Shown here piece after piece: positions 1-58,464 of a DNA stretch of 58,464 bases (within the stretch, counting starts at the first letter, position 1; every line of letters begins with the position of its first letter). A model generated the notes under the pieces. It had not been told where the DNA came from, did not search any database, and saw only the letters and a list, made by a program, of their open reading frames with translations. The position numbers were made by a program, and so were the translations under genes. The stretch is from an uncultured Clostridia bacterium (lineage in GTDB: Bacteria; Bacillota; Clostridia; Christensenellales; CAG-138): assembly GCA_937915455.1 (NCBI GenBank), contig CALDNN010000102.1:1-58464 (forward strand), given 5' to 3'.

Positions 1-103
1 GCTCGGCGGCAGGCGCCGCGGGTTCAGCCGCGGGCGTACTGGCGCAAGCTGCGCAAGAGAGCGCCATCATGGCTACCAGAATCAATGCAATGAGTTTTTT
101 CAT
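1..103 (-). CDS. lipoprotein, N-terminal part only (gene runs off the window start)
   Basis: On the minus strand, GGAGGAAACAATAAACC precedes ATG at 103-101. Translation MKKLIALILVAMMALSCAACASTPAAEPAAPAAE gives a signal peptide, lipobox Cys and Pro/Ala linker. It is missing from the ORF track because no stop lies inside the window. Confidence 0.55.
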   Translation of the reverse strand, partial: MKKLIALILVAMMALSCAACASTPAAEPAAPAAE

Positions 104-303
104 GGTTTATTGTTTCCTCCTTAAGAATTTGGGGCGGTTTCAAGCGCCCTTGTATTCTCGGCGCAGTTACCCGCGCCAAGCTTATAAAGCAACCAAGGCT
201 GCTTTTCAACAAAGGGACATTCGATTCGTTAAAGGGTGATCCGCGCTTCTCTCCTGCGCAATCCGGCGGCATGTGCAGGGCCAACCGATTTCGTGATGCA
301 CGT

Positions 304-332
304 ATCATAGCACACTTCCCTCCCCATTGCAA
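304..332 (-). promoter_or_regulatory. candidate sigma-A promoter (TTGCAA-17-TATGAT) upstream of the partial lipoprotein gene
   Basis: Minus-strand TTGCAA (332-327), a 17-nt spacer, then TATGAT (309-304). This implies a roughly 190-nt leader. Confidence 0.35.
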
Positions 333-647
333 TACCTTTTGCGCATAAGGTATTGATGTTATCGCATTTTTTCATCATGCCTCCGCTGTTTTTGTGGAAT
401 TTCTTCGCTTTTTTGTCCACAAGTTTACACAAAAAAGCAGGCGTTTTCGCCGCCCCAAGGCCGCCTGTCCGCCTGCCGAGTTTTCACGTTCGATACAGAA
501 ACATAACCCTCATCGCCAAGGTTATCCACGGGCGATCTTTCAAGAATCTTCCTTATATTATATTTTCAATATTCTCACCAGCGTGGGTGGCGAATGCTAT
601 TATGCATAGCGGAGTCACAGCGGTTGCTGCAGCTCACCTCGTTGTTG

Positions 648-1355
648 CTATTTCAACTTGCCTCCGGCAAGTTGTACGGCATGCCTGGCCGTTACCTCGG
701 TGGGGTCCAGAAGAGCGGGAGCCCGGAGGGGATACTTTTCAAAAATCAGCGGCAATTCCGTGCAGCCCAGGATGAAAGATTCGGCCCCCTCTTGGGCCAA
801 ACGGTTCAAGGCCGTCTGCATCGCATCGATGGGCAAGTCCTCCCGGCCGGCTTTGAGTCCATAGCTCACGTCCATGACCAGGGCCTGCTCCCGGGCGTTG
901 GGTTTGAGAAGCTCCACGCCGCCATCTTCAAAGGCATGATCATATATCCCAGAGGCTACCGTGCCGTCCGTGGCTAAGAGGGCAGCCCGCTTTATGCCGG
1001 ATCGGGCGGCCTGGGCCGCCGTTTCCCGCGGCATGTGGAGGAGCGGGATGGAAAGGGTTTCACAAATCCGGTCATAAAAATAATGAGCTGTATTGCATGC
1101 CATAACTAAAATATGCGCACCGGCCATTTCCAGGGCCCGCGCGGCCCTACGCAACTCCGGCACAGGGTCTTCGCCGCCCGAAAGGATGGCGGCGGTCCTG
1201 TCCGGTATGGTCGTATCGCTATATACCAACAGCGGTATATGCTCCTGGTCGCAGGCGGCGGCCGTGCAACGGATGATTTTCGTCATAATATCTACGGTGG
1301 CAAGGGGCCCCATGCCACCAATAATGCCAATGGTCTTATAATGCTGTTGTTCCAT
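648..1355 (-). CDS. aspartate racemase (Asp/Glu racemase family)
   Basis: 235 aa. N-terminal IGIIGGMGPLAT, plus both catalytic Cys motifs MACNTAHYF and ILGCTELPLI. Confidence 0.85.
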   Translation of the reverse strand: MEQQHYKTIGIIGGMGPLATVDIMTKIIRCTAAACDQEHIPLLVYSDTTIPDRTAAILSGGEDPVPELRRAARALEMAGAHILVMACNTAHYFYDRICETLSIPLLHMPRETAAQAARSGIKRAALLATDGTVASGIYDHAFEDGGVELLKPNAREQALVMDVSYGLKAGREDLPIDAMQTALNRLAQEGAESFILGCTELPLIFEKYPLRAPALLDPTEVTARHAVQLAGGKLK

Positions 1356-1771
1356 AAAAATACCCCTACGCCGCTTTTGCTAAGAGTCCTAACACTTATA
1401 ATTCCACGCCCGTTCCCTGGTAAGCTAAAATATATGCCGGCATGTGTAGAGCACCCCGTGTACCCAGGTCCTAGGGTTCGCGTATAATTGCGATACCTCC
1501 GGTTTGCTCTCGTTTATATAATTTTTGCTAAGATTTATGATAGTATATAGATAATGCTTCAAAAATATCGATTTTTCTTAAGCTTTTTTAATCGGTTCTC
1601 AGTAAATGACAATGAAATCAACTGTTAATTGTTGTTAAGATATGCTATAGTATATTTCAGATAATGCATTGCTGTCAACGATTCTTGCTCAACTTTTCTT
1701 ATCAGTCCTCACAATTAAACAGGGAACCTATCCATACAACAGTTCATCTTACAACAGAAAGGGGGATCATA

Positions 1772-3022
1772 ATGGAACAAGCGGAAAAAAAGAAGCTCCA
1801 CCTGACGGTGAAGATCCTTATCGGCCTGATCGCCGGCATTATCGTTGGCATCGTCCTAAACCTTACAGGTCAGGCGGAAATCGCGAACACCTATATCAAA
1901 CCCTTTGGCACGCTGTTTTTGAACCTGATTAAAATGGCGATTGTACCCCTGGTATTCTCCTCGCTCGTTATGGGCGCGTGTGGATTGGGCGACATCAAAA
2001 AGGTTGGCCGCGTTGGCTTGAAAACCATCGTATACTTCTTAATAACCACTGCCTTCGCAGTCATACTGGGTCTTATCATCGGTAAGGTGTTCAATGTGGG
2101 GCACGGGCTTACCCTCCCGACGGATGCCGCTTACGAGGCGCCTGCCGCCACGAATTTCGTGGATACGCTACTCAATATCATACCTACCAACCCATTCAAC
2201 GCGCTGACACAGGGAAATATGCTTCAGGTTATCGCGTTTGCGCTGTTTGTAGGCGTGGCAATAGCCATCCTTGGGCCCAAGGCGGAAACCTTCAAGAAGG
2301 GGATGGAAGGCTTTGCCGAGATCATGTATACCATCATCGGCGGCATCATGAAGCTCGCTCCCTATGCCGTGTTCGCGCTCATCATCCCCGTTGTGGCCGC
2401 ACAGGGGGCGGCTGTTCTAGGGCCGCTGTTCATGCTGGTGCTGGCCGTGTATCTGGCCTGCGCGTTGCATGCGGCGATCGTCTATTCGCTTGCCGTAAAG
2501 CTTTGGGGCAAGATGAGCCCCGCCAAGTTCTTCAAGCTTGCGGCTCCCGCAATGCTGTTTGCGTACACCACGGCGAGTTCCTCGGCAACGCTGCCGTTTA
2601 CGATGGAATGTTCGCGCAAGATGGGGGTTTCGCCGCAGATACGCTCCTTTGTGCTTCCTCTGGGCGCTACGGTAAACATGGATGGTACCGCGGCGTTCCA
2701 AGGCATTTGCGCGTTGTTCGTGGCGGCCGTATACGGCATAGACCTCACGCTGGGCCAGATGGCGATGATCGTGCTTTCCGCCACACTTGCCTCCATTGGC
2801 ACGGCGGGCGTTCCGGGTGCGGGTACCGTTATGCTGGGCATGGTGCTTACCACCGTTGGCTTGCCGCTTGAGGCGATCGTCATCATCATGGGTGTTGAGC
2901 GCATCATGGATATGGCACGTACCTGCATCAACATTACGGGCGATATGGCCTGTGCCGTAGTGGTTGCCAGATCCGAAAATGAGCTCGACGAAAAGTATAC
3001 CGCAATAGAGGTCGAGGCATAA
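1772..3022 (+). CDS. dicarboxylate/amino acid:cation symporter (DAACS, GltP/GltT-like)
   Basis: Multi-TM protein with SSSATLP, PLGATVNMDGTA and the GVPGAG hairpin motif. Start moved to ATG 1772 (MEQAEKKK), which follows GGGGGA; the ORF-track start at 1664 has no RBS. Confidence 0.9.
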   Translation: MEQAEKKKLHLTVKILIGLIAGIIVGIVLNLTGQAEIANTYIKPFGTLFLNLIKMAIVPLVFSSLVMGACGLGDIKKVGRVGLKTIVYFLITTAFAVILGLIIGKVFNVGHGLTLPTDAAYEAPAATNFVDTLLNIIPTNPFNALTQGNMLQVIAFALFVGVAIAILGPKAETFKKGMEGFAEIMYTIIGGIMKLAPYAVFALIIPVVAAQGAAVLGPLFMLVLAVYLACALHAAIVYSLAVKLWGKMSPAKFFKLAAPAMLFAYTTASSSATLPFTMECSRKMGVSPQIRSFVLPLGATVNMDGTAAFQGICALFVAAVYGIDLTLGQMAMIVLSATLASIGTAGVPGAGTVMLGMVLTTVGLPLEAIVIIMGVERIMDMARTCINITGDMACAVVVARSENELDEKYTAIEVEA

Positions 3023-3072
3023 AACCCGCTTAACAGCAATGCATTATAGGCTCGCCGAGGACTGACAAGGAG

Positions 3073-3114
3073 GGCTGTTTCAGCAGTAAAAAGCTGAAAC
3101 AGCCTATCTTTTCT
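3073..3114 (+). terminator. rho-independent terminator of the symporter gene
   Basis: GGCTGTTTCAGC-(8 nt)-GCTGAAACAGCC, a perfect 12-bp stem, followed by TATCTTTTCTATTT. Confidence 0.7.
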
Positions 3115-3431
3115 ATTTATGTGGACAATACCAATGCTCGCTCATGGCGCAATAAAAAAATAAGTTGCCTCCTATTGATTACCGATGGTGTAGCATCGTA
3201 TCCGTTATACCCGAACGGGGGAAACCGGTGTGCAAAGGCGGTAAATGAGCGCAAAAAAGCTGCCCCATATGGCCTTGGCTGGCCACATAGGGCGACTGAA
3301 GTGTCTATTTAGCTGCCGAAAGCCAATATATCTGCAGCAAATCGTTCTCGGCGCAAACGAGCGCAGGAATGCAAAAAGCCCAGACAAAGTCCGGGCTTTG
3401 GAGTGACATATCTATTTCGATATATCATTCT

Positions 3432-3507
3432 TGGTACACCCTCAGGGGCTCGAACCCTGGACACCCTGATTAAGAGTCAGGTGCTCTACCAGCTGAGCTA
3501 AGGGTGC
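3432..3507 (-). tRNA. tRNA-Lys (anticodon CTT)
   Basis: The reverse complement GCACCCTTAGCTCAGCTGGTAGAGCACCTGACTCTTAATCAGGGTGTCCAGGGTTCGAGCCCCTGAGGGTGTACCA folds as a cloverleaf. Anticodon loop is CTCTTAA; CCA is encoded. Confidence 0.9.
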
Positions 3508-3514
3508 TTGGAGA

Positions 3515-3590
3515 TGGAGCGGGAGACGGGGCTCGAACCCGCCACCTCCGCCTTGGCAAGGCGGCGCTCTACCAAATGAGCTACTCCCGC
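3515..3590 (-). tRNA. tRNA-Gly (anticodon GCC)
   Basis: The reverse complement GCGGGAGTAGCTCATTTGGTAGAGCGCCGCCTTGCCAAGGCGGAGGTGGCGGGTTCGAGCCCCGTCTCCCGCTCCA has anticodon loop TTGCCAA. It is identical over 76 nt to the plus-strand copy at 11388-11463. Confidence 0.92.
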
Positions 3591-4203
3591 AGGCGGCTTT
3601 TCAGCGCGCTTGATTATTGTAGCGCAAACCGCACCGCTTGTCAAGGCTCTGGCCGTCATTTTCTGCAAGCCGGCGAAAGCGTAATTTTTTGAGGTGATCG
3701 GCCTGATTATTGATCCTTTTCACAGAAGGCGTATTGGCTCTTTTCGGCCTTTTTCGCCTCGCACATAGCCTTGTTGGAATTGCAGATCAGCTCCTCCGCC
3801 ATGCGCCTGATGCCGATCTCTTCCTTGAGCTTCTTGGTGCAACCTCCACCAGGAATTACAGGTTTGCATATTGCATAGAGATAGGCGTTTCCTAGGGGGA
3901 TGTTCGGCCGCGAGGCGATCACGTGCAGGGCTTCCAGGCACTTGGTATCGAATATGACGGCGGCATTGGGCGATCTGCCGAGCCCGGGCGCGCATTGATA
4001 GGCCGGGGCTGGAAATATATATTAATGTAGAATATGTCGAATCTCACATAGGTCCCTTCCCGCGATCGCGGCGTTTCGCCGCGCAAACCCACATCGGATA
4101 TTCACCTTGCTTTGTATCCGCCGCCATGAACAACCCATTCCCCGCCGGCGCAGAGCCCGAATTTGTGCGCCCCAACCAATTATATGAGATTTGAGCGAAA
4201 GCT

Positions 4204-5328
4204 TTAGTCCGTGGGCTGAGGATTCCATTCGTTGCCATCGTAATCTACGCCCAGGATGGTAATGTTAAAGTTGCGGCTGTCGTGGAGCAGATCCAGCGCT
4301 TTACCCTTTCTGGAACCGGCGGAGATGATGCGTACGACCGGCCGCAAGGTGTTTTCTTTGTGGTTTTTAACGACCACGGCCTGCTCGCCGCTGCTCAGGC
4401 GTACGCAAAGGCCCACTGGGTAGGCGTCCACACTGCGCAGGAAGGCGGTGACCACAGCGGGGTCGAAGTGCTTTCCGGAATTGGCCATGATGTGCTCGAT
4501 GGCCTCGTTGGGCATGAGGGCGCGGCGGTAGGGGCGCTTGGAAGTGAGCGCGTCGTAAACATCCGCGGCTGCGAGGATGCGGCCAAAGAGGCTGATATCA
4601 TCGCCCTTTAGGCCCTTGGGATAACCACCGCCGTCGTATTGCTCGTGGTGCTGGGCCACGGCCAGTAGCACCTTGGGGGATATCTGCACGGTGCTGCGCG
4701 GGAACATCTCCACACCCAACATCGGGTGCCGCCGCATGATGGAGAATTCCTCTTCGGTGAGCTTGCCGGGCTTGTTTACGATCCAGCGGGGGATGCGCGC
4801 CTTGCCCATATCATGCAAAAGGCCGCTGAGCGCCAACTTTTCTAGCGTACTTACCCGCATGCCCATGGACATGCCCGTGACCACGCTATAAATGGAAACG
4901 GAAAGGCAATGGCGGTAGGTATAGTCATCGTAATTCTTAAGATCCATCATGTTGAACATCACTTCCGTGCTGCCCATGATGCTCTCTACCAGCTGGCGCG
5001 AGATGGTAGAAAGAACCTCGACCCTGTTTTGGATCGTACGTGCGTTGCAGTTGGAGCCGAAATCGTCATACACCGCCCGAATCTCGTTCACGGCCTTGGT
5101 CCGCAGGGCCTCGTTGACCAGTTCCGGTATCTCCATGTCGTCGTCAGCTGCGGAATTACGAATATAAACCCCCGCGATGCCATTGGCCTGGATGCGGAGG
5201 ATATTGACCTCTGTTAACCTTTGCCCGGCGGAAAGCAGACGAACATGGTGCATATCCCTTGGGTAAGAACAAATGTCACGGGCAACCACCATATCCGGCC
5301 TTAGGTATTCCACGGGAACATAGAGCAT
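4204..5328 (-). CDS. HD-GYP domain c-di-GMP phosphodiesterase
   Basis: 374 aa with LLHDMGKARIP, HHEQYDGGGYPKGL and AADVYDALTSKRPYR. AAGGGA RBS lies upstream of ATG 5328. Confidence 0.9.
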   Translation of the reverse strand: MLYVPVEYLRPDMVVARDICSYPRDMHHVRLLSAGQRLTEVNILRIQANGIAGVYIRNSAADDDMEIPELVNEALRTKAVNEIRAVYDDFGSNCNARTIQNRVEVLSTISRQLVESIMGSTEVMFNMMDLKNYDDYTYRHCLSVSIYSVVTGMSMGMRVSTLEKLALSGLLHDMGKARIPRWIVNKPGKLTEEEFSIMRRHPMLGVEMFPRSTVQISPKVLLAVAQHHEQYDGGGYPKGLKGDDISLFGRILAAADVYDALTSKRPYRRALMPNEAIEHIMANSGKHFDPAVVTAFLRSVDAYPVGLCVRLSSGEQAVVVKNHKENTLRPVVRIISAGSRKGKALDLLHDSRNFNITILGVDYDGNEWNPQPTD

Positions 5329-5736
5329 GCTTTTATTTCCCTTCTGGAGCGTAACATTTTTAACAACACTTTACATTATACAATATTCGCGCTTTTCTGT
5401 ATACCTTTTCAGCGCAAACTGTAATACAATTAAACACCCGCTTACTTTTTGGCTACGGGAAAAAATCGCCAATGAATATTTAATCGCCAAATTTCCCGTT
5501 TTTTTAATAGCCTGGCGCAAAATAATAATATGGCCTGCACCGTAGCGCCACCTGAAGCGCCGCGCGGAGAGACTTTGCATCTTAAGCCCGCCGACACGGG
5601 AGTACCGTTTGCTTTTGGCTATATATCCCATACGCGTGCCCTTTTTCATAACCCGGTATTGCCGCAATCACGCTTATAGCCTTAGTCGCCCGTACCCGTA
5701 TGTGTAGGGCGGGGCCCGGCTGCGCATACTCATATC

Positions 5737-6093
5737 ATGAAAAAGGAAAGGTGCAGGGCCCTGGCTGCGGGGCTGATAACCGGGTTTTGTAACGGCCTCT
5801 TGGGTGCAGGGGGCGGTATGATTGCCGTGCTGGCCCTTCGCCGCCTCTGCGGCCTAGCCGAAAAGGAGGCCCACGCCACGGCCATCGCCGTGATGCTGCC
5901 GCTTACGGCCCTCTCCGGCCTGCTGTATGCCCTGCGCAGTGCCGTAGCCTGGGATGTGCTGGCTTTCGTAGCCCCAGCGCTGACGCTGGGCAGCTTCCTG
6001 GGGGCCAAGCTTACGGGCCGCCTGCCCGAGAAAGCCTTACGGCGGATCTTCGCCGCGCTGATGATGGCCGCGGGGGCCTTTATGCTGTTGTGA
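5737..6093 (+). CDS. TSUP (TauE/SafE) family half-size membrane protein, first half
   Basis: 118 aa, about 4 TM segments, glycine-rich GLLGAGGGMI motif typical of TSUP repeat units. Confidence 0.7.
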   Translation: MKKERCRALAAGLITGFCNGLLGAGGGMIAVLALRRLCGLAEKEAHATAIAVMLPLTALSGLLYALRSAVAWDVLAFVAPALTLGSFLGAKLTGRLPEKALRRIFAALMMAAGAFMLL

Positions 6094-6443
6094 AGGGGCT
6101 GTGGTATCTGCTCGCGGGGACGCTCTCCGGCCTGCTTGCGGGCATGGGCATGGGCGGTGGCACGCTGCTGATCCCGGCGCTGACGATTCTGTTGGGCGTA
6201 GGCCAACACCAGGCCCAGGGGGTAAATATGCTGGCTTTTTTGCCCGCAGCCCTGCTAGCCCTACATATCCACCGAAAAGAAGGGCGGGTATCGCTCCAGC
6301 ATGCCTGGCCCATCCTGCTCTCGGGCCTCGCGGGAGCGGCTTTGGGCACGCTGGCCGCGGCCGCGCTTGAGGCAGCCTGGCTGAAAAAGGCATTCGGCGC
6401 TTTTTTGTTTTTTTTGGGGCTTATGCAATGGCGGAAGCCATAA
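6090..6443 (+). CDS. TSUP (TauE/SafE) family half-size membrane protein, second half
   Basis: 117 aa, about 4 TM segments, GMGMGGGTLLIP motif. Its GTG start overlaps the upstream TGA (GTGA), in a different frame. Confidence 0.7.
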   Translation: MKGLWYLLAGTLSGLLAGMGMGGGTLLIPALTILLGVGQHQAQGVNMLAFLPAALLALHIHRKEGRVSLQHAWPILLSGLAGAALGTLAAAALEAAWLKKAFGAFLFFLGLMQWRKP

Positions 6444-6549
6444 ATATCTTAACCGTTTGGCATCTTTTAATGCTTTTTCAACAAAAAAGTCAATTTGTCA
6501 AATAATAGACAAAGCAATAATAAAATTATAGTATTAACGCCGGGATATG

Positions 6550-6558
6550 TGCTATAAT
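6550..6558 (+). promoter_or_regulatory. extended -10 promoter element (TGCTATAAT) upstream of rnf
   Basis: TGnTATAAT at 6550-6558 in an AT-rich intergenic region. The -35 element is poor. Confidence 0.4.
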
Positions 6559-6603
6559 ACTCGCAGCTTATCGCAAATCGGACTAATTCTGCGGGTTTTG
6601 TTT

Positions 6604-6637
6604 CGGCGCGGGCCCGCACGCCGGTTTGTTTGTTTTT
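6604..6637 (+). promoter_or_regulatory. GC-rich hairpin plus T-tract in the rnf leader (attenuator-like)
   Basis: CGGCGCGGGCCCGCACGCCG followed by GTTTGTTTGTTTTT, lying between the putative promoter and the rnfC start. Confidence 0.3.
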
Positions 6638-6680
6638 ATGTTTATCTTATGTTAACCGTTTTGAAAGGCAGGTGCTTCTT

Positions 6681-8012
6681 TTGCCACAATACTCCATGCG
6701 GGGCGGCGTGCATCCGCTGGATGGCGCGCGAGGCGGGAAAACTTCTACCAGCAGCTCACCCATCCGGCCCTATGTGGCCAAGTCCGTGCAGATCCCCATG
6801 TGCCAAGCCATTGGCGCGCCCAGCGTGCCCATCGTGCAGGCGGGAGATCAGGTCAAGCTGGGCCAGAAGATCGGCGAGGCTGCGGGGTTCATGAGTCTAC
6901 CCGCACACGCCTCGGTCTCCGGCCGGGTGGTCAGCGTAGAGCAGCGGATGCTGATGTTGGGCAACCCCATCCTCACCGTTACCATCGAGAACGACGGGCG
7001 GGACGACTGGGCCGAGCTGACTCCCCTGGGCAAAGATGTGGAGAGCGTGAACGCGGCCTCCATCATCCCCGCCATTAAGGAGGCCGGCATTTGCGGCATG
7101 GGTGGAGCCACCTTCCCCACCCACGTCAAGCTGACCATTCCCGAGGGGAAAAGCTGCGATTCCATCATCGTCAACGGTGCGGAATGCGAAACACACGTGA
7201 CCGCGGATCACAGGCTGATGTTGGAAGAACCGGCACGCATCGTCAATGGCCTTCGCCTGGCGATGAAAGCCTTGGGTGTGAAATACGGCATCATCGGCAT
7301 TGAGGATAATAAAAAAGACGCCATCGAGACCATGAAAGCGGCCATCGCGGGAATCGAAGGGCTGCATGTGATGCCGCTTTACACCAAGTACCCGCAGGGC
7401 GGCGAACGCCAGCTCATCCATGCCGTGACCGGCTACGAGGTGCCCGTTCATGGCCTGCCTATCGATATCGGTGTGGTAGTGCTCAACGTGGGCACGGCCG
7501 CGGCCATCGCCGACGCAGTGCTGCTGGGCAAGCCGCTGATCGAGCGGGTCACCACGGTAACCGGCTGCGTAAAGGAACCTGCCAATTTGCGCCTGCGCAT
7601 CGGCACCAGCGCTTCCGAGGCCGTGGAGGCCTGCGGTGGTTATAAAGAAGAACCGTATACGCTCCTAATGGGCGGCGCGATGACCGGCATTTGCATGCCC
7701 GATGACAAGCCGCCCATCGGCAAGGGCACCAACTGCCTTTTGGCCCTTACGGAAGCGGAGAGCAAAACGCCCGCCGAGCAGCCCTGCATCCGTTGTGGCC
7801 GCTGTGTGGACGTTTGCCCGGCAGGGTTGAAGCCCTTCCTTCTCAAGCATTTTTGCGACAAGGGCGATTTGGCCGGGGCACAGGCCAACGATGTGACGGA
7901 ATGCATCGTTTGCGGCTGCTGCTCCTACATCTGCCCGGCCAGGCTGGCCCTTACGGCCTCCTTCAAAAATACTAAGGACGCCATCGCGCGCCAGGCAAGG
8001 AGGGCCAAATAA
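6681..8012 (+). CDS. rnfC: Rnf complex subunit C
   Basis: RGGVHP N-terminus, NADH/FMN-binding region GMGGATFPTHVK, and two 4Fe-4S motifs (CIRCGRCVDVCP, CIVCGCCSYICP). TTG 6681 sits 8 nt after AGGCAGG; ATG 6696 is the alternative start. Confidence 0.9.
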   Translation: MPQYSMRGGVHPLDGARGGKTSTSSSPIRPYVAKSVQIPMCQAIGAPSVPIVQAGDQVKLGQKIGEAAGFMSLPAHASVSGRVVSVEQRMLMLGNPILTVTIENDGRDDWAELTPLGKDVESVNAASIIPAIKEAGICGMGGATFPTHVKLTIPEGKSCDSIIVNGAECETHVTADHRLMLEEPARIVNGLRLAMKALGVKYGIIGIEDNKKDAIETMKAAIAGIEGLHVMPLYTKYPQGGERQLIHAVTGYEVPVHGLPIDIGVVVLNVGTAAAIADAVLLGKPLIERVTTVTGCVKEPANLRLRIGTSASEAVEACGGYKEEPYTLLMGGAMTGICMPDDKPPIGKGTNCLLALTEAESKTPAEQPCIRCGRCVDVCPAGLKPFLLKHFCDKGDLAGAQANDVTECIVCGCCSYICPARLALTASFKNTKDAIARQARRAK

Positions 8013-8013
8013 G

Positions 8014-8934
8014 ATGGGACTGCACATATCCAACGCGCCCTTTATTTACAATAAAGATACCACCCGCTCCTTGATGCTGGATGTGATCTTGGCTCTGTTG
8101 CCCACCACCCTGGCCGGTATCTTCTTCTTCGGCCTGGGCGCTCTATTGCATGTGCTGGTGGGCACGGCGTCTGCCATGCTGGCGGAATACGCCTACCAAA
8201 AGCTTACCCATAAGCCCGTGCGCATCCGCGATTGTTCCGCCGCGCTCACGGGCATGCTGCTGGCCCTTAATATGCCCGTAAGCGCCCCGCTGTGGGTGAC
8301 GCTGATCGGCAGCGCGGTAGCCATCGTGCTGGTGAAAGAGCTTTTCGGCGGCATCGGCGATAACTTCATGAACCCGGCGCTCACGGCCCGTGCCATCCTC
8401 ATGGCCAGCTGGCCCGTGGCCATGACGGCTTACACCCAGCCCGTGTTTTCCCTGGGCCTGCAAGCGGACGCAGTTTCCTCGGCAACTGTGCTGCACGGTC
8501 TATCGGCTACGCCCCTGCAGATGTTCCTGGGCTTCATCCCCGGCACCATTGGCGAAGTGAGCAAGGCGGCCATCCTCATCGGCTTCCTATATCTGCTGCT
8601 AAAGGGCGTTATCACCTGGCATATCCCGGTGATCTATGTGGGCAGCTACGCCCTGCTGGCGCTGGCTCTTGGCAATAACGTTTTAAACGGCGTGTTATCG
8701 GGCGGCATGCTCTTTGGCGCCGTGTTCATGGCTACGGATTACGTTACCAACCCCATGACCCGCAGAGGCCAGGTAATCTTTGCCGTGGGCTGCGGCGTGT
8801 TCACCTGCCTGATCCGCAATTTCAGCTCTTACCCCGAGGGCGTCACCTTTGCCATCCTGCTGATGAACATCGCGACCCCTTTGATCGATAAATATGTCAA
8901 GGGTGCTCGGGTATACGGAAAGGGGAAAAAATAA
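8014..8934 (+). CDS. rnfD: Rnf complex subunit D
   Basis: 306 aa polytopic protein with ATDYVTNPMT. DAVSSAT matches the flavinylation-type motif (S/T-G/S-A-T). Confidence 0.9.
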   Translation: MGLHISNAPFIYNKDTTRSLMLDVILALLPTTLAGIFFFGLGALLHVLVGTASAMLAEYAYQKLTHKPVRIRDCSAALTGMLLALNMPVSAPLWVTLIGSAVAIVLVKELFGGIGDNFMNPALTARAILMASWPVAMTAYTQPVFSLGLQADAVSSATVLHGLSATPLQMFLGFIPGTIGEVSKAAILIGFLYLLLKGVITWHIPVIYVGSYALLALALGNNVLNGVLSGGMLFGAVFMATDYVTNPMTRRGQVIFAVGCGVFTCLIRNFSSYPEGVTFAILLMNIATPLIDKYVKGARVYGKGKK

Positions 8935-9572
8935 TGGAAAAGAAACAATCGCTTTCCGGCGTTTTCATGAACGGCGTCATCACGGAAAACCCAACCTTCC
9001 GCCTGGTACTGGGCACCTGCCCCACCATCGCCGTAACCACCAACGCCGTCAACGGCATCGGCATGGGCCTGGCCGCCACCTTCGTGCTGGTAGGCTCCAA
9101 CCTGGTGATCTCCCTGCTGCGCAATTTCATCCCGGATAAAGTGCGCATCCCCGCCTTTGTAGTGGTGATCTGCACCTTTGTAACCATGGTGCAGATGCTC
9201 CTGCAGGCCTATGTGCCCGTGCTCTACGAGAGCCTGGGCCTCTTCATCCCCCTGATCGTGGTTAACTGCATCATCCTGGCCCGGGCCGAGGCCTTTGCCA
9301 GCAAAAACGCGCCCCTGGCCTCCGTGATGGACGGCTTGGGCATGGGCCTGGGCTTCACGGCCGCCATCACCATCATCGGCTGCATCCGCGAGCTGTTCGG
9401 CTCAGGCAGCCTCTTCGGCCTAAACATCATGGGCGCGGGTTACCAGCCCATGTTGATCTTGGTGCTGGCCCCGGGCGGCTTTATCGTGTTCGGCATGGTG
9501 CTGGGCATCGCCAACATCATCATGAAGCGGGCCGATGCGAAAAAAGCGGCTAAGGAGGGCGCACAGGCATGA
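8934..9572 (+). CDS. rnfE: Rnf complex subunit E
   Basis: 212 aa with NPTFRLVLGTCPTIAVTT and IPLIVVNCIILARAEAFA. Its ATG overlaps the rnfD TAA by 1 nt. Confidence 0.9.
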   Translation: MEKKQSLSGVFMNGVITENPTFRLVLGTCPTIAVTTNAVNGIGMGLAATFVLVGSNLVISLLRNFIPDKVRIPAFVVVICTFVTMVQMLLQAYVPVLYESLGLFIPLIVVNCIILARAEAFASKNAPLASVMDGLGMGLGFTAAITIIGCIRELFGSGSLFGLNIMGAGYQPMLILVLAPGGFIVFGMVLGIANIIMKRADAKKAAKEGAQA

Positions 9573-10156
9573 ACGAGCTGTTGAAGATTCTCATGTTCAT
9601 GGTGAGCTGCGTGCTCACCCACAACTTCATCTTTTCCCGGTTCCTAGGCAACTGCCCCTTCCTGGGGGTCTCCAATAAGGTGGAGACCGCCGTGGGCATG
9701 GGCGTGGCGGTCACCTTCGTGATGGCCCTGGCCTCGCTCTTTACCTGGCTGGTCTATCACCTGGTGCTGGTGAAGCTGGGCCTCCGATATTTGGATACCA
9801 TCGCCTTCATCCTCATCATCGCGGGGCTGGTACAGTTCGTGGAGATGTTCATCAAAAAGAGCAGCCCTTCCCTCTATAAGGCGCTGGGCATCTACCTGCC
9901 GCTGATCACCACCAATTGCGCGGTGCTGGGCGTGGCGGTGCTCAATGTGAGCGAGGGCTATAACCTGCTCTATTCGGTGCTCAACGGCACCTTCGGCGCG
10001 CTGGGATTCCTCCTGGCCATCGTTCTAATGGCGGGCGTGCGGGAGCGGCTCGAGACCTCCGATATTCCGGAGCCCTTCCGGGGGTTCCCCATCTGCATCA
10101 TCATCGCGGGCCTGATGAGCGTGGCGTTCATGGGCTTCAGCGGGTTTGGAGGCTAG
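9569..10156 (+). CDS. rnfA: Rnf complex subunit A
   Basis: 195 aa with NFIFSRFLGNCPFLGVS and LPLITTNCAVLGVA. It overlaps the rnfE stop (ATGA). Confidence 0.9.
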   Translation: MNELLKILMFMVSCVLTHNFIFSRFLGNCPFLGVSNKVETAVGMGVAVTFVMALASLFTWLVYHLVLVKLGLRYLDTIAFILIIAGLVQFVEMFIKKSSPSLYKALGIYLPLITTNCAVLGVAVLNVSEGYNLLYSVLNGTFGALGFLLAIVLMAGVRERLETSDIPEPFRGFPICIIIAGLMSVAFMGFSGFGG

Positions 10157-10160
10157 GCTT

Positions 10161-10973
10161 ATGAATTGGACCGCGATTCTCTTCGCGTTGGCTATCATGG
10201 GTATCCTGGGCGCGGCGTTCGGCGTGGTGCTTTCCATTGCTGATAAAAAGTTTGCTGTAGAAACGGATGAGCGTACCGCCGCCATCCGTGAAGCCGTAGC
10301 TGGGGCCAATTGCGGCGCTTGCGGCTATGCGGGCTGCGACGCCTTTGCCGCGGCCGTGGCCCGGGGCGAAGCGCCTGTAGGCGGCTGCCGGCCGGCCGGC
10401 GCCAAGGGGGCGGAAGCCATTGCCGCCATCATGGGCGTATCCGCGGGCCCGGCGGAAGAAAAAAAGGTAGCCCGGGTCTTTTGTCAGGGCTTTTGCGATG
10501 CCGCCACGGCACGCTATACCTACGAAGGCCTCAAGAGCTGCGCAATGGCTGCAACCTTGGCCGGCGGCCCCAAGCAATGCGCCAGCGCCTGCCTGGGTTT
10601 GGGGGATTGTCAGCGCGCCTGCCATTTCGAAGCCATTGAAATGGAAAAGAGCGTAGCCAAAATCTATGCGGATAAGTGTGTAGCGTGCGGCATGTGCATC
10701 GACGCCTGTCCCCGCAATATCATCCACTTTACCCCCGCGGACGATACTGTGTTCGTGGCCTGCCAGAATCACGACGCGCCCAAGGCAGCCAGAACCGCCT
10801 GCACCAACGCCTGCATTTCCTGCGGCCGCTGCGTGAAGGCCTGCGTGGCCGAGGCGATCCGCATCGTAGATAACTGTGCCGTGATCGACCAGGAGAAATG
10901 TACCCGCTGTGGGGCCTGTGTAAAAGTTTGCCCGGATCATTCCATCCGGGATATGACGGGCCTCAACGTCTGA
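10161..10973 (+). CDS. rnfB: Rnf complex subunit B (polyferredoxin)
   Basis: N-terminal TM segment, NCGACGYAGCDAFA, and several CxxCxxCxxxCP clusters. ATG 10161 lies 9 nt after GGAGG; the ORF-track TTG 10146 overlaps rnfA. Confidence 0.9.
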   Translation: MNWTAILFALAIMGILGAAFGVVLSIADKKFAVETDERTAAIREAVAGANCGACGYAGCDAFAAAVARGEAPVGGCRPAGAKGAEAIAAIMGVSAGPAEEKKVARVFCQGFCDAATARYTYEGLKSCAMAATLAGGPKQCASACLGLGDCQRACHFEAIEMEKSVAKIYADKCVACGMCIDACPRNIIHFTPADDTVFVACQNHDAPKAARTACTNACISCGRCVKACVAEAIRIVDNCAVIDQEKCTRCGACVKVCPDHSIRDMTGLNV

Positions 10974-10990
10974 GATAGCCGGTTCCAACC

Positions 10991-11030
10991 CAAGGGGCCG
11001 GCCCGCGCCGGCCCCTTGCTTGGGCGTTTT
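10991..11030 (+). terminator. terminator-like hairpin after rnfB
   Basis: CAAGGGGCCGGC-(4 nt)-GCCGGCCCCTTG, a 12-bp stem, then CTTGGGCGTTTT. Confidence 0.55.
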
Positions 11031-11127
11031 CGAATTGCGAAATTATTGGGATTGACACCAAGCCGGAGAATAGTGTATACTTACTAACGCAGTCGTTGTG
11101 GGGGGGCGTGCGAATCGCAGCGGCAAT

Positions 11128-11203
11128 GGGAGCATAGCTCAGCTGGGAGAGCACTTGCCTTACAAGCAAGGGGTCACAGGTTCGAGCCCTGTTGTTCCCA
11201 CCA
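11128..11203 (+). tRNA. tRNA-Val (anticodon TAC)
   Basis: GGGAGCATAGCTCAGCTGGGAGAGCACTTGCCTTACAAGCAAG...TGTTCCCACCA. Anticodon loop is CTTACAA. Confidence 0.9.
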
Positions 11204-11208
11204 AACTT

Positions 11209-11285
11209 GGCCCGGTAGTTCAGTTGGTTAGAATGCTAGCCTGTCACGCTAGAGGTCAGGGGTTCGAGCCCCCTCCGGGTCGCCA
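11209..11285 (+). tRNA. tRNA-Asp (anticodon GTC)
   Basis: GGCCCGGTAGTTCAGTTGGTTAGAATGCTAGCCTGTCACGCTAG...CCGGGTCGCCA. Anticodon loop is CTGTCAC. Confidence 0.9.
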
Positions 11286-11308
11286 AGCTCCGCTGAAGCG
11301 GAGCAAAT

Positions 11309-11384
11309 GCCTCGGTAGCTCAGTTGGTAGAGCAAGGGACTGAAAATCCCTGTGTCGGTGGTTCAAGTCCACTCTGAGGCACCA
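11309..11384 (+). tRNA. tRNA-Phe (anticodon GAA)
   Basis: GCCTCGGTAGCTCAGTTGGTAGAGCAAGGGACTGAAAATCCCT...CTGAGGCACCA. Anticodon loop is CTGAAAA. Confidence 0.9.
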
Positions 11385-11387
11385 CTT

Positions 11388-11463
11388 GCGGGAGTAGCTC
11401 ATTTGGTAGAGCGCCGCCTTGCCAAGGCGGAGGTGGCGGGTTCGAGCCCCGTCTCCCGCTCCA
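11388..11463 (+). tRNA. tRNA-Gly (anticodon GCC)
   Basis: Same 76-nt sequence as the minus-strand copy at 3515-3590. Confidence 0.92.
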
Positions 11464-11508
11464 TCGCTTACACAGAGGGTACGGCGTACCCTCGTTTCAT
11501 AAATAATC

Positions 11509-11582
11509 GGCGCCATAGCCAAGCGGTAAGGCAGAGGTCTGCAAAACCTTAATCCCCGGTTCGATTCCGGGTGGCGCCTCCA
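11509..11582 (+). tRNA. tRNA-Cys (anticodon GCA)
   Basis: GGCGCCATAGCCAAGCGGTAAGGCAGAGGTCTGCAAAACCTT...TGGCGCCTCCA. Anticodon loop is CTGCAAA. Confidence 0.88.
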
Positions 11583-11610
11583 AAATGATGTATCGAAATA
11601 GATATGTCGC

Positions 11611-11639
11611 AAAAGCCCCAGACAATGTCTGGGGCTTTT
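11611..11639. terminator. bidirectional terminator between the tRNA cluster and the convergent sugar operon
   Basis: AAAA-GCCCCAGAC-AAT-GTCTGGGGC-TTTT: a 9-bp stem with an A-tract and a T-tract on either side. Confidence 0.7.
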
Positions 11640-11734
11640 GCATTCCAGGGCTCATTCGCGCCGCGAGCGATTTCCCGTATATACTTTGGGCTTGGGAACC
11701 TTCCCAAGTGCGTGGGAAGAGCCTGCCGCCCTGC

Positions 11735-12145
11735 TTATGCGCAGCCGATCGTCAAAACGATATTCGCGAACGGGCGCTGCTCCCCGGTTGATATAGCGAG
11801 AACCAGAGCGTCCTCTTCCATGCAGGTGGCATAAAAATCAAATCGTCCGAGCTTTTTCAGCTCTATTCCATCCAGTTCCGATCGGAACGCGTCGAAAATT
11901 TCGGGTTCGGGACCCTCTTCCGGCATCATAACCATTGCGCCTTCTATGTTCACAGTCGTATGGATTTCCTGCAATACATCCAGTACACCAGGTAAACCAC
12001 GGCGCAAGCCGAGATATACCTTTTTTGCGTTGCCCGTTTTTTCCGCAAGCGGATAGTTTCCATCCGCAATCAATATGCGGCTTCCATGACCGCAATAGGA
12101 CAATGCACTTAAGATTTCCGGATGGATCAATGTGCTCCGTACCAT
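11735..12145 (-). CDS. RbsD/FucU family sugar mutarotase
   Basis: 136 aa with CGHGSRILIADGNYP and C-terminal TGEQRPFANIVLTIG, resembling FucU/RbsD. GGAGGGGAGGG RBS. Confidence 0.8.
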   Translation of the reverse strand: MVRSTLIHPEILSALSYCGHGSRILIADGNYPLAEKTGNAKKVYLGLRRGLPGVLDVLQEIHTTVNIEGAMVMMPEEGPEPEIFDAFRSELDGIELKKLGRFDFYATCMEEDALVLAISTGEQRPFANIVLTIGCA

Positions 12146-12159
12146 AGCGCCCTCCCCTC

Positions 12160-12783
12160 CTATTTCTCGTTGCTACGCAGCTGTCCCAGCGCGCCGCCCG
12201 GATGCCACTTGACATATTGCTGGGGCGTGATATCTTCATGCGCCTGCAATACAATGCTCAACGCCTGCAACACGATCATTTCCGCCAGAACCGACATTCT
12301 CGGCGCGCGGTTCAGCGGGCCGCCCTCCCGATCGACCCCCGCGAACAGGTGCACATCGCTCTGCCCTGCCAGCCAGGATTGCGGATTGCCCGAAACACCG
12401 ATAACCGTACAGCCGTTATCCTTTACAGCAAGCACAGTAGGCCGCATTTCCGCAGTCTCTCCGCTGTTGGAAATAAAGATAACCACATCGCCTGGAACAA
12501 GCTGCCCACAGGAGCCGTGAACCGCTTCCGTACCATGCAGAAAATAAGTGGGCGTGCCTACCGAGCTAAACAAGGAGGCGACATAACCGGCCACATGGCC
12601 CGGCTTGCCGATTCCTGAAACATGAACGCGCCCACCATTGGCCCTAGCTTGCAGGATTATTTCCGCTGCTTTTTGGATCTGATCGTAATCGATGCACTGC
12701 AAATATGCATCCATACTTGTACGGACAGACTGCAAAAAGTAATCATAGCTCTGCTTTTCCCTTGATTCCATCACTGTTTTCAT
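12160..12783 (-). CDS. SIS domain sugar-phosphate isomerase/binding protein (KpsF/GutQ-type SIS, no CBS domains)
   Basis: 207 aa with VSGIGKPGHVAGYVASLFSSVGTP and VVIFISNSGETAE. ATGA overlap with the upstream kinase gene. Confidence 0.75.
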   Translation of the reverse strand: MKTVMESREKQSYDYFLQSVRTSMDAYLQCIDYDQIQKAAEIILQARANGGRVHVSGIGKPGHVAGYVASLFSSVGTPTYFLHGTEAVHGSCGQLVPGDVVIFISNSGETAEMRPTVLAVKDNGCTVIGVSGNPQSWLAGQSDVHLFAGVDREGGPLNRAPRMSVLAEMIVLQALSIVLQAHEDITPQQYVKWHPGGALGQLRSNEK

Positions 12784-13763
12784 CCTCTCAATCTCGAAAT
12801 ATCCGGTAACACAGCCTGTTGCGATGCAAAATAGGCTTCCACCTGGGAAAGCATCGGCAAAGAAGGCATGGCGCCCATATGGGAAACCGTGATTGCTGCT
12901 GTATGATTAGCAAAGCGCAGAATGCTGTCCCAATCCCATTTGCAGCAATACCCGCAGCAAAACGCGCCAATAAAGGAATCGCCTGCGGCGGTTGGATCAA
13001 CGGCCGTCACGCCCGGAACGCTGGGCGCATAAAAGACACCTTCGGAATTAAAGAGCGCGGCACCCGCCGATCCCAGCGTGATTAGCACATTCTTTACGCC
13101 CTTTTGCAGGAGGATATCAGCCGCTTTCTTTGCATCCTCCAAATTCGCCTCGAGATTCGTGTGCCGAATATGTATTCCCGTGAGATCCTCCGCCTCGTGT
13201 TCGTTTGGCGAAAGAAAAGTAAGGCGCGAAAGAAGGTCGTCGCTAAGGGGCGCGCTTGGCGCAGGGTTCAACATCACCGGTACGCCGTTTTCATGCGCAA
13301 TCCGTGCAACAAGCTCATTGATCTCCATTGGAATTTCTAGTTGCAGCATCACCATGTCGTACTGGCGAATGGCATCCCGAAGGAAGGCCACGTCATCCGG
13401 TACCAGGCGCATATTTGCACCTGGAATCACGATGATGCGGTTCCGCGTGGATTTTTCCGGGGCTTCCTCTAGAATAATTACAGCGCACCCGGAGGCAGCC
13501 TCGTCATCAAACGCAACATGGTCTACGCAAATGTTCGCCTTTTTACACACCGCGAGCATCTCCTGCCCGTTTGTGTCGCGGCCCAGCTTTCCCACCATCG
13601 TTACAGCCGCACCCAGACGCGCCGCCTGAACGGCCTGATTTGCGCCTTTTCCGCCGGGCGCTTTATGGAAACCTGTACCCAGCACGGTCTGTCCTTCACA
13701 CGGAAAAACCTCTGTGGAGGCTATCTGATCCATGACGAAGCTTCCAACAACTAAGATTTTCAT
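12780..13763 (-). CDS. rbsK: ribokinase-like PfkB family sugar kinase
   Basis: GGKGANQAVQAARLG and DPTAAGDSFIGAF motifs. Start set at ATG 13763 (MKILVVGSFVMD). The substrate is not proven to be ribose. Confidence 0.8.
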   Translation of the reverse strand: MKILVVGSFVMDQIASTEVFPCEGQTVLGTGFHKAPGGKGANQAVQAARLGAAVTMVGKLGRDTNGQEMLAVCKKANICVDHVAFDDEAASGCAVIILEEAPEKSTRNRIIVIPGANMRLVPDDVAFLRDAIRQYDMVMLQLEIPMEINELVARIAHENGVPVMLNPAPSAPLSDDLLSRLTFLSPNEHEAEDLTGIHIRHTNLEANLEDAKKAADILLQKGVKNVLITLGSAGAALFNSEGVFYAPSVPGVTAVDPTAAGDSFIGAFCCGYCCKWDWDSILRFANHTAAITVSHMGAMPSLPMLSQVEAYFASQQAVLPDISRLRG

Positions 13764-13906
13764 ATTGTCACAACCTTTGCAAAAATATTCCGATGGATTG
13801 GGCATATGGTAGCAGGTTGGGATTTGTTTGTCAATAAAATAAAAGCGTTCCAGGCCTCTGTAAATATAGATGAAAAGCCTATTTAACGTAGCCTATATTT
13901 TGCATC

Positions 13907-13935
13907 TTGACATGGCGGAGCAGAAGAATTATAAT
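13907..13935 (+). promoter_or_regulatory. perfect-consensus sigma-A promoter TTGACA-17-TATAAT
   Basis: TTGACA at 13907-13912, a 17-nt spacer, TATAAT at 13930-13935. It points toward the LacI-family gene. Confidence 0.6.
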
Positions 13936-13946
13936 CGTATCAAAAG

Positions 13947-13958
13947 TTAAACGTTTAA
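13947..13958. promoter_or_regulatory. perfect 12-bp palindrome TTAAACGTTTAA (LacI-type operator candidate)
   Basis: Lies about 12 nt downstream of the -10 box. It has the ACGT core typical of LacI/GalR-family operators. Confidence 0.5.
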
Positions 13959-14095
13959 TATTAATTTAAGGTATTTTGAACAAAACATGTGTAACGAGGA
14001 TAAATTCACGCTAAACTGCAAAACAAACAAACGCCTAATACTGGCGGATTTCCCAAGATATTGCCGTTTTTGAAGATTATCCGCTTATTTTAATC

Positions 14096-14109
14096 AACGT
14101 ATTAACGTT
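14096..14109. promoter_or_regulatory. inverted repeat AACGT-N4-ACGTT (second operator candidate)
   Basis: AACGTATTAACGTT sits about 40 nt upstream of the LacI-family start codon. Confidence 0.35.
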
Positions 14110-14147
14110 TTAATCGTTTCAATTACTTTCAATTACAGGAGCTGTAT

Positions 14148-15155
14148 ATGAGCATCAAAAAGATTGCAGAGATGACCGGGCTTTCCACCGCTACCGTTTC
14201 CTATGCCCTCAACGATAGCAAAACAGTTTCGGCGCAAAGCAAAGAGCGAGTGCTCAAAGCGGCGAAGGAGATTGGCTATAGGCCCAATGCTGCGGCGCAG
14301 ATGCTGCGAACGCAGCGCTCCAATACCATTGCATTCGTAATCCCGACCGATGAATCAAACCCCAACGCAAACTTTTTCTACATGGATGTGCTGATGGGGA
14401 TCCGAAAGAAGCTGAACGAAACGGATTACGACGTGATTGTTTCCAATTACGACCACGCCTTCAAGGCGGATAGTGAGCGCAGCTTGCGCGCCGTGCAGGT
14501 ATGCCGCAAACAATGGGTGGATGGAATTCTCTTTGTTCCTTCCTCGGAAAATCCGGCGCAGCTCAATGTGCTGCGGGAAATGAACGTTCCCTTTGTGCTG
14601 CTCGATCGGCGTGTGACCGGCTCCGATTACAGCTGTGTTGATTCGGACAACGAGCAGGGAGCTTTTGAAGCGGTATCCCTACTTATAAAGAACGGCAGAA
14701 AGCGGATCGGGTTTTTAGGCGGCACTTCCTCCGTTACCACCGGTGCACAGCGCTATCTCGGTTATGTGCGCGCACTTGAGAAAAACGGGATTGCCTACGA
14801 AAGCGAATACGTGATTCAGGAGAAAGCCTTTTCAACATGCATAGGGCGGGAACGCGCAAAAGAGCTTCTTTCCAAAAAGGTGGACGCGATTTTTGTTGCA
14901 GACAACACGCTTACCATGGGCGCCGTCATGCAGCTTCGGGATGCGGGCGTGGATATCCCTACGGAGGTGGCGATAATCGGTTACGATGATTACACCTGGA
15001 TGGACATGATTGCGCCTCCCCTCACCACCGTAAAACAGCAATCTTATCACATGGGCTATGTTGCCGCAGAGATGCTCATGCGAAAGTTGAACGGCATGGA
15101 TACCGATGAACGAATCACTCTATGCACGCGCGTAATAGAAAGAAAATCTCATTAG
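14148..15155 (+). CDS. LacI family transcriptional regulator
   Basis: N-terminal HTH IKKIAEMTGLSTATVSYALN followed by a periplasmic-binding-protein-like sugar-binding core (IIGYDD). Confidence 0.9.
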   Translation: MSIKKIAEMTGLSTATVSYALNDSKTVSAQSKERVLKAAKEIGYRPNAAAQMLRTQRSNTIAFVIPTDESNPNANFFYMDVLMGIRKKLNETDYDVIVSNYDHAFKADSERSLRAVQVCRKQWVDGILFVPSSENPAQLNVLREMNVPFVLLDRRVTGSDYSCVDSDNEQGAFEAVSLLIKNGRKRIGFLGGTSSVTTGAQRYLGYVRALEKNGIAYESEYVIQEKAFSTCIGRERAKELLSKKVDAIFVADNTLTMGAVMQLRDAGVDIPTEVAIIGYDDYTWMDMIAPPLTTVKQQSYHMGYVAAEMLMRKLNGMDTDERITLCTRVIERKSH

Positions 15156-15195
15156 AGATCGAGTAAGAGTGTCAAGGAGGAAGGTACGAGAAACT

Positions 15196-15960
15196 ATGGC
15201 AAAGGTATTATTCGCGGGGGAATCCGCAACCATCGCAACCACGCACATCAAAGGTATGGATGCATTCACGCATTATCGTTACAGCGAGGCCTCAAACTAT
15301 CTGCTGCCCAAGCTGAAGGAAAACGGTATTGAGGTAGATTATCTGCCTTGCCACGATGTCATGGCCAAATTTCCGCTCACCGCGAAGGAGCTTAGCGTTT
15401 ACGACTGCGTGGCCATAAGCGATCTGGGGAGCAATAGCCTGCTCTTTCACCCGGAAGTGCTGCTCAGATCAGGCGAAAGGCCCAATCGGCTTTCTGCCAT
15501 CAAAGAGTATGTGCACGGCGGCGGCAGCTTTTTGATGATTGGCGGCTATATGTCCTATGCGGGCGTTGAAAACAAGGCGCGTTTTCATGATACCCCCATC
15601 GAGGATCTTATGCCCGTAGAAATCTTGAATTATGACGATCGTGTCGAGCTGGTGGAAGGATTTAAACCGGAGGTTATGCTTCCCGATCATCCCATTCTGG
15701 CCGGTCTTACGGATATTCCTCGTATGCTTTTTTATAACCAGACAATACTCAAGGCCGGCGCTGAATTGGTGCTTGCCAACCGTGAGCGCGGCAGGGTCGA
15801 TCCCATTCTCGCCGTTTGGAATTTTGGCAAAGGCCGTGCCGCCGCCTTTACGCCCGACTGTGCGCCGCATGGTGCACCCCCGGAGTTTCTCAACTGGCCG
15901 CAATATGGCAGATTCTTCGCCAACATACTGCGCTATATGGCCAAGGAGGAAACGAAATAA
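15196..15960 (+). CDS. GATase1-like (DUF1355-type) cytoplasmic protein of unknown function
   Basis: KVLFAGES...THIKG...YDCVAISDLGSNSLLFHPE...GGGSFLMIGGYMSYAG...KARFHDTPIEDLMPVE matches the pattern I recall for the putative glutamine amidotransferase-like family. Start at ATG 15196, after AAGGAGGAAGG. Confidence 0.65.
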   Translation: MAKVLFAGESATIATTHIKGMDAFTHYRYSEASNYLLPKLKENGIEVDYLPCHDVMAKFPLTAKELSVYDCVAISDLGSNSLLFHPEVLLRSGERPNRLSAIKEYVHGGGSFLMIGGYMSYAGVENKARFHDTPIEDLMPVEILNYDDRVELVEGFKPEVMLPDHPILAGLTDIPRMLFYNQTILKAGAELVLANRERGRVDPILAVWNFGKGRAAAFTPDCAPHGAPPEFLNWPQYGRFFANILRYMAKEETK

Positions 15961-16024
15961 TCCCAAAAAGTTTGATAGGGCGAAGAGCCCATCAATAAAA
16001 TATATGTTATAAAGGAGAAAAGCA

Positions 16025-17107
16025 ATGAAAAAAACCATCAGCTTCCTGTTGGCCCTCGTAGTGGCCATCACCTTGTTTGCAGGCTGCGCAGCCCCGGCAC
16101 AGCAACCCGCTGTTGACCAGCCCGCTACCGAAACCGAACCCGCTGCAGAAACCGAGCCTTCTGCCGAAGCGCCGGCTCCCGCGGAAGAGAACGCACCGGC
16201 CGCCCTGCCCAAAGTTGCGCTCATGTCTATGCGCGAAATGACGCAGCCTGCCGATGAAAGCACCCTCGAAGGCGTAAAGCGCCTCAAGGACGAGCTTGGC
16301 ATCGACGTTAAAACGGTTGTCTGCCTGGAAGTCAGCGAATACTATGACCAGATGCAGGCGCTGTGCGAAGAAGGTTATGATGTCATCTACTTCGTATATG
16401 ATAACTTCCTTGAGGCTGCTAAAAAGCTTTCCCCGCTCTATCCCGATATTAAATTCATCGGCCTTTGGATCAACCTCAACGGAGAAGAAGCTGCGCCCAA
16501 CCTCAAGCCCGTCCACTTCCGTTCCGAGCAGGGCTCTTTCATGTGCGGCGTAGTCGCGGCGCTCATGTCTGAAAGCAAGCAAGTCGGCTTCATCGGCGGT
16601 GGCAACAACGCCGGTATCAAGACCTTCCTTGCGGGCTATGAAGCCGGTATCAAGTATGTAGACAACGGCACGGAGCTGGTTGTTGCTTGGGCCAACACCT
16701 TTGACGATCCGCTCAAGGGCAAGGAGCTGGCCTCCAGTATGTACCAAAAAGGCGTGGACGTGATCTACCAGGCGGCCAATCAAACCGGTCTTGGTGTATT
16801 TGACGCGGCGCGCGAAGCCGGCAAGTATGCCATCGGCGTAGATGTTGACCAGTCCCCTCTCGCTCCCGAAAATATCATCTGCTCCAGCCTGCTCGATCAC
16901 GGCTATGCCACCTTCGACAGCATTTCCGCGGTTGCAAACGGCAACTTCAATAACGAGCAGGTATTCTATGGTATTCAGGAAGGTATGCCCGTTGTAGCCA
17001 TCAATGAAGCGCTTGTTTCCGCTGATGTCATGGCGAAGGTCGACGAGATCGAGGCGAAGATCGCCGCCGGCGAAATTCAGATTCCCACGACCACCGAAAC
17101 CGAATAA
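16025..17107 (+). CDS. BMP family (PnrA/Med-like) ABC transporter substrate-binding lipoprotein
   Basis: Signal peptide with lipobox LFAGC and an acidic Pro/Ala/Glu linker. Body contains FIGGGNNAGIKTF and AIGVDVDQS. Confidence 0.85.
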   Translation: MKKTISFLLALVVAITLFAGCAAPAQQPAVDQPATETEPAAETEPSAEAPAPAEENAPAALPKVALMSMREMTQPADESTLEGVKRLKDELGIDVKTVVCLEVSEYYDQMQALCEEGYDVIYFVYDNFLEAAKKLSPLYPDIKFIGLWINLNGEEAAPNLKPVHFRSEQGSFMCGVVAALMSESKQVGFIGGGNNAGIKTFLAGYEAGIKYVDNGTELVVAWANTFDDPLKGKELASSMYQKGVDVIYQAANQTGLGVFDAAREAGKYAIGVDVDQSPLAPENIICSSLLDHGYATFDSISAVANGNFNNEQVFYGIQEGMPVVAINEALVSADVMAKVDEIEAKIAAGEIQIPTTTETE

Positions 17108-17136
17108 CCTTCAGACACAATTCTGAAGTGACTCCT

Positions 17137-17173
17137 GGGTGAACCGTCGCGGCGCTTGCCGCGGCGGTCACCC
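17137..17173 (+). other. long GC-rich intercistronic stem-loop after the binding-protein gene
   Basis: GGGTGAACCGTCGCGGC-GCTT-GCCGCGGCGGTCACCC with no T-tract. This is typical of an mRNA-stabilising or partial terminator after SBP genes. Confidence 0.4.
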
Positions 17174-17326
17174 TTAACACAGACGCAAGACTATACCTTC
17201 TTGTTCGCGCTTCTAAATAACATATGGGTTTATGAAGATGAGGCGCTTGTCGCGTCCCCGGCGAAGCCGCAATAACGCGCTTTGCAAAACTGTTACAAAG
17301 CATATTCCGAAAGGAACAGATTTAAA

Positions 17327-18889
17327 ATGGCGGAAACAATATTGGAATTGAAGGATATAACGAAGATCTTTCCGCATCCGGAAACGCCGGTCAGGGCGAA
17401 CGATGGAGTATCGCTTTCGCTGCGGCGTGGCGAAATACATGCTATTGTTGGTGAAAATGGAACGGGCAAAAGCACCCTGATGAATATTCTGTACGGCCTT
17501 TTGCAGCCGGATGGCGGTGAAATCATTTTGAAAGGGCAGCCGGTCAAATTCAGGAGCCCACGCGACGCCATGCGCAATGGCATAGGCATGGTTCATCAGC
17601 ATTTCATGCTCGTACCTTCCTTCACCGTAGCAGAAAATCTTGTATTCGGGTTCGAGCCCCGCAAAAAAGGCATCTTCGTGGATAAAGGGAAGGCAAACGA
17701 GATTACAAAACAGATTGCCGAAAAATATGGATTTGAAGTCGACCCTGGAAGAAAGGTTGCCGATTGCCCCCTGAGTATGCAACAGAGGGTAGAAATTTTA
17801 AAAATACTGTTTCATGGCGCTGAAATATTAATTTTTGACGAGCCCACCGCGGTTTTAACGCCGTCTGAAACAGACGAGCTGTTTAAAGCTTTTACCGCGC
17901 TACGGGCGGATGGCAAGACCATTGTCTTTATCACCCATAAACTCAGAGAGGTTATGGCCATTGCGGATTGCGTCACGGTCATGCGCAAGGGCAAGGTTGT
18001 CACTACGGTGGATAAGAATGATACCTCCGTAGAGGATCTTGCGGAAAAGATGGTGGGCAAGCGTATCAACATAGCGGATAGGCAGATAGCAAACGCTGCG
18101 CAGGAAACCGGGTCCATCATCCTTTCCTTGGAAAATGTGAGTACCGGCCTCTCTGCTTCGGGCAAGAAGCTCAGCAATCTGTCCTTTGATTTGCACGAAG
18201 GCGAGATTGTCGGCATAGCGGGTGTAGGCGGCAACGGACAGGAGCTTCTTGTGGAAACCATTAGCGGCCTGAATACCGATGTTACCGGCGGCCATGTGCG
18301 ATACAGGGGAAAAGATATCACGGGGTATAACGCCGCCAGGATGCGAGAAATCGGCATTGCCCATATCACCGGCGAACGATATCTGCGCGGCATTAGCTCC
18401 GTATCGAATATCTACGATAACCTGATTATGGGTGCGCACCGCCGTGCACCGTGGGCAAAGGGCATGTTTATTAAGCCCAAGGAGCTTGTTGTTCTGGCCG
18501 ATACGTTGATTCAGGATTTTGACATCAAGGCGGCCTCGCGGAACATGGATATTATGAACCTATCCGGCGGCAACATTCAAAAATGCATCCTTGCCCGGGA
18601 GTTGAACCTGGCGAAGGAGTTGATCCTGGCCGAAGAGCCCACGCGCGGCGTAGATGTTGGTTCACAGTCCTTCATTCACCATACGCTTATCCAAAAATGC
18701 AAAGAAGGCTATGGTGTTGTGCTTGTTTCGACCGACCTTGACGAAGTGCTGGCTCTGAGCAGCGTTGTGTATGTGATGTTTGACGGCCACATTATTGGCA
18801 CGGTCGATCCCGAATCGCCGGACGCACGGGAGAAGATCGGCCTGCTGATGGCCGGAATTGCCACGGAAGAGGAGCGTGACGCCATATGA
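17327..18889 (+). CDS. ABC transporter ATP-binding protein, duplicated ATPase (CUT2/nucleoside type)
   Basis: GENGTGKST, ILIFDEPT, a second cassette with LSGGNIQK, and LAEEPTRGVD. Start at ATG 17327 (MAETILELKD). Confidence 0.9.
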   Translation: MAETILELKDITKIFPHPETPVRANDGVSLSLRRGEIHAIVGENGTGKSTLMNILYGLLQPDGGEIILKGQPVKFRSPRDAMRNGIGMVHQHFMLVPSFTVAENLVFGFEPRKKGIFVDKGKANEITKQIAEKYGFEVDPGRKVADCPLSMQQRVEILKILFHGAEILIFDEPTAVLTPSETDELFKAFTALRADGKTIVFITHKLREVMAIADCVTVMRKGKVVTTVDKNDTSVEDLAEKMVGKRINIADRQIANAAQETGSIILSLENVSTGLSASGKKLSNLSFDLHEGEIVGIAGVGGNGQELLVETISGLNTDVTGGHVRYRGKDITGYNAARMREIGIAHITGERYLRGISSVSNIYDNLIMGAHRRAPWAKGMFIKPKELVVLADTLIQDFDIKAASRNMDIMNLSGGNIQKCILARELNLAKELILAEEPTRGVDVGSQSFIHHTLIQKCKEGYGVVLVSTDLDEVLALSSVVYVMFDGHIIGTVDPESPDAREKIGLLMAGIATEEERDAI

Positions 18890-19941
18890 ACAAACCTTGG
18901 GTACAATCTATACTCAGGCTGCTCATCGCATTTGCGGTTGGCCTTATTATCAGCAGCATCTTTATTCTGGCCGTGGGAGAAAATCCCATTGAAGCCTATA
19001 TCGCCCTTCTGTCAGGTGCTTTCGGAAGCAACCTGAGCATTTTCACCACGCTGCGCTGGACTGTGCCTTATATCATCGTCGGCGTAGCCGCGGCGGTATC
19101 CTTTAAGGCCGGGTTGTTCAACATGGGCCTTGAAGGCTGTGTTTATGCGGGCGCGCTTGTAGCGGGGCTGCTCGGCACCATGAAGGGGATGTCCGCCGTG
19201 GTTCACATACCGCTGTGCATCCTTGGCGCGGTTGCCGTCGGCATGCTCTGGATGTGGGTGCCCGCCTTCCTGAAATCACGCTTCGGCACGAGCGAGGTAA
19301 TCATAACATGGATGCAAAGCTATGCGATGGTACTGCTATGTTCCTTCCTTGTGACCAGCTATTTCCAGCGGCCTGAAGATATCATGAGCGCGGCGCAGCA
19401 GGTGCGCACGCCCTTTATTGAGGCCTCTGCCACGCTCAATCCAATCGTTCAGCCCTACAAGCTAAACTCCTCGCTATATATTGCCATCGTGCTGGTCGTC
19501 CTGTTCTACGTTTTTACCAAGTATACCAAGCGCGGTTATGAACACAGAATGATGGGGCTCTCCTATGACTTTTCTGTTTATGGCGGCGTGAATACCAAGG
19601 ATATCCAGTTCTGGGCACTACTGATAAGTGGCGGCATCGCCGCGATTGCGGGTGCTGCGGAAACGATGGGCGTAAACGGGCAGTATATACACGGTTTTTC
19701 AACCTCCATGGGACCAAACGGCATTATGGTCGCCCTGATGGGCAGGCTCAACCCGGTTGGCATCGCAGCAGCTTCCCTATTTATGGGGGCAATTCAAAGC
19801 GGCGCACGCGCCATGGTTCGCGCTACCGATGTTTCTGTTTACACAATGAACATCATGATCAGCATCATCGTTATCTGCATTACTGCCGATGGGCTCTACG
19901 AGTTGCTGCGCATTAAGAAGCGCCAGAGGGAGGGCGATTAA
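18886..19941 (+). CDS. ABC transporter permease (BMP/CUT2 system)
   Basis: 351 aa polytopic protein that overlaps the ATPase stop (ATGA). Confidence 0.85.
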   Translation: MNKPWVQSILRLLIAFAVGLIISSIFILAVGENPIEAYIALLSGAFGSNLSIFTTLRWTVPYIIVGVAAAVSFKAGLFNMGLEGCVYAGALVAGLLGTMKGMSAVVHIPLCILGAVAVGMLWMWVPAFLKSRFGTSEVIITWMQSYAMVLLCSFLVTSYFQRPEDIMSAAQQVRTPFIEASATLNPIVQPYKLNSSLYIAIVLVVLFYVFTKYTKRGYEHRMMGLSYDFSVYGGVNTKDIQFWALLISGGIAAIAGAAETMGVNGQYIHGFSTSMGPNGIMVALMGRLNPVGIAAASLFMGAIQSGARAMVRATDVSVYTMNIMISIIVICITADGLYELLRIKKRQREGD

Positions 19942-19942
19942 T

Positions 19943-20839
19943 ATGTTGGATATCCTTTTTAGTGAGCATACCATTACTACGGGTATCAGCCTTGCAACCC
20001 CCATCCTGCTATGCGCGCTAGGCGGTGCGGTTTGTTCTAAATCCGGCAACTTCAATATTGCCATGGAAGGGTTTATGCTTATCGGCGCGTTTTTCGGCGT
20101 AGTCGGCGCTTATTATATGAATAGCGTAGCCATGGGTTTGCTCTTTGCCATGCTCGCCTCGGTTCTGATTGCGCTTTTATACGGCTTGTTCCTGATGAAG
20201 TTCAGAGCGGATGAAATCATTCTGGGCTTCGGCTTTAACATGCTGGCGGTTGCACTTACGGGATGGCTGCTAGAGCCGGTCTTCGGAGGCGCAGGCTCCT
20301 TCTATAACCCTGCCACGCCGTCTCTTGAAAAAATTGTAATCCCCTTTTTGGAGGGTATTCCCGTTCTTCGCTGCCTGAGCGGCCACAACATGATCGTTTA
20401 TCTCTCCTGGATACTGGTGCTTGTGATTCATTTCATGATGTACAAGACCCCGCTAGGATTCAGGCTGCGGGCCCTGGGTGAAAACCCACGCACGCTGGGG
20501 GTAAGCGGCCTGCACACGGATAGATATCGCTACTTGTCGGAAATTATCGTAGGCGTGCTTTGCGGCCTCGCAGGCGCCTTCCTTTCCATCGGCAATCTAT
20601 CTATGTTCACCGAAAACATGACCTCTGGCCGCGGATATATCGCAGTTGCCGCCGTTGGCTTTAGCAATGGCTATATTCCGATCACCGCACTTGCCGGCCT
20701 GATCTTCGGCCTGACCAGCAGCGCGGCTATACAGTTGCAAGGCATTGGATTCCCCTCGCAGCTGGTCGATATGACGCCTTATGTAATCACGATTGTTATC
20801 ATTTTGATTTCTGCGTTTAATCGCAGGAAAACCCGATAA
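19943..20839 (+). CDS. ABC transporter permease (BMP/CUT2 system)
   Basis: Polytopic protein. Start set at ATG 19943 (MLDILFSEH), directly after the upstream stop. Confidence 0.85.
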   Translation: MLDILFSEHTITTGISLATPILLCALGGAVCSKSGNFNIAMEGFMLIGAFFGVVGAYYMNSVAMGLLFAMLASVLIALLYGLFLMKFRADEIILGFGFNMLAVALTGWLLEPVFGGAGSFYNPATPSLEKIVIPFLEGIPVLRCLSGHNMIVYLSWILVLVIHFMMYKTPLGFRLRALGENPRTLGVSGLHTDRYRYLSEIIVGVLCGLAGAFLSIGNLSMFTENMTSGRGYIAVAAVGFSNGYIPITALAGLIFGLTSSAAIQLQGIGFPSQLVDMTPYVITIVIILISAFNRRKTR

Positions 20840-20856
20840 AGCAGGAGGATGAAGCA

Positions 20857-22086
20857 ATGACGACTTATATCAAAGCAGCCCGGCTCATTGACTGCACCGG
20901 TGCGCAGCCAATGCTTGCTCCGGTGATCGTTGTGGATGGCGAGTATATTACCCGCATCGCGGATGCCGCAAGCATCGAAATTCCTTTGGATGCCAATGTC
21001 ATAGACTGCGGACAGGATACCCTAATGGCGGGCCTGATCGATTCCCATATCCATGTGGGTGAGGATGCGCGGCGGGATGAATCCGTAAAGCAGCAGCATC
21101 TTCAGCCGGACGGGCTCCGCGCAATCCGTGGCGCGGTGACGCTGAAGGACGATTTGATGTGCGGCGTAACCAGTGCCCGCGCCTTGGGCGACGGCACGGG
21201 CTGTGTGGACGTGATCCTCCGCGATGCGATCAACCGCGGGGAAATTACGGGCCCCCGGCTTCAAGTTGCCGCGCAGGCTATCCGCCCTTCTAACGGCACC
21301 GCCCCTGAGATTGGCGTTGTTGCGGATGGCGAGGATGAAATGCGCAAGGCCGTGCGTCGCGCAATCTTCAACGGCGCTGATGTGATCAAGCTTTTTATCT
21401 CCAACGTATCCAGAGGCGAAACCTATCTGGACTATCTCAAAGGCGATCTTACGCAGGTATCCGCGTATACGAAGCGTGAGCTTGAGGTGGCGGTTGAAGA
21501 GGCGCACCGCTGCGGCATAAAGGTTGCCGGGCACTGCATCGGCGGCGATGTGGTTAAGTGGGCGCTGGAGGCTGGTCTCGCATCGCTCGAACACGCAAAT
21601 CTCATTGAAGAGGACGATATCCCTTATTTCAAAAAGTATGGGGGATATATAAGCGATCCCAACCTAATTTTGTTTTTCGATCCGGTGCGCGGCTTTGAGT
21701 CTCCCACGATCAAAACGCACAAATGGAACCAGCTCCCGCACTGGTGGCATGAAAAGGTATGGCGCGCGCGGGAACAAACCACCCGCGTTATGGGCAAGGC
21801 CTTAAAGGAAGGTGTGAAATTCGCTTTGGGCACAGATCTAAACCACACGATGCTCTGGCTCGAATGCAAATATTTCATTGAAAACATAGGTGCTTCCAAT
21901 ATGCAGGCGCTGCTTGCCGTTACCAGGGACAGCGCGCAGCTTCTTGGGACGGACCACGAGGTTGGCACCATAGAAAAGGGAAAGCTTGCGGATATTATCT
22001 CTCTCGACGGCGATCCGCTCGCTGATATTTCCGCCCTCAGCCGGGTGAAACTGGTGATGAAAGGCGGCAGCGTCGCAAAACGATAA
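20857..22086 (+). CDS. metal-dependent amidohydrolase family protein
   Basis: 409 aa with GLIDSHIHVG (HxH metal motif), KVAGHC and C-terminal GTIEKGKLADII. Confidence 0.8.
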   Translation: MTTYIKAARLIDCTGAQPMLAPVIVVDGEYITRIADAASIEIPLDANVIDCGQDTLMAGLIDSHIHVGEDARRDESVKQQHLQPDGLRAIRGAVTLKDDLMCGVTSARALGDGTGCVDVILRDAINRGEITGPRLQVAAQAIRPSNGTAPEIGVVADGEDEMRKAVRRAIFNGADVIKLFISNVSRGETYLDYLKGDLTQVSAYTKRELEVAVEEAHRCGIKVAGHCIGGDVVKWALEAGLASLEHANLIEEDDIPYFKKYGGYISDPNLILFFDPVRGFESPTIKTHKWNQLPHWWHEKVWRAREQTTRVMGKALKEGVKFALGTDLNHTMLWLECKYFIENIGASNMQALLAVTRDSAQLLGTDHEVGTIEKGKLADIISLDGDPLADISALSRVKLVMKGGSVAKR

Positions 22087-22218
22087 GTTGCGCCCGGCAT
22101 TGTATCCTGCCTCTCGGAACCGGAAACAGCGCGGGCTTATGGCTGGATTTTTCAATGCGTATCCAAACCGAATCAGATAAAGACGGACCTCGGCAAGAGC
22201 CGGGGTCCGTTTTCCCAT

Positions 22219-23661
22219 TTAATAAGTCCCGATAGGGGGCTGCACATATTCGGGAAGAGGACAAACATAACGCCCGCCGTTTTTTTCGGCGACCTCACGC
22301 TTTGCCTGCTCTATCAGCGCCGGCTGCTCCATCGTGCGCACGCAGGCAAGGGCCATAACCTGCGCCGCCCGCAGCATGCCCTTCATGCCGATTGCGGAGC
22401 ATGAAAAGGCCGTATTCTGCCATGTATGGCCGACATTCCCCAGGCAGGCCGTGGCAACGTGCAGCATGACGGTCGGCGTAATATAGCCTACATCCCCCAC
22501 GTCCGTGGAACCGGATTCGTAGCCGGTTTCACGGGGGTTAAAGGGATGCACGGCCTTATCCAGCGGCGCCATCAGCGCTTCATCCAGTTCGTTCGGGGCG
22601 AAATACTCCGTTAACGCCTCCCGTATATTGGCAAGCGTGTGCTTGCTGTAGCTGCGCAGAAAATCCGTCGCCAGCTTGTAATCCGCATCATCCCAATCGG
22701 GCGCACCGGCGGATCGAAGGCATTCGTCCATGACGGCTGCCAGCGTTTTGTTTGGCACATAGTCTGAAAATGCCATGGTAACGTCAAACCGCATCTGTGT
22801 GCCGGTCATCAGGGCCGCGCCCTTTGCCACGTCAACAACCCTGGTGAACAGATCCTGCATCTGCCTTACCTTGGGCGCGCGCACTTCATATTTAATAACC
22901 GCGTGGCTCTGCACCACATTCGGCGCAGTGCCGCCGGCATCCGAATAGGCGTAGTGGATGCGGGCGGAATCAATCATATGCTCGCGCAGGTAGTTCACGC
23001 CGACGTTCATCAGCTCCACTGCATCCAGCGCCGATCTTCCCAAATGCGGCGCGCCGCCCGCGTGGGAAGAAACGCCGTCAAAGATGAAGTTTGCGCCCAT
23101 AATGGCAACGCTGCCTTTGGCTGGAACCTCGTTAACCGTAGCCGGGTGCCATGTATAGGCAAAGTCTACATCGTCAAAATAACCGGCGCGGGCAATGAAC
23201 TGCTTGGAGCCGGCCCCCTCTTCCGCGGGGCACCCGAAGAAGATCACCGTGCCGTCTCTGTTTTCTTGCAGCAGATAATCCTTCAGCGCTGCAGCGGCTG
23301 CATAGCAGCCCGCACCCAGCAGGTTGTGGCCGCAGCCATGCCCTGCCCCTCCTTCCTTAACGGGTTCCTGTGTGGGAAAGGCGGCTTTTTGGCTTAATCC
23401 ATACAGCGCATCATACTCGGCAAGCAGTCCTATTGTTGGCTTTCCGCTGCCGTTCCTGAAGGTAGCCGTAAACGCGGTGGGTATTTGGGCAATGTTTTTC
23501 TCAATCGTAAAGCCTTGTTTTTCTAGCGCCTCCTGCAATACTGTGGCCGAACGAACCTCGCAGTACGGCAGCTCCGCAAAACCCCATATCTCGCTGGCGA
23601 GGCGAACGGCCTCATCAGCCTTAGCTGCGATCAGTCGGTTTATCTTATCATTCAAACTCAT
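22219..23661 (-). CDS. M20 family amidohydrolase, AbgB-like
   Basis: 480 aa with GAGHGCGHNLLGAG and FFGCPAEEGAGSK, typical of p-aminobenzoyl-glutamate hydrolase subunit B-like M20 enzymes. Confidence 0.8.
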   Translation of the reverse strand: MSLNDKINRLIAAKADEAVRLASEIWGFAELPYCEVRSATVLQEALEKQGFTIEKNIAQIPTAFTATFRNGSGKPTIGLLAEYDALYGLSQKAAFPTQEPVKEGGAGHGCGHNLLGAGCYAAAAALKDYLLQENRDGTVIFFGCPAEEGAGSKQFIARAGYFDDVDFAYTWHPATVNEVPAKGSVAIMGANFIFDGVSSHAGGAPHLGRSALDAVELMNVGVNYLREHMIDSARIHYAYSDAGGTAPNVVQSHAVIKYEVRAPKVRQMQDLFTRVVDVAKGAALMTGTQMRFDVTMAFSDYVPNKTLAAVMDECLRSAGAPDWDDADYKLATDFLRSYSKHTLANIREALTEYFAPNELDEALMAPLDKAVHPFNPRETGYESGSTDVGDVGYITPTVMLHVATACLGNVGHTWQNTAFSCSAIGMKGMLRAAQVMALACVRTMEQPALIEQAKREVAEKNGGRYVCPLPEYVQPPIGTY

Positions 23662-23671
23662 AGCGGCTCCT

Positions 23672-24406
23672 TTATAAAACCATGCTCAAAAACCGGATGG
23701 TGCTTGGATCACGCGGGCAGGTAAACATCACATCGGGGCTGCCCTCCTCCTTGATCACGCCGTCGGATATAAACAGCACGCGGTCTGAAATCTTGCGGGC
23801 AAATGCCATTTCATGCGTGACGATCACGATGGTCATGCCGCTTTTTGCCAGGTCGCCGATAACGCCCAAGACCTCCTTCACCATTTCCGGGTCGAGCGCG
23901 GAAGTCGGCTCGTCAAACAGCATCACCTCAGGGCGCATGGCCAGCGCCCTTACGATAGAGAGCCGCTGCTTCTGCCCGCCGGACAGCTTGCGGGGGTACT
24001 CGTCGGCTTTATCTGTTAGCCCTACGCGGCCAAGCAGCGCCATGGCTTCTTCCGTGGCTTGCGCTTTGGGTATTTTCTTCTCCAGGATCGGCGCGAGCGT
24101 GATGTTCTCCAGCACGCTCATGTGGGGGAAAACATTAAAGCTCTGAAAGACCATACCGATTTTCCGCCGGTATTGGCAAATGTCCAGGTTTTTTTGCGTG
24201 ATGTCCTGCCCTTTAAAGTATATCCTGCCTTCGGTGGGCTGTTCCAGCAGGTTTAGGCAACGCAGAAAGGTGGATTTGCCGCCGCCGGAGGGACCTATGA
24301 CAGATACCACCTCGCCCTGCCGTATGGCCGTGGTGGCGCCTTTTAATACTTCCAGCTTTCCAAAGCTCTTTTTGAGGTTTTCCACGCGCAGGATTTCGTT
24401 AGTCAC
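23672..24406 (-). CDS. polar amino acid ABC transporter ATP-binding protein
   Basis: [35 protein letters not shown]. Confidence 0.92.
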
Positions 24407-25058
24407 TGACCATCAGCCTCCTCTCCAGCAGCTTGAGAAGCTTTGAAAGCAGAAAATTCAGCATAAAGTAGATGACGCCCACGATCGTCAACGATTGCAG
24501 CGCAAGGAATGTCGCCGACTGCACGCTCTTATAGCTGGTCATCAGCTCGCCCACAAAGAACACCGAAGCAAGCGACGTTCCTTTTACCGTGGAGATGAAT
24601 TCATTGCCAAGCGCCGGCAGGATGTTCTTGACCGCTTGCGGAAGGATGACCCGGGTCATCACATGGGTATTGCTCAGGCCGATGCTTTTCGCGGCTTCCC
24701 ACTGCCCTTTATCCACGGCGTTGATGCCGGCGCGGATGATCTCGGAAACATATGCAGAGCTGTTGATAACCAGCGCTACGACGATGCAGGCTGTGTCGGA
24801 AAGCTCAAAAGGCACGATCTTTGGCAGACCAATCCAGAAAAAGTAAAGCTGCAGCAAGATCGGCGTGCCGCGCAACACCTCAATGTATATATCCGAAAGG
24901 GTATTGAGCGCTTTGCATCTCCCCATGCGCATCAGAGCCACCAGTATGCCCAGCAGCGTGCCGCACAGCACCGTCACCGCCGAAATCCACAGCGTTCCGC
25001 CAAGGCCCGAGAGAAACACCGCGCTATATTTGGCCCACAGCTTCACAATTTTATCCAT
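24399..25058 (-). CDS. polar amino acid ABC transporter permease
   Basis: 219 aa, 5 TM segments, EAA-type loop [10 protein letters not shown]...RVILPQA. Confidence 0.9.
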
Positions 25059-25088
25059 GATTGGAATGCTCCTACCGAATCGGAATTT

Positions 25089-25925
25089 TTACTCAATGCC
25101 CAGCGTTGCGGCATAATCGGCGTACTCGCTAAACCAGGCTTCCAATTTCCCCTGGGCGCGCAGCTCGTCTATGCACTGGTTGATAACCTCCATCAGGCTC
25201 TCGGTGCCCTCCTTGGGCGCAGCAACACGGGTGCCGTTCATCTCTTCGCTCACCTCAAAGCGGAAGGAGGTCAGGGCCAATCCACCGTTTGCTTCGGCAT
25301 AGAGCTGCGCGGAGGCAAGGCTGCATACGCAAATGTCGGCCTTGCCTTCGGCCACCGCCAGGTAACCATCCGTCATGGCGGATACCAGCTTGAATTCCTT
25401 GCAGGTTTTGATATTGTCGTTATACAGCGCCTCCTGAACGGAGCCGCTTTGGGTGACGATAACGGCCTGCTGCGCTTCTTCGATGGTGGTGTACTTTTCG
25501 GCGTCTTCCGTTCGCACAAGGAGGCCGTAGCCATCGTCGCTGAAGTAATATCCTTTGGACATCGCCATGTTTTCCGCACGGGCTGGAGAATAGGCGATTG
25601 CGGATATGGCCAAATCATACTTACCGTCAATCACGCCGGCCTGCACCGCGGAAAACTCCAAGGGAACGATGCGTAGCTCCACGCCGATCTTTTCGGCAAT
25701 ATACCTTGCCAGTTCTATGTCCATACCTACATACTGGTCATCCCCGGCCTTGGTCGTGTCCATGAATTCATAGGGAGTAAAATATGGTTCCGTGCAGACT
25801 TCTATGTATCCTTGCTGCTTGATTTGTGCCAGCCGATCCGTCGCCTTGCTGCCGGCGCCGCTTGCACAGGCGGTGCAAGCTAAAAGCGTCGCAATTGCCA
25901 GCAGAATCGCTATAATCCTTTTCAT
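25089..25925 (-). CDS. amino acid ABC transporter substrate-binding lipoprotein
   Basis: Signal peptide with lipobox LLACTAC and a family-3 SBP body (GMDIELARYIAEKIG, YDLAISAI). Confidence 0.88.
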   Translation of the reverse strand: MKRIIAILLAIATLLACTACASGAGSKATDRLAQIKQQGYIEVCTEPYFTPYEFMDTTKAGDDQYVGMDIELARYIAEKIGVELRIVPLEFSAVQAGVIDGKYDLAISAIAYSPARAENMAMSKGYYFSDDGYGLLVRTEDAEKYTTIEEAQQAVIVTQSGSVQEALYNDNIKTCKEFKLVSAMTDGYLAVAEGKADICVCSLASAQLYAEANGGLALTSFRFEVSEEMNGTRVAAPKEGTESLMEVINQCIDELRAQGKLEAWFSEYADYAATLGIE

Positions 25926-25969
25926 TTTGAATTCCCCTTTTCTTTTCGCTCTCGCGTTTTACTGGATAG

Positions 25970-25998
25970 ATCATAACACAAGCGTTTGGAAATATCAA
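25970..25998 (-). promoter_or_regulatory. candidate promoter TTGATA-17-TATGAT of the amino-acid ABC/M20 operon
   Basis: Minus-strand TTGATA (25998-25993), a 17-nt spacer, TATGAT (25975-25970). Confidence 0.45.
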
Positions 25999-26576
25999 TA
26001 CGTTAAAGTGATAAAGTGATATCTTGATAAAGAGCAAGGCAATGGCTGCTGTTTACGCAGATCCTCGGCGAGTGCAAGCGGCTGTTTGCTTAGCTGCCGC
26101 TTTTCATCAGATAAACAAACCAGCAGGCTCCGTAAGGGGCCTGCTTTTTGGTTCCGTATATTCTCCCAATATCAGCCGGCTTTTTCTTCGTCCAGCGGAA
26201 GGCCGCGCCCGGCCTTAGCTGGATGTGGCTTGCCATCCTGCTCAGCTTTGCCTTTTATCTGCCTGTGGTGCTCTGGTCCAATCAAAACCCCAAGGTTGGC
26301 ATGCTGATGCTGCCCAAAACCTGCGCTTACCTATGGATGCTGGCTATGTGCCTTTCCCTTTAAGCCGCCGCGCATATATAAAGGAAGAACAGGACGTATG
26401 GCTGATGGAAAAGATGGCCACTTCAACCGCGAGCTTATCCCGGAGCGCGCCACCGCCTGATCTTGGAAGGCGTTTGCCCGGCCTGCCAAGATCAAGCCGG
26501 ACAAGATCGGTGCAACAAACCATAAAAACAGCGCCGCGGCTTTGCCGTGGCACTGTTTGATTGGTAGCGGTTATGG

Positions 26577-27068
26577 CTAGAACAAAAGAAATACGTTTTG
26601 GTTGAACCAAGTATAGCCCAAATCGAGGCGGGAAAACAGGCCCAGCCTGGCCAGCAGGCCCAGCAGCAGCCACACGAGCAGCACACTGAGCAGGATGTTA
26701 AAACCGAAGAGGATCGTACCCTGTGCCCGTTTGCCTCCGCCCCGTTTTTTCGTCTCTGCGGGCGCGGCCGCAATAGCCTTGGGCGCTGCAGGTGCACCCG
26801 CGTCGCCCAAAGGACGGCCGGAGAGGTAGGCGGCGCTCTCCTCCATCACATACCCTTTGAGGAAGGGCCAGTAATCCTCCCCATCATAATCCACCACGGA
26901 AAGGGTGTCGAAGGCCTTGATAAAAACCGACTTGGTGACGGTGCGCGCGGCTTGCTCCACTTTGGTGTGGGAAAAGGCCAGGTCATAAACCCGGGCGCTG
27001 TATTCGTGGAAGAAATCGATTTTACAGCTGCCGCCTTGGCGAAATTGTTCGGCTGTATAGTGCCGCAT
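26577..27068 (-). CDS. membrane-anchored protein with sigma-70 region-2-like N-terminus
   Basis: 163 aa. FFHEYSARVYDLAFSHTKVEQAARTVTKSVFIKAF resembles sigma70_r2. A Pro/Ala-rich basic linker and one TM segment (ILFGFNILLSVLLVWLLLGLLA) follow. GGAGGTCAAG RBS. Confidence 0.6.
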   Translation of the reverse strand: MRHYTAEQFRQGGSCKIDFFHEYSARVYDLAFSHTKVEQAARTVTKSVFIKAFDTLSVVDYDGEDYWPFLKGYVMEESAAYLSGRPLGDAGAPAAPKAIAAAPAETKKRGGGKRAQGTILFGFNILLSVLLVWLLLGLLARLGLFSRLDLGYTWFNQNVFLLF

Positions 27069-27192
27069 CTTGACCTCCTGACGCCGCCCGCGTGGGTCGC
27101 CGCATTTTGTGATATTTTACCACGCCTTTCCCATATTTGTCCAATAGAGGAAAAATATACCCCGCCTGGCAATCCGTGGGCACAGAAACCCT

Positions 27193-27220
27193 TTCCAATG
27201 GGCGAAAAATAGATTATAAT
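27193..27220 (+). promoter_or_regulatory. candidate promoter TTCCAA-16-TATAAT of the polysaccharide operon
   Basis: TTCCAA at 27193-27198 and TATAAT at 27215-27220. Confidence 0.4.
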
Positions 27221-27239
27221 CAAATGAATATAAGATATC

Positions 27240-27279
27240 TTGGGGGGGTGTTTCGGCAAATGGCTTGCCCTGCCCCCAA
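27240..27279 (+). promoter_or_regulatory. G/C-clamped hairpin in the operon leader
   Basis: TTGGGGG...GGCAA-ATGGC-TTGCC...CCCCCAA: nested stems between the putative promoter and ATG 27314. Confidence 0.35.
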
Positions 27280-27313
27280 ATATACATTCATGTGAACAGG
27301 AATGGTATAATGT

Positions 27314-28621
27314 ATGCGTCAGAATGACCAGAAACCGCGCATCGCGGTCATCGGTCTTGGCTATGTGGGATTGCCGCTGGCCGTGGCCTTCGCTAAAAAG
27401 GTGGAGGTTATCGGCTACGATACCAACAAAAGAAAGCTTGACACCTACAAGCGGGGCCTCGATCCGACCGACGAGGTGGGCAATGAGGGCATAAGAAACA
27501 CCACGGTGCGCTTTACGACGGATCCGTCTGCGCTCAAGGCGGCGAATTTCCTCATCGTGGCTGTTCCCACCCCCATCTTCCAGGATAAAACGCCGGATCT
27601 TAACCCCGTGCTCAGCGCTTGCCGTACTGTTGGCCGCAACCTGACGCCGGGGGCTACGGTGGTGTTTGAGTCCACCGTCTATCCGGGCGTTACAGAGGAG
27701 CTGTGCGTGCCCGCCATCGAGGAGGAATCGGGCCTCGTCTGCGGGAAGGATTTCTTCGTGGGCTATTCGCCCGAGCGCATCAACCCGGGGGATCGGCAGC
27801 ACACCCTATCCTCGGTGGTCAAAATCGTTTCCGGTATGGATGAGGCTACCTGCGCATACATTGCCGAGGTTTACGAAATGGTGGTGCCGGCGGGCATTTA
27901 CCGCGCCAGCAGCATCATGGTGGCGGAGGCTGCCAAATTGGCGGAAAACGCCCAGCGGGATATCAACATCGCCTTTATGAACGAGCTGGCCATGGTTTTC
28001 GACAGGCTCAGGATCAGCACGCGCGATGTGCTCGAGGCCATGAATACCAAGTGGAACGCGCTGCGCTTTGAACCGGGCCTAGTGGGCGGCCATTGCATCG
28101 GTGTGGATCCTTACTATTTCGTTTACCAGGCGGAAAACCTGGGCTACCACTCCCAGATCATTCTGGCCGGGCGCAATATCAACGACGGTATGGCCCATTT
28201 CGTAGCCGATGCGGCCATCAAGATGATGGTTCTGGCCGGCAAGCGCGTGCGGGAGGCCAAGGTATATATTTTGGGCGCTGCTTTTAAAGAAAATTGCCCG
28301 GATATGCGCAATTCCAAGGTAGCGGATATCATCCGCCGCCTTAGCGAATATAATATCGCCTGCGGCCTGGTAGATCCGCTTGTCGACGCGGAAGAGGCCG
28401 AGGCCGTCTTTGGCGTTCCTCTTACCCCCCTCTCAGAGGTGCGGGAGGCGGACTGCCTGATTTTCGCCGTGGCGCACGATTGCTTCCGCGCCCTCTCCTG
28501 CGAGCAGGTCGAGGCCATGTTCGCCCCCCTCCCCGCGGGCGAAAGGGTGATTGTGGATGTGAAGAGCATGTTCGATCGGGAATGCGCCGAGCAAAAGGGA
28601 TTTCTCTACTGGGAGCTATAA
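27314..28621 (+). CDS. nucleotide-sugar 6-dehydrogenase, UDP-N-acetylhexosamine type (TviB/WbpO/WbpA-like)
   Basis: IAVIGLGYVGLPLAVAF Rossmann N-terminus and catalytic-Cys motif GGHCIGVDPYY. The latter is my recollection of the HexNAc-dehydrogenase subgroup, as opposed to the Ugd-type GGSCFPKD. Confidence 0.8.
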   Translation: MRQNDQKPRIAVIGLGYVGLPLAVAFAKKVEVIGYDTNKRKLDTYKRGLDPTDEVGNEGIRNTTVRFTTDPSALKAANFLIVAVPTPIFQDKTPDLNPVLSACRTVGRNLTPGATVVFESTVYPGVTEELCVPAIEEESGLVCGKDFFVGYSPERINPGDRQHTLSSVVKIVSGMDEATCAYIAEVYEMVVPAGIYRASSIMVAEAAKLAENAQRDINIAFMNELAMVFDRLRISTRDVLEAMNTKWNALRFEPGLVGGHCIGVDPYYFVYQAENLGYHSQIILAGRNINDGMAHFVADAAIKMMVLAGKRVREAKVYILGAAFKENCPDMRNSKVADIIRRLSEYNIACGLVDPLVDAEEAEAVFGVPLTPLSEVREADCLIFAVAHDCFRALSCEQVEAMFAPLPAGERVIVDVKSMFDRECAEQKGFLYWEL

Positions 28622-28624
28622 TAA

Positions 28625-31075
28625 TTGAGCGCTGCAAACAACAAAAGAAGGATATGGGTTCCTAAAGCGGCCAGGATCACCATCTGCCTGGGCGCGTTCA
28701 TCGCGCTCACGCTGGTGGTCTTGGTGGAACTGGGCCCGTCGATCGCGCCCCTTATGGCCGGCGCCAATATGTATGACGCCACGGCCGAGATCAAGGCGGC
28801 CCAGGCGCGCTTTGCCGCGGATGGGGCGGGTAGGGCCGAATTGGTCGGCAGCACACAATCCAAGGCGCAAAAGGTCGAGATGGCCTTCCAGGGCATGGCC
28901 CGGCCCGAAGCTATGGAAAAGATTCTTGATCTTTTACAGGAATACAAAAAAGAAGCCTCCTTTTTTGTATCCGGCATCGACGCCTCCGAGGACGAAGCCT
29001 CCATCCAGCGCGCCGTGCACGAGGGGCACACGGTGGGCAGTTATGGCCTTCGGGGCGAAAAATATATGGAGGTAAAAGACGGCACAGCCTTGGTGGATGA
29101 TTTCTGCCGGGCCAATAAAATCATCAAAGTGGTCTCCGGTAGCGCCCCCACCCGCATGATGTGCAATGCCACCCAATATACGAATACCCTGCGGCGGGCG
29201 GCCTGGGCCAGTGGCATCGAAACCATCGAGCAAACCACCCACTATGTCAGCTTCCAGAGCTTCGCCTCCTATGCGCAGGTCAAGGGCTATGTGGATCGGC
29301 TGCCCTACGCCTCCATCGTGGCCATCAAAATGGAAGGCCCGCTGGACGAGATCGAATACGAGCCCCCTGTCGAGGACGACAAGCCCGCCGTCGATATGCA
29401 GGATACCCTCGACCCGGAGGATACACCCGAGCCGGAAGAAAAGCCCGTGGATATAAGCAAGCTGGACGACGAGCAGCGGCTGCTGCTGATCGTCGAGTGG
29501 TTCCTCAAGGCGCTGGATGATACCAACTATCTCCCGGAAGCTGCGGAACTGCTTGAGGAGAACGACGGCGCGCTGGCGGAGCACATCATCGATATCCACA
29601 CCACCCGGCCTTCCTCCACCTTTACTTTTTATGACCTGGGCAATATCGAGGAACTGACCTACCTGCTCGATGTTTTAGATGAAATGGATGCCCGCGCCAC
29701 CTTCACGGTCACGATGGAAGAGGCGGGGATTTATGGCAAGCAGATCCGCGCCGTTTTGGCGCACGGGCACGATTTGGGAATCGCTCTCAAGCCGCGCAAG
29801 GAGAAGGATGTTTATGCCTACTGCACGGAGATCCTCCGTTGCCAGAAGAAGCTCAAAGAAGAATATGGATACGAGAACGCCCGCATCGTCATGCTGCCCT
29901 ATGGCCCATTGAGCGACAGCATCCGCGAGGCCATCAGCGCCGCCGGCTGCACCCTTTTGAGCCACAGCTCCTCCATTACCAAAACAAAGGATAAACTCGC
30001 CACCGATCCCGAGGCGGTATACGACTCCCTTTTCGGCGGCAAGCGCATCATTCTGCGGCGAGGGCATATCGTCTATTTCCGCATGAACTTTTACCAGAGC
30101 AGCGATACCCTCCTAGGGGATATGGTGCGCCTGATCATCACGCGCAACAGCGCCTACCCTATCGAATCGGCCAATACGATCCTGGCGGATACGGATCTGC
30201 TGTATACCTATCCCCTGCCCGCGGATTCCATCCTGCCAGGGGTGAAGGATAAGATCTACGCGGGTCAACTGAGCGGCGAGCTGATTGATACGGTGGAAAA
30301 ATATTACATCGGCTTCACCCAGGCGCGCACCGTTAAGCAGCTGCCCGGCTTCACCGCAAAAGAGGTGCGTCGCATCAACCACAAGGGCCTGATCGAAAAC
30401 GACGAGAACGCTATTTTCCTCACCATCGACGACTGGGGTTCGGACGATACCATCACCAAGCTGCTGGATGTGCTACGCAAGCATAACGTGAAGGCCACCT
30501 TCTGCGTGCGCACCAATAACATCTACGCCAACCCCAATCTACTGCGCGCCATCGCCCTGGAAGGACACGATATCGCCAGCCATACGGACTCGCACCTGGC
30601 CCTGGCCACAGAGCTGGGCAACAACCGCTTTGCCGAGCTGACGGACGAAGAGCAGCAGATGCTGCGGGCGGATCTTATCCGCTCCTACCAGGTGCTGCAA
30701 AGCGTGGTGGGTGATGTGAAGCTGGAAAACGGCAAACCCGCCCTCACCACCCTCTTCCGCCCGCCAACCCTGGCGGTGAGTAAGATGGGCATGGAGGCGG
30801 TGTTCGACTGCGGCTTCACCTATATCGTCAGCGGCGCATATACCTCCGAGGATTATATAGCCAAGAGCGCGGAAAAGCTGCTGGCGCAGATACACCACAA
30901 CATCCGCCAGAGCGGTACCGTCATCGTTATGCATATGTCCGACAACAGCCTCTATACTGCCGAGGCGCTGGATGCATTCTTAACGGCAAATGAGAGCAAG
31001 CCCGCCTCCCGGCAGTTCGTGTGCCGCAGGCTGAGCGATTATCTCGATGGCAGCTATATCAACTCGGTGCGTTGA
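28625..31075 (+). CDS. membrane-anchored protein with three NodB-homology (CE4 polysaccharide deacetylase) domains
   Basis: TTG start and an N-terminal TM segment. Domain 1 (MAFQG...GHTVGSYG) and domain 2 (TFTFYDLG...GHDLGIAL) lack catalytic residues. Domain 3 is canonical: LTIDDWG, GHDIASHTDSH, FRPP, VIVMHMSD. Confidence 0.8.
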   Translation: MSAANNKRRIWVPKAARITICLGAFIALTLVVLVELGPSIAPLMAGANMYDATAEIKAAQARFAADGAGRAELVGSTQSKAQKVEMAFQGMARPEAMEKILDLLQEYKKEASFFVSGIDASEDEASIQRAVHEGHTVGSYGLRGEKYMEVKDGTALVDDFCRANKIIKVVSGSAPTRMMCNATQYTNTLRRAAWASGIETIEQTTHYVSFQSFASYAQVKGYVDRLPYASIVAIKMEGPLDEIEYEPPVEDDKPAVDMQDTLDPEDTPEPEEKPVDISKLDDEQRLLLIVEWFLKALDDTNYLPEAAELLEENDGALAEHIIDIHTTRPSSTFTFYDLGNIEELTYLLDVLDEMDARATFTVTMEEAGIYGKQIRAVLAHGHDLGIALKPRKEKDVYAYCTEILRCQKKLKEEYGYENARIVMLPYGPLSDSIREAISAAGCTLLSHSSSITKTKDKLATDPEAVYDSLFGGKRIILRRGHIVYFRMNFYQSSDTLLGDMVRLIITRNSAYPIESANTILADTDLLYTYPLPADSILPGVKDKIYAGQLSGELIDTVEKYYIGFTQARTVKQLPGFTAKEVRRINHKGLIENDENAIFLTIDDWGSDDTITKLLDVLRKHNVKATFCVRTNNIYANPNLLRAIALEGHDIASHTDSHLALATELGNNRFAELTDEEQQMLRADLIRSYQVLQSVVGDVKLENGKPALTTLFRPPTLAVSKMGMEAVFDCGFTYIVSGAYTSEDYIAKSAEKLLAQIHHNIRQSGTVIVMHMSDNSLYTAEALDAFLTANESKPASRQFVCRRLSDYLDGSYINSVR

Positions 31076-31090
31076 GAAAGGAGGGGAGAG

Positions 31091-32983
31091 ATGGACTGGT
31101 ATAACAAGCTCGTAAACGTTTTCACAGGCAAAAGGGAGTCTGAGCCAATCGAGGATATCCTCGTCAAGCCCAAGGCGGACCGGCGCATCTTTTCCCATGT
31201 ACCCGATCCCCTGCTGCAAAGAAAAGCAGGCGACCGCCGGGGCTCCACGGGTGCGGAGGGCCAGGCGGAAGTAGACGAGCGCCAACGGGTGGCCGACGCG
31301 GGCACCCGCTTTAGCGTGGATTACCCCGTGCGCGTGCGCGTGGTGCTGCCGGGCGGCGAGAGAAGGAGCTTCACTTGCCAGAGCGTGGATGTTTCCACCA
31401 CCGGCATGTTGCTGCGCATCGAGGGGGAGGCGCACTACCAGCTTTTGCAAAAGGCGGCGAAGATCCGCCTGCGCTTTGAGGTGGCCCCCGGCTCTATGCC
31501 CGAGGGCATGGAAATGAAGGTCAACATCGCAGCCCGGGCCGCCCGCTTCCAGATCAAAGAAGACGGCGCCTGGTTCTGCGGGCTGCAATTCAACGAAACC
31601 TTGGTCCAATACGCGGGCCGCCGCAAAAACGCGAATTTGGCGCTGATATCTACGCTTTTCCTCGTTATCATGGTGTTCGTTATCATCCTCATGCGGGCGG
31701 AGAGCGTGATCTACTTCAAGTTCAACAAATTCCTCTATACCTACAGCATCATCACGGCAGCCTTCCTGCTTTCGAGGTATCTGTTCGGCTCGCTTTATCG
31801 TGCCGTACCCGTGGATATGGATTACACCCCCGGCGTGACCATCATTATCCCCTGCTTCAATGAAGAGGCCTGGATCCACCGCACCATCACCAGCTGCATC
31901 AACCAGGATTACCCGCCGGATAAGCTGGAGGTGATCGTGGTGGACGACCATTCCAATGATAATTCCGTGGAAGCGATCAAGGCTACCATCGCCAAGCTTA
32001 AATCAGAAGGCGGCCGCTTCCAGGCGGATGGTCGGCTCAGCTACATCCTGCAGGACGCCAACCGCGGCAAGCGCGAGGCCCTTTGCCAGGGTGTTCTCAA
32101 GGCTAAGCACGAGCTGGTGGTGTTTGTGGATTCGGATAGCTTCCTCGAGCCTTTCGCCATTCGCAACCTGGTGCAGCCCTTTAAAGACCCCAAGATGGGT
32201 GGCGTGGCCGGCCGCACGGACGTGGCCAATACCTATACCAACGGCCTCACCAAGATGCAGGCCGTGCGCTACTATATCGCTTTCCGCATCATGAAGGCTG
32301 CGGAAGCCTATTTCGACGCCGTCACCTGCCTTTCCGGCCCGCTTTCCTGCTATAAAAAGCAGATCGTGATAGACCATATGGACGAGTGGATCAACCAGCG
32401 CTTCATGGGCCAGAAGGCCACCTTTGGCGACGACCGCGCCATGACCAACTTCGTGCTGCGTCGCCACCGCACGGCCTACCAGGATACGGCCGTGTGCTCC
32501 ACCATCGTGCCCAACCGCTACAGTATGTTCTTAAGGCAGCAGATGCGCTGGAAGCGCTCCTGGCTGCGCGAATCCATCACCGCGGGCAAGTTTATGTGGC
32601 GCAAGGAGCCGTTTATGTCGCTGTTCTTTTACATCGGCGTGCTGGTGCCTGTGGCCGCGCCCATCGTCGTGGTTTACAACCTGCTGTATGTGCCGCTGGT
32701 CTACGGCATTGTGCCCACCACCTTCCTGCTAGGCCTGTTGACCATGGCTATGCTGATGAGCTTTGCACAGATGTTCTTTCGCAGGAGCAGCACCTGGCTC
32801 TACGGCCTTTGGTTCTGCCTCTATTACGAGGCCGTGCTGCTTTGGCAGATGCCCGTTGCGTGGGTCACCTTCTGGAAATCCACCTGGGGCACCCGCATGA
32901 CGCCGGCGGACATCCGCGAAAAGGAACGCAGGGAGGAGAGAAAACGAGCAGAGGAGGCGCATTACGGCCATGCCGCTCTATAG
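31091..32983 (+). CDS. PilZ-like domain fused to a hyaluronan-synthase/NodC-like family-2 processive glycosyltransferase
   Basis: N-terminus has the QSVDVSTTGMLL (DxSxxG) PilZ signature. Then 2 TM segments, VVDDHSNDNS, FVDSDSF, TFGDDRAMTN, QQMRWKRSWLRES (QxxRW), and C-terminal TM segments. GAAAGGAGGGGAG RBS. Confidence 0.8.
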   Translation: MDWYNKLVNVFTGKRESEPIEDILVKPKADRRIFSHVPDPLLQRKAGDRRGSTGAEGQAEVDERQRVADAGTRFSVDYPVRVRVVLPGGERRSFTCQSVDVSTTGMLLRIEGEAHYQLLQKAAKIRLRFEVAPGSMPEGMEMKVNIAARAARFQIKEDGAWFCGLQFNETLVQYAGRRKNANLALISTLFLVIMVFVIILMRAESVIYFKFNKFLYTYSIITAAFLLSRYLFGSLYRAVPVDMDYTPGVTIIIPCFNEEAWIHRTITSCINQDYPPDKLEVIVVDDHSNDNSVEAIKATIAKLKSEGGRFQADGRLSYILQDANRGKREALCQGVLKAKHELVVFVDSDSFLEPFAIRNLVQPFKDPKMGGVAGRTDVANTYTNGLTKMQAVRYYIAFRIMKAAEAYFDAVTCLSGPLSCYKKQIVIDHMDEWINQRFMGQKATFGDDRAMTNFVLRRHRTAYQDTAVCSTIVPNRYSMFLRQQMRWKRSWLRESITAGKFMWRKEPFMSLFFYIGVLVPVAAPIVVVYNLLYVPLVYGIVPTTFLLGLLTMAMLMSFAQMFFRRSSTWLYGLWFCLYYEAVLLWQMPVAWVTFWKSTWGTRMTPADIREKERREERKRAEEAHYGHAAL

Positions 32984-34826
32984 CGACACAGACTACGGCA
33001 AGTATAAGGACCGCAAAAAGGCCTTGCGCAGCGTAAACGAGGTTTTGATCCTGCTGATTTTCGTGTGCATCCTCGTGCTGGCGCTCAGCACAACGCAGCC
33101 CTACGAGCCGATCGACAGCGCCCTAATCACCGGGCAGGATAACGGCTTTGTGGCCGTATCCTATTTCGGCACCGATATCGAGGGCAGCGAAACGCTCATC
33201 AGCTCCAAAAAGCTTGGGGAACACCTCACGGCCCTGCGGGATTCCGGCTACGTCACCATCACCCAGCAGGACATTTTGGATTACTACGAACACGGCACGC
33301 CATTGCCGGAGCGGGCCCTTTTCCTGATGTTTGAGGATGGGCGACGGGATACGGCGATCTTCGCGGAAAAGATCCTCGAGCGCCTCAATCAGAAGGCCAC
33401 CGTCCTTTCCTATGCGGATAAATTTGGCAACAAGGACGACAAATTCCTCTCCCCCAAGGAGCTGTTAACGCTGCAAAAGGATTCCTACTGGGAGCTGGGT
33501 ACCAACGGCTACCGTCTTTCCTACATCAACGTGTTCGACCGCTACAATAACTATTTCGGCCAGCTCAATTCCATCGAGTTCAACCGGGTCTCCAAATACG
33601 TGGATCGCAATTATAACCACTATTTGATGGATTACATCCGCGACGAGTACGAGATCCCGCTCGAGAGCAGGCTGGAAATGGAGGCCCGCATACAAGCGGA
33701 CTATGCCCTGATGGAAGAAATTTACGAAAAAGAGCTTGGCGAGGTGCCGGCTCTCTATACCCTTATGCACTCCAACACCGGCATGTTCGCCACCAATGAA
33801 AAGGTCAGCGCGGTCAACGAAAAAGAAATCCGCGAGACCTTCCGCATGAATTTCAACCGGGAGGGCTATTGCCTCAATACGGCCGATATCTCCCAATTCG
33901 ATCTTACGCGCATGCAGCCCCAGGCCTACTGGTCCGTCAACCACCTGCTGATGCGCATCTGGGACGACACCGGCCTCGACCAGGCCTTCCAATCAGGCGA
34001 TCGCTCGATTGCCGGCCGTTGGGAAGTGTGCGAAGGCGCGGCAGAATGTACCGAGGAGCAGGTCATCCTTACCACCCTGCCCAACGCCAGAGGCCTGATG
34101 CGCCTCAATGAGAGTGAAGGGCTTTACGACCTGAACCTACAGACGCGCCTTAGGGGCAACAAACTGGGCGGCCAATCGATCTACCTAAGGGCAGATGAAT
34201 CGCTCGATTCCTACGCCGTGGTGCGCCTCGAAAACAACTCCCTCATCATCGGCGAGAAATCCGGCGGCGAGGAAACGCGCCTGCTCGAGCTGGATCTCGA
34301 TGAATTTGATGGCACCGTTTGGCAGCAAAAGGAAGAGAACCGGCTGGAATCGCAGAAAATGGCGCTGGACGCCAAGCGAACCTATGGCGATAAAACCGCG
34401 CAAAACCAGCGCATCATCCAGGCATTGGAAGAGGGCCGGGCGGGCGCTTCCTCACAGAAAGGCAACGGCGACTACGTGCCCCCGCTGGAGCTGAAAACCA
34501 GCGGCAACCGTCTCCTTTCCCTCTCCCTCCTTGGCGAGCGGCTTACCGTATACATCGATAATAAACTGGCCGCAGAGGTACAGCTTAGCGGTGCGCACAG
34601 CGGTGCGGTCTACCTGGAAGCCGTCTCCATGCTGCAAGGCGCTTACAGCCAGCGCAACCTGGCGGACGATGTGTACGACGGCGTGTTTGAAGGGCTGGTC
34701 ATCTACCATGGCGAGGGGCGGAGCGACGCCCTGTACGATACACGGCCCACGGGCTTTCGGGCTTTTGGCGCTCAGGCCGGCAAGGCTTGGGACGGGCTCG
34801 TGAAATGGTTTATGGAAACGATCTAG
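32970..34826 (+). CDS. membrane-anchored protein with degenerate deacetylase-like N-domain and beta-rich C-domain
   Basis: TM segment VLILLIFVCILVLAL. ALFLMFEDGRRDT resembles the TFDDG motif of PgaB/IcaB-type CE4 domains, but no HxxxH follows. GAGGAGG RBS; 14-nt overlap with the synthase gene. Confidence 0.6.
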   Translation: MPLYSDTDYGKYKDRKKALRSVNEVLILLIFVCILVLALSTTQPYEPIDSALITGQDNGFVAVSYFGTDIEGSETLISSKKLGEHLTALRDSGYVTITQQDILDYYEHGTPLPERALFLMFEDGRRDTAIFAEKILERLNQKATVLSYADKFGNKDDKFLSPKELLTLQKDSYWELGTNGYRLSYINVFDRYNNYFGQLNSIEFNRVSKYVDRNYNHYLMDYIRDEYEIPLESRLEMEARIQADYALMEEIYEKELGEVPALYTLMHSNTGMFATNEKVSAVNEKEIRETFRMNFNREGYCLNTADISQFDLTRMQPQAYWSVNHLLMRIWDDTGLDQAFQSGDRSIAGRWEVCEGAAECTEEQVILTTLPNARGLMRLNESEGLYDLNLQTRLRGNKLGGQSIYLRADESLDSYAVVRLENNSLIIGEKSGGEETRLLELDLDEFDGTVWQQKEENRLESQKMALDAKRTYGDKTAQNQRIIQALEEGRAGASSQKGNGDYVPPLELKTSGNRLLSLSLLGERLTVYIDNKLAAEVQLSGAHSGAVYLEAVSMLQGAYSQRNLADDVYDGVFEGLVIYHGEGRSDALYDTRPTGFRAFGAQAGKAWDGLVKWFMETI

Positions 34827-34843
34827 AAAGGGACTCCCACCTT

Positions 34844-35998
34844 ATGTGCAAAACCAGATGGGCGGCCGCCCTCCTTTTGGTGGCGCTGATCGCCACCCTG
34901 TTTATAGCCTGCGCCCAACAGGCGCTTTTGCCCGTTTCTTCAGGGGCCATGCCCGGTGCGGAAACGATGGAAACGCCAGAAACGGAGGTACCCGGTACGG
35001 AGGTACCCGGTACGGAGGCGCCGGAATCTACCGCCTCCCCCGCTTTGCCGCAGGAGCAAGCGGAGGCCGCACGTCACCTTTCCGCTTGGGCTGTATATTG
35101 GGATACGGATAACGTGATCGCCGAGCTGGAAGCATTGGGCGCAGAGGAGCAGCTGGAGGCGCTCTGCTATTTCGAGGCCTTTTTCAACAGCCGGGGCGGC
35201 CTCGTGCTACCCGAGGCGATTCCCGCCCTGTATAAGGCCGTGCAAGCGCGTTTTTCGGCTGCGAAGTGGACGAGCTACCTCACCTTTGTTAATGACCTGC
35301 GGGATGACACGGGGCAATTCTCCCTCAAGGATACGGATCTGCTCTGGGCGCTGTTGGGCACGGACGAGGCCCTGTATAGCCATGTGGAAAGCGTGATCGC
35401 GCTGGCCAAGGCCCAGGGTTTTGACGGCGTCGAGATCGATTACGAATCTATCCGCGAAGATTTAGACCTTTGGGAGCGCTTCTTCACCTTTTGCAGCGCG
35501 CTCTATACGCGCACCCAGCAAGAGGGCCTAGCCCTGCGCGTGCTGGTCGAGCCCAACACCCCCTTCGAAAGCCTGACATTCCCCCCCGGGCCCACCTATG
35601 TAATGATGTGTTATAACCTATACGGCGGCCACAGCGGCCCCGGCCCCAAGGCGGATGCGGCCTTCATCCAAAAGCTCATGGCCCAAATGGCGGCGCTGCC
35701 TGGCCGCAAGGATTTCGCTATCGCCACCGGCGGCTACGACTGGTGCAATGACGAGGCTAAGCAGCTCACGGAGGAGGCGGCCGCGGAGCTGGCCGCCAAG
35801 CACCGGGCCGCCGCTAAGCGCGATGCTGCCAGCCGCGCCCTCTCCTTCCTCTATAAAGATGATGAGGGGCGCAGACACGAGGTATGGTATGCGGACCGGG
35901 AAACGCTGGATTATTGGGCGTCCATCATCCGCCAGGACAGCGGCAACACGGGCATCTCCATCTGGCGGCTGGGCGGCAACCTTAATGCCGTGCAATAA
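34844..35998 (+). CDS. GH18-like (chitinase-fold) lipoprotein
   Basis: Lipobox LFIAC, then a Glu/Thr/Pro linker. FDGVEIDYE matches the GH18 DGxDxDxE catalytic strand with the first Asp replaced by Glu. Start set at ATG 34844. Confidence 0.7.
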   Translation: MCKTRWAAALLLVALIATLFIACAQQALLPVSSGAMPGAETMETPETEVPGTEVPGTEAPESTASPALPQEQAEAARHLSAWAVYWDTDNVIAELEALGAEEQLEALCYFEAFFNSRGGLVLPEAIPALYKAVQARFSAAKWTSYLTFVNDLRDDTGQFSLKDTDLLWALLGTDEALYSHVESVIALAKAQGFDGVEIDYESIREDLDLWERFFTFCSALYTRTQQEGLALRVLVEPNTPFESLTFPPGPTYVMMCYNLYGGHSGPGPKADAAFIQKLMAQMAALPGRKDFAIATGGYDWCNDEAKQLTEEAAAELAAKHRAAAKRDAASRALSFLYKDDEGRRHEVWYADRETLDYWASIIRQDSGNTGISIWRLGGNLNAVQ

Positions 35999-36022
35999 AG
36001 CCACAGAACCGGGAGATAGGAT

Positions 36023-36391
36023 ATGAAATATAAAATATTAGGCTGGGCTAAGGATATTGCCTTGTTGGAGAGCACCGAGCCGCTGATCGCGGATGCGCAA
36101 TCCGCCCTCGACCTCATCATGAGTATGCAGTATGAAACGGGCTGCCGTAAGCTCATCCTGCACAAAAGCCGCTTTGCACCGGACTTTTTTATTTTGCGCA
36201 CGGGGCTGGCAGGCGAGGTTTTGCAAAAGTTCATCAACTACCATGTAAAAGTGGCCATTGTGGGCGACTATTCCCAATATACCAGCAAGTCCCTGCGGGC
36301 TTTCATCTACGAGAGCAACCGGGGGAACGATATCTATTTTCTCTCCAGCGTTGAAGAAGCGGTGGAGAAATTCGATCATCCGCCCCGCTGA
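36023..36391 (+). CDS. DUF4180 domain protein
   Basis: 122 aa. FFILRTGLAGEVLQKFINYHVKVAIVGDYSQYTSKSLRAFIYESNRGNDIYF matches my recollection of DUF4180. Confidence 0.7.
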   Translation: MKYKILGWAKDIALLESTEPLIADAQSALDLIMSMQYETGCRKLILHKSRFAPDFFILRTGLAGEVLQKFINYHVKVAIVGDYSQYTSKSLRAFIYESNRGNDIYFLSSVEEAVEKFDHPPR

Positions 36392-36491
36392 CATAGCTCG
36401 GACGAATTCCGCAAAAGCCGGCATTTTCCTTCATTTTCCATCATTGGCGTAGTATAATGTGGTAAATCGACCTTCGGGAGGGCAAGCCTCG

Positions 36492-37958
36492 ATGAGCAGA
36501 ACCTTTTCGGGCAAGAGCATAGCAACAGCCCTCGGCGCGCTGCTATTGATTAGCGCCTGCGCGCCGCAGCAGGCGGGACCGGCCGCGCTGGATCCAAGCG
36601 CGCCTGTTTCCATAGAGATATGGCATTATTACAACGGCCCGCAAAAGCTGGCCTTTGACGAGTTGGTGACCCGCTTCAACGAAACGGTGGGCCAGGAGCA
36701 GGGCATCGTGGTGGAGGCCTTTGGTCAGGGCAATGTGAACGAGCTTTTCCAAAATATACACGACGCGGTGGATAACAAAGTGGGCGCAAGCGAGGTGCCC
36801 GCCGTTTTCGCCGCCTATACCGATACCGTATACGACCTCGACCAGCGTAATATGGTGGCCGCCTTCGATAGCTACTTTACCAAAGAAGAGCTCTCCGAAT
36901 ATGTGGACGCCTACATTACCGAAGGCCGCTTCGACGATGCGGGCAGCCTGAAAATCATCCCCACGGCCAAGGCCACCGAGATTTTGATGGTCAACAAAAC
37001 CGATTGGGATCGCTTTGCCGTGGAAACCGGCGCACAGATTGCCTTGCTCAATACGATCGAGGGTCTAGTGGAGGCCTCCAAGGCCTACTACCTTTGGACG
37101 GATGCGCAAACGCCTCATGTGTTGGACGACGGCAAGGCCATGTTTGGCCGGGACGCCATAGCCAACTATATCATCTTGGGCTATCATCAGCTCACAGGCG
37201 GCTCCCTCTTCGACCGGCAGAATGGTAAAGTGACTTTCGAGCCGGATGAGGCGGCCTTCCGCAAGCTTTGGGATAACTACTATATCCCCTATATCAACGG
37301 CTGGTTCGGCGCTTACGGCCGCTTCCGCTCGGACGATGCCAAGACCGGCGATATCATCGCCCTGGTCGGCTCCACCTCGGGCGCTTATTATTTCCCCGAT
37401 AAGGTTACCCTGGCGGATGACACCACCTACCCCATCGAAGCGGTCGTCTTCCCCGCTCCCTGCTTTGCGGGCTGCACGCCAAGCGCCATCCAGCAGGGCG
37501 CAGGCATGGCCCTCATCGCTTCCGACCCCCGAACCGAGCTGGCCGCGGCCACCTTCCTCAAATGGTTTACCGACGTGGATAGAGCTATCGACTTCACCAT
37601 CTCCTCTGCCTACCTGCCGGTAAAGAAAACGGCCAACGATATGGGCCGTATCGGAGTGGACGAGGGTTATCAGGCCCTGCCGTCGACCGTGCAGGAGGCT
37701 ATCGCTGTATCCGTGTATGTGATGAACACCTACGAACTATATTTCGAGCAGGCCTTCTGCGGCTTCTCCGATGCCCGCGAGGTGATCGAGAGCTCCCTAG
37801 CAGCGCGCGCGGAGGCGGATCGCGAGCAGGTCCTCACGCTGGCGGAGGACGGCATGCCCCTTTCCGAGGCAGTGGCGAAATTTGCCACAGATGAAAGTTT
37901 CCAAAGCTGGTATCAGGCGTTTGTGGATGAAATTCGCGCAAAGATCGGCGAGAATTAA
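36492..37958 (+). CDS. orphan extracellular solute-binding lipoprotein (ABC SBP family 1 fold)
   Basis: Lipobox LISAC after GGGAGGGC RBS and ATG 36492. About 490 aa SBP-like protein with no adjacent permease or ATPase genes. Confidence 0.75.
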   Translation: MSRTFSGKSIATALGALLLISACAPQQAGPAALDPSAPVSIEIWHYYNGPQKLAFDELVTRFNETVGQEQGIVVEAFGQGNVNELFQNIHDAVDNKVGASEVPAVFAAYTDTVYDLDQRNMVAAFDSYFTKEELSEYVDAYITEGRFDDAGSLKIIPTAKATEILMVNKTDWDRFAVETGAQIALLNTIEGLVEASKAYYLWTDAQTPHVLDDGKAMFGRDAIANYIILGYHQLTGGSLFDRQNGKVTFEPDEAAFRKLWDNYYIPYINGWFGAYGRFRSDDAKTGDIIALVGSTSGAYYFPDKVTLADDTTYPIEAVVFPAPCFAGCTPSAIQQGAGMALIASDPRTELAAATFLKWFTDVDRAIDFTISSAYLPVKKTANDMGRIGVDEGYQALPSTVQEAIAVSVYVMNTYELYFEQAFCGFSDAREVIESSLAARAEADREQVLTLAEDGMPLSEAVAKFATDESFQSWYQAFVDEIRAKIGEN

Positions 37959-37974
37959 CAGGAATATGGTGTAA

Positions 37975-40900
37975 ATGGAACAACAGCCATCAACTAAAAA
38001 TACAAAAAAAGCAAAAAAGGGCCGCAGATCCCATTCAATTATGAGTCGCATCCTGCATCCGGTGGTCATCGCCCTGTTGGTCCAGGCGGGGCTTTTTTCC
38101 GCCAACATCATTTGGGGGGGCACGCTGGAGAAGCTGAACCACAACGCCTTCGACATCCTCAACGGGCAAGTGGTCAACCGTCGGGATTATCTGGAGAACG
38201 AGATGCTTCAGCGTTGGTCGAACCTGAATCCGGCTGCGCACAATATCCGCCTTTTGTTTGATCGGCAGGCGGAGCAGGGCGCGGCAAGCGGGAACGCCCG
38301 CCGCAATGAGCTGCTGTTGCAAAGTGCGCCGGATCTGCTTGCTTTGCTGCGCCGCAATTCCGTTACGGGCGTTTTCCTCATCCTCACGGAGGGGGAGCCC
38401 CACGACGAAGCGGCGCGGATGCAAAAGCATGCCCTCTACATCCGCGATATGGATCCGACCACCAGCTCGGCGGATAATTCCGACCTGCTGCTTTTGCACG
38501 CGCCTACCCTGATTTCCAAGCAGCTGGATATTTCGTTGGATTCCCGCTGGCAATCCTACATCAGCTTTTCGCAGGACGAACCGGATAACTGGCTTTATTA
38601 CAGCAAGCCCTACGCAGCCGCCTTGGGCCACCCCGAGATCGGCGAGGAAGACCTCGGCTATTGGAGCCCCGCCTTCCGCGCCGAGGGGGATAGTTTAGAT
38701 GCCATCACCTACTCCATGCCGCTTCGGGATGCGGCGGGCACGGTGCGGGCGGTGCTGGGCGTGGAGATATCCACCGATTACCTGCGCAAGCAGATGCCCT
38801 ATCAGGAGCTCAACAGCGAAAAGCAGGGTATGTACCTGCTGGGCCTGGCCCGGAAGGATGAGCCGGCCTTTGAAGCGCAGCTGGCCACGGGGCCTGTCTA
38901 CCGCTATTTTTTCGGCGAGCCGAACGAGATGCGCTTCCTCCAATGGGAAGAATATACCAACGCCTATCAGGTGGCCGGCGATACCGCCCACCGAGACGGT
39001 GTGGTTTACGGCTGCATCCAATACCTCGATTTATATAATACCAACACCCCCTTTGAAAACGAGCGTTGGGCGCTGATCGGCATGTTGGAGCAGGAGCAGC
39101 TGCTGGGCTTCTCCAGCGGGATGATGTGGTCGTTCCTGCTGATCCTAGGGGTTTCCGTTCTGCTGGGCCTGGGCGTGGCCTGGGTGGCCAGCATATGGCT
39201 CACGCACCCCATCACGCGGCTGCTGCGCCAGCTGCGCGGAAACGAACCCCGTAGCCCCCTGGAGCTGGACAAGCTGATGATTTCCGAGATCGACGAGCTT
39301 TCCAGGGCCATTGAGGGCCTGAGCGCGCGCGTGGCCCTGGAGGCCAGCCGCCTCTCCCAGATCATCAATATATCCGGCGTGGAAATCGGCGCTTTCGAGG
39401 CCCTGCCGCGGGAGGGCCGGGTATTCTGCACGGCTCGCTTTTTCGAAATGCTGGGCATTGAAAAAGAGCTGGCAGAGGATGGCACCATCGACAGCCGCAC
39501 GTTTGACGCGCTGCTCGCCCCATTGCTGGCGCAGGCCGAGGAGGAAACGGAAGGCCGCGACACCAAGATTTTGCGCATCGCCCGCGAGCAGGAGGAAACG
39601 CGTTGGCTGCGGCTAAACATCGCCCGTGTGGATGGCCGCGTTACGGGCGTGATCAGCGATATCACGGAGGAGATCCTCAAACGCCGCCAGCTCGAGCGGG
39701 AACGGGATTACGACCCGCTCACGGACCTGCCCAACCGGCGCGCTTTCAGCGCGGCGCTGGCTAAGCTCTTTCAAGATCCGGATTCATTGGGCGTGGCGGC
39801 GCTGGTAATGCTGGATCTCGATAACCTCAAATTCATTAATGACTCTCACGGCCACGATTGCGGCGACGCCTACATCCGCAGCACAGCGGACGCGCTGCGC
39901 AAGTATGCACCGGCGCACGCGCTAATTGCCCGCATGTCCGGTGATGAGTTTTATGTGTTCTTTTTCGGCTATGCTTCCCGCGAGGCGGCCCAAGCGGATA
40001 TCTGCAGGCTCAAAGAGGGTTTAAGGCAATCGACCTTCCCCCTGCCGGATGAGACTCGCCTCAACATCCGCGCCTCCGCGGGCGTGGCCTGGTACCCGGA
40101 ACATTCGACTTCCTATGAAAAGCTGCTCAAATATGCCGATTTTGCCATGTACCAGGTCAAGAACACCACCAAGGGCGAGTTCGGTGAGTTCGATCTGGAG
40201 CGCTACAGCCAAGATTCCTTCCTGCTGCAAAACCAGGAGGAGATCAACCGCCTCATCGAGCAGGAATTGCTGACCTACCACTTCCAGCCCATCGTGGATG
40301 CGAAGCAGGGCACGGTATTCGGCTACGAGGCTCTGATGCGGCCGCTGCTCGAGAGCATCAAATCCCCTTCCAAGTTGTTGATGCTGGCCAAATCCCAATC
40401 CAAACTCTACAGCATCGAGCGGCTCACTTGGCGGCGCAGCCTGGCGCAGTTCGAAGCGCTACAAAATGTCGACCCCGAGGCCCGCCTGTTCGTGAATTCC
40501 ATCGCCAACCAACTATTGGCCGAAAGGGATTGCCAATACCTGAAGGAGCGCTTTGCGCATATGCTGCCGCGGGTGGTTATGGAGATCACGGAAGCGGAAC
40601 ACTCTACCGAAAGTGAAACCCGCATCAAGCTGGAGCGGGCTGCGGACTGGGGCTGCCGCATCGCCCTTGACGATTTCGGCACGGGCTATAATTCCGACGC
40701 GGCCCTACTCTCCATCAACCCCGATTTCGTCAAGCTGGATGTTTCCTTTGTGCGCAACATCGATACGGACGCCAACCGCCGCAAGCTCCTGCAAAACCTG
40801 CGCTCCTATGCGGATACCCGGGGCATCTACGTGATCGCGGAAGGCGTGGAGACGGCAGACGAGCTACATACCCTCATTGAGCTGGGAGTCGATTATGTGC

Positions 40901-41100
40901 AGGGCTACTACATCGCCAGGCCCAAGCCACACATCGAGCCCCTGCCCGCAGAGATCGTGCGGGAGATCCGCGAAACCTACGCCGCCATCCCGCCCTATGT
41001 GCCCAATGAAGGCTGCGCGCCCGCCCCGGCAACGCGCGCGGAAAATGCCAGGAACCAGCGCCATCAACAGCCGCCTTTCGGTGGCCCCGGGCAGCTTTAA
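37975..41100 (+). CDS. membrane sensor with large extracytoplasmic domain, PAS-like region, GGDEF (SGDEF) and EAL domains
   Basis: 1041 aa with two TM segments flanking about 330 aa. DPLTDLPNRRAF...ARMSGDEFYVFF (GGDEF domain). EAL domain has YEALMRP, FVNS, EITE, DDFGTGYNS, KLDVSF, EGVET and QGYYIARP. Confidence 0.9.
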   Translation: MEQQPSTKNTKKAKKGRRSHSIMSRILHPVVIALLVQAGLFSANIIWGGTLEKLNHNAFDILNGQVVNRRDYLENEMLQRWSNLNPAAHNIRLLFDRQAEQGAASGNARRNELLLQSAPDLLALLRRNSVTGVFLILTEGEPHDEAARMQKHALYIRDMDPTTSSADNSDLLLLHAPTLISKQLDISLDSRWQSYISFSQDEPDNWLYYSKPYAAALGHPEIGEEDLGYWSPAFRAEGDSLDAITYSMPLRDAAGTVRAVLGVEISTDYLRKQMPYQELNSEKQGMYLLGLARKDEPAFEAQLATGPVYRYFFGEPNEMRFLQWEEYTNAYQVAGDTAHRDGVVYGCIQYLDLYNTNTPFENERWALIGMLEQEQLLGFSSGMMWSFLLILGVSVLLGLGVAWVASIWLTHPITRLLRQLRGNEPRSPLELDKLMISEIDELSRAIEGLSARVALEASRLSQIINISGVEIGAFEALPREGRVFCTARFFEMLGIEKELAEDGTIDSRTFDALLAPLLAQAEEETEGRDTKILRIAREQEETRWLRLNIARVDGRVTGVISDITEEILKRRQLERERDYDPLTDLPNRRAFSAALAKLFQDPDSLGVAALVMLDLDNLKFINDSHGHDCGDAYIRSTADALRKYAPAHALIARMSGDEFYVFFFGYASREAAQADICRLKEGLRQSTFPLPDETRLNIRASAGVAWYPEHSTSYEKLLKYADFAMYQVKNTTKGEFGEFDLERYSQDSFLLQNQEEINRLIEQELLTYHFQPIVDAKQGTVFGYEALMRPLLESIKSPSKLLMLAKSQSKLYSIERLTWRRSLAQFEALQNVDPEARLFVNSIANQLLAERDCQYLKERFAHMLPRVVMEITEAEHSTESETRIKLERAADWGCRIALDDFGTGYNSDAALLSINPDFVKLDVSFVRNIDTDANRRKLLQNLRSYADTRGIYVIAEGVETADELHTLIELGVDYVQGYYIARPKPHIEPLPAEIVREIRETYAAIPPYVPNEGCAPAPATRAENARNQRHQQPPFGGPGQL

Positions 41101-41115
41101 TATCATTTCTTCCGC

Positions 41116-41143
41116 AAAAAAGTGGCCTCCACGGCCACTTTTG
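41116..41143 (+). terminator. rho-independent terminator after the GGDEF-EAL gene
   Basis: AAAAA-AGTGGCC-TCCAC-GGCCACT-TTTG. Confidence 0.65.
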
Positions 41144-41294
41144 TATTATCCCTTATTTTCATATAAAAATTTTTACACCTTGGCCTGAACCCCCACGTCG
41201 ATGCGTTATATGATTTTGCGCTTCGTGCGTTTTCGCGCTTTTCCGCCATTGACTTTTTTCGGGCTGCTGTGATATAATTCATTTTGCCGGGACT

Positions 41295-41318
41295 GGAAAC
41301 GTTACCGGCAACGTTACC
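41295..41318. promoter_or_regulatory. two tandem LacI-type operator-like half-palindromes (GGAAACGTTACC GGCAACGTTACC)
   Basis: Directly repeated 12-mers with an AACGTT core, about 70 nt upstream of the LacI-family gene. Confidence 0.4.
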
Positions 41319-41388
41319 AAGAGTATTTCTATTCAAATTTGCTTAATTTTACGCAGTTCGTTTGTGGGTCGGCACGTAGTGAGGCGTT

Positions 41389-42405
41389 ATGGGTCATCTT
41401 ACAATCAAGGATATCGCGCGTTTGAGCGGCACCAGCGTGAGCACGGTCTCGCGCGTGCTCAACAATCATGTGGACGTCAGCGAGGCTGCCCGCCGCAAGG
41501 TTCTTGAGGTGATCGGCTCCAACCACTATGTGCCCAACAACAGCGCCAGGAACCTGGTGATCCGCAAATCCAACGTGATCGCCGTTATCATCCGCGGCCG
41601 CGGCAATCCCTTCTTCGCCAGGCTCATCAAGATCATCGAGCCGGAGCTCAACGAGCACGGCTATGAAATGTCCGTCCACCATATCGATACCAGCGACGAC
41701 GAACTCAAGGCGGCGGCGCTCCTGGAGCGTGAAAAGCGGCTCAAGGGCATCATCTTCCTCGGCGGCAGGTTCAATTACCATGCGGACGATATCGCTGCCA
41801 TCAAGGTGCCCTTTGTCTGCTGCTCTTACACCAATGTCTTCGGCGCTCTGGAGGAAGGCAGCTATTCCTCCGTGGCGATCGACGATAAAAAAGCAGCGCG
41901 CCAGGCCGTGGAATACCTGCTGCAAAAGGGTCACAAGCGCATTGCCGCACTGATCGAGCACACCGGCGGCGGCTCCATCAGCCAACTGCGATATGAAGGT
42001 TATGTGGGCGCGCTGCAGGATGCCGGCCTCGCGCTAGACGCCTCCCTCGTTGGCTGCGCAGGCAGCTTCGAGATGGACGACGCCTACGCAGCCGCTTCCA
42101 GGCTGATCGCAGAGGCCAAGCCCACGGCGCTCTTCGCCATTTCCGATTTGATGGGCGTGGCAGCCATGAAGGCCGCTACGGACGCGGGCCTCCGGGTACC
42201 AGACGACCTTTCGATAATCGCCATCGACGGCATCGAGTTTTCCAACTACTGCGTGCCCACCCTCACCACCTTGGCCCAGCCCACCGAGGCGCTGGCCATA
42301 AAGAGCGTGGAGATCCTGGCCGGCCTGATCGAGAAAAAGGGCCTCAACGGCCACGTGCTGCTGCCCACCTCCTTGCGGCAGGGCGGCTCCGTGCGGCAGC
42401 TGTAA
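41389..42405 (+). CDS. LacI family transcriptional regulator (MalR-like by context)
   Basis: HTH IKDIARLSGTSVSTVSRVLNN followed by a sugar-binding core. Confidence 0.9.
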   Translation: MGHLTIKDIARLSGTSVSTVSRVLNNHVDVSEAARRKVLEVIGSNHYVPNNSARNLVIRKSNVIAVIIRGRGNPFFARLIKIIEPELNEHGYEMSVHHIDTSDDELKAAALLEREKRLKGIIFLGGRFNYHADDIAAIKVPFVCCSYTNVFGALEEGSYSSVAIDDKKAARQAVEYLLQKGHKRIAALIEHTGGGSISQLRYEGYVGALQDAGLALDASLVGCAGSFEMDDAYAAASRLIAEAKPTALFAISDLMGVAAMKAATDAGLRVPDDLSIIAIDGIEFSNYCVPTLTTLAQPTEALAIKSVEILAGLIEKKGLNGHVLLPTSLRQGGSVRQL

Positions 42406-42459
42406 CCAAGATTTCACTTTGCGCTCCCTGGCGCAATTATTAATGAAGGAGAGAGGAAA

Positions 42460-43800
42460 ATGAAGAAGATTTTTGCTGTTATTTTGGCGCTTGTTATGGT
42501 TGCCGGCCTCGTCGGCTGCCAGTCTACGGCCCCCTCCGAACCGGCCGCCGCCCCTGCGGCCACGCCGGCGGCCCCAGCTGCTCCCGCGGCCCCCGCAGAG
42601 GAGCCCGCTGCGGCCGGCTCCGTGTACTACCTCAACTTCAAGCCCGAGCAGGATGAGCAATGGCAATCGCTAGCCAAGGCCTATACCGAGGAGACCGGCG
42701 TACCCGTAACCGTAGTGACCGCTGCCTCCGGCACCTATGAAACCACCCTCATGAGCGAGATGGGCAAATCCGAGGCCCCCACACTCTTCCAGGTGAACGG
42801 CCCTGTGGGCCTGGCGAACTGGAAGGATTACTGCTATGACCTTTCCTCCTCCGCCCTCTACGGCGAGCTGACCAGCGACGATTTCGCCCTGATCGACGGC
42901 AGCGCGGTGTACGGCATTGCCTACGTGATCGAGACTTACGGCATCATCGTCAACACGAAGCTCTTGGCCGACGCAGGCCACAGCCTCGACGAGATCAAGG
43001 ATTTCGCCTCCCTCAAGGCCGTGGTCGAGGATATCACCGCCCGTAAGAAGGAGCTCGGCTTCTCCGCCTTCACCTCCGCCGGCATGGACGGCTCCTCCGA
43101 CTGGCGCTTCAAGACCCACCTGGCCAACCTGCCCATCTACTATGAGTATAAGGCGGATGACATCGGCTCCACCGCCGCCATCAAGGGCACATTCCTCGAT
43201 AACTACAAGGCCATTTGGGATCTTTACATCAACAACGCAACCTGTGCGCCCAAAGAGCTGGCCGCCAAGACCGGCAACGACGCCGTATCCGAATTTGTGA
43301 ACGGCCAGGCCGTATTTTATCAGAACGGCACCTGGGCCTACAACGACGTATCCGCCCTGGGTGATGAAAACCTCTACATGCTACCCATCTACATCGGCGC
43401 GGAGGGCGAGCAGGAGCAGGGCCTTTGCACCGGCTCCGAGAACTACTGGTGCGTCAACAAAAACGCCCCCGAGGAAAACATCCAAGCTACTTTGGATTTC
43501 CTCTACTGGGTTGTGACCTCCGAAGCCGGCACCACCTCCCTGGCGGATGAGATGGGCTTCGTGTGCCCCTTCAAGAGCGCTAAGGCTTCCACCAACCCGC
43601 TCATCAAGATCGCCGATGAATACATCGCCAAAGGCAAAACTGCCGTTGCCTGGTGCTTCGCCACCATGCCCTCCGAGGAGTGGAAGAACGGCGTAGGCTC
43701 CGCACTCACCGCTTATGCGGCCGGCACCGGCGAATGGGCCGGCGTGGTCACTGCCTTCGTCGATGGCTGGGCTTCCGAATATGCCCTGGCCAACGGCTAA
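42460..43800 (+). CDS. carbohydrate ABC transporter substrate-binding lipoprotein
   Basis: Lipobox LVGC, a Pro/Ala linker and a family-1 SBP body. Confidence 0.88.
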   Translation: MKKIFAVILALVMVAGLVGCQSTAPSEPAAAPAATPAAPAAPAAPAEEPAAAGSVYYLNFKPEQDEQWQSLAKAYTEETGVPVTVVTAASGTYETTLMSEMGKSEAPTLFQVNGPVGLANWKDYCYDLSSSALYGELTSDDFALIDGSAVYGIAYVIETYGIIVNTKLLADAGHSLDEIKDFASLKAVVEDITARKKELGFSAFTSAGMDGSSDWRFKTHLANLPIYYEYKADDIGSTAAIKGTFLDNYKAIWDLYINNATCAPKELAAKTGNDAVSEFVNGQAVFYQNGTWAYNDVSALGDENLYMLPIYIGAEGEQEQGLCTGSENYWCVNKNAPEENIQATLDFLYWVVTSEAGTTSLADEMGFVCPFKSAKASTNPLIKIADEYIAKGKTAVAWCFATMPSEEWKNGVGSALTAYAAGTGEWAGVVTAFVDGWASEYALANG

Positions 43801-43836
43801 GCTTTGCCGTAATACAGCAAAGCAGTTAAAATGAAA

Positions 43837-43857
43837 GGGGCGGGCTGCGCCCGCCCC
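43837..43857 (+). other. intercistronic GC stem-loop after the SBP gene
   Basis: GGGGCGGGC-TGC-GCCCGCCCC, with no T-tract. Confidence 0.4.
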
Positions 43858-43924
43858 GCTTAACAACATCCCTTCAAAAACAAGCTATCATTCTTACAAA
43901 TCTTACGAAACCGGGGGAAGCCGT

Positions 43925-44776
43925 ATGGGAAAAACGATCAAAAAATACTGGCCGATCTTCGTGCTACCAACGCTGGTCGCGTTTATCATCGGTTTTCTGG
44001 TGCCCTTTGCGGAGGGCATCTACCTTTCCTTTTGCCGCTTCACCACCGTAAAGGATGCCGCCTTTACGGGATTCGGCAATTATATCCGCATCTTTGCGGA
44101 TGCTTCCTTCCTACGCTCCTTCGGCTTTACGGCGGTTTTCACCGTGGTCACCACCATTCTCATCAATGTGCTGGCCTTTTGTGTTGCGCTGCTGCTCACG
44201 CGCGGCCTGCGCGGCACCAATTACTTCCGCTCGGTTTTCTTCATGCCCAACCTTATCGGCGGCATCGTGCTGGGCTACATCTGGCAGATTCTTTTGAACG
44301 CGCTGCTGATGATGATGGAAAAGCCACTGCTCTCGCTGGATGCGACCTACGGCTTTTGGGGTCTTGTCGTGCTGATGTGCTGGCAGCAGATCGGCTATAT
44401 GATGATCATCTACATCGCGGGGCTGCAAAACGTGCCGGGCGAGCTACTTGAGGCCGCCAAGATCGATGGCGCGGGCGCTTGGAGCACGCTGTGGAAGGTC
44501 AAGATCCCCATGGTCATGCCTTCCATCACCATTTGCACCTTCCTTACGATCACCAATTCCTTCAAGCTCTTCGATCAAAACCTTTCGCTCACGGGCGGCG
44601 AGCCTGCGCACGCCTCGGAAATGCTGGCCCTAAATATCTACAATACCTTTTACGCCCGCGCCGGCGCGCAATGGAAGGGCCTGGGCCAGGCCAAGGCGAT
44701 GCTCTTTTTCCTGCTCGTGGTAGCGATCGCGCTGGTGCAGCTTAAGCTCACGCGCTCCAAGGAGGTGGAAAGCTGA
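43925..44776 (+). CDS. carbohydrate ABC transporter permease
   Basis: 283 aa, 6 TM segments, EAA loop LEAAKIDGAGAWSTLWKVKIPM. Confidence 0.9.
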   Translation: MGKTIKKYWPIFVLPTLVAFIIGFLVPFAEGIYLSFCRFTTVKDAAFTGFGNYIRIFADASFLRSFGFTAVFTVVTTILINVLAFCVALLLTRGLRGTNYFRSVFFMPNLIGGIVLGYIWQILLNALLMMMEKPLLSLDATYGFWGLVVLMCWQQIGYMMIIYIAGLQNVPGELLEAAKIDGAGAWSTLWKVKIPMVMPSITICTFLTITNSFKLFDQNLSLTGGEPAHASEMLALNIYNTFYARAGAQWKGLGQAKAMLFFLLVVAIALVQLKLTRSKEVES

Positions 44777-45618
44777 TGGTAACAAATGAAAAACGCACGG
44801 CTAGGCTGTGGAGCCTGATCCTCCTGATTCTCTCCCTCGCCTGGGTCTACCCCATCGTAATGATCTTCCTCAACTCGCTTAAAGAGGAGCAGGCCATCAC
44901 CACTTCGGCCGCCTTCGACCTGCCTGCGGTGGATACCTTCAATGGCCTTGCCAACTATATCCGCGCCATCGAGGCGCAGGGTTTCTTAAAAAGCTTCGGC
45001 TATAGCCTGTTCATCACCGTTTCCTCTGTGGCGCTAATCCTTTTGTGCTGCTCCATGTGCGCCTGGTTCATCACCCGCGCGAAGGGGCCGTTTTCGCGCA
45101 TCATCTACCTGCTCTGCGTGTTTTCCATGGTGGTGCCCTTCCAGATGGTGATGTTCACCCTTTCACAAACGGCGGATACCTTGGGCCTCAACACGCCCTG
45201 GAACATCTGCATCATCTACCTAGGCTTTGGCGCCGGGCTGGCGGTGTTCATGTTTGCGGGCTTTGTCAAATCTATCCCGCTTGAAATCGAAGAAGCAGCC
45301 ATGATAGACGGCTGCAACCCCATCCAAACATTTTTCCGCATCGTGGTGCCCATCCTCAAGCCCACGCTGATCTCGGTAGGCATCTTAGAAACCATGTGGA
45401 TCTGGAACGACTACCTGCTGCCCTATTTGGTGCTGGATATCAAAAAATATATGACCATCCCCGTTCTGATTCAGTATTTCCGCGGCAGCTATGGCAAGGT
45501 GGAGATGGGCGCGATGATGGCGAGCATCATGCTCACGGTACTGCCCATCATCATCGTGTATCTCGTATGCCAGAAATACATCATCAAAGGCGTCATAGCT
45601 GGCGCGGTAAAGGGGTAA
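44776..45618 (+). CDS. carbohydrate ABC transporter permease
   Basis: 280 aa with EAA loop EEAAMIDGCNPIQTFFRIVVPIL. Confidence 0.9.
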   Translation: MVTNEKRTARLWSLILLILSLAWVYPIVMIFLNSLKEEQAITTSAAFDLPAVDTFNGLANYIRAIEAQGFLKSFGYSLFITVSSVALILLCCSMCAWFITRAKGPFSRIIYLLCVFSMVVPFQMVMFTLSQTADTLGLNTPWNICIIYLGFGAGLAVFMFAGFVKSIPLEIEEAAMIDGCNPIQTFFRIVVPILKPTLISVGILETMWIWNDYLLPYLVLDIKKYMTIPVLIQYFRGSYGKVEMGAMMASIMLTVLPIIIVYLVCQKYIIKGVIAGAVKG

Positions 45619-45628
45619 GGGTAGAAAT

Positions 45629-47116
45629 ATGCAGCGTTCGAGCGGTATTCTCCTTCCCGTTTTTTCGCTGCCCTCGCGGGGCGGCATCGGCGCCTTCGGC
45701 AAGGAAGCTTACGATTTTATAGATTTCCTCCACGCTGCGGGCCAGCGCTATTGGCAGTTGCTGCCCCTCGGCCCTACCAGCTTCGGCGATTCACCGTATC
45801 AATCCTTTTCTGCCTATGCGGGCAATCCCTACTTCATCGACCTTACCCTGCTGCTGGAGGATGGGCTTTTAACAGAGAAAGAGATCGTGGCGCTCACGCC
45901 GCCGGATGGCGGGGCTGTGGATTACGCGGCCATCTACCAAACGCGCTTTCCCCTGCTCTCGCTGGCAAGCGAGCGGGGCCTAAAAAGGGATGCGGAGGCG
46001 CTTACCCGCTTCTGCGCAGAAAACGAGAGCTGGCTTCCTGACTTTGCGCTCTTCATGGCTTTGAAGGGCCATTTCGGCATGCGCGCCTGGTCGGAATGGG
46101 AGGATGAGGATATCCGCCTTCGCAAGCCCGCCGTACTCGCCGCCTATCGCACGCGCCTTGCGCCTGAGATCCGGCGGATTTGTTACCTGCAATACCTCTT
46201 CTTCAAACAATATAACGCACTGCGGGCCTACGCCCATCAAAAGGGCGTAAGCATCCTGGGCGACCTGCCCATTTATGTGGCCATGGATTCGGCGGATGTT
46301 TGGTCGGCGCCGCAGAATTTTCTGCTGGATGAAAATTTAGAGCCGATCGCCGTTTCCGGCGTGCCGCCGGATGACTTTTCCGCAGCCGGCCAGCGCTGGG
46401 GCAACCCGCTCTACCGCTGGGACGATATGCAAAAGAACGGCTACGCCTGGTGGCGGGCGCGCATACGCGGCGCGCGCAAGCTCTACGACATCATCCGCAT
46501 AGACCATTTCCGCGGCTTTGCCAGCTATTGGAGCGTGGATGCGGCAGAGGCAGACGCCACGCACGGCGTTTGGGTCAAGGGCCCGGGCCTCGAGCTGGTG
46601 AAAGCGCTTTGTGAGGCCGCCGAGGGCATGGAGATTATCGCGGAGGATTTAGGATATCTCGACGAGAGCGTGCGGTCGCTCTTGCACGATTCCGGCTTCC
46701 CGGGCATGAAGGTGATCGAATTCGCCTTTGATTCACGCGAGCCGGGCAATTACCTGCCGCATACCTACCCGCAAAACTGCGTCTGCTACGTGGGCACGCA
46801 CGACAACGCGCCCGTCATGGCCTGGCGGCAGGAGGCCGCAGCCGAAGATGTTCGCTTTGCCGAGGAATACCTGGGCCTCAACGAGGCCGAGGGCTTCCAC
46901 CTGGGTATGATCCGCGGCGGTATGAGCAGCGTGGCCGTGCTTTTCGTGACGCAGATGCAGGATTGGCTGGGCCTTGGCGCGGATAGCCGTACCAACATCC
47001 CCAGTACCCTGGGCGGCAACTGGAAGTGGCGGCTGGACAAAGGCGCGCTTACGCCCAAACTGGCGCAAAAGATCCGCCGCATGAGCTATATCTACGGCCG
47101 CATCGATCAGCCGTAA
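45629..47116 (+). CDS. malQ: 4-alpha-glucanotransferase (amylomaltase, GH77)
   Basis: RSSGILLPVFSLPS, GDSPYQSFSAYAGNPYFID, IRIDHFRGF, IIAEDLG, GTHDN. Confidence 0.92.
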   Translation: MQRSSGILLPVFSLPSRGGIGAFGKEAYDFIDFLHAAGQRYWQLLPLGPTSFGDSPYQSFSAYAGNPYFIDLTLLLEDGLLTEKEIVALTPPDGGAVDYAAIYQTRFPLLSLASERGLKRDAEALTRFCAENESWLPDFALFMALKGHFGMRAWSEWEDEDIRLRKPAVLAAYRTRLAPEIRRICYLQYLFFKQYNALRAYAHQKGVSILGDLPIYVAMDSADVWSAPQNFLLDENLEPIAVSGVPPDDFSAAGQRWGNPLYRWDDMQKNGYAWWRARIRGARKLYDIIRIDHFRGFASYWSVDAAEADATHGVWVKGPGLELVKALCEAAEGMEIIAEDLGYLDESVRSLLHDSGFPGMKVIEFAFDSREPGNYLPHTYPQNCVCYVGTHDNAPVMAWRQEAAAEDVRFAEEYLGLNEAEGFHLGMIRGGMSSVAVLFVTQMQDWLGLGADSRTNIPSTLGGNWKWRLDKGALTPKLAQKIRRMSYIYGRIDQP

Positions 47117-47126
47117 AGCAGGCATC

Positions 47127-47161
47127 AAAAAGGCTGGCACGAATTTCGCGCCAGCCTTTTG
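47127..47161. terminator. bidirectional terminator between malQ and the convergent lipoprotein gene
   Basis: AAAAAGGCTGGC...GCCAGCCTTTT. Confidence 0.65.
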
Positions 47162-47186
47162 CTATGTACCTTGAATTAGCCCAGCC

Positions 47187-48062
47187 TTATCCGGAATAAG
47201 GCAGCTCTTCGAAGTATTCTTCCGCCTCAATCCCGTCGATCAGGAAGACCCAATCCGGTTCGCAGCTCACAAATAGCCTACCCGCCCGTCCATCCCGTGT
47301 TTTGAAGAAAACCGTCGCGTCCGATTCTGCATCCGTGGCCGTTATGCACAGCTCTATACCGGCGGGCAGCGTTTCGTCCGCATATGCTTCGCCTTCCAGC
47401 ATCTGCACAGGCAGTTCCCTGGTGGTCAGCAGAAAGCGGTCGTTCTCTGTAAAATAAAACAAGCCTTCCCCCTCGGCTTCCAGGCCGAGATCGCCGCCGA
47501 TTGTATAGCTGCGCGTCGCTTGATACGTGCCTAGCATATCCAGGTGGCCGGCAATGGTAATCACCCCGTCCGACAGGCTGGTAATGCGGCCCTCAATATG
47601 ATCCGCCTCGGCCATAGAGTTCGCGTTAAGCACATAGGTCTCCGCACTGTCCCCGATGGTGAGATCCGTGCTGATGAGAAAGCAGGGCTCACCCCCGGTT
47701 TCGCAATAATAAGCGGATATAAAATCCCCGTCCAAGTTCACGGTCGATTGACAGCCGTTGTCCCCTTTTGTAAACAGGCGGGTGGCGGGCCAGGGATAAT
47801 CCTCATCCTGCTCTTCAACGGAAATAATATACTCTGTTCCCTCGAAGGTGTAGGGCGTATCCAGCGCGAGCGACAGGGCTGTAAAGGCCGGTTCCGGGGT
47901 GAGTAGCGGCGCAGGTGTGAGGCTTTCCGTCGGAGCGTCCGCCCGTGCAGGCGTTGCAACAGGCCCGACAGCCGCCTGCTGCTCTACAGCCGGGCCGCAG
48001 CCGCCAAGCAGAGTTGCGGCGGCAATCGCCAGGATCAGGGCACGAGATACATGTTTGCGCAT
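47187..48062 (-). CDS. lipoprotein of unknown function
   Basis: Signal peptide with lipobox LLGGC and a Pro/Ala/Thr linker. No recognisable catalytic motif. Confidence 0.7.
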   Translation of the reverse strand: MRKHVSRALILAIAAATLLGGCGPAVEQQAAVGPVATPARADAPTESLTPAPLLTPEPAFTALSLALDTPYTFEGTEYIISVEEQDEDYPWPATRLFTKGDNGCQSTVNLDGDFISAYYCETGGEPCFLISTDLTIGDSAETYVLNANSMAEADHIEGRITSLSDGVITIAGHLDMLGTYQATRSYTIGGDLGLEAEGEGLFYFTENDRFLLTTRELPVQMLEGEAYADETLPAGIELCITATDAESDATVFFKTRDGRAGRLFVSCEPDWVFLIDGIEAEEYFEELPYSG

Positions 48063-48217
48063 AAAGGTTCCCTTTCTTGATCGGCCGTTATCCCGTAAAT
48101 ACGCGTAGGCGCTGCCTGCGGCGCATCGGATACGCGCATGATCATCTATACGATTATACTACGTAAGAGTAAACCACGGCTATAAACATTTCTGCCTAAG
48201 GGGCAAGCATTCCGTGC

Positions 48218-48257
48218 TTGACATATTCACATCAGTATGATATCTTTTTGATATCAT
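48218..48257 (+). promoter_or_regulatory. TTGACA -35 box followed by palindrome ATGATATC-N5-GATATCAT (operator candidate)
   Basis: TTGACA at 48218-48223. A perfect 8-bp inverted repeat at 48237-48257 overlaps the expected -10 region. Confidence 0.45.
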
Positions 48258-48283
48258 AAAACACAGTTTATGGAGGTTCGTCT

Positions 48284-49327
48284 ATGAACGGTTCCGATTC
48301 CTTCTCTCAGCAAAAAATCCTCAAAGCCAGGAGCGGCATGGCTGCCCTCATCCTCAACACGCTTGCCCTGCTGGCCTTCCTGCTTCTCTTCATCGTGGGC
48401 ATCACCCTGGCTGCGCGGCGGGGCGGGCTTGCCGCCGGTTTGCTCATTACCGTATCGGCCCTGATGGGCTTTGTGGTCTGCCCCATCCTCTATGCCGGGC
48501 TGAAGGTGCTAAAGCCCAACGAGGCCCTGGTGCTCACCCTCTTCGGCAAATATTACGGCACATTGGAGGGGGCCGGCTTCTATTTCGTCAATCCCTTCGT
48601 CACAGCCGTCAACCCCACCAAGCGCACAAATTTGGCCGCTACAGCCGTTGCTGTCGCGGCTGCGGCCGAGCAGCAGGCTGGGCAGGCCTCCCGTACGGAT
48701 AAATCCGAGCCCACCGATACAGCCACCGGCAAGGCCGTTTCCCTTAAGGTGATGACTCTTAACAACAATAAGCAAAAGGTCAACGACAAGTTGGGCAATC
48801 CCATTGAGATCGGCGTTGTGGTCATCTGGCGGGTTGTCAATGCGGCCAAGGCCGTATTCAATGTGGATAATTATATCTCCTTTCTCTCCATCCAGGCGGA
48901 TAGCTCCCTGCGTAACATTGTGCGGCTTTACCCTTACGACATTTGGGATGAAGGTGGAGAGGCGGACGAACTTTCTTTGCGTGGCAGCAGCCAAGAGGTA
49001 GCTCTGCGGCTTCGGCAAGAGCTGCAAGCCAAGGTAGAGGACGCGGGGCTTGAGGTCGTGGAGACCCGCATCACCCACCTCGCCTATGCCCCGGAGATTG
49101 CCGCCGCCATGCTGCAGCGGCAGCAGGCCAGCGCGATCATCGATGCCCGAAAGCTGATTGTGGAGGGGGCCGTGGGCATGGTGGAGATGGCCCTGCAAAA
49201 GCTGAGCCAGAACCAGATCGTGGAGCTGGACAGCGAGCGCAAGGCGGCTATGATCTCCAACCTCTTGGTGGTTCTCTGCGGCAGCAAGGAAGCCCAGCCC
49301 GTGGTGAACAGCGGCTCGCTGTACTAA
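48284..49327 (+). CDS. SPFH/band-7 domain membrane protein
   Basis: Two N-terminal TM segments, then [17 protein letters not shown]...GFYFVNPF, and a C-terminal Ala/Gln-rich coiled region [19 protein letters not shown]. Confidence 0.85.
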
Positions 49328-49331
49328 TCCG

Positions 49332-49526
49332 ATGGAACGTAGCGATAAAGCCAAAAAGCAAATCCCCCTCCGCCTCTCCCCGGAGCTGTACGATAAGCTT
49401 GCAGCCTGGGCCGACGACGAGTTCCGCTCCGTCAACGGTCAGATCGAATATCTCCTGAGCGAATGCGTGAAGAAGCGCTATGGCGCGAAGGCGGTCCAAA
49501 AGCAAGGGCGGGAGATAGAATCATGA
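49332..49526 (+). CDS. Arc/MetJ-type ribbon-helix-helix DNA-binding protein
   Basis: 64 aa. KKQIPLRLSPELYDKLAAWADDEFRSVNGQIEYLLSECV has a beta-strand plus two-helix pattern. Starts 4 nt after the SPFH stop. Confidence 0.7.
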   Translation: MERSDKAKKQIPLRLSPELYDKLAAWADDEFRSVNGQIEYLLSECVKKRYGAKAVQKQGREIES

Positions 49527-49639
49527 CCAGCAGCCCCGGGTTCTATGCGGTGGACGAACGCTTTTCGTAAATACCCCCGAAATGCTTCCTAAGCATTTAT
49601 GCTCCTCCGTTTTTGACATTCCACTTAAAACGAGAAAGG

Positions 49640-49685
49640 CACGCCGCAAAATGAAATATTTTGCCGGGTGCCCTTTTTGTTCAGG
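49640..49685 (+). terminator. imperfect terminator of the SPFH-RHH operon
   Basis: GGCACGCCGCAAAAT-GAA-ATATTTTGCCGGGTGCC followed by CTTTTTGTT. Confidence 0.45.
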
Positions 49686-49869
49686 TAAGGTGCGGTATCA
49701 TCGCCTCAGGCAGGTCTTACGAGAGGTGAGACCTTAGGAACGATCCATGCAAAACAGCGAAGCCGCACGGTATGACCATTCAAGAGCCATTCGGAGAGTG
49801 GAATCACCGTGGAAAAAAGATTTTAGGGCCAGCGGGATATTGCTGCGGACAAGTGATATTCCTTCGTAT

Positions 49870-51336
49870 TTATGTTGATCCTCGCTGCCCGGCCCGCATC
49901 CTCTTCATGTTGCGCCGGTATACAATATATACGATTAAAATGCTGACCATGGCGACTATTGGCAAAGTAAGCAGGGCTAAGAGAAAGTATAACCCCCAAG
50001 GCACCTGATCCTCAATGCAGCTTACGGTAAAGGTCAGCTGGTCTTGCGGCAGGCCCTCCATAGAAGCAAAGAATAAATCCTCTTCCAGCTTTTCGAATTC
50101 TACGGCTTCTGAACGCACATAGGTTTCATAATTCTCCGGCCTGTTTACGAACCACACCCAAACATTCAATGTGCCGAAGTCGCGGTAATGCCGGGCGGGC
50201 CCGGTGATATAAGAGTAGTCTGCCCGCATATCCCCTGTATTTCCAAAGGAATCCGGCATATGCTTATAGGTTACGCTTACTTCACGGGATTGCCCCGCTT
50301 CAAAAGGAATCTCGTATAGCAACAGGCCAGCCATCTTTTCATTGAACAGGCTCCTTAGTATTCCTCTAATCGAATCACATCCATAAAAATCCACGCCGCC
50401 GCCAAGCAGGGTCAGCAATTCACGTTCCCCAAAAGACTCCACGCCCTCGGGATAATATTCTCTAAATTCCTGCATACATACATTACCCAGGAACTCTTCC
50501 ATGGTCATGCTTTGAACCTGCACCAATTCCAGCCCCGCATTGGAGATTGGCGTTAGAGATGACTCATTCGGATAATTCCCGTCCATATCATATGCTTCGA
50601 TTTGGGCTTGCGACATATCGAAGCCGGCGGAAACCGCTAAACGTACTTGTCCGGAGGACCTTCTTTTATGAATCTCAATAACATAATCATTATTATTAGA
50701 TTTGCTTCTATAGGCCGTAGCTCCATCACTGGTATATGAAAAAATCCGCAGATTTTCCTCACGGAGACGCGTGATCTTTATATAATTCGCCCCTGACTGC
50801 CCTTGTAATTCATATATATTCAGCACCGCATCAAAATCATATGTTTCAGGATGGTACGGGACGGGATCATTGTAATAATCCAACAAGCTCTCAATCTCCA
50901 AGGATTGCGCGTATTCCTCGATCTCGTCATAAGATTTACGCGTCCACCTTTTTTTCTCCGCTAAATGACGCAGGCTGCTGATGAAGAGCGGTTCGGCATG
51001 TATCGCCTGCCCATCCACATGAACCTCTGCGTTTGTGAGGGCGTCTATATCATCCAGTATAAACAAAATTGGAAATGCCATCGTTATGCTTTGCGCCGCC
51101 CCATGGTTTCGCATTTGATAGGAGGCGGAAACATCCATAAAGGACGAGTCCTCTGCTTCAAAATGGATGTCAAAGCGAAGGTCCTCTTTCTCCACCCCGA
51201 TGTCGCAATCCTCCAAGACCCCCATGGTATAATGGGGGCCTTCGGAGAAATAATGAATTGGTGCGGAGTTTGCAAGAGCCGGCTGCGCAGCTAACAGGAT
51301 AGACACACAGAGCAAGATAAAAGCTATCTTTTTCAT
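49870..51336 (-). CDS. secreted, C-terminally membrane-anchored protein of unknown function
   Basis: 488 aa. Signal peptide MKKIAFILLCVSILLAAQPALA and C-terminal TM segment LYFLLALLTLPIVAMVSILIVYIVY with a basic tail. AAGGAGGCC RBS. Visibly lower GC than its surroundings. Confidence 0.75.
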   Translation of the reverse strand: MKKIAFILLCVSILLAAQPALANSAPIHYFSEGPHYTMGVLEDCDIGVEKEDLRFDIHFEAEDSSFMDVSASYQMRNHGAAQSITMAFPILFILDDIDALTNAEVHVDGQAIHAEPLFISSLRHLAEKKRWTRKSYDEIEEYAQSLEIESLLDYYNDPVPYHPETYDFDAVLNIYELQGQSGANYIKITRLREENLRIFSYTSDGATAYRSKSNNNDYVIEIHKRRSSGQVRLAVSAGFDMSQAQIEAYDMDGNYPNESSLTPISNAGLELVQVQSMTMEEFLGNVCMQEFREYYPEGVESFGERELLTLLGGGVDFYGCDSIRGILRSLFNEKMAGLLLYEIPFEAGQSREVSVTYKHMPDSFGNTGDMRADYSYITGPARHYRDFGTLNVWVWFVNRPENYETYVRSEAVEFEKLEEDLFFASMEGLPQDQLTFTVSCIEDQVPWGLYFLLALLTLPIVAMVSILIVYIVYRRNMKRMRAGQRGST

Positions 51337-51572
51337 TTGGCCTCCTTAGGCTTGTGGATCTACATCGAGAAACGCAAAATGTCGTTAGTAGATAATGGGC
51401 GGAAAGGTCTCCATAACCCCCTGCCTGGATCCTGGGTTCTCCATTATAAAATTGAAATTGCTTTTCGTCAGAATCGCAGTTGAAGGCAACATAGTGCCCG
51501 CCGGGCTTTATTGCGCCGCTTTCTACATTTTCAACCGCATAGAGATATACCCAAATGTTAGCGTCCGCTTCC

Positions 51573-51671
51573 TTTGCCGCCCCCGCTCCCCTCGCGGGGA
51601 GCGACGGCGTATACGGCTACCATGAAATGCGCATCTATATTTCAATCCCCGCTCCCCTCGCGGGGAGCGAC
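51573..51671 (-). CRISPR. minimal type I-C CRISPR array: 2 repeats, 1 spacer
   Basis: Minus-strand repeat GTCGCTCCCCGCGAGGGGAGCGGGGATTGAAAT (51671-51639). A 33-nt spacer at 51638-51606. A second repeat (51605-51573) has the same first 25 nt but a degenerate 3' end (GCGGCAAA instead of ATTGAAAT). Confidence 0.8.
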
Positions 51672-51688
51672 AATGGCGCAGGAGAACA

Positions 51689-52087
51689 TTCTTCCAGGCA
51701 GATTGCCTGCGCACAGAGCTGTAGCCGGTCGCCATCCATAGTCTTTGGCGCGCCTTTATTGTACTCCACAGGGACAGGCAGATACTTTTGTGCTTGCCCG
51801 CGTATGGTTACTCCATGCTCGCTTTGCCGGAACTCTACAACATCACACTGGCCATTTGCCATTAGGCGGGTGGAACGGATGGGCATGCCGCGGGAGATCA
51901 AAAGCTCCCCGCGCCGCTCCAAGCGATATGCATCATGCGCCCGCTCATGAAAAATGTGGCCTTCTATCGTGTAAAGGTTCTCGTTCCATTGCTGCTCAAT
52001 CTGCCGTAGCGCCCACTGCCTCTGGTAAAAGGCGAACGCCTAGATGCCCGAAATGGGAAGATAGGCTTCTTCCGACATATGATGCAT
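51689..52087 (-). pseudogene. cas4: cas4 pseudogene (in-frame TAG, 3' truncated at a CRISPR repeat)
   Basis: The frame reads MHHMSEEAYLPISGI*AFAFYQRQWALRQIEQQWNENLYTIEGHIFHERAHD...CDVVEF...PVPVEYNKGAPK...DRLQLCAQAICLEE. Stop codon at 52042-52040. Homology ends at about 51689, which is 17 nt before the repeat. Confidence 0.8.
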
Positions 52088-52089
52088 TA

Positions 52090-52977
52090 CTACGCCATGC
52101 GCATGCAGGTTACGTTTTGCGGCAACGCATCAAGGTCAATTTCCACCTCGTAATCTGCATAACTGCGGGTGGGAGACGGGGCCCCTTCCCTGCGATTGAC
52201 CGTGACGAGGTCAAAGAGCTTGTGGGCTGGGGCATTTCCAAGCTCGCTTTCGTGTTTGAATACGATTAGCTCCCGGAGCGCCATCTGCCCGCGTGCCGCG
52301 GAATGGTCATGTTCGAACATATTGATGATCGCCTCCCAGAGCAGTTTAAGATCACCTTCCGAAAAGCCCGTGACCTTTCTTGCGAGGTTGGCGGAAATAT
52401 GCCCGTGTGCTCGGTAGAGGCCGTAGGGAATAATGTATTTGCGGCCCATCTCCGTTTTTTTGCGCTCCGCATCCGCCTCGGTGGTAATGGCGGTACGAGT
52501 GATGGTGATCTCCTGCTGCGCGATGGGCTCAACGCTGCGCGCAAACCCAAGTTGCACCGGGCCACGCACCTGGCCGCAGTTAAGCGCCGCTTTTACAAAA
52601 GTAGTCATCACCGCACCGAACGTACGGATATCGTAAAAATTACCGCACATAAAATCGCGAATTCGCGCATCGATCCCGGGATCGGCTTTTTTATTCAGCT
52701 TCTTTTCATCAATTCCCAGACGGGTGTAGGCGAGCTGGTCGCTTGTGTTGAGCGGGACCCCTTCTTTAATATAAATCTGATAACCTTCCGCGTTCTCCTT
52801 CACGGTTTCCACATAGTTACGAATCTTACGTTTAAGGCATACATCGGTCACAAGGCCGTAGCCGGTTTCGGGATCCACGCGCGGCATATTGCCGGCATCC
52901 GGGTCGCCGTTGGGGTTGCCGTTTTCCACATCGAACAATATCACAAAATCATACCGATTTTTAATCGCTTCAGTCAT
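52090..52977 (-). CDS. cas7c: type I-C Cas7c (Csd2)
   Basis: 295 aa. NRYDFVILFDVENGNPNGDPDAGNMPRVDPETGYGLVTDVCLKRKIRNY is the classic Csd2 N-terminus. Confidence 0.92.
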   Translation of the reverse strand: MTEAIKNRYDFVILFDVENGNPNGDPDAGNMPRVDPETGYGLVTDVCLKRKIRNYVETVKENAEGYQIYIKEGVPLNTSDQLAYTRLGIDEKKLNKKADPGIDARIRDFMCGNFYDIRTFGAVMTTFVKAALNCGQVRGPVQLGFARSVEPIAQQEITITRTAITTEADAERKKTEMGRKYIIPYGLYRAHGHISANLARKVTGFSEGDLKLLWEAIINMFEHDHSAARGQMALRELIVFKHESELGNAPAHKLFDLVTVNRREGAPSPTRSYADYEVEIDLDALPQNVTCMRMA

Positions 52978-53008
52978 GGCGTTATTCCTCGCTTTCTATA
53001 TTCTGTTG

Positions 53009-54817
53009 CTATTCGTTCACGGCAGGAGTTTCTGGGGCGGCTTCGTTGGATGCAGCGGGTTTCTTCTGGTAGAAGCGCTGCACCTGGTGGTGGTACCCAA
53101 GCAGAAACTGGCATTGTTCGGTATTGTTTAGCCGGGCGGGGAAAGCATCCCTATCGTTCGGCGCGGGGAGTCTTCCCATAAGGTCCAACACGAGGTTGCT
53201 GTAGATAATGCGCTTGCCTTCAGCTTTCATGCGGTTGAGGTATACGGGGTACTGCTTTAGCAGCTCGTTGAATATGAGGGCAGGCGTATCACAGGCAGTG
53301 CTGAAATACTTCTTTTTAATGTTCGCACCGATTTCCGTATCGCTGCTGTCCCTCTGGATAAATTCAAGCGCCGCGAACAACCGGCCCAGCACATAAGGGA
53401 GAACAGTGCAGTCTTCATTGAGAAACACTTTTGCTACCTCCTCTGTTTCGGGATCGTCCCCGTAGTTTTTTAGCAAATACGCTTTGAGAATCGCGGCCTT
53501 GCCGCGGGTAAGATCATGCTCCGCGTGCACGCGCAGCAGCACGTTCTGCATAAGCGCCTCCGGGTAATCGGCGTTGCTTAAAATCGCCTGGAGTACAGCG
53601 CCCGCAAGAAGCGGGGAAGCCGCACTATCCTTAGACATGGGGTGTACGGTTTCAAGCAGTAGCCAATAGGGGGTAAGATAGTCCCGCTCGTAGGGTGCTT
53701 TTGCAATTTCTAGCCGCGCGTAATGCGCCGCGATGTTTTGGAGCATGTTGCCGAAGGTATCCCGCAGGAAAAAGCGCACCGAAATGCGCGCGGCATTGGG
53801 CGCAAGCCCCAGCACATAGAAGGGCGTATCTTCGTTCAGCCCTTCCGCCGCGATGGGCAGGCCCTGCGTAACCTTTTTCATAATGCTGTTTAGCAGGGCG
53901 CTCTGATCCTCCTGCGGGGAGAGCATAACGGAAAAGAAATCGCTGTAATTCGGGTTCGCATCCTCGGCCCAGTAGACGATATTGCTATTTGCCAGGTACG
54001 CATTATGGGCGGGCTGGGAGAGTAGGTAGTTGAGCGCCGTTGCATAGGCAAAGGCCGCGTATTCGCTAACAGGTGCGTTGATGCTGGCGCTTAGGCCATA
54101 GGATTCATATGCGGCCGCATTAAAGGAAACAAGGTTTGCGCCTGCGCTTTGGGTATCCCGCACGCCTTTGATTTTAGGATGGAGCAGCGCGATGGGCTCG
54201 TCCGCCCCGCCCGTCACCAGGCATTGCATGCGCGTATCGCTTAGCTGCGCGTTTTTATACCGCACCCACGCTTCCTGCAGGTTTGGGTCATCCTGCGCAT
54301 AAGTCCCATCCGGCGCAACGAATATAAAATACCGCCCCGCCTTCATTTCCTCCATGAGCGCGGGGTCGGAAAGGGCCGGATGCGGTGTTTGCGGATCATA
54401 CCGGTCAAAATACGCACAGATTGCCCTTGCCGCGGGGGAGTTGACGCCCTCTAAAATCTTCCGATGCAGCTTTTTTGAGGCCTCGAAACATGCCGCAGTG
54501 CGCTGCTTATCGCCCTTATAGTCATACCCCAGCAGAAACAGCGCGTTATCGCATAAAAAGTTCGCCAGAATATTCACGCCGCGCACATAGGGCATGGGGA
54601 GCGTCATGGATTGTGGAACCTCCATCATCTTTTTGCCCACCTGTCTTTCTTGCTTCAAGGGCAAAACATGCGTGAGCGTTCCATCCTCCCGCAGGCAAAG
54701 GCCGTAGGAAACCTTGGCCTGCGCAAACCAGAGGGGCGGAACCCGTTCATCTTCCTGCAGCGTGTCCCGTGCCGCGTCCATGAGCGCATAGTAGCGCGCC
54801 AGAGCTTGCAAGATCAT
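53009..54817 (-). CDS. cas8c: type I-C Cas8c (Csd1)
   Basis: 602 aa. MILQALARYY...FAQAKVSYGLCLREDGTL N-terminus is typical of Csd1. ATGA overlap with cas5c. Confidence 0.88.
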   Translation of the reverse strand: MILQALARYYALMDAARDTLQEDERVPPLWFAQAKVSYGLCLREDGTLTHVLPLKQERQVGKKMMEVPQSMTLPMPYVRGVNILANFLCDNALFLLGYDYKGDKQRTAACFEASKKLHRKILEGVNSPAARAICAYFDRYDPQTPHPALSDPALMEEMKAGRYFIFVAPDGTYAQDDPNLQEAWVRYKNAQLSDTRMQCLVTGGADEPIALLHPKIKGVRDTQSAGANLVSFNAAAYESYGLSASINAPVSEYAAFAYATALNYLLSQPAHNAYLANSNIVYWAEDANPNYSDFFSVMLSPQEDQSALLNSIMKKVTQGLPIAAEGLNEDTPFYVLGLAPNAARISVRFFLRDTFGNMLQNIAAHYARLEIAKAPYERDYLTPYWLLLETVHPMSKDSAASPLLAGAVLQAILSNADYPEALMQNVLLRVHAEHDLTRGKAAILKAYLLKNYGDDPETEEVAKVFLNEDCTVLPYVLGRLFAALEFIQRDSSDTEIGANIKKKYFSTACDTPALIFNELLKQYPVYLNRMKAEGKRIIYSNLVLDLMGRLPAPNDRDAFPARLNNTEQCQFLLGYHHQVQRFYQKKPAASNEAAPETPAVNE

Positions 54818-55464
54818 TGGAACACCTCCACGCCGGAAAGATCCAGCACGCCATCGCGGAGCACCGCGCGGAAAAATCGGGGGCTGATATCTGCGGGGTC
54901 ACTATAATCCATGTCGTAGAGCATAAAGCCCAGGTCCCGTTCCCCCTCGTAGGCGGCTTTGCCTATGGGATTCTCCACGGCACGCACATCCGCAGGAAAT
55001 TCGCGGCATCCCAAATACGGTTGATGAAAGCACTGGCCCTTCTGTATCCGCCGCATGATAATGGCATAAAACTTATCCGCATTATCATCCGACGCGGTGG
55101 CCTCCGTAAGGTCAAAGTGCGCCTCGATAACATAACGCACATCCCGCAAGAGCAGCGAGGCGCGCTGCTGGATGTTTGCCGTGGTGCTGATATTCAGCGG
55201 TTCGTTGCTTCCCTTCATGACGGTGAGCGCATTGGCTGCGGAAAGCTTGGCGGATACCTCGTTACGGCGGATGTTGACAAACCGGATGGGCTCCATGACA
55301 TGGATCCTGTCAATCCTCCACCGGATGCCGGGATGCCAGTAGATCGCTTCCAGCAGCCCCCGCGCGGCGGAAGGCGTGATCATATCGTAGCTCACGCGCT
55401 CCACTTTGAGCTCCGGGCGTGAAAACAGCGCATACTGGCCGGAAACTTCCAGTATTACACCCAA
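54814..55464 (-). CDS. cas5c: type I-C Cas5c (Cas5d)
   Basis: ILEVSGQYALFSRPELKVERVSYDMITPSAARGLLEAIYWHP. Start set at TTG 55464, which lies 5 nt after GGGAGGTGA. The ORF-track GTG 55509 would overlap cas3. Confidence 0.88.
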   Translation of the reverse strand: MGVILEVSGQYALFSRPELKVERVSYDMITPSAARGLLEAIYWHPGIRWRIDRIHVMEPIRFVNIRRNEVSAKLSAANALTVMKGSNEPLNISTTANIQQRASLLLRDVRYVIEAHFDLTEATASDDNADKFYAIIMRRIQKGQCFHQPYLGCREFPADVRAVENPIGKAAYEGERDLGFMLYDMDYSDPADISPRFFRAVLRDGVLDLSGVEVFQ

Positions 55465-55499
55465 AAAATCACCTCCCAAATAGTTATGGTTATCGCATA

Positions 55500-57713
55500 T
55501 CAGGCCCACACGCCTATTCCGGTATCCGGCGTACGAAGACCGATTTGCCTGTTATAAAGGGAAACATCGCGCAATACGGCAAGTTTATCATCCAGTACAT
55601 CCAAAACACCCGCCCCAAGCAGGGCAGCGTAAGCATTTTCATATACGTTAACGCTAAACCGCCCGGCATCTCGGAGCAGCTTTTGGCTGCGGAGTCCTTG
55701 CCTGAGATGGGTCGCAATCTCTATCGCAGCCGGCTCGTCATACAACACAACCAGAATTTGGCGCGTGCTCTGCTCAATCAGGCGGAAATTCTCCGCGATA
55801 GAAGCAAACGGGAAAGAAGGGGGACGGGATTTCACGCCATCTTCCAACCGGCCTACGATGTTTTCCTTATCCAAAGAAGAGCCCTTGTAACGATAAAGCT
55901 GTTCAAAGTAAGCACGGATGATGGAGGGGGATCCGACATCCTCGCATTCCTGCATCAGCTTATCCGCCACCTGAAAAGGCAACGCCAGGCTTGCGGGGAT
56001 GCGAGGGCTCTGATCCTGGACAAAACAGAACAGATGTACCGGGCTTTCTTCGATTGACCGCGTGCCTTCCCGGTTGCAGCGGCCCGCCGCCTGGATCATG
56101 GAATCCAGCCCGGCGCGCTCGCGGTAAACAGAAGGGAAGTCCAAATCCACCCCTGCCTCTATAAGACTGGTGGAAATGACTTTGCAGGGAATATTATCCT
56201 TAAGCCGTTGGCGGATGATCTCCAGCGTTCGCTTGCGGTGGAGCGGGTACATCAGCGTAGATAAGTGATAGCAGCCCTCTCCTTGCAGCAGTTCAAACAC
56301 CGCCTGCGCCTGCATGCGCGTATTCACGATGCAAAGCGTTTGATGCTCTCGGTTTAGCCGCCCCGCCAATGCTTCCGTGGAGAAGGCTTCCTTCTCTACA
56401 ACAAAGCGGGTTCGCCGAAAAACGGTATGGAGTTCCTCAAAATCCGGACAGATTTGAACCGGGCGCATTTCCTTTGGAAAATATGGATCCAGCGCGGGCT
56501 GCGTGGCGCTGCATAGCACCGCCGTGCAACGGTAGTTTTTCACAAGCTCCGCAATGGCGCGCACACAGGGAAGTAGGTAGGGCATGGGCAGCATTTGTGC
56601 CTCATCAAATATAACGACGCTGTTTGCGATGTTGTGAAGCTTTCTGCATTTTGATGGCCGGTTGGAAAAAAGCGACTCAAAGAACTGTACGGAGGTTGTA
56701 ACGACGATCGGGATATCCCAATTTTCGCTGGCGTGGCGTTTATAGAGGCGGTCTAAATTCCGGGTCTCTTCCGCGTCTTCATAGCCCGCGTTGCTGTGGT
56801 GCTCCAGTACTGCCTCATCCCCGAATATTTCCCGAAACACGCCCGCGGTCTGTTCGATGATATTTGTATAGGGGATCACATAGATGATCCGCCGCAGGCC
56901 CGGTTCCTCTGCATGGTGTAAAGCGTGGTACAAAGCAAAAGCCATGGAGGAAAGCGTTTTACCCCCTCCTGTAGGCACAGTGAGCGAATATAACCCCCGG
57001 GGAAGCTGCGCCGCCTCCCTGCAACGGGCGAGGATTTGCGCCCGTTTGCGGTTAAGTTCGTTTTTCGGCACTCCAAACGAGTCGAAATGCCGCTCCAGCA
57101 ATGTAAGCAGAGGCGTAAGCGGAAGCTCGTTCCGCCTAATCGGAGCGTTGTTCATAAACGCTTCCGTATCCAGATAATCCGCATCTACCAGGCAGGAAAA
57201 CAGCATCCGTGTCAGAAAGGAAAGCGAAAATCCGTGCCCTTCCAACGTAACGATGGGCGGAGGGGGCAGAACTGTGGAGGGAGGGAGACCAGCTTCATTA
57301 AGATAGCCGGAAATATCCCAGCCGTATTTGTTTTTCCTTTGCAGCTTTGCGCGCAATGTGGGCGCATCGGGCGTATCCGCGCTGTCGCCTCCATCCGGCA
57401 TACCGGCGTGGTGGCCTGCGGCACAATATGCAAGAAGATGGGTATTTGCCTGATAGAGCGCGATAGCCGCCGCCGCCGCATGCTCCGTTTTCGGGCCGCC
57501 GTTTAGAAGATACCGCTGAAACGCCGGTGCAGATTTCCCAATATCATGCACCAAACCCGCATGCTTTGCCCACGCTTCGCATCTGAATTGCCATGCAAAG
57601 CAGCCCGCAAGGTTACCCACGTCCTGTAAATGCTCGGAAAGCGGCTGGGTACGGCCATCCTCGCTTGTGTGGGCACTATAGCAAAAAGAAGCAGGGGGCG
57701 AACTAGAATGCAT
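55500..57713 (-). CDS. cas3: Cas3 HD nuclease/helicase
   Basis: 737 aa. HD domain (GLVHDIGK, AAGHHAG), helicase motifs TVPTGGGKT and VIFDEAQ, and SATQP. GGAGGA RBS before ATG 57713. Confidence 0.9.
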   Translation of the reverse strand: MHSSSPPASFCYSAHTSEDGRTQPLSEHLQDVGNLAGCFAWQFRCEAWAKHAGLVHDIGKSAPAFQRYLLNGGPKTEHAAAAAIALYQANTHLLAYCAAGHHAGMPDGGDSADTPDAPTLRAKLQRKNKYGWDISGYLNEAGLPPSTVLPPPPIVTLEGHGFSLSFLTRMLFSCLVDADYLDTEAFMNNAPIRRNELPLTPLLTLLERHFDSFGVPKNELNRKRAQILARCREAAQLPRGLYSLTVPTGGGKTLSSMAFALYHALHHAEEPGLRRIIYVIPYTNIIEQTAGVFREIFGDEAVLEHHSNAGYEDAEETRNLDRLYKRHASENWDIPIVVTTSVQFFESLFSNRPSKCRKLHNIANSVVIFDEAQMLPMPYLLPCVRAIAELVKNYRCTAVLCSATQPALDPYFPKEMRPVQICPDFEELHTVFRRTRFVVEKEAFSTEALAGRLNREHQTLCIVNTRMQAQAVFELLQGEGCYHLSTLMYPLHRKRTLEIIRQRLKDNIPCKVISTSLIEAGVDLDFPSVYRERAGLDSMIQAAGRCNREGTRSIEESPVHLFCFVQDQSPRIPASLALPFQVADKLMQECEDVGSPSIIRAYFEQLYRYKGSSLDKENIVGRLEDGVKSRPPSFPFASIAENFRLIEQSTRQILVVLYDEPAAIEIATHLRQGLRSQKLLRDAGRFSVNVYENAYAALLGAGVLDVLDDKLAVLRDVSLYNRQIGLRTPDTGIGVWA

Positions 57714-57914
57714 AGTCTATCCTCCTACAGGCGGTAGTTTAATATACATATTCGGATTATAAGAACTTTTCAATTTAGATGTCCAGGGTCTTGTTTTGCT
57801 TATATGATGAATGGCTGACTTTCGGAATAATCCCCTATTGGCATGTGGCTGTATGTTGGCAGAATCATATACGGATAATGGTTTCTTTATAAATAATCTG
57901 TAGTAATACTATTC

Positions 57915-57956
57915 AAAACAAAAAAGACCTAATTTCCCCTTGGCGGAAATTAGATC
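57915..57956 (-). terminator. rho-independent terminator (minus strand) of the small AT-rich gene
   Basis: Minus-strand CTAATTTCC-(7 nt)-GGAAATTAG stem followed by TTTTTTGTTTTG. Confidence 0.65.
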
Positions 57957-57960
57957 TTAT

Positions 57961-57985
57961 GTGTCATTAGTACAAAATAGATGCA
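57961..57985 (+). repeat. 25-nt direct repeat, copy 1 (GTGTCATTAGTACAAAATAGATGCA)
   Basis: Matches 58411-58435 at 24 of 25 positions. Confidence 0.7.
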
Positions 57986-58057
57986 CTAACAATTTGCTCT
58001 GTTATTACAAGAAATGTTTTATTAACTTCACATTATGCTCATAATAGACCGTGCGAC

Positions 58058-58291
58058 TTACTTTTTTGTTTTTATATGTAATACGATAGATAATATCAAG
58101 CATATTACAGTTGGAGGCAAAAACAATACGCTGTGAATAACAGCATCAAACTCAGCACCCATAGAAGCATATGGGTTGTACTCTTGAATATTGTAAATAT
58201 AAAATAGGCCTCCCAAATAACACATTAATAATACGCTTGCAATTCCGAGTAAAATTCTTGACCCAATATGTTTCTTCATTATAAATCTCAT
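58058..58291 (-). CDS. small two-TM membrane protein, unknown function
   Basis: 77 aa. AGGAGA RBS lies 7 nt before ATG 58291. Hydrophobic segments ILLGIASVLLMCYLGGLFYIY and VLFLPPTVICLILSIVLHI. Has its own terminator and sits in a very AT-rich context. Confidence 0.6.
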   Translation of the reverse strand: MRFIMKKHIGSRILLGIASVLLMCYLGGLFYIYNIQEYNPYASMGAEFDAVIHSVLFLPPTVICLILSIVLHIKTKK

Positions 58292-58410
58292 TTGGTAATC
58301 TCCTAAACAAAATATAAATAATACTAAGTTGGATTATACCTTTTAAGTATAACATAAACAATCAAGATAAAACAGATACAATTCTGCATCCATTTTATCC
58401 TGATAACTTT

Positions 58411-58435
58411 GTGTAATTAGTACAAAATAGATGCA
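58411..58435 (+). repeat. 25-nt direct repeat, copy 2 (GTGTAATTAGTACAAAATAGATGCA)
   Basis: Second copy. It is embedded in a 10-bp inverted repeat, ATTCTGCATC (58381-58390) and GATGCAGAAT (58430-58439). Confidence 0.7.
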
Positions 58436-58464
58436 GAATCTTCTTTGAAAGATTCAGGGGTTAA

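Follow-up and report, generated by a model that had tools for sequence, protein, structure and literature searches.

A PilZ-containing synthase operon for a predicted GlcNAc-based exopolysaccharide in an uncultured Clostridia bacterium

The window analyzed here is the whole stretch of 58,464 nt of contig CALDNN010000102.1 (assembly GCA_937915455.1) from an uncultured Clostridia bacterium. Six open reading frames (ORFs), all on the + strand, occupy positions 27314-36391 and are referred to as genes A to F. Genes G and H follow gene F on the same strand and lie outside the six-gene set of the original prediction. The genes and other features of the locus are as follows:

27192..27220, + strand: candidate sigma-70-like promoter, TTTCCA-17-TATAAT, with 10/12 matches, such matches occurring at chance rate for the region
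27314..28621, + strand: gene A, 435 aa, predicted TviB/WbpA-type nucleotide-HexNAc 6-dehydrogenase (Pfam, NCBIfam)
28625..31075, + strand: gene B, 816 aa, extracytoplasmic protein anchored to the membrane, with three NodB-type CE4 domains (Pfam)
31091..32983, + strand: gene C, 630 aa, putative synthase (Pfam, NCBIfam, solved-structure matches, alignment)
31178-31243, + strand: Arg-rich N-terminal arm of gene C, with DRR 30-32, R44 and DRRG 48-51
31307-31597, + strand: PilZ beta-barrel of gene C, aa 73-169, with D100-x-S102-x-x-G105
31829-32557, + strand: GT2 domain of gene C, aa 247-489, with DSD 347-349, GDDR 446-449 and QQMRW 483-487
32970..34826, + strand: gene D, 618 aa, putative bitopic partner protein (AF2, Foldseek, phmmer)
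34844..35998, + strand: gene E, GH18-fold lipoprotein (Pfam, solved-structure matches)
36023..36391, + strand: gene F, 122 aa, DUF4180 (Pfam E-value 5e-41)
36430-36458: weak promoter-like sequence, TTCATT-17-TATAAT, before gene G
36492..37958, + strand: gene G, SBP_bac_8 lipoprotein with lipobox ISAC (Pfam, sequence)
37975..41100, + strand: gene H, two-transmembrane GGDEF-EAL sensor (Pfam EAL 8e-52, GGDEF 4e-33)
41116..41146, + strand: intrinsic-terminator-like hairpin, GTGGCC-TCCAC-GGCCAC then TTTTGT, closing the gene block, read from the sequence and absent from the consensus-scan list

The locus is a tightly packed operon of a membrane polysaccharide synthase and helper enzymes. The ORF list bore out the six frames and their spacings as originally described: genes A and B are separated by 3 nt (28621/28625), genes B and C by 15 nt (31075/31091), genes D and E by 17 nt (34826/34844) and genes E and F by 24 nt (35998/36023), and genes C and D overlap by 14 nt (32970-32983). 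A Shine-Dalgarno-like sequence precedes the start of each of the six genes, and gene B starts with TTG. The start of gene E is ambiguous, the longest ORF running from a TTG at 34787; the ATG at 34844 was favored because it provides a signal peptide and lipobox and avoids a long overlap. The leader ahead of the operon is 93 nt long (folding z-score -0.1), and Rfam gave no riboswitch at E<=1 in the window, including this leader. The domain calls for the six proteins also held in the profile-HMM check.

To follow the cassette across genomes, 79 species-level loci were compared. The conserved unit is the four genes B-C-D-E, namely a membrane-anchored CE4 deacetylase, a hyaluronan-synthase (HAS)/chitin-synthase-like GT2 with an N-terminal PilZ domain, a bitopic pseudo-deacetylase and lectin partner, and a GH18 lipoprotein. 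This core was found across hundreds of anaerobic Bacillota species, including Clostridium, Lachnospiraceae, Oscillospiraceae and Negativicutes; its order and strand are kept in about 60-75 of the 79 loci, and the C/D junction is overlapping or at most 40 nt long in 56 of 60. Such recurrence, together with the tight C/D junction, indicates that the arrangement is more than chance. The proposal that all six genes form one conserved cassette was not sustained, given that the dehydrogenase and DUF4180 genes vary among the loci; phylogenetic profiling thus upheld the four-gene core and not genes A and F. Gene F, which has no solved relative, occurs among the 79 loci only in L001 and L002, which belong to the closest relatives. 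In the diderm Negativicutes, and exactly there, an outer-membrane TPR/beta-barrel gene is added: the extra gene comes first, and its product is a beta-barrel of the outer membrane with a C-terminal THYF, the S. malonica protein also carrying TPRs. A distant branch keeps together the synthase, a gene D-like CE4 protein (with the FDDG motif and a Pfam Polysacc_deac_1 match), a TPR protein and GH18.

By homology, gene C was identified as a membrane-embedded processive GT2 of the hyaluronan-synthase/chitin-synthase/NodC clade. Its closest solved relatives are the Chlorella-virus (CvHAS, 1.5e-34) and Xenopus hyaluronan synthases, in agreement with Foldseek, and it matches Pfam GT2/Chitin_synth_2 (Chitin_synth_2, 88.9 bits). 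The NCBIfam models rank NodC (182 bits) above PgaC/IcaA (112) and CelA (54). Transmembrane helices begin at aa ~183, with further ones at the C-terminus, where WGTR (599-602) corresponds to the gating motif. The GDDR and QxxRW motifs of the original prediction are present, and DSD, GDDR, QQMRW and WGTR are invariant across 42 homologues.

Several independent clues link the cassette to the biofilm signal c-di-GMP, the first being the N-terminal domain of gene C. The PilZ Pfam model scored 21.4 bits on the full-length protein, just under the gathering score of 22.5, and 24.3 bits on the isolated N-terminus; the N-termini of 16/16 homologues matched PF07238, and AF2 placed a beta-barrel at residues 78-170 (pLDDT 75-88). 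The full-length synthase model was poor (pLDDT 58), so no gating geometry could be read from it. The RRxxxR motif is present, split by an insertion of ~20 residues: relatives at 40% identity carry a contiguous (D/E)RRxxxR(F/Y), which in this subfamily reads DRRG-[insertion]-xxR(F/Y). Given this interruption, the lack of a PilZ match when a profile of the N-terminus was compared with solved structures, and the weak hhalign match to canonical PilZ, binding of c-di-GMP is not assured. These observations, with the sub-threshold Pfam score and the lack of a riboswitch in the window, would also fit a domain that has lost c-di-GMP binding in this subfamily and serves as a structural or protein-interaction module, the cassette being regulated otherwise here. 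We consider this unlikely, since the DxSxxG and split RR...R residues (D100, S102, G105, R73, R49, R50) are invariant in 42 sequences of ~62% overall identity, which is hard to explain without a ligand, and the sister branch has contiguous motifs. Moreover, orthologous operons lie under c-di-GMP riboswitches. In C. carboxidivorans P7 a riboswitch of the c-di-GMP-II class (75.4 bits) is placed ~60 nt ahead of the cassette's first gene, and six Negativicutes have one of the c-di-GMP-I class heading the operon; the 28 other loci scanned gave none. Gene H also speaks against the loss of binding; its motifs mark it as an enzyme of c-di-GMP turnover adjoining the cassette, with SGDEF in the GGDEF domain, intact EAL, DDFGTG and EGVE motifs in the EAL domain, and an extracytoplasmic domain with a weak dCache match. 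Only 7/79 loci have a GGDEF/EAL gene within 10 kb, roughly the chance expectation. The proposed c-di-GMP gating was therefore strengthened by the invariant PilZ motifs, the riboswitches in two lineages and the adjacent GGDEF-EAL gene, and weakened by the split RRxxxR. With a GGGAGGG ribosome-binding site before it, ATG 36492 is preferred to GTG 36459 as the start of gene G, which has no adjacent ABC permease; the G-H arrangement occurs elsewhere only in the closest relative, L002, the contig of L001 stopping short of that point.

Gene B has an N-terminal transmembrane helix (18-36) and three Polysacc_deac_1 stretches in Pfam, of which only the third (aa ~592-790, nt 30398-30994) retains the DD/HxxxH/RPP/H catalytic motifs; its TIDDWG, HTDSH, FRPP and VMHM are at least 90% conserved in 75 homologues. 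Gene E carries the lipobox FIAC (Cys23), whose Cys is conserved in homologues, and keeps the D-x-E pair in FDGVEIDYE (aa 193-201, nt 35420-35446; dG.EIDYE conserved). Its Pfam GH18 score of 27.3 bits is below the cut-off, and its solved-structure matches are YdhD (2e-12) and YaaH (3e-11). Since these nearest solved relatives are spore enzymes (YdhD, YaaH/SleL) and the best NCBIfam model of gene B is the sporulation protein PdaB, below its cut-off, the product might be a spore or envelope glycan, such as a chitosan-like spore or cell-wall layer, in place of a biofilm matrix polymer. The host lineages are all endospore-forming Bacillota, and fungal spore walls pair chitin synthase and deacetylase by the same logic. 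This interpretation is improbable, however, as the PilZ domain, the c-di-GMP riboswitches and the diderm outer-membrane export porin argue for a secreted matrix polymer, one Lachnospiraceae genome has the cassette directly beside a cellulose exopolysaccharide locus, and the distant TPR-protein branch probably does not form spores.

Gene D spans the membrane with a helix at aa 21-39 and has a C-terminal helix at its other end. Pfam gave no match to it and only weak PgaB N-terminal matches were found, but its AF2 model (pLDDT 84.5) comprises a PgaB/IcaB-like (beta/alpha)-barrel without the metal-binding His (aa ~57-335, nt 33138-33974) and a CBM66/concanavalin-like beta-sandwich (aa ~345-590, nt 34002-34739), with Foldseek TMt of 0.72-0.78 to PgaB, PplD and IcaB and 0.77 to CBM66. 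In the phmmer comparison with PgaB, FEDG replaces FDDG and HxxxxH is lost; the pocket residues are strongly conserved. The closeness of the first domain to PgaB and IcaB, the PgaC_IcaA match of the synthase (2.8e-32) and the expected deacetylated GlcNAc-based polymer would suit a divergent PNAG (beta-1,6-GlcNAc) system of the ica/pga type. Such a system is highly improbable here: the PgaC_IcaA score of 112 compares with a cut-off of 422 and falls below the NodC and HAS matches, the synthase carries WGTR and other HAS/chitin-synthase motifs, and the cassette has no PgaD/IcaD, GH153 or dispersin-type GH20, its hydrolase being a GH18. GH18 enzymes act on beta-1,4 HexNAc linkages.

The lack of fit to known synthase gene sets was confirmed, and the cassette, as judged by its proteins, matches no characterised exopolysaccharide system. 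None of its proteins reached the NCBIfam equivalog cut-offs for PgaC/IcaA, NodC, CelA/BcsA, NodB or PgaB; it contains no BcsB, PgaD/IcaD, PelD/F/G or PssE/YdaK-type components; and no published description was found in the literature. BcsA is likewise PilZ-gated, as is proposed here, but with the opposite domain order, PilZ being N-terminal in gene C; gene D probably resembles BcsB in serving as a co-subunit.

The three UDPG_MGDP_dh domains are all present in gene A, whose best NCBIfam model is TviB (431 bits, cut-off 592), followed by WecC (210) and Ugd (<=126); its predicted product is UDP-GlcNAcA, formed from UDP-GlcNAc. As an accessory restricted to certain clades, the dehydrogenase gene stands outside the conserved core: it lies beside the cassette in 30 of the 79 loci and is missing within 10 kb in the other 49, which makes the uronate content of the polymer uncertain. 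With bifunctional hyaluronan synthases as the closest solved enzymes, a nucleotide-sugar 6-dehydrogenase heading the operon as hasB accompanies hasA, and its retention in several clades, including all Negativicutes loci, the same machinery with a bifunctional synthase could make a hyaluronan-like alternating GlcNAc/GlcNAc-uronate heteropolymer. This is a real but minor possibility, given that synthases of dehydrogenase-bearing loci and of the others share 62-68% identity and are separated by no alignment column, that GH18 and CE4 require N-acetylated residues and fit chitin-type substrates, and that the dehydrogenase resembles the HexNAc-specific TviB and not Ugd. The product is most likely a GlcNAc polymer resembling chitin or chitosan, which in this genome may also contain GlcNAc-uronate; linkage type and sugar identity are taken from family resemblance and the GH18/CE4 pairing alone.

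In the proposed mechanism, genes G and H probably set the local c-di-GMP level, to which the PilZ domain, cytoplasmic and N-terminal, most likely responds by gating the catalytic site. From a UDP-HexNAc, most probably UDP-GlcNAc, gene C would build a chitin-like chain with beta-1,4 linkages and translocate it through its own channel; gene A probably supplies UDP-GlcNAcA in this genome, and the chain may therefore include uronic acid residues. Gene D, which is translationally coupled to gene C, is probably a co-subunit that takes over the chain as it emerges and guides it; partial de-N-acetylation would fall to the third CE4 domain of gene B, and gene E is predicted to hydrolyse the polymer, trimming or releasing the chain. 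The original assignment to synthase-dependent exopolysaccharide production is supported by the processive GT2, the extracytoplasmic CE4 and GH18 proteins, the coupled bitopic partner and the diderm outer-membrane gene. On balance, the locus probably represents a synthase-dependent exopolysaccharide secretion system of uncharacterised type, in which a PilZ-gated GlcNAc polymer would be processed by the products of the B-E core.

The analysis supported and extended the reading of the block at 27314-36391 as a synthase-dependent, c-di-GMP-linked exopolysaccharide (EPS) system. In the ORF list the six reading frames lay on the forward strand with the spacings that the original prediction had given them, and a plausible ribosome-binding site preceded every start. 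The domain identities proposed for all six proteins were borne out by profile searches (Pfam, NCBIfam): a nucleotide-sugar dehydrogenase (gene A), a triple CE4 protein (gene B, 28625-31075), a 630-aa synthase (gene C, 31091-32983), its partner (gene D, 32970-34826), a GH18-like lipoprotein (gene E) and a DUF4180 protein (gene F). The start of gene E was ambiguous, the longest ORF beginning at TTG 34787 and ATG 34844 giving a signal peptide with a lipobox. Gene F, assigned to DUF4180 by profile search, had no solved relative and no conserved linkage to the other genes. Further features of the contig were as follows.

Features of the contig outside genes A-F
3435-3590, reverse strand: tRNA cluster, two genes
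11128-11579, forward strand: tRNA cluster, five genes
36492-41100, forward strand: solute-binding lipoprotein (gene G; best start ATG 36492) and GGDEF-EAL sensor (gene H), 17 nt apart
41122-41146, forward strand: hairpin and T-run that closes the gene block

A strong promoter-like site and a LacI/sugar-ABC locus lay downstream of the closing hairpin, and an amino-acid ABC transporter was encoded upstream of the operon on the opposite strand. Two other elements were noted on this side. An ORF of 163 aa (26577-27068, reverse strand), divergent from the operon and without a Pfam family, encodes a linker rich in Pro and Ala as well as a C-terminal transmembrane helix. It was kept at the equivalent position in three relative loci, L001-L003 (81% and 55% identity), and is possibly an anti-sigma-like protein or some other regulator. 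Between it and the ABC transporter, a stretch of about 600 nt (26000-26560) contained terminator-like hairpins (26078-26155) and, as its sole ORF, a short hydrophobic frame (26225-26560), and may be a gene remnant.

Close homologues of the synthase numbered in the thousands (62-85% identical) and were named just “glycosyltransferase” or “hyaluronan synthase”. Relatives were present in at least 533 species in a scan with one genome per species, and the best 79 loci were sampled for synteny. These included Candidatus Pelethousia of the Clostridia (93% identical), which is likely the source genus of the window, and spanned Clostridium sensu stricto, Lachnospiraceae, Oscillospiraceae, Christensenellales, Anaerocolumna and Vallitalea, as well as the diderm Negativicutes Sporomusa, Pelosinus and Propionispora. 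Among the hosts are gut families of high abundance and acetogens that ferment gas, for example C. carboxidivorans, C. drakei and Sporomusa. When the window proteins were used in tblastn, genes B, C, D and E kept one order and one strand in almost every locus whose flank was long enough, and gene calls from independent contigs concurred. The dehydrogenase gene A adjoined them in 30 of the 79 loci, its occurrence tracking synthase clades; DUF4180 and the binding protein G were confined, among the 79, to the two closest relatives (L001 and L002), and the GGDEF-EAL gene H to L002, the contig of L001 stopping before the sensor gene. Of the six-gene cassette first proposed, the B-C-D-E core therefore stood, in order and in strand, and genes A and F proved not to be universal. 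The near-universality of B-E, set against the narrower spread of the others, indicates that the conserved functional unit is four genes (hereafter the cassette), and the six-gene block is a single lineage’s version of it. The C and D genes overlapped in 38 of 60 loci, and in 56 of 60 they either overlapped or lay no more than 40 nt apart, which suggests that the two are translationally coupled and form a stoichiometric pair.

Some neighbours of the cassette were recorded in single lineages. In one Lachnospiraceae genome (L082:1038-7211) the cassette lay directly downstream of a clostridial cellulose-type locus with MBOAT, AlgX, a BcsA-like GT2 carrying a canonical C-terminal PilZ, and GH5, so that two PilZ-gated synthase systems would stand side by side. 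In several Clostridium genomes, a TPP riboswitch ahead of thiW/thiM-type genes occurred just 3' of the cassette (L071:15249-15356, L029:15260-15367 and L024:15202-15312); it is a conserved neighbour, probably unrelated to the cassette.

Gene C matched the GT2 and Chitin_synth_2 profiles and, marginally, PilZ. The GDDR (446-449) and QxxRW (QQMRW, 483-487) motifs on which the original prediction had relied were invariant in 42 sequences, as were DSD (347-349) and a C-terminal WGTR (599-602), and the GT domain was flanked by hydrophobic helices; the protein thus has both the motifs and the helices of a processive membrane GT2. The best solved relatives were the Chlorella-virus hyaluronan synthase (CvHAS, 1.5e-34) and the Xenopus enzyme. 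Among curated models NodC ranked first, with 182.5 bits, far below its cut-off of 550, and PgaC_IcaA (TIGR03937; 112 bits, cut-off 422) and CelA (TIGR03030; 54 bits, cut-off 699) did not reach their thresholds either. When representatives of 50%-identity clusters were searched exhaustively with gene C, 610 clusters matched at E<=1e-30. Within this set, the N-terminus was aligned only in the closest dozen or so, and most relatives (400-560 aa) aligned only from about residue 185, which indicates that they have no PilZ module. The full-length AF2 model (mean pLDDT 58) was usable for the PilZ barrel only and gave no gating geometry.

The PilZ module lies at the N-terminus of gene C, before the first transmembrane helix, and so, as had been predicted, at the opposite end from that of bcs synthases. 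The isolated N-terminus (188 aa) scored 24.3 bits against the PF07238 gathering score of 22.5, and the full-length protein 21.4 bits, just under it; all 16 diverse homologue N-termini that were searched matched PilZ (best 1e-6). In the AF2 model, residues 1-75 were disordered and a confident beta-barrel (78-170) was followed by a helix leading into the first transmembrane segment. Profile searches with the 188-aa N-terminus found no solved PilZ structure even at E<=10, and hhalign against a canonical PilZ from L082 gave a weak alignment (E 0.06). The [D/N]hSxxG motif was present as D100-V-S102-T-T-G105, invariant in 42 sequences. A contiguous RxxxR (RRxxxR) before strand 1 was not found in the gene C subfamily; instead, the motif was split into DRRG 48-51 (R49, R50) and xxR73(F/Y), with an insertion of 20-26 residues between them and with DRRG and R73 invariant, and DRR 30-32 and R44 were likewise invariant. 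Distant members from the cluster search (about 40% identity, 520-580 aa) carried a contiguous (D/E)RRxxxR(F/Y), and when aligned with them the insertion of the window protein fell exactly inside their motif. To this distant branch belong two metagenomic loci (L084:2016-9823 and L085:202-3789) with a canonical contiguous RRxxxR PilZ. Since both halves of the signature are kept though split, the PilZ module of gene C likely binds c-di-GMP, and riboswitches in orthologous operons (described below) lend such binding indirect backing.

For gene D no Pfam family was found, only weak matches to the N-terminal part of PgaB, and the AF2 model (pLDDT 84.5) was more informative. It consisted of one N-terminal transmembrane helix, a (beta/alpha)-barrel, a CBM66/concanavalin-like sandwich and a C-terminal helix. 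Superposition matched the barrel to the PgaB, PplD and IcaB deacetylase domains (TM-score about 0.75 on target) and the sandwich to CBM66 (TM-score 0.77). The CE4 metal ligands were gone, FEDG standing in place of FDDG and HxxxH being absent; the pocket residues were among the most conserved of the whole cassette. In the distant locus L084 the synthase is followed directly by a D-like protein that keeps FDDG and a Pfam deacetylase match; genes for a TPR-CE4 fusion of 1031 aa and for a GH18 protein lie close by. This D equivalent suggests that D descends from a synthase-coupled deacetylase; in Bacillota it would act as a non-catalytic chain-handling subunit or with altered catalysis, and we infer that it forms a complex with C. 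Gene B carried three Polysacc_deac_1 stretches behind a single N-terminal transmembrane helix. Its third domain has the CE4 motifs TIDDWG, HTDSH, FRPP and VMHM, at least 90% conserved, whereas domains 1 and 2, like D, are degenerate at these positions; deacetylation would then be supplied by the third domain. The NodB model scored 104.8 bits (cut-off 240) and the PgaB models 31-33 bits (cut-offs 322-923).

The predicted hydrolase E has the motif D194-G-V-E197-I-D199-Y-E201 (FDGVEIDYE), in which the final D-x-E of DxxDxDxE is kept and the middle Asp is replaced by Glu. It scored 27.3 bits with Pfam GH18, under the cut-off of 29.6, and matched the solved GH18 proteins YdhD (2e-12) and YaaH (3e-11); the motif and the lipobox cysteine were both conserved, the motif in 65 homologues. 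GH18 enzymes use the N-acetyl group of the substrate and act on beta-1,4 HexNAc linkages, CE4 enzymes remove N-acetyl groups, and the HAS/chitin-synthase/NodC clade makes beta-1,4 GlcNAc linkages. The most economical prediction is that a chitin-like poly-GlcNAc would be made, that partial deacetylation would turn it into a chitosan-like polymer, and that E would trim it.

A hyaluronan-like alternating polymer is a live rival to this chitin-like product. Class I hyaluronan synthases (Chlorella-virus, vertebrate and streptococcal HasA) are closest, in sequence and among solved structures, for the GT/transmembrane core and share GDDR, QxxRW and WGTR, and the window genome, like hasAB, co-encodes a nucleotide-sugar 6-dehydrogenase. 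On the other hand, these synthases have no PilZ, deacetylase, GH18 or partner subunit, and gene A differs from hasB in being TviB-like, of a type that acts on UDP-HexNAc, rather than a UDP-glucose dehydrogenase. It contains all three UDP-glucose/GDP-mannose-dehydrogenase domains and exceeded the cut-off of the NDP-sugar dehydrogenase subfamily (376 against 190). TviB (UDP-GlcNAc 6-dehydrogenase) was its best dehydrogenase model at 431 bits, under the equivalog cut-off of 592, about twice the score of the UDP-ManNAc dehydrogenase (WecC) and more than three times that of any UDP-glucose dehydrogenase model. These scores suggest that gene A would contribute GlcNAc-uronate residues in the window lineage. 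Most cassettes have no dehydrogenase, and no synthase column separated loci with and without one at an 85%/85% threshold, so the contribution of gene A is uncertain; the chitin-like product remains the preferred prediction.

Links to c-di-GMP were also found outside the PilZ module. The cassette of C. carboxidivorans P7 is headed by a c-di-GMP-II riboswitch (75.4 bits) and, behind it, a terminator-like element some 60 nt before the first cassette gene; the operon head of Sporomusa malonica carries a c-di-GMP-I riboswitch (63.8 bits). Both riboswitches score above the Rfam gathering threshold. The c-di-GMP-I element was seen at the same position in five further Negativicutes loci, its first hairpin showing compensatory changes. 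No riboswitch was detected with Rfam in 28 other loci, which indicates that this control is lineage-specific; a c-di-GMP-I covariance model run on 81 sources returned only the six Negativicutes copies from which it was built. Within the window, no c-di-GMP riboswitch was found (Rfam gathering scores over its whole length; E<=1 on 26000-27400), and the operon leader folded no better than shuffled sequences. The independent recruitment of two riboswitch classes is strong evidence that the cassette belongs to a c-di-GMP regulon. GGDEF/EAL genes occurred within 10 kb of the cassette in 7 of the 79 loci, not clearly above chance; as this is about what gene density in Clostridia would give, such neighbours add no support beyond the adjacency in the window genome, which is a local clue. 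There, gene G is an SBP_bac_8 lipoprotein with no adjacent ABC permease, and gene H (1041 aa) encodes a sensor with two transmembrane helices, a GGDEF domain (SGDEF) and an EAL domain that looks intact. Lying directly behind the EPS cassette, the two resemble a c-di-GMP sensor pair that depends on a binding protein, and it may be speculated that they sense oligosaccharides freed by the GH18 enzyme. Separately, two Clostridium loci (L014 and L045) shared a conserved leader of about 170 nt, which lies some 350 nt ahead of the cassette, has no Rfam match and could be an unrecognised regulatory RNA; in each, a GGDEF-EAL gene lay directly 3' of the GH18 gene.

Negativicutes possess an outer membrane, and their loci contained an extra first gene after the riboswitch (L066:2566-5898, L074:4264-5850 and L048:4372-5862). 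No Pfam family was found for its product, the C-terminal part of which (about 300 aa) was conserved, with 56% identity between genera, and ended in ...THYF, a classic ending of outer-membrane beta-barrels; the S. malonica protein adds about 600 aa of N-terminal TPR repeats. This gene probably encodes an outer-membrane EPS export porin of the PgaA/BcsC/PelB type, and its presence in diderm hosts only argues that the cassette secretes its polymer.

The original prediction had also held that the locus does not fit the known synthase gene sets, and this was upheld: no curated cut-off for those synthases was reached, and BcsB, PgaD/IcaD, PelD/F/G, PssE/YdaK and GH8/GH153 were absent. Like the cassette, the cellulose systems (BcsA-BcsB and the clostridial CcsA-CcsB-CcsZ) have a processive GT2 (D, D, D, QxxRW) which doubles as the export channel. 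They too have a synthase with a fused PilZ, a partner that crosses the membrane once and has carbohydrate-binding domains outside the cytoplasm, a hydrolase of their own and, in diderms, a TPR/beta-barrel component of the outer membrane. They differ in that the cassette PilZ is N-terminal with a split RRxxxR and that of Bcs C-terminal, in that the cassette GT core belongs to the HAS/chitin-synthase/NodC clade, and in that the partner is a pseudo-CE4 with a lectin (PgaB-like plus CBM66-like fold) instead of BcsB; moreover, the hydrolase is GH18, not GH8/GH5, and a deacetylase is present. The features that define BcsA-BcsB (CelA score, C-terminal PilZ, BcsB) were thus all missing.

The pgaABCD/icaADBC systems combine a GlcNAc-polymer synthase with a CE4 deacetylase, and the D barrel resembles the PgaB/IcaB deacetylase domains; PgaCD is activated by c-di-GMP, and a probable outer-membrane TPR porin, like PgaA, occurs in diderm cassettes. 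In contrast, the cassette synthase falls below the PgaC/IcaA cut-off, there is no PgaD/IcaD or other small two-helix subunit, c-di-GMP would act through the fused PilZ, the metal (His) ligands of D are lost, and the hydrolase is GH18 rather than GH153. None of the defining parts of a PNAG system (PgaC_IcaA, PgaD/IcaD, metal-dependent PgaB/IcaB) was therefore found. NodC/NodB are likened to the cassette by the top curated synthase model and by the NodB-type CE4 domains, and eukaryotic chitin synthase/deacetylase/chitinase sets by a chitin-to-chitosan toolkit of chitin-synthase-like GT2, CE4 and GH18; however, the products of NodC are short oligomers, the enzyme has neither a PilZ nor a partner, and both equivalog scores were below cut-off. 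No bacterial processive chitin/chitosan EPS system of this composition was found described in the literature.

NfrB of E. coli, Listeria Pss and Bacillus YdaJKLMN also use GT2 synthases for polymers that contain HexNAc, and c-di-GMP switches these on via a dedicated receptor, but the receptor is a C-terminal MshEN domain in NfrB and a degenerate GGDEF protein (PssE, YdaK) in the others; CE4, GH18 and a pseudo-deacetylase partner are missing from these systems, and their GT2 is of another subfamily. Neither Pel components (PelF GT4, PelD, PelG) nor those of Pss/Yda (degenerate GGDEF, BcsB-like, GH8) were detected with Pfam and NCBIfam in the eight block proteins. The cassette resembles Bcs, Pga/Ica, Pel and alginate in the way it works, yet lacks what defines each of them. 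Full-text searches outside subscription-only sources, together with reading that covered an operon survey of synthase-dependent systems, a clostridial cellulose paper, two PilZ surveys and a Lactobacillus c-di-GMP paper, turned up no prior description of it.

Matrix polysaccharides made by synthase-dependent systems have a central place in biofilm biology. To our knowledge only a handful of such systems have been recognised (cellulose, PNAG, alginate, Pel and a small number besides), and we know of very few that have been worked out in anaerobic Gram-positive bacteria. We tentatively propose, at somewhat below an even chance, that the window holds a founding example of a phylum-wide chitin/chitosan-type EPS secretion system, extending to some diderms, in which a HAS/chitin-synthase-like enzyme gated by PilZ works with a pseudo-deacetylase-lectin co-subunit. 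In such a system the N-terminal split-motif PilZ would gate the synthase, and the co-subunit would derive from a PgaB-like enzyme. If true, cellulose, PNAG, alginate and Pel would be joined by a fifth or sixth major system for synthase-dependent matrix production, with hosts among gut Lachnospiraceae and Oscillospiraceae and industrial acetogens. A chitin/chitosan-like or GlcNAc-uronate polymer under c-di-GMP control would lead to predictions that can be tested directly, on binding, on the chemistry of the polymer and on the C-D complex. It would represent a new matrix polymer and, in the N-terminal split-motif PilZ, a new c-di-GMP receptor arrangement, would explain orphan c-di-GMP riboswitch targets, and would offer a bacterial route to chitosan-type materials.

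Follow-up and report, generated by a model that had tools for sequence, protein, structure and literature searches.

A type I-C CRISPR-Cas locus in the window, which is the whole 58,464-nucleotide stretch of Clostridia DNA analysed here, is probably unable to acquire new spacers and still capable of interference, with one predicted guide. Its cas4 gene breaks off part-way and continues directly as a CRISPR repeat. We propose that a deletion removed the last 251 nt of cas4 together with the whole of cas1, cas2 and the leader, and perhaps some leader-proximal repeat-spacer units, leaving cas4 nt 418 next to base 1 of a repeat. The cas4 stump would then have decayed, gaining a nonsense codon and a frameshift and losing the N-terminal Fe-S cysteine and the lysine of the ExK motif. 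Spacer acquisition would have ended with this deletion, unless another part of the genome provides Cas1-Cas2. We put the probability that the junction is a genuine chromosomal deletion, in a locus that is adaptation-dead but probably interference-capable, at roughly 0.8.

CRISPR-Cas loci without an adaptation module are widely reported in comparative surveys. Such loci are common and are usually described as a state, without the event that gave rise to them. Here, comparison with related intact I-C loci, one of them 97.8% identical to the window, located both breakpoints with single-base precision.

An intact set of interference genes

Outside the CRISPR-Cas locus the window is ordinary chromosome, with an Rnf complex, ABC transporters, an exopolysaccharide cluster and c-di-GMP enzymes. 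Named matches to its RnfC came at best from 'Clostridia bacterium' MAGs, at no more than 76% identity. The locus itself lies on the minus strand, as do all the features described below. Four genes in the order cas3-cas5c-cas8c-cas7c occupy 57713-52090; all four are intact and exceed the NCBIfam cut-offs for type I-C by a wide margin, with hits to the expected Pfam families as well. The cas3 gene (55500..57713, 737 aa) encodes an HD nuclease and helicase, for which TIGR01596 (84 bits) and TIGR01587 (115 bits) were both over their cut-offs, and its product agrees at 734 of 737 residues with that of L001, an intact relative described below. For cas5c (54814..55464, 216 aa; TIGR01876, 187 bits) we give the gene call made in an identical contig, L002; the open frame reaches up to a GTG at 55509. 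The cas8c/csd1 gene (53009..54817, 602 aa; TIGR01863, 377 bits) is intact and differs from that of L001 by a 15-nt in-frame indel near 53344, while the product of cas7c/csd2 (52090..52977, 295 aa; TIGR02589, 358 bits) is identical to that of L001 at all 295 residues. The type I-C signature genes cas8c/csd1, cas7c/csd2 and cas5c are present and there is no cas6 in the locus, nor did we find any further open reading frame between cas3 and the array.

Absence of the adaptation module by comparison with intact relatives

Relatives of the locus were found as metagenome contigs by exact-protein look-up, and the window's own Cas7c led to L001 (Logan SRR29988989). The L001 locus is complete and reads cas3-cas5-cas8c-cas7-cas4 (222 aa)-cas1 (343 aa)-cas2 (96 aa), followed by a 156-nt leader and the same repeat. 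Between 57865 and 51671 the DNA of the window is 97.8% identical to that of L001, and at 51671 the alignment ends. Three further intact loci lose alignment at exactly the same base, 51671: L090 (SRR22477850; 99% identical), L092 (GCA_040769605.1; 87% identical) and L091 (JGI 3300042616; 80% identical). Among GTDB species representatives, the best Cas7c match was 77% identical.

Since L001, with an identical Cas7c, carries cas4-cas1-cas2-leader-array, at least 1,736 bp have been lost from the window. The figure is 1,736 bp if the first of the two remaining repeats (R1) was the leader-proximal one, in an array with a single spacer; R1 may also have been a later repeat, in which case the loss grows by about 66 bp for every additional repeat-spacer unit. 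Searches of the 58-kb window with the L001 Cas1 and Cas2 (tblastn) and the L001 leader (blastn) returned no homologue. A sequence-only reading of this DNA, made beforehand, had held that cas1 and cas2 are missing after cas4 and that the adaptation module and leader were removed as a whole; both statements are borne out, as L001 carries cas1 and cas2 at that place and keeps the entire module and leader at the corresponding position.

The cas4 remnant and the deletion junction

An ATG at 52087, three bases past the cas7c stop, opens a cas4-like frame. The resulting pseudogene (51672..52087) corresponds to cas4 nt 1-418 of 669, or 139 codons plus 1 nt. Cas4 is a RecB-like PD-(D/E)xK nuclease with a 4Fe-4S cluster. 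Its profile TIGR00372, 180 positions long, matched the pseudogene at positions 3-112 (E = 1.8e-12), scoring 47.4 bits against a cut-off of 65; Pfam, whose Cas4 family is PF01930, gave no hit. Residues 1-133 are 95% identical to the intact 222-aa Cas4. On profile and alignment, then, the region is certainly a cas4 homologue, present as a fragment. The sequence-only reading had recognised cas4 over about 133 codons; the identity of the gene was right and its extent too short.

Several lesions distinguish the remnant from cas4 of the relatives. The in-frame TAG at codon 16 (Q16*, 52042-52040), already noticed from the letters, stands where the relatives have CAG. The motif FAFYQRQW, suspected at the time of lacking a cluster-ligand cysteine, indeed reads FAFCQRQW in the relatives; the change is Cys21Tyr (TAC at 52027-52025, TGC>TAC at 52026), at the residue that we take to be the N-terminal 4Fe-4S ligand (FxFCxRQW). 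Further substitutions are Glu99Gln at 51790 and Lys110Asn (AAT at 51760-51758, AAA>AAT at 51758), which gives VEYNKG against VEYKKG in the relatives and affects what is presumably the lysine of the RecB-type ExK motif. With the 3' 251 nt of the gene went three C-terminal cysteines (the CRACSFADVC region of L001), which we assume to be the three further cluster ligands. The remnant has neither the four ligand cysteines nor the D...ExK motif of an intact Cas4, and neither an uninterrupted frame nor a full-length profile match.

The last lesion is a frameshift, a 1-nt deletion in an A-run (GAAGAAATG>GAAGAATG) at 51690-51689. It is because of this shift that homology appears to end at about 51689, as the sequence-only reading had it: that end holds for the protein, which stops matching at ...CLEE, but not for the DNA, in which cas4 runs on past the frameshift to 51672.

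At the junction (51671..51672), cas4 ...GCGCCATT(G) is joined to the repeat, (G)TCGCTCC, so that cas4 nt 418 abuts the first base of the repeat and the single G at 51671 can be assigned to either side. The sequence here is ...CCATTG|ATTGCG in all four intact relatives and ...CCATTG|TCGCTCC in the window. In a longer view, the relatives have ...CTGGAAGAAATGTTCTCCTGCGCCATTG|ATTGCGCC... (with four substitutions in L091) and the window has ...CTGGAAGAA-TGTTCTCCTGCGCCATTG|TCGCTCCCC...; the intact-strain reading onward from cas4 at the junction site is ...CCATTGATTGCGCC.

The 17 nt ahead of the repeat, TGTTCTCCTGCGCCATT, had been interpreted as a leftover spacer fragment, with a single deletion running from cas4 into a distal spacer. 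These 17 nt are instead the next 17 nt of cas4, matching at 17/17 positions in L001, L090 and L092 and at 13/17 in L091, and therefore no spacer remnant is present. The truncation of cas4 and its fusion to a repeat stand, and the endpoint moves from within a spacer to the 5' edge of a repeat. A deletion that ran from about 51689 to a point within a distal spacer, of which 17 nt would survive, is practically untenable, since the end of Cas4 protein homology at ...CLEE, which does fit it, is set against a chance of about 4^-17 for such a match to cas4.

Possible origins of the repeat-flush junction

Our default reading of the junction is illegitimate recombination with a microhomology of 1 nt, perhaps following damage from self-targeting. 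A random endpoint in the array would fall flush with the 5' edge of a repeat in about 2 of 66 positions (approximately 3%), the shared G being allowed for; the figure is suggestive, and we have one case.

One event may not tell the whole history. It is possible, if on the unlikely side, that there were several steps, in which autoimmunity escape or neutral deletion took cas4'-cas1-cas2-leader and the array was shortened separately by repeat-repeat recombination. Both spacer loss by inter-repeat recombination and cas gene loss under self-targeting are well-documented processes (PMC6990116), and related loci have lost the module at different endpoints, with a leader and 19 repeats left in L023 and 12 repeats in L059. 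However, the sequence demands no more than one event. Escape from CRISPR autoimmunity by deleting cas genes or spacers (reviewed in PMC6990116) leads to the same outcome as that seen here, partial deletion of a CRISPR-Cas locus. Unlike in such escape, there is no self-targeting spacer in the window, present or inferable, and the interference genes, usually the part that is lost, have been kept.

It is doubtful, and somewhat less probable than a stepwise history, that the flush junction is the fossil of a boundary-specific reaction, either recombination of a cas4 self-spacer or self-excision by Cas1-Cas2. If true, it would be a natural example of the CRISPR adaptation machinery, or of CRISPR memory, destroying its own locus. 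The first of the two routes, unlikely in our estimation, supposes that a self-spacer of about 34 nt, taken from cas4 and lying in the same orientation, recombined homologously with its source and deleted everything between. Such an exchange would put cas4 flush with the 5' edge of the next repeat, as seen, and the supposed spacer would also contain the remnant's only indel, which is 18-19 nt away from the junction. Spacers can reportedly recombine with their protospacers, as in staphylococcal phages, and in E. coli the region beside an active array is said to be a hotspot of spacer capture. Against this route, no TTC PAM was found by eye 32-36 nt upstream of the junction, spacers from the own cas locus numbered 0 of 1,246 in 55 related I-C arrays, and an exact-edge junction has been seen once only.

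The second route is very unlikely. It would have Cas1-Cas2 join a free 3'-OH of the cas4 coding strand (...CCATT-3') to the leader-repeat border in the manner of a half-site product, so that the module excised itself. Leader-side transesterification by Cas1-Cas2 joins a 3' end to G1 of the repeat on the transcribed-sense strand, and the window's junction matches this product in polarity and position. If R1 was the first repeat, moreover, the loss would be exactly 1,736 bp, beginning with cas4 nt 419 and ending with the final base of the leader. This evidence is purely positional, however, and a one-spacer ancestor would be needed, whereas the L001 contig ends after 30 nt of its first repeat, a hint, at k = 31, of two or more full repeats in that sample. 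We know of no documented in vivo self-excision by Cas1-Cas2 of this kind.

Support for the junction in further contigs

That a chimeric join or a repeat collapse in assembly made the cas4-repeat fusion, shortened the array, or did both, is highly improbable. CRISPR arrays are classic sites of assembly breaks, and L001 and two of the contigs that share the array, L086 and L089, do end in or beside repeats. The contig L084 (ENA ERZ27283066, MEGAHIT k119, 8,146 nt), however, is 100% identical to the window from 51994 across the junction, R1, the spacer, the terminal repeat (R2), the trailer and the next genes, though it may share a biological sample with the window. As the two sides of the junction have only 1 nt in common, a join through k-mer overlap in a de Bruijn graph is not possible, and as the whole array measures 99 nt, single 119-mers link cas4 to the trailer. 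The 25 nt shared by R1 and R2 are too short for collapse at the usual values of k.

Other contigs of the deleted lineage cover parts of the region, and all are 100% identical. L002, from the same ENA sample as L084, and L003 (SRR27294705) are identical to the window over the region of the TAG and the Cys>Tyr change. L002 and L084 share an overlap of exactly 119 nt (51876-51994), a sign of a branch in the assembly graph of that sample, which would speak for an artefact. L089 (ERZ724041) begins at the last base of R1 and has the same spacer, R2 and trailer; L086 (SRR28678183) begins at R2, and the trailer follows. Exact-protein look-ups with four possible ORF calls brought up no further junction-spanning contigs on record.

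The residual array and its predicted guide

Type I-C arrays consist of 32-33-nt hairpin repeats that end in ATTGAAA(C/T), with an AT-rich leader ahead of them. The array in the window is 99 nt long, with two repeats only and no leader. R1 (51639..51671, 33 nt) is the full type I-C consensus, GTCGCTCCCCGCGAGGGGAGCGGGGATTGAAAT; L001 supplies 30 nt of its own first repeat, and these are identical to R1. The sole spacer (51606..51638, 33 nt) is ATAGATGCGCATTTCATGGTAGCCGTATACGCC. In R2 (51573..51605) the first 25 nt equal those of R1 and the last 8 nt are degenerate, GCGGCAAA standing in place of the ATTGAAAT at the 3' end of R1. These coordinates agree with the earlier description of the array as one full repeat, one 33-nt spacer and a terminal repeat with a degenerate 3' end. 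The common 25-nt core, GTCGCTCCCCGCGAGGGGAGCGGGG, lies at 51671-51647 and 51605-51581, and the window holds no other copy (0 expected by chance). A hairpin is predicted in both repeats, and the degenerate end of R2 leaves it whole. Against Rfam, R1 gave a sub-threshold match to CRISPR-DR9 (17.6 bits, threshold 45).

R2 and the trailer recur among metagenome contigs (L084, L086 and L089), as does the gene downstream (488 aa); a search of JGI metagenomes for the R2-trailer sequence gave 0 matches. From this recurrence we judge that R2 with its trailer is the native distal end of the array. Gene order, orientation and interference genes are those of canonical type I-C (Dvulg/CASS1; cas3-cas5c-cas8c-cas7c-cas4-cas1-cas2-leader-array, as in L001 and L090-L094), and so are the 33-nt repeat with its GC hairpin, the 3' end of that repeat and the degenerate terminal repeat. 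Unlike the canonical system, the window has no cas1, cas2 or leader and lacks the 3' portion of cas4; it has one spacer, and its array abuts cas4 coding sequence.

We looked for a target of the spacer in several collections. No exact match was present in JGI metagenome contigs or IMG/VR, and searches of IMG/VR with N at every sixth position of the spacer, and with TTC plus the seed, gave no credible protospacer. Blastn against GenBank phages and PLSDB plasmids returned only chance matches of 17-22 nt (E at least 0.9). The 58-kb window itself has no seed match of 8-14 nt beside a TTC, nor any match when up to 9 mismatches are allowed.

The small size of the array and its place within the cas operon resemble those of regulatory mini-arrays. 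In CreA/CreR-like mini-arrays, degenerate repeat-like elements surround a pseudo-spacer, which is a partial match to a target that lies in a promoter beside a PAM. R1-spacer-R2 can hardly be such an element, whose crRNA-like RNA would repress a promoter through partial complementarity, as R1 matches the consensus perfectly, other strains have R2 as their native terminal repeat, and the absence of matches with TTC plus seed, or with 9 mismatches or fewer, covers the whole window with the cas3 promoter region.

Arrays are normally transcribed from a promoter in the leader. A single promoter-like site has the right orientation; it lies upstream of cas3 (TGGACA-18-TATAAT, 57756..57785, with 11 of 12 consensus matches) and is likely, as predicted from sequence, to be the promoter of the cas operon. 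With the leader gone, with this site as the one evident start of transcription and with no convincing terminator found between cas7c and the array, the array would form the tail of the operon mRNA, R1-spacer-R2 being transcribed by read-through. In type I-C systems Cas5c cleaves the repeat hairpins at their 3' base. Cleavage at both hairpins would leave an 11-nt 5' handle from R1 and a 3' hairpin from the first 25 nt of R2, and the degenerate end of R2 should not matter because the 3' hairpin lies in the unaltered first 25 nt. Interference could thus persist against a single fixed target, through one complete crRNA unit.

Decay of cas4 and probable constraint on the interference genes

Relative to L001, dN/dS was 0.07 for cas3, 0.26 for cas5c, 0.26 for cas8c and 0 for cas7c, against 0.72 for the cas4 remnant. 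Differences were polarised with L091 and L092 as outgroups. On the branch leading to the window, the four interference genes have accumulated 27 synonymous and 10 non-synonymous changes, the latter far below the neutral expectation. The remnant has on the same branch no synonymous changes, 3 non-synonymous changes (C21Y, E99Q and K110N), 1 nonsense change and 1 frameshift. The contrast between 0:4 in cas4 and 27:10 in the interference genes gave P of approximately 0.01 (one-sided Fisher test), on small numbers. Derived change in the remnant amounts to about 1%, against a synonymous divergence of about 2% on the same branch.

Most simply, the deletion came first and neutral decay of the cas4 stump followed, a succession whose timing we infer. 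The scarcity of non-synonymous changes also suggests, from small numbers and with a timing that we likewise infer, that the interference genes have been under selection even after the death of cas4; the low dN/dS could largely pre-date the deletion.

Recurrent loss of the adaptation module in related loci

We surveyed 50 related I-C loci with enough downstream sequence, and cas4-cas1-cas2 were present in 46 of them. All three adaptation genes were absent, independently, from two loci that keep full-length interference genes and arrays, and partial losses around cas4 and cas1 were seen in L021 and L029. One of the two is L059 (Ruminococcaceae RUG13498), whose 12-repeat array begins 5 nt past the cas7 stop; the other, L023 (Clostridiales UBA6114), has 19 repeats and keeps a leader and the last approximately 20 codons of cas2. 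Loss of the adaptation module with retention of the interference genes and the array is thus recurrent in the group. The window resembles these two loci in its full-length interference genes, its retained array and its want of an intact cas4, cas1 and cas2, and differs from them in keeping 62% of cas4, in its one spacer and in its repeat-flush junction. L059 was considered as a second repeat-flush junction and rejected, as the 5 nt between its cas7 stop and the repeat are not cas4 according to its closest intact relatives, L093 and L094 (Cas7 94% identical in amino acids, 84% in nucleotides).

Loss of CRISPR-Cas components is well known in general (PMC6990116), and adaptation-deficient decay of the kind described here is itself already well known. 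The practical value of the present case is modest and lies in a corrected annotation, with no spacer remnant, an extra frameshift and Lys110Asn as an additional lesion. The locus is also a clean case for asking whether a leaderless, operon-embedded single-spacer unit yields a functional crRNA. Apparent constraint on the interference genes, next to a decaying cas4 stump, fits the idea that interference-only loci holding a 'frozen memory' may be maintained.

Adaptation genes in related type I-C loci

Two related loci lack most or all of the adaptation module. In Clostridiales UBA6114 (L023:10885-12400, DIWE01000011.1), cas4, cas1 and most of cas2 are missing. The cas7 stop codon is followed, after about 10 nt, by the final ~20 codons of cas2 (NKVEHIGAKPSFDVEGALIL*), then by the leader and an array of 19 repeats. 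The adaptation module of this locus was deleted independently, with retention of the leader. In Ruminococcaceae RUG13498 (L059:9127-9920, CADAPH010000028.1), cas3, cas5, cas8c and cas7 are all full-length, and cas4, cas1, cas2 and the leader are absent; the array, which comprises 12 repeats with visible mutations, begins 5 nt past the cas7 stop codon.

Partial damage was seen in two more related I-C loci. At L021:10888-11956 the Cas4 match was limited to residues 2-106 and the first Cas1 residue was 25. At L029:3317-4198 Cas4 was not found, and the Cas1 match ran from residue 54 onward, immediately past cas7.

The closest NCBI relative of the window locus, at 87% nucleotide identity, was L092 (L092:2736-14700; GCA_040769605.1, JAXGKT010000003.1), which has a phage-integrase gene immediately upstream of cas3 and an array of ~4.3 kb (10443 to ~14700). 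Every cas gene in this locus is fragmented, and 1-nt indels are numerous in its repeats, a pattern that looks like long-read consensus error.

Contig overlap within the cas4 remnant

Two metagenome contigs from ENA ERZ27283066, L002 and L084, overlap in the cas4 remnant by exactly k = 119 nt (window 51876-51994), and the end of L002 adjoins 51875, a site at which the window differs from the intact relative L001. Together, these observations suggest that the assembly graph branches, possibly owing to a related strain co-occurring in the sample.

Other genes in the window

Directly downstream of the array, adjoining its trailer, lies a 488-aa ORF on the minus strand (window 49870-51336) with a good RBS and a lipoprotein-like N-terminus (MKKIAFILLCVS...). 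Its product had zero matches in Pfam and NCBIfam; an identical protein is encoded by six metagenome contigs, one of them from a 'fermentation metagenome'.

Elsewhere, a polysaccharide cluster encodes a UDP-sugar dehydrogenase, a NodC/PgaC-like glycosyltransferase, a PgaB-like protein and a large polysaccharide-deacetylase-domain protein. It adjoins a gene for a GGDEF-EAL protein of 1,041 aa; together these genes fall in window 27314-35998 and 37975-41100. A perfect 15-nt tandem repeat of 2.5 copies occupies 34982-35018.

Divergence of cas8c

Compared with L001, cas8c (window 53009-54817) was far more diverged than its neighbours, with 95.5% nucleotide identity versus 99.3% for cas3 and cas7, and it contained an in-frame 15-nt indel near 53344. 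On the L001 branch, cas8c had accumulated 29 synonymous and 27 non-synonymous changes. Recombination may account for this excess divergence, as may diversifying pressure acting on the large subunit.
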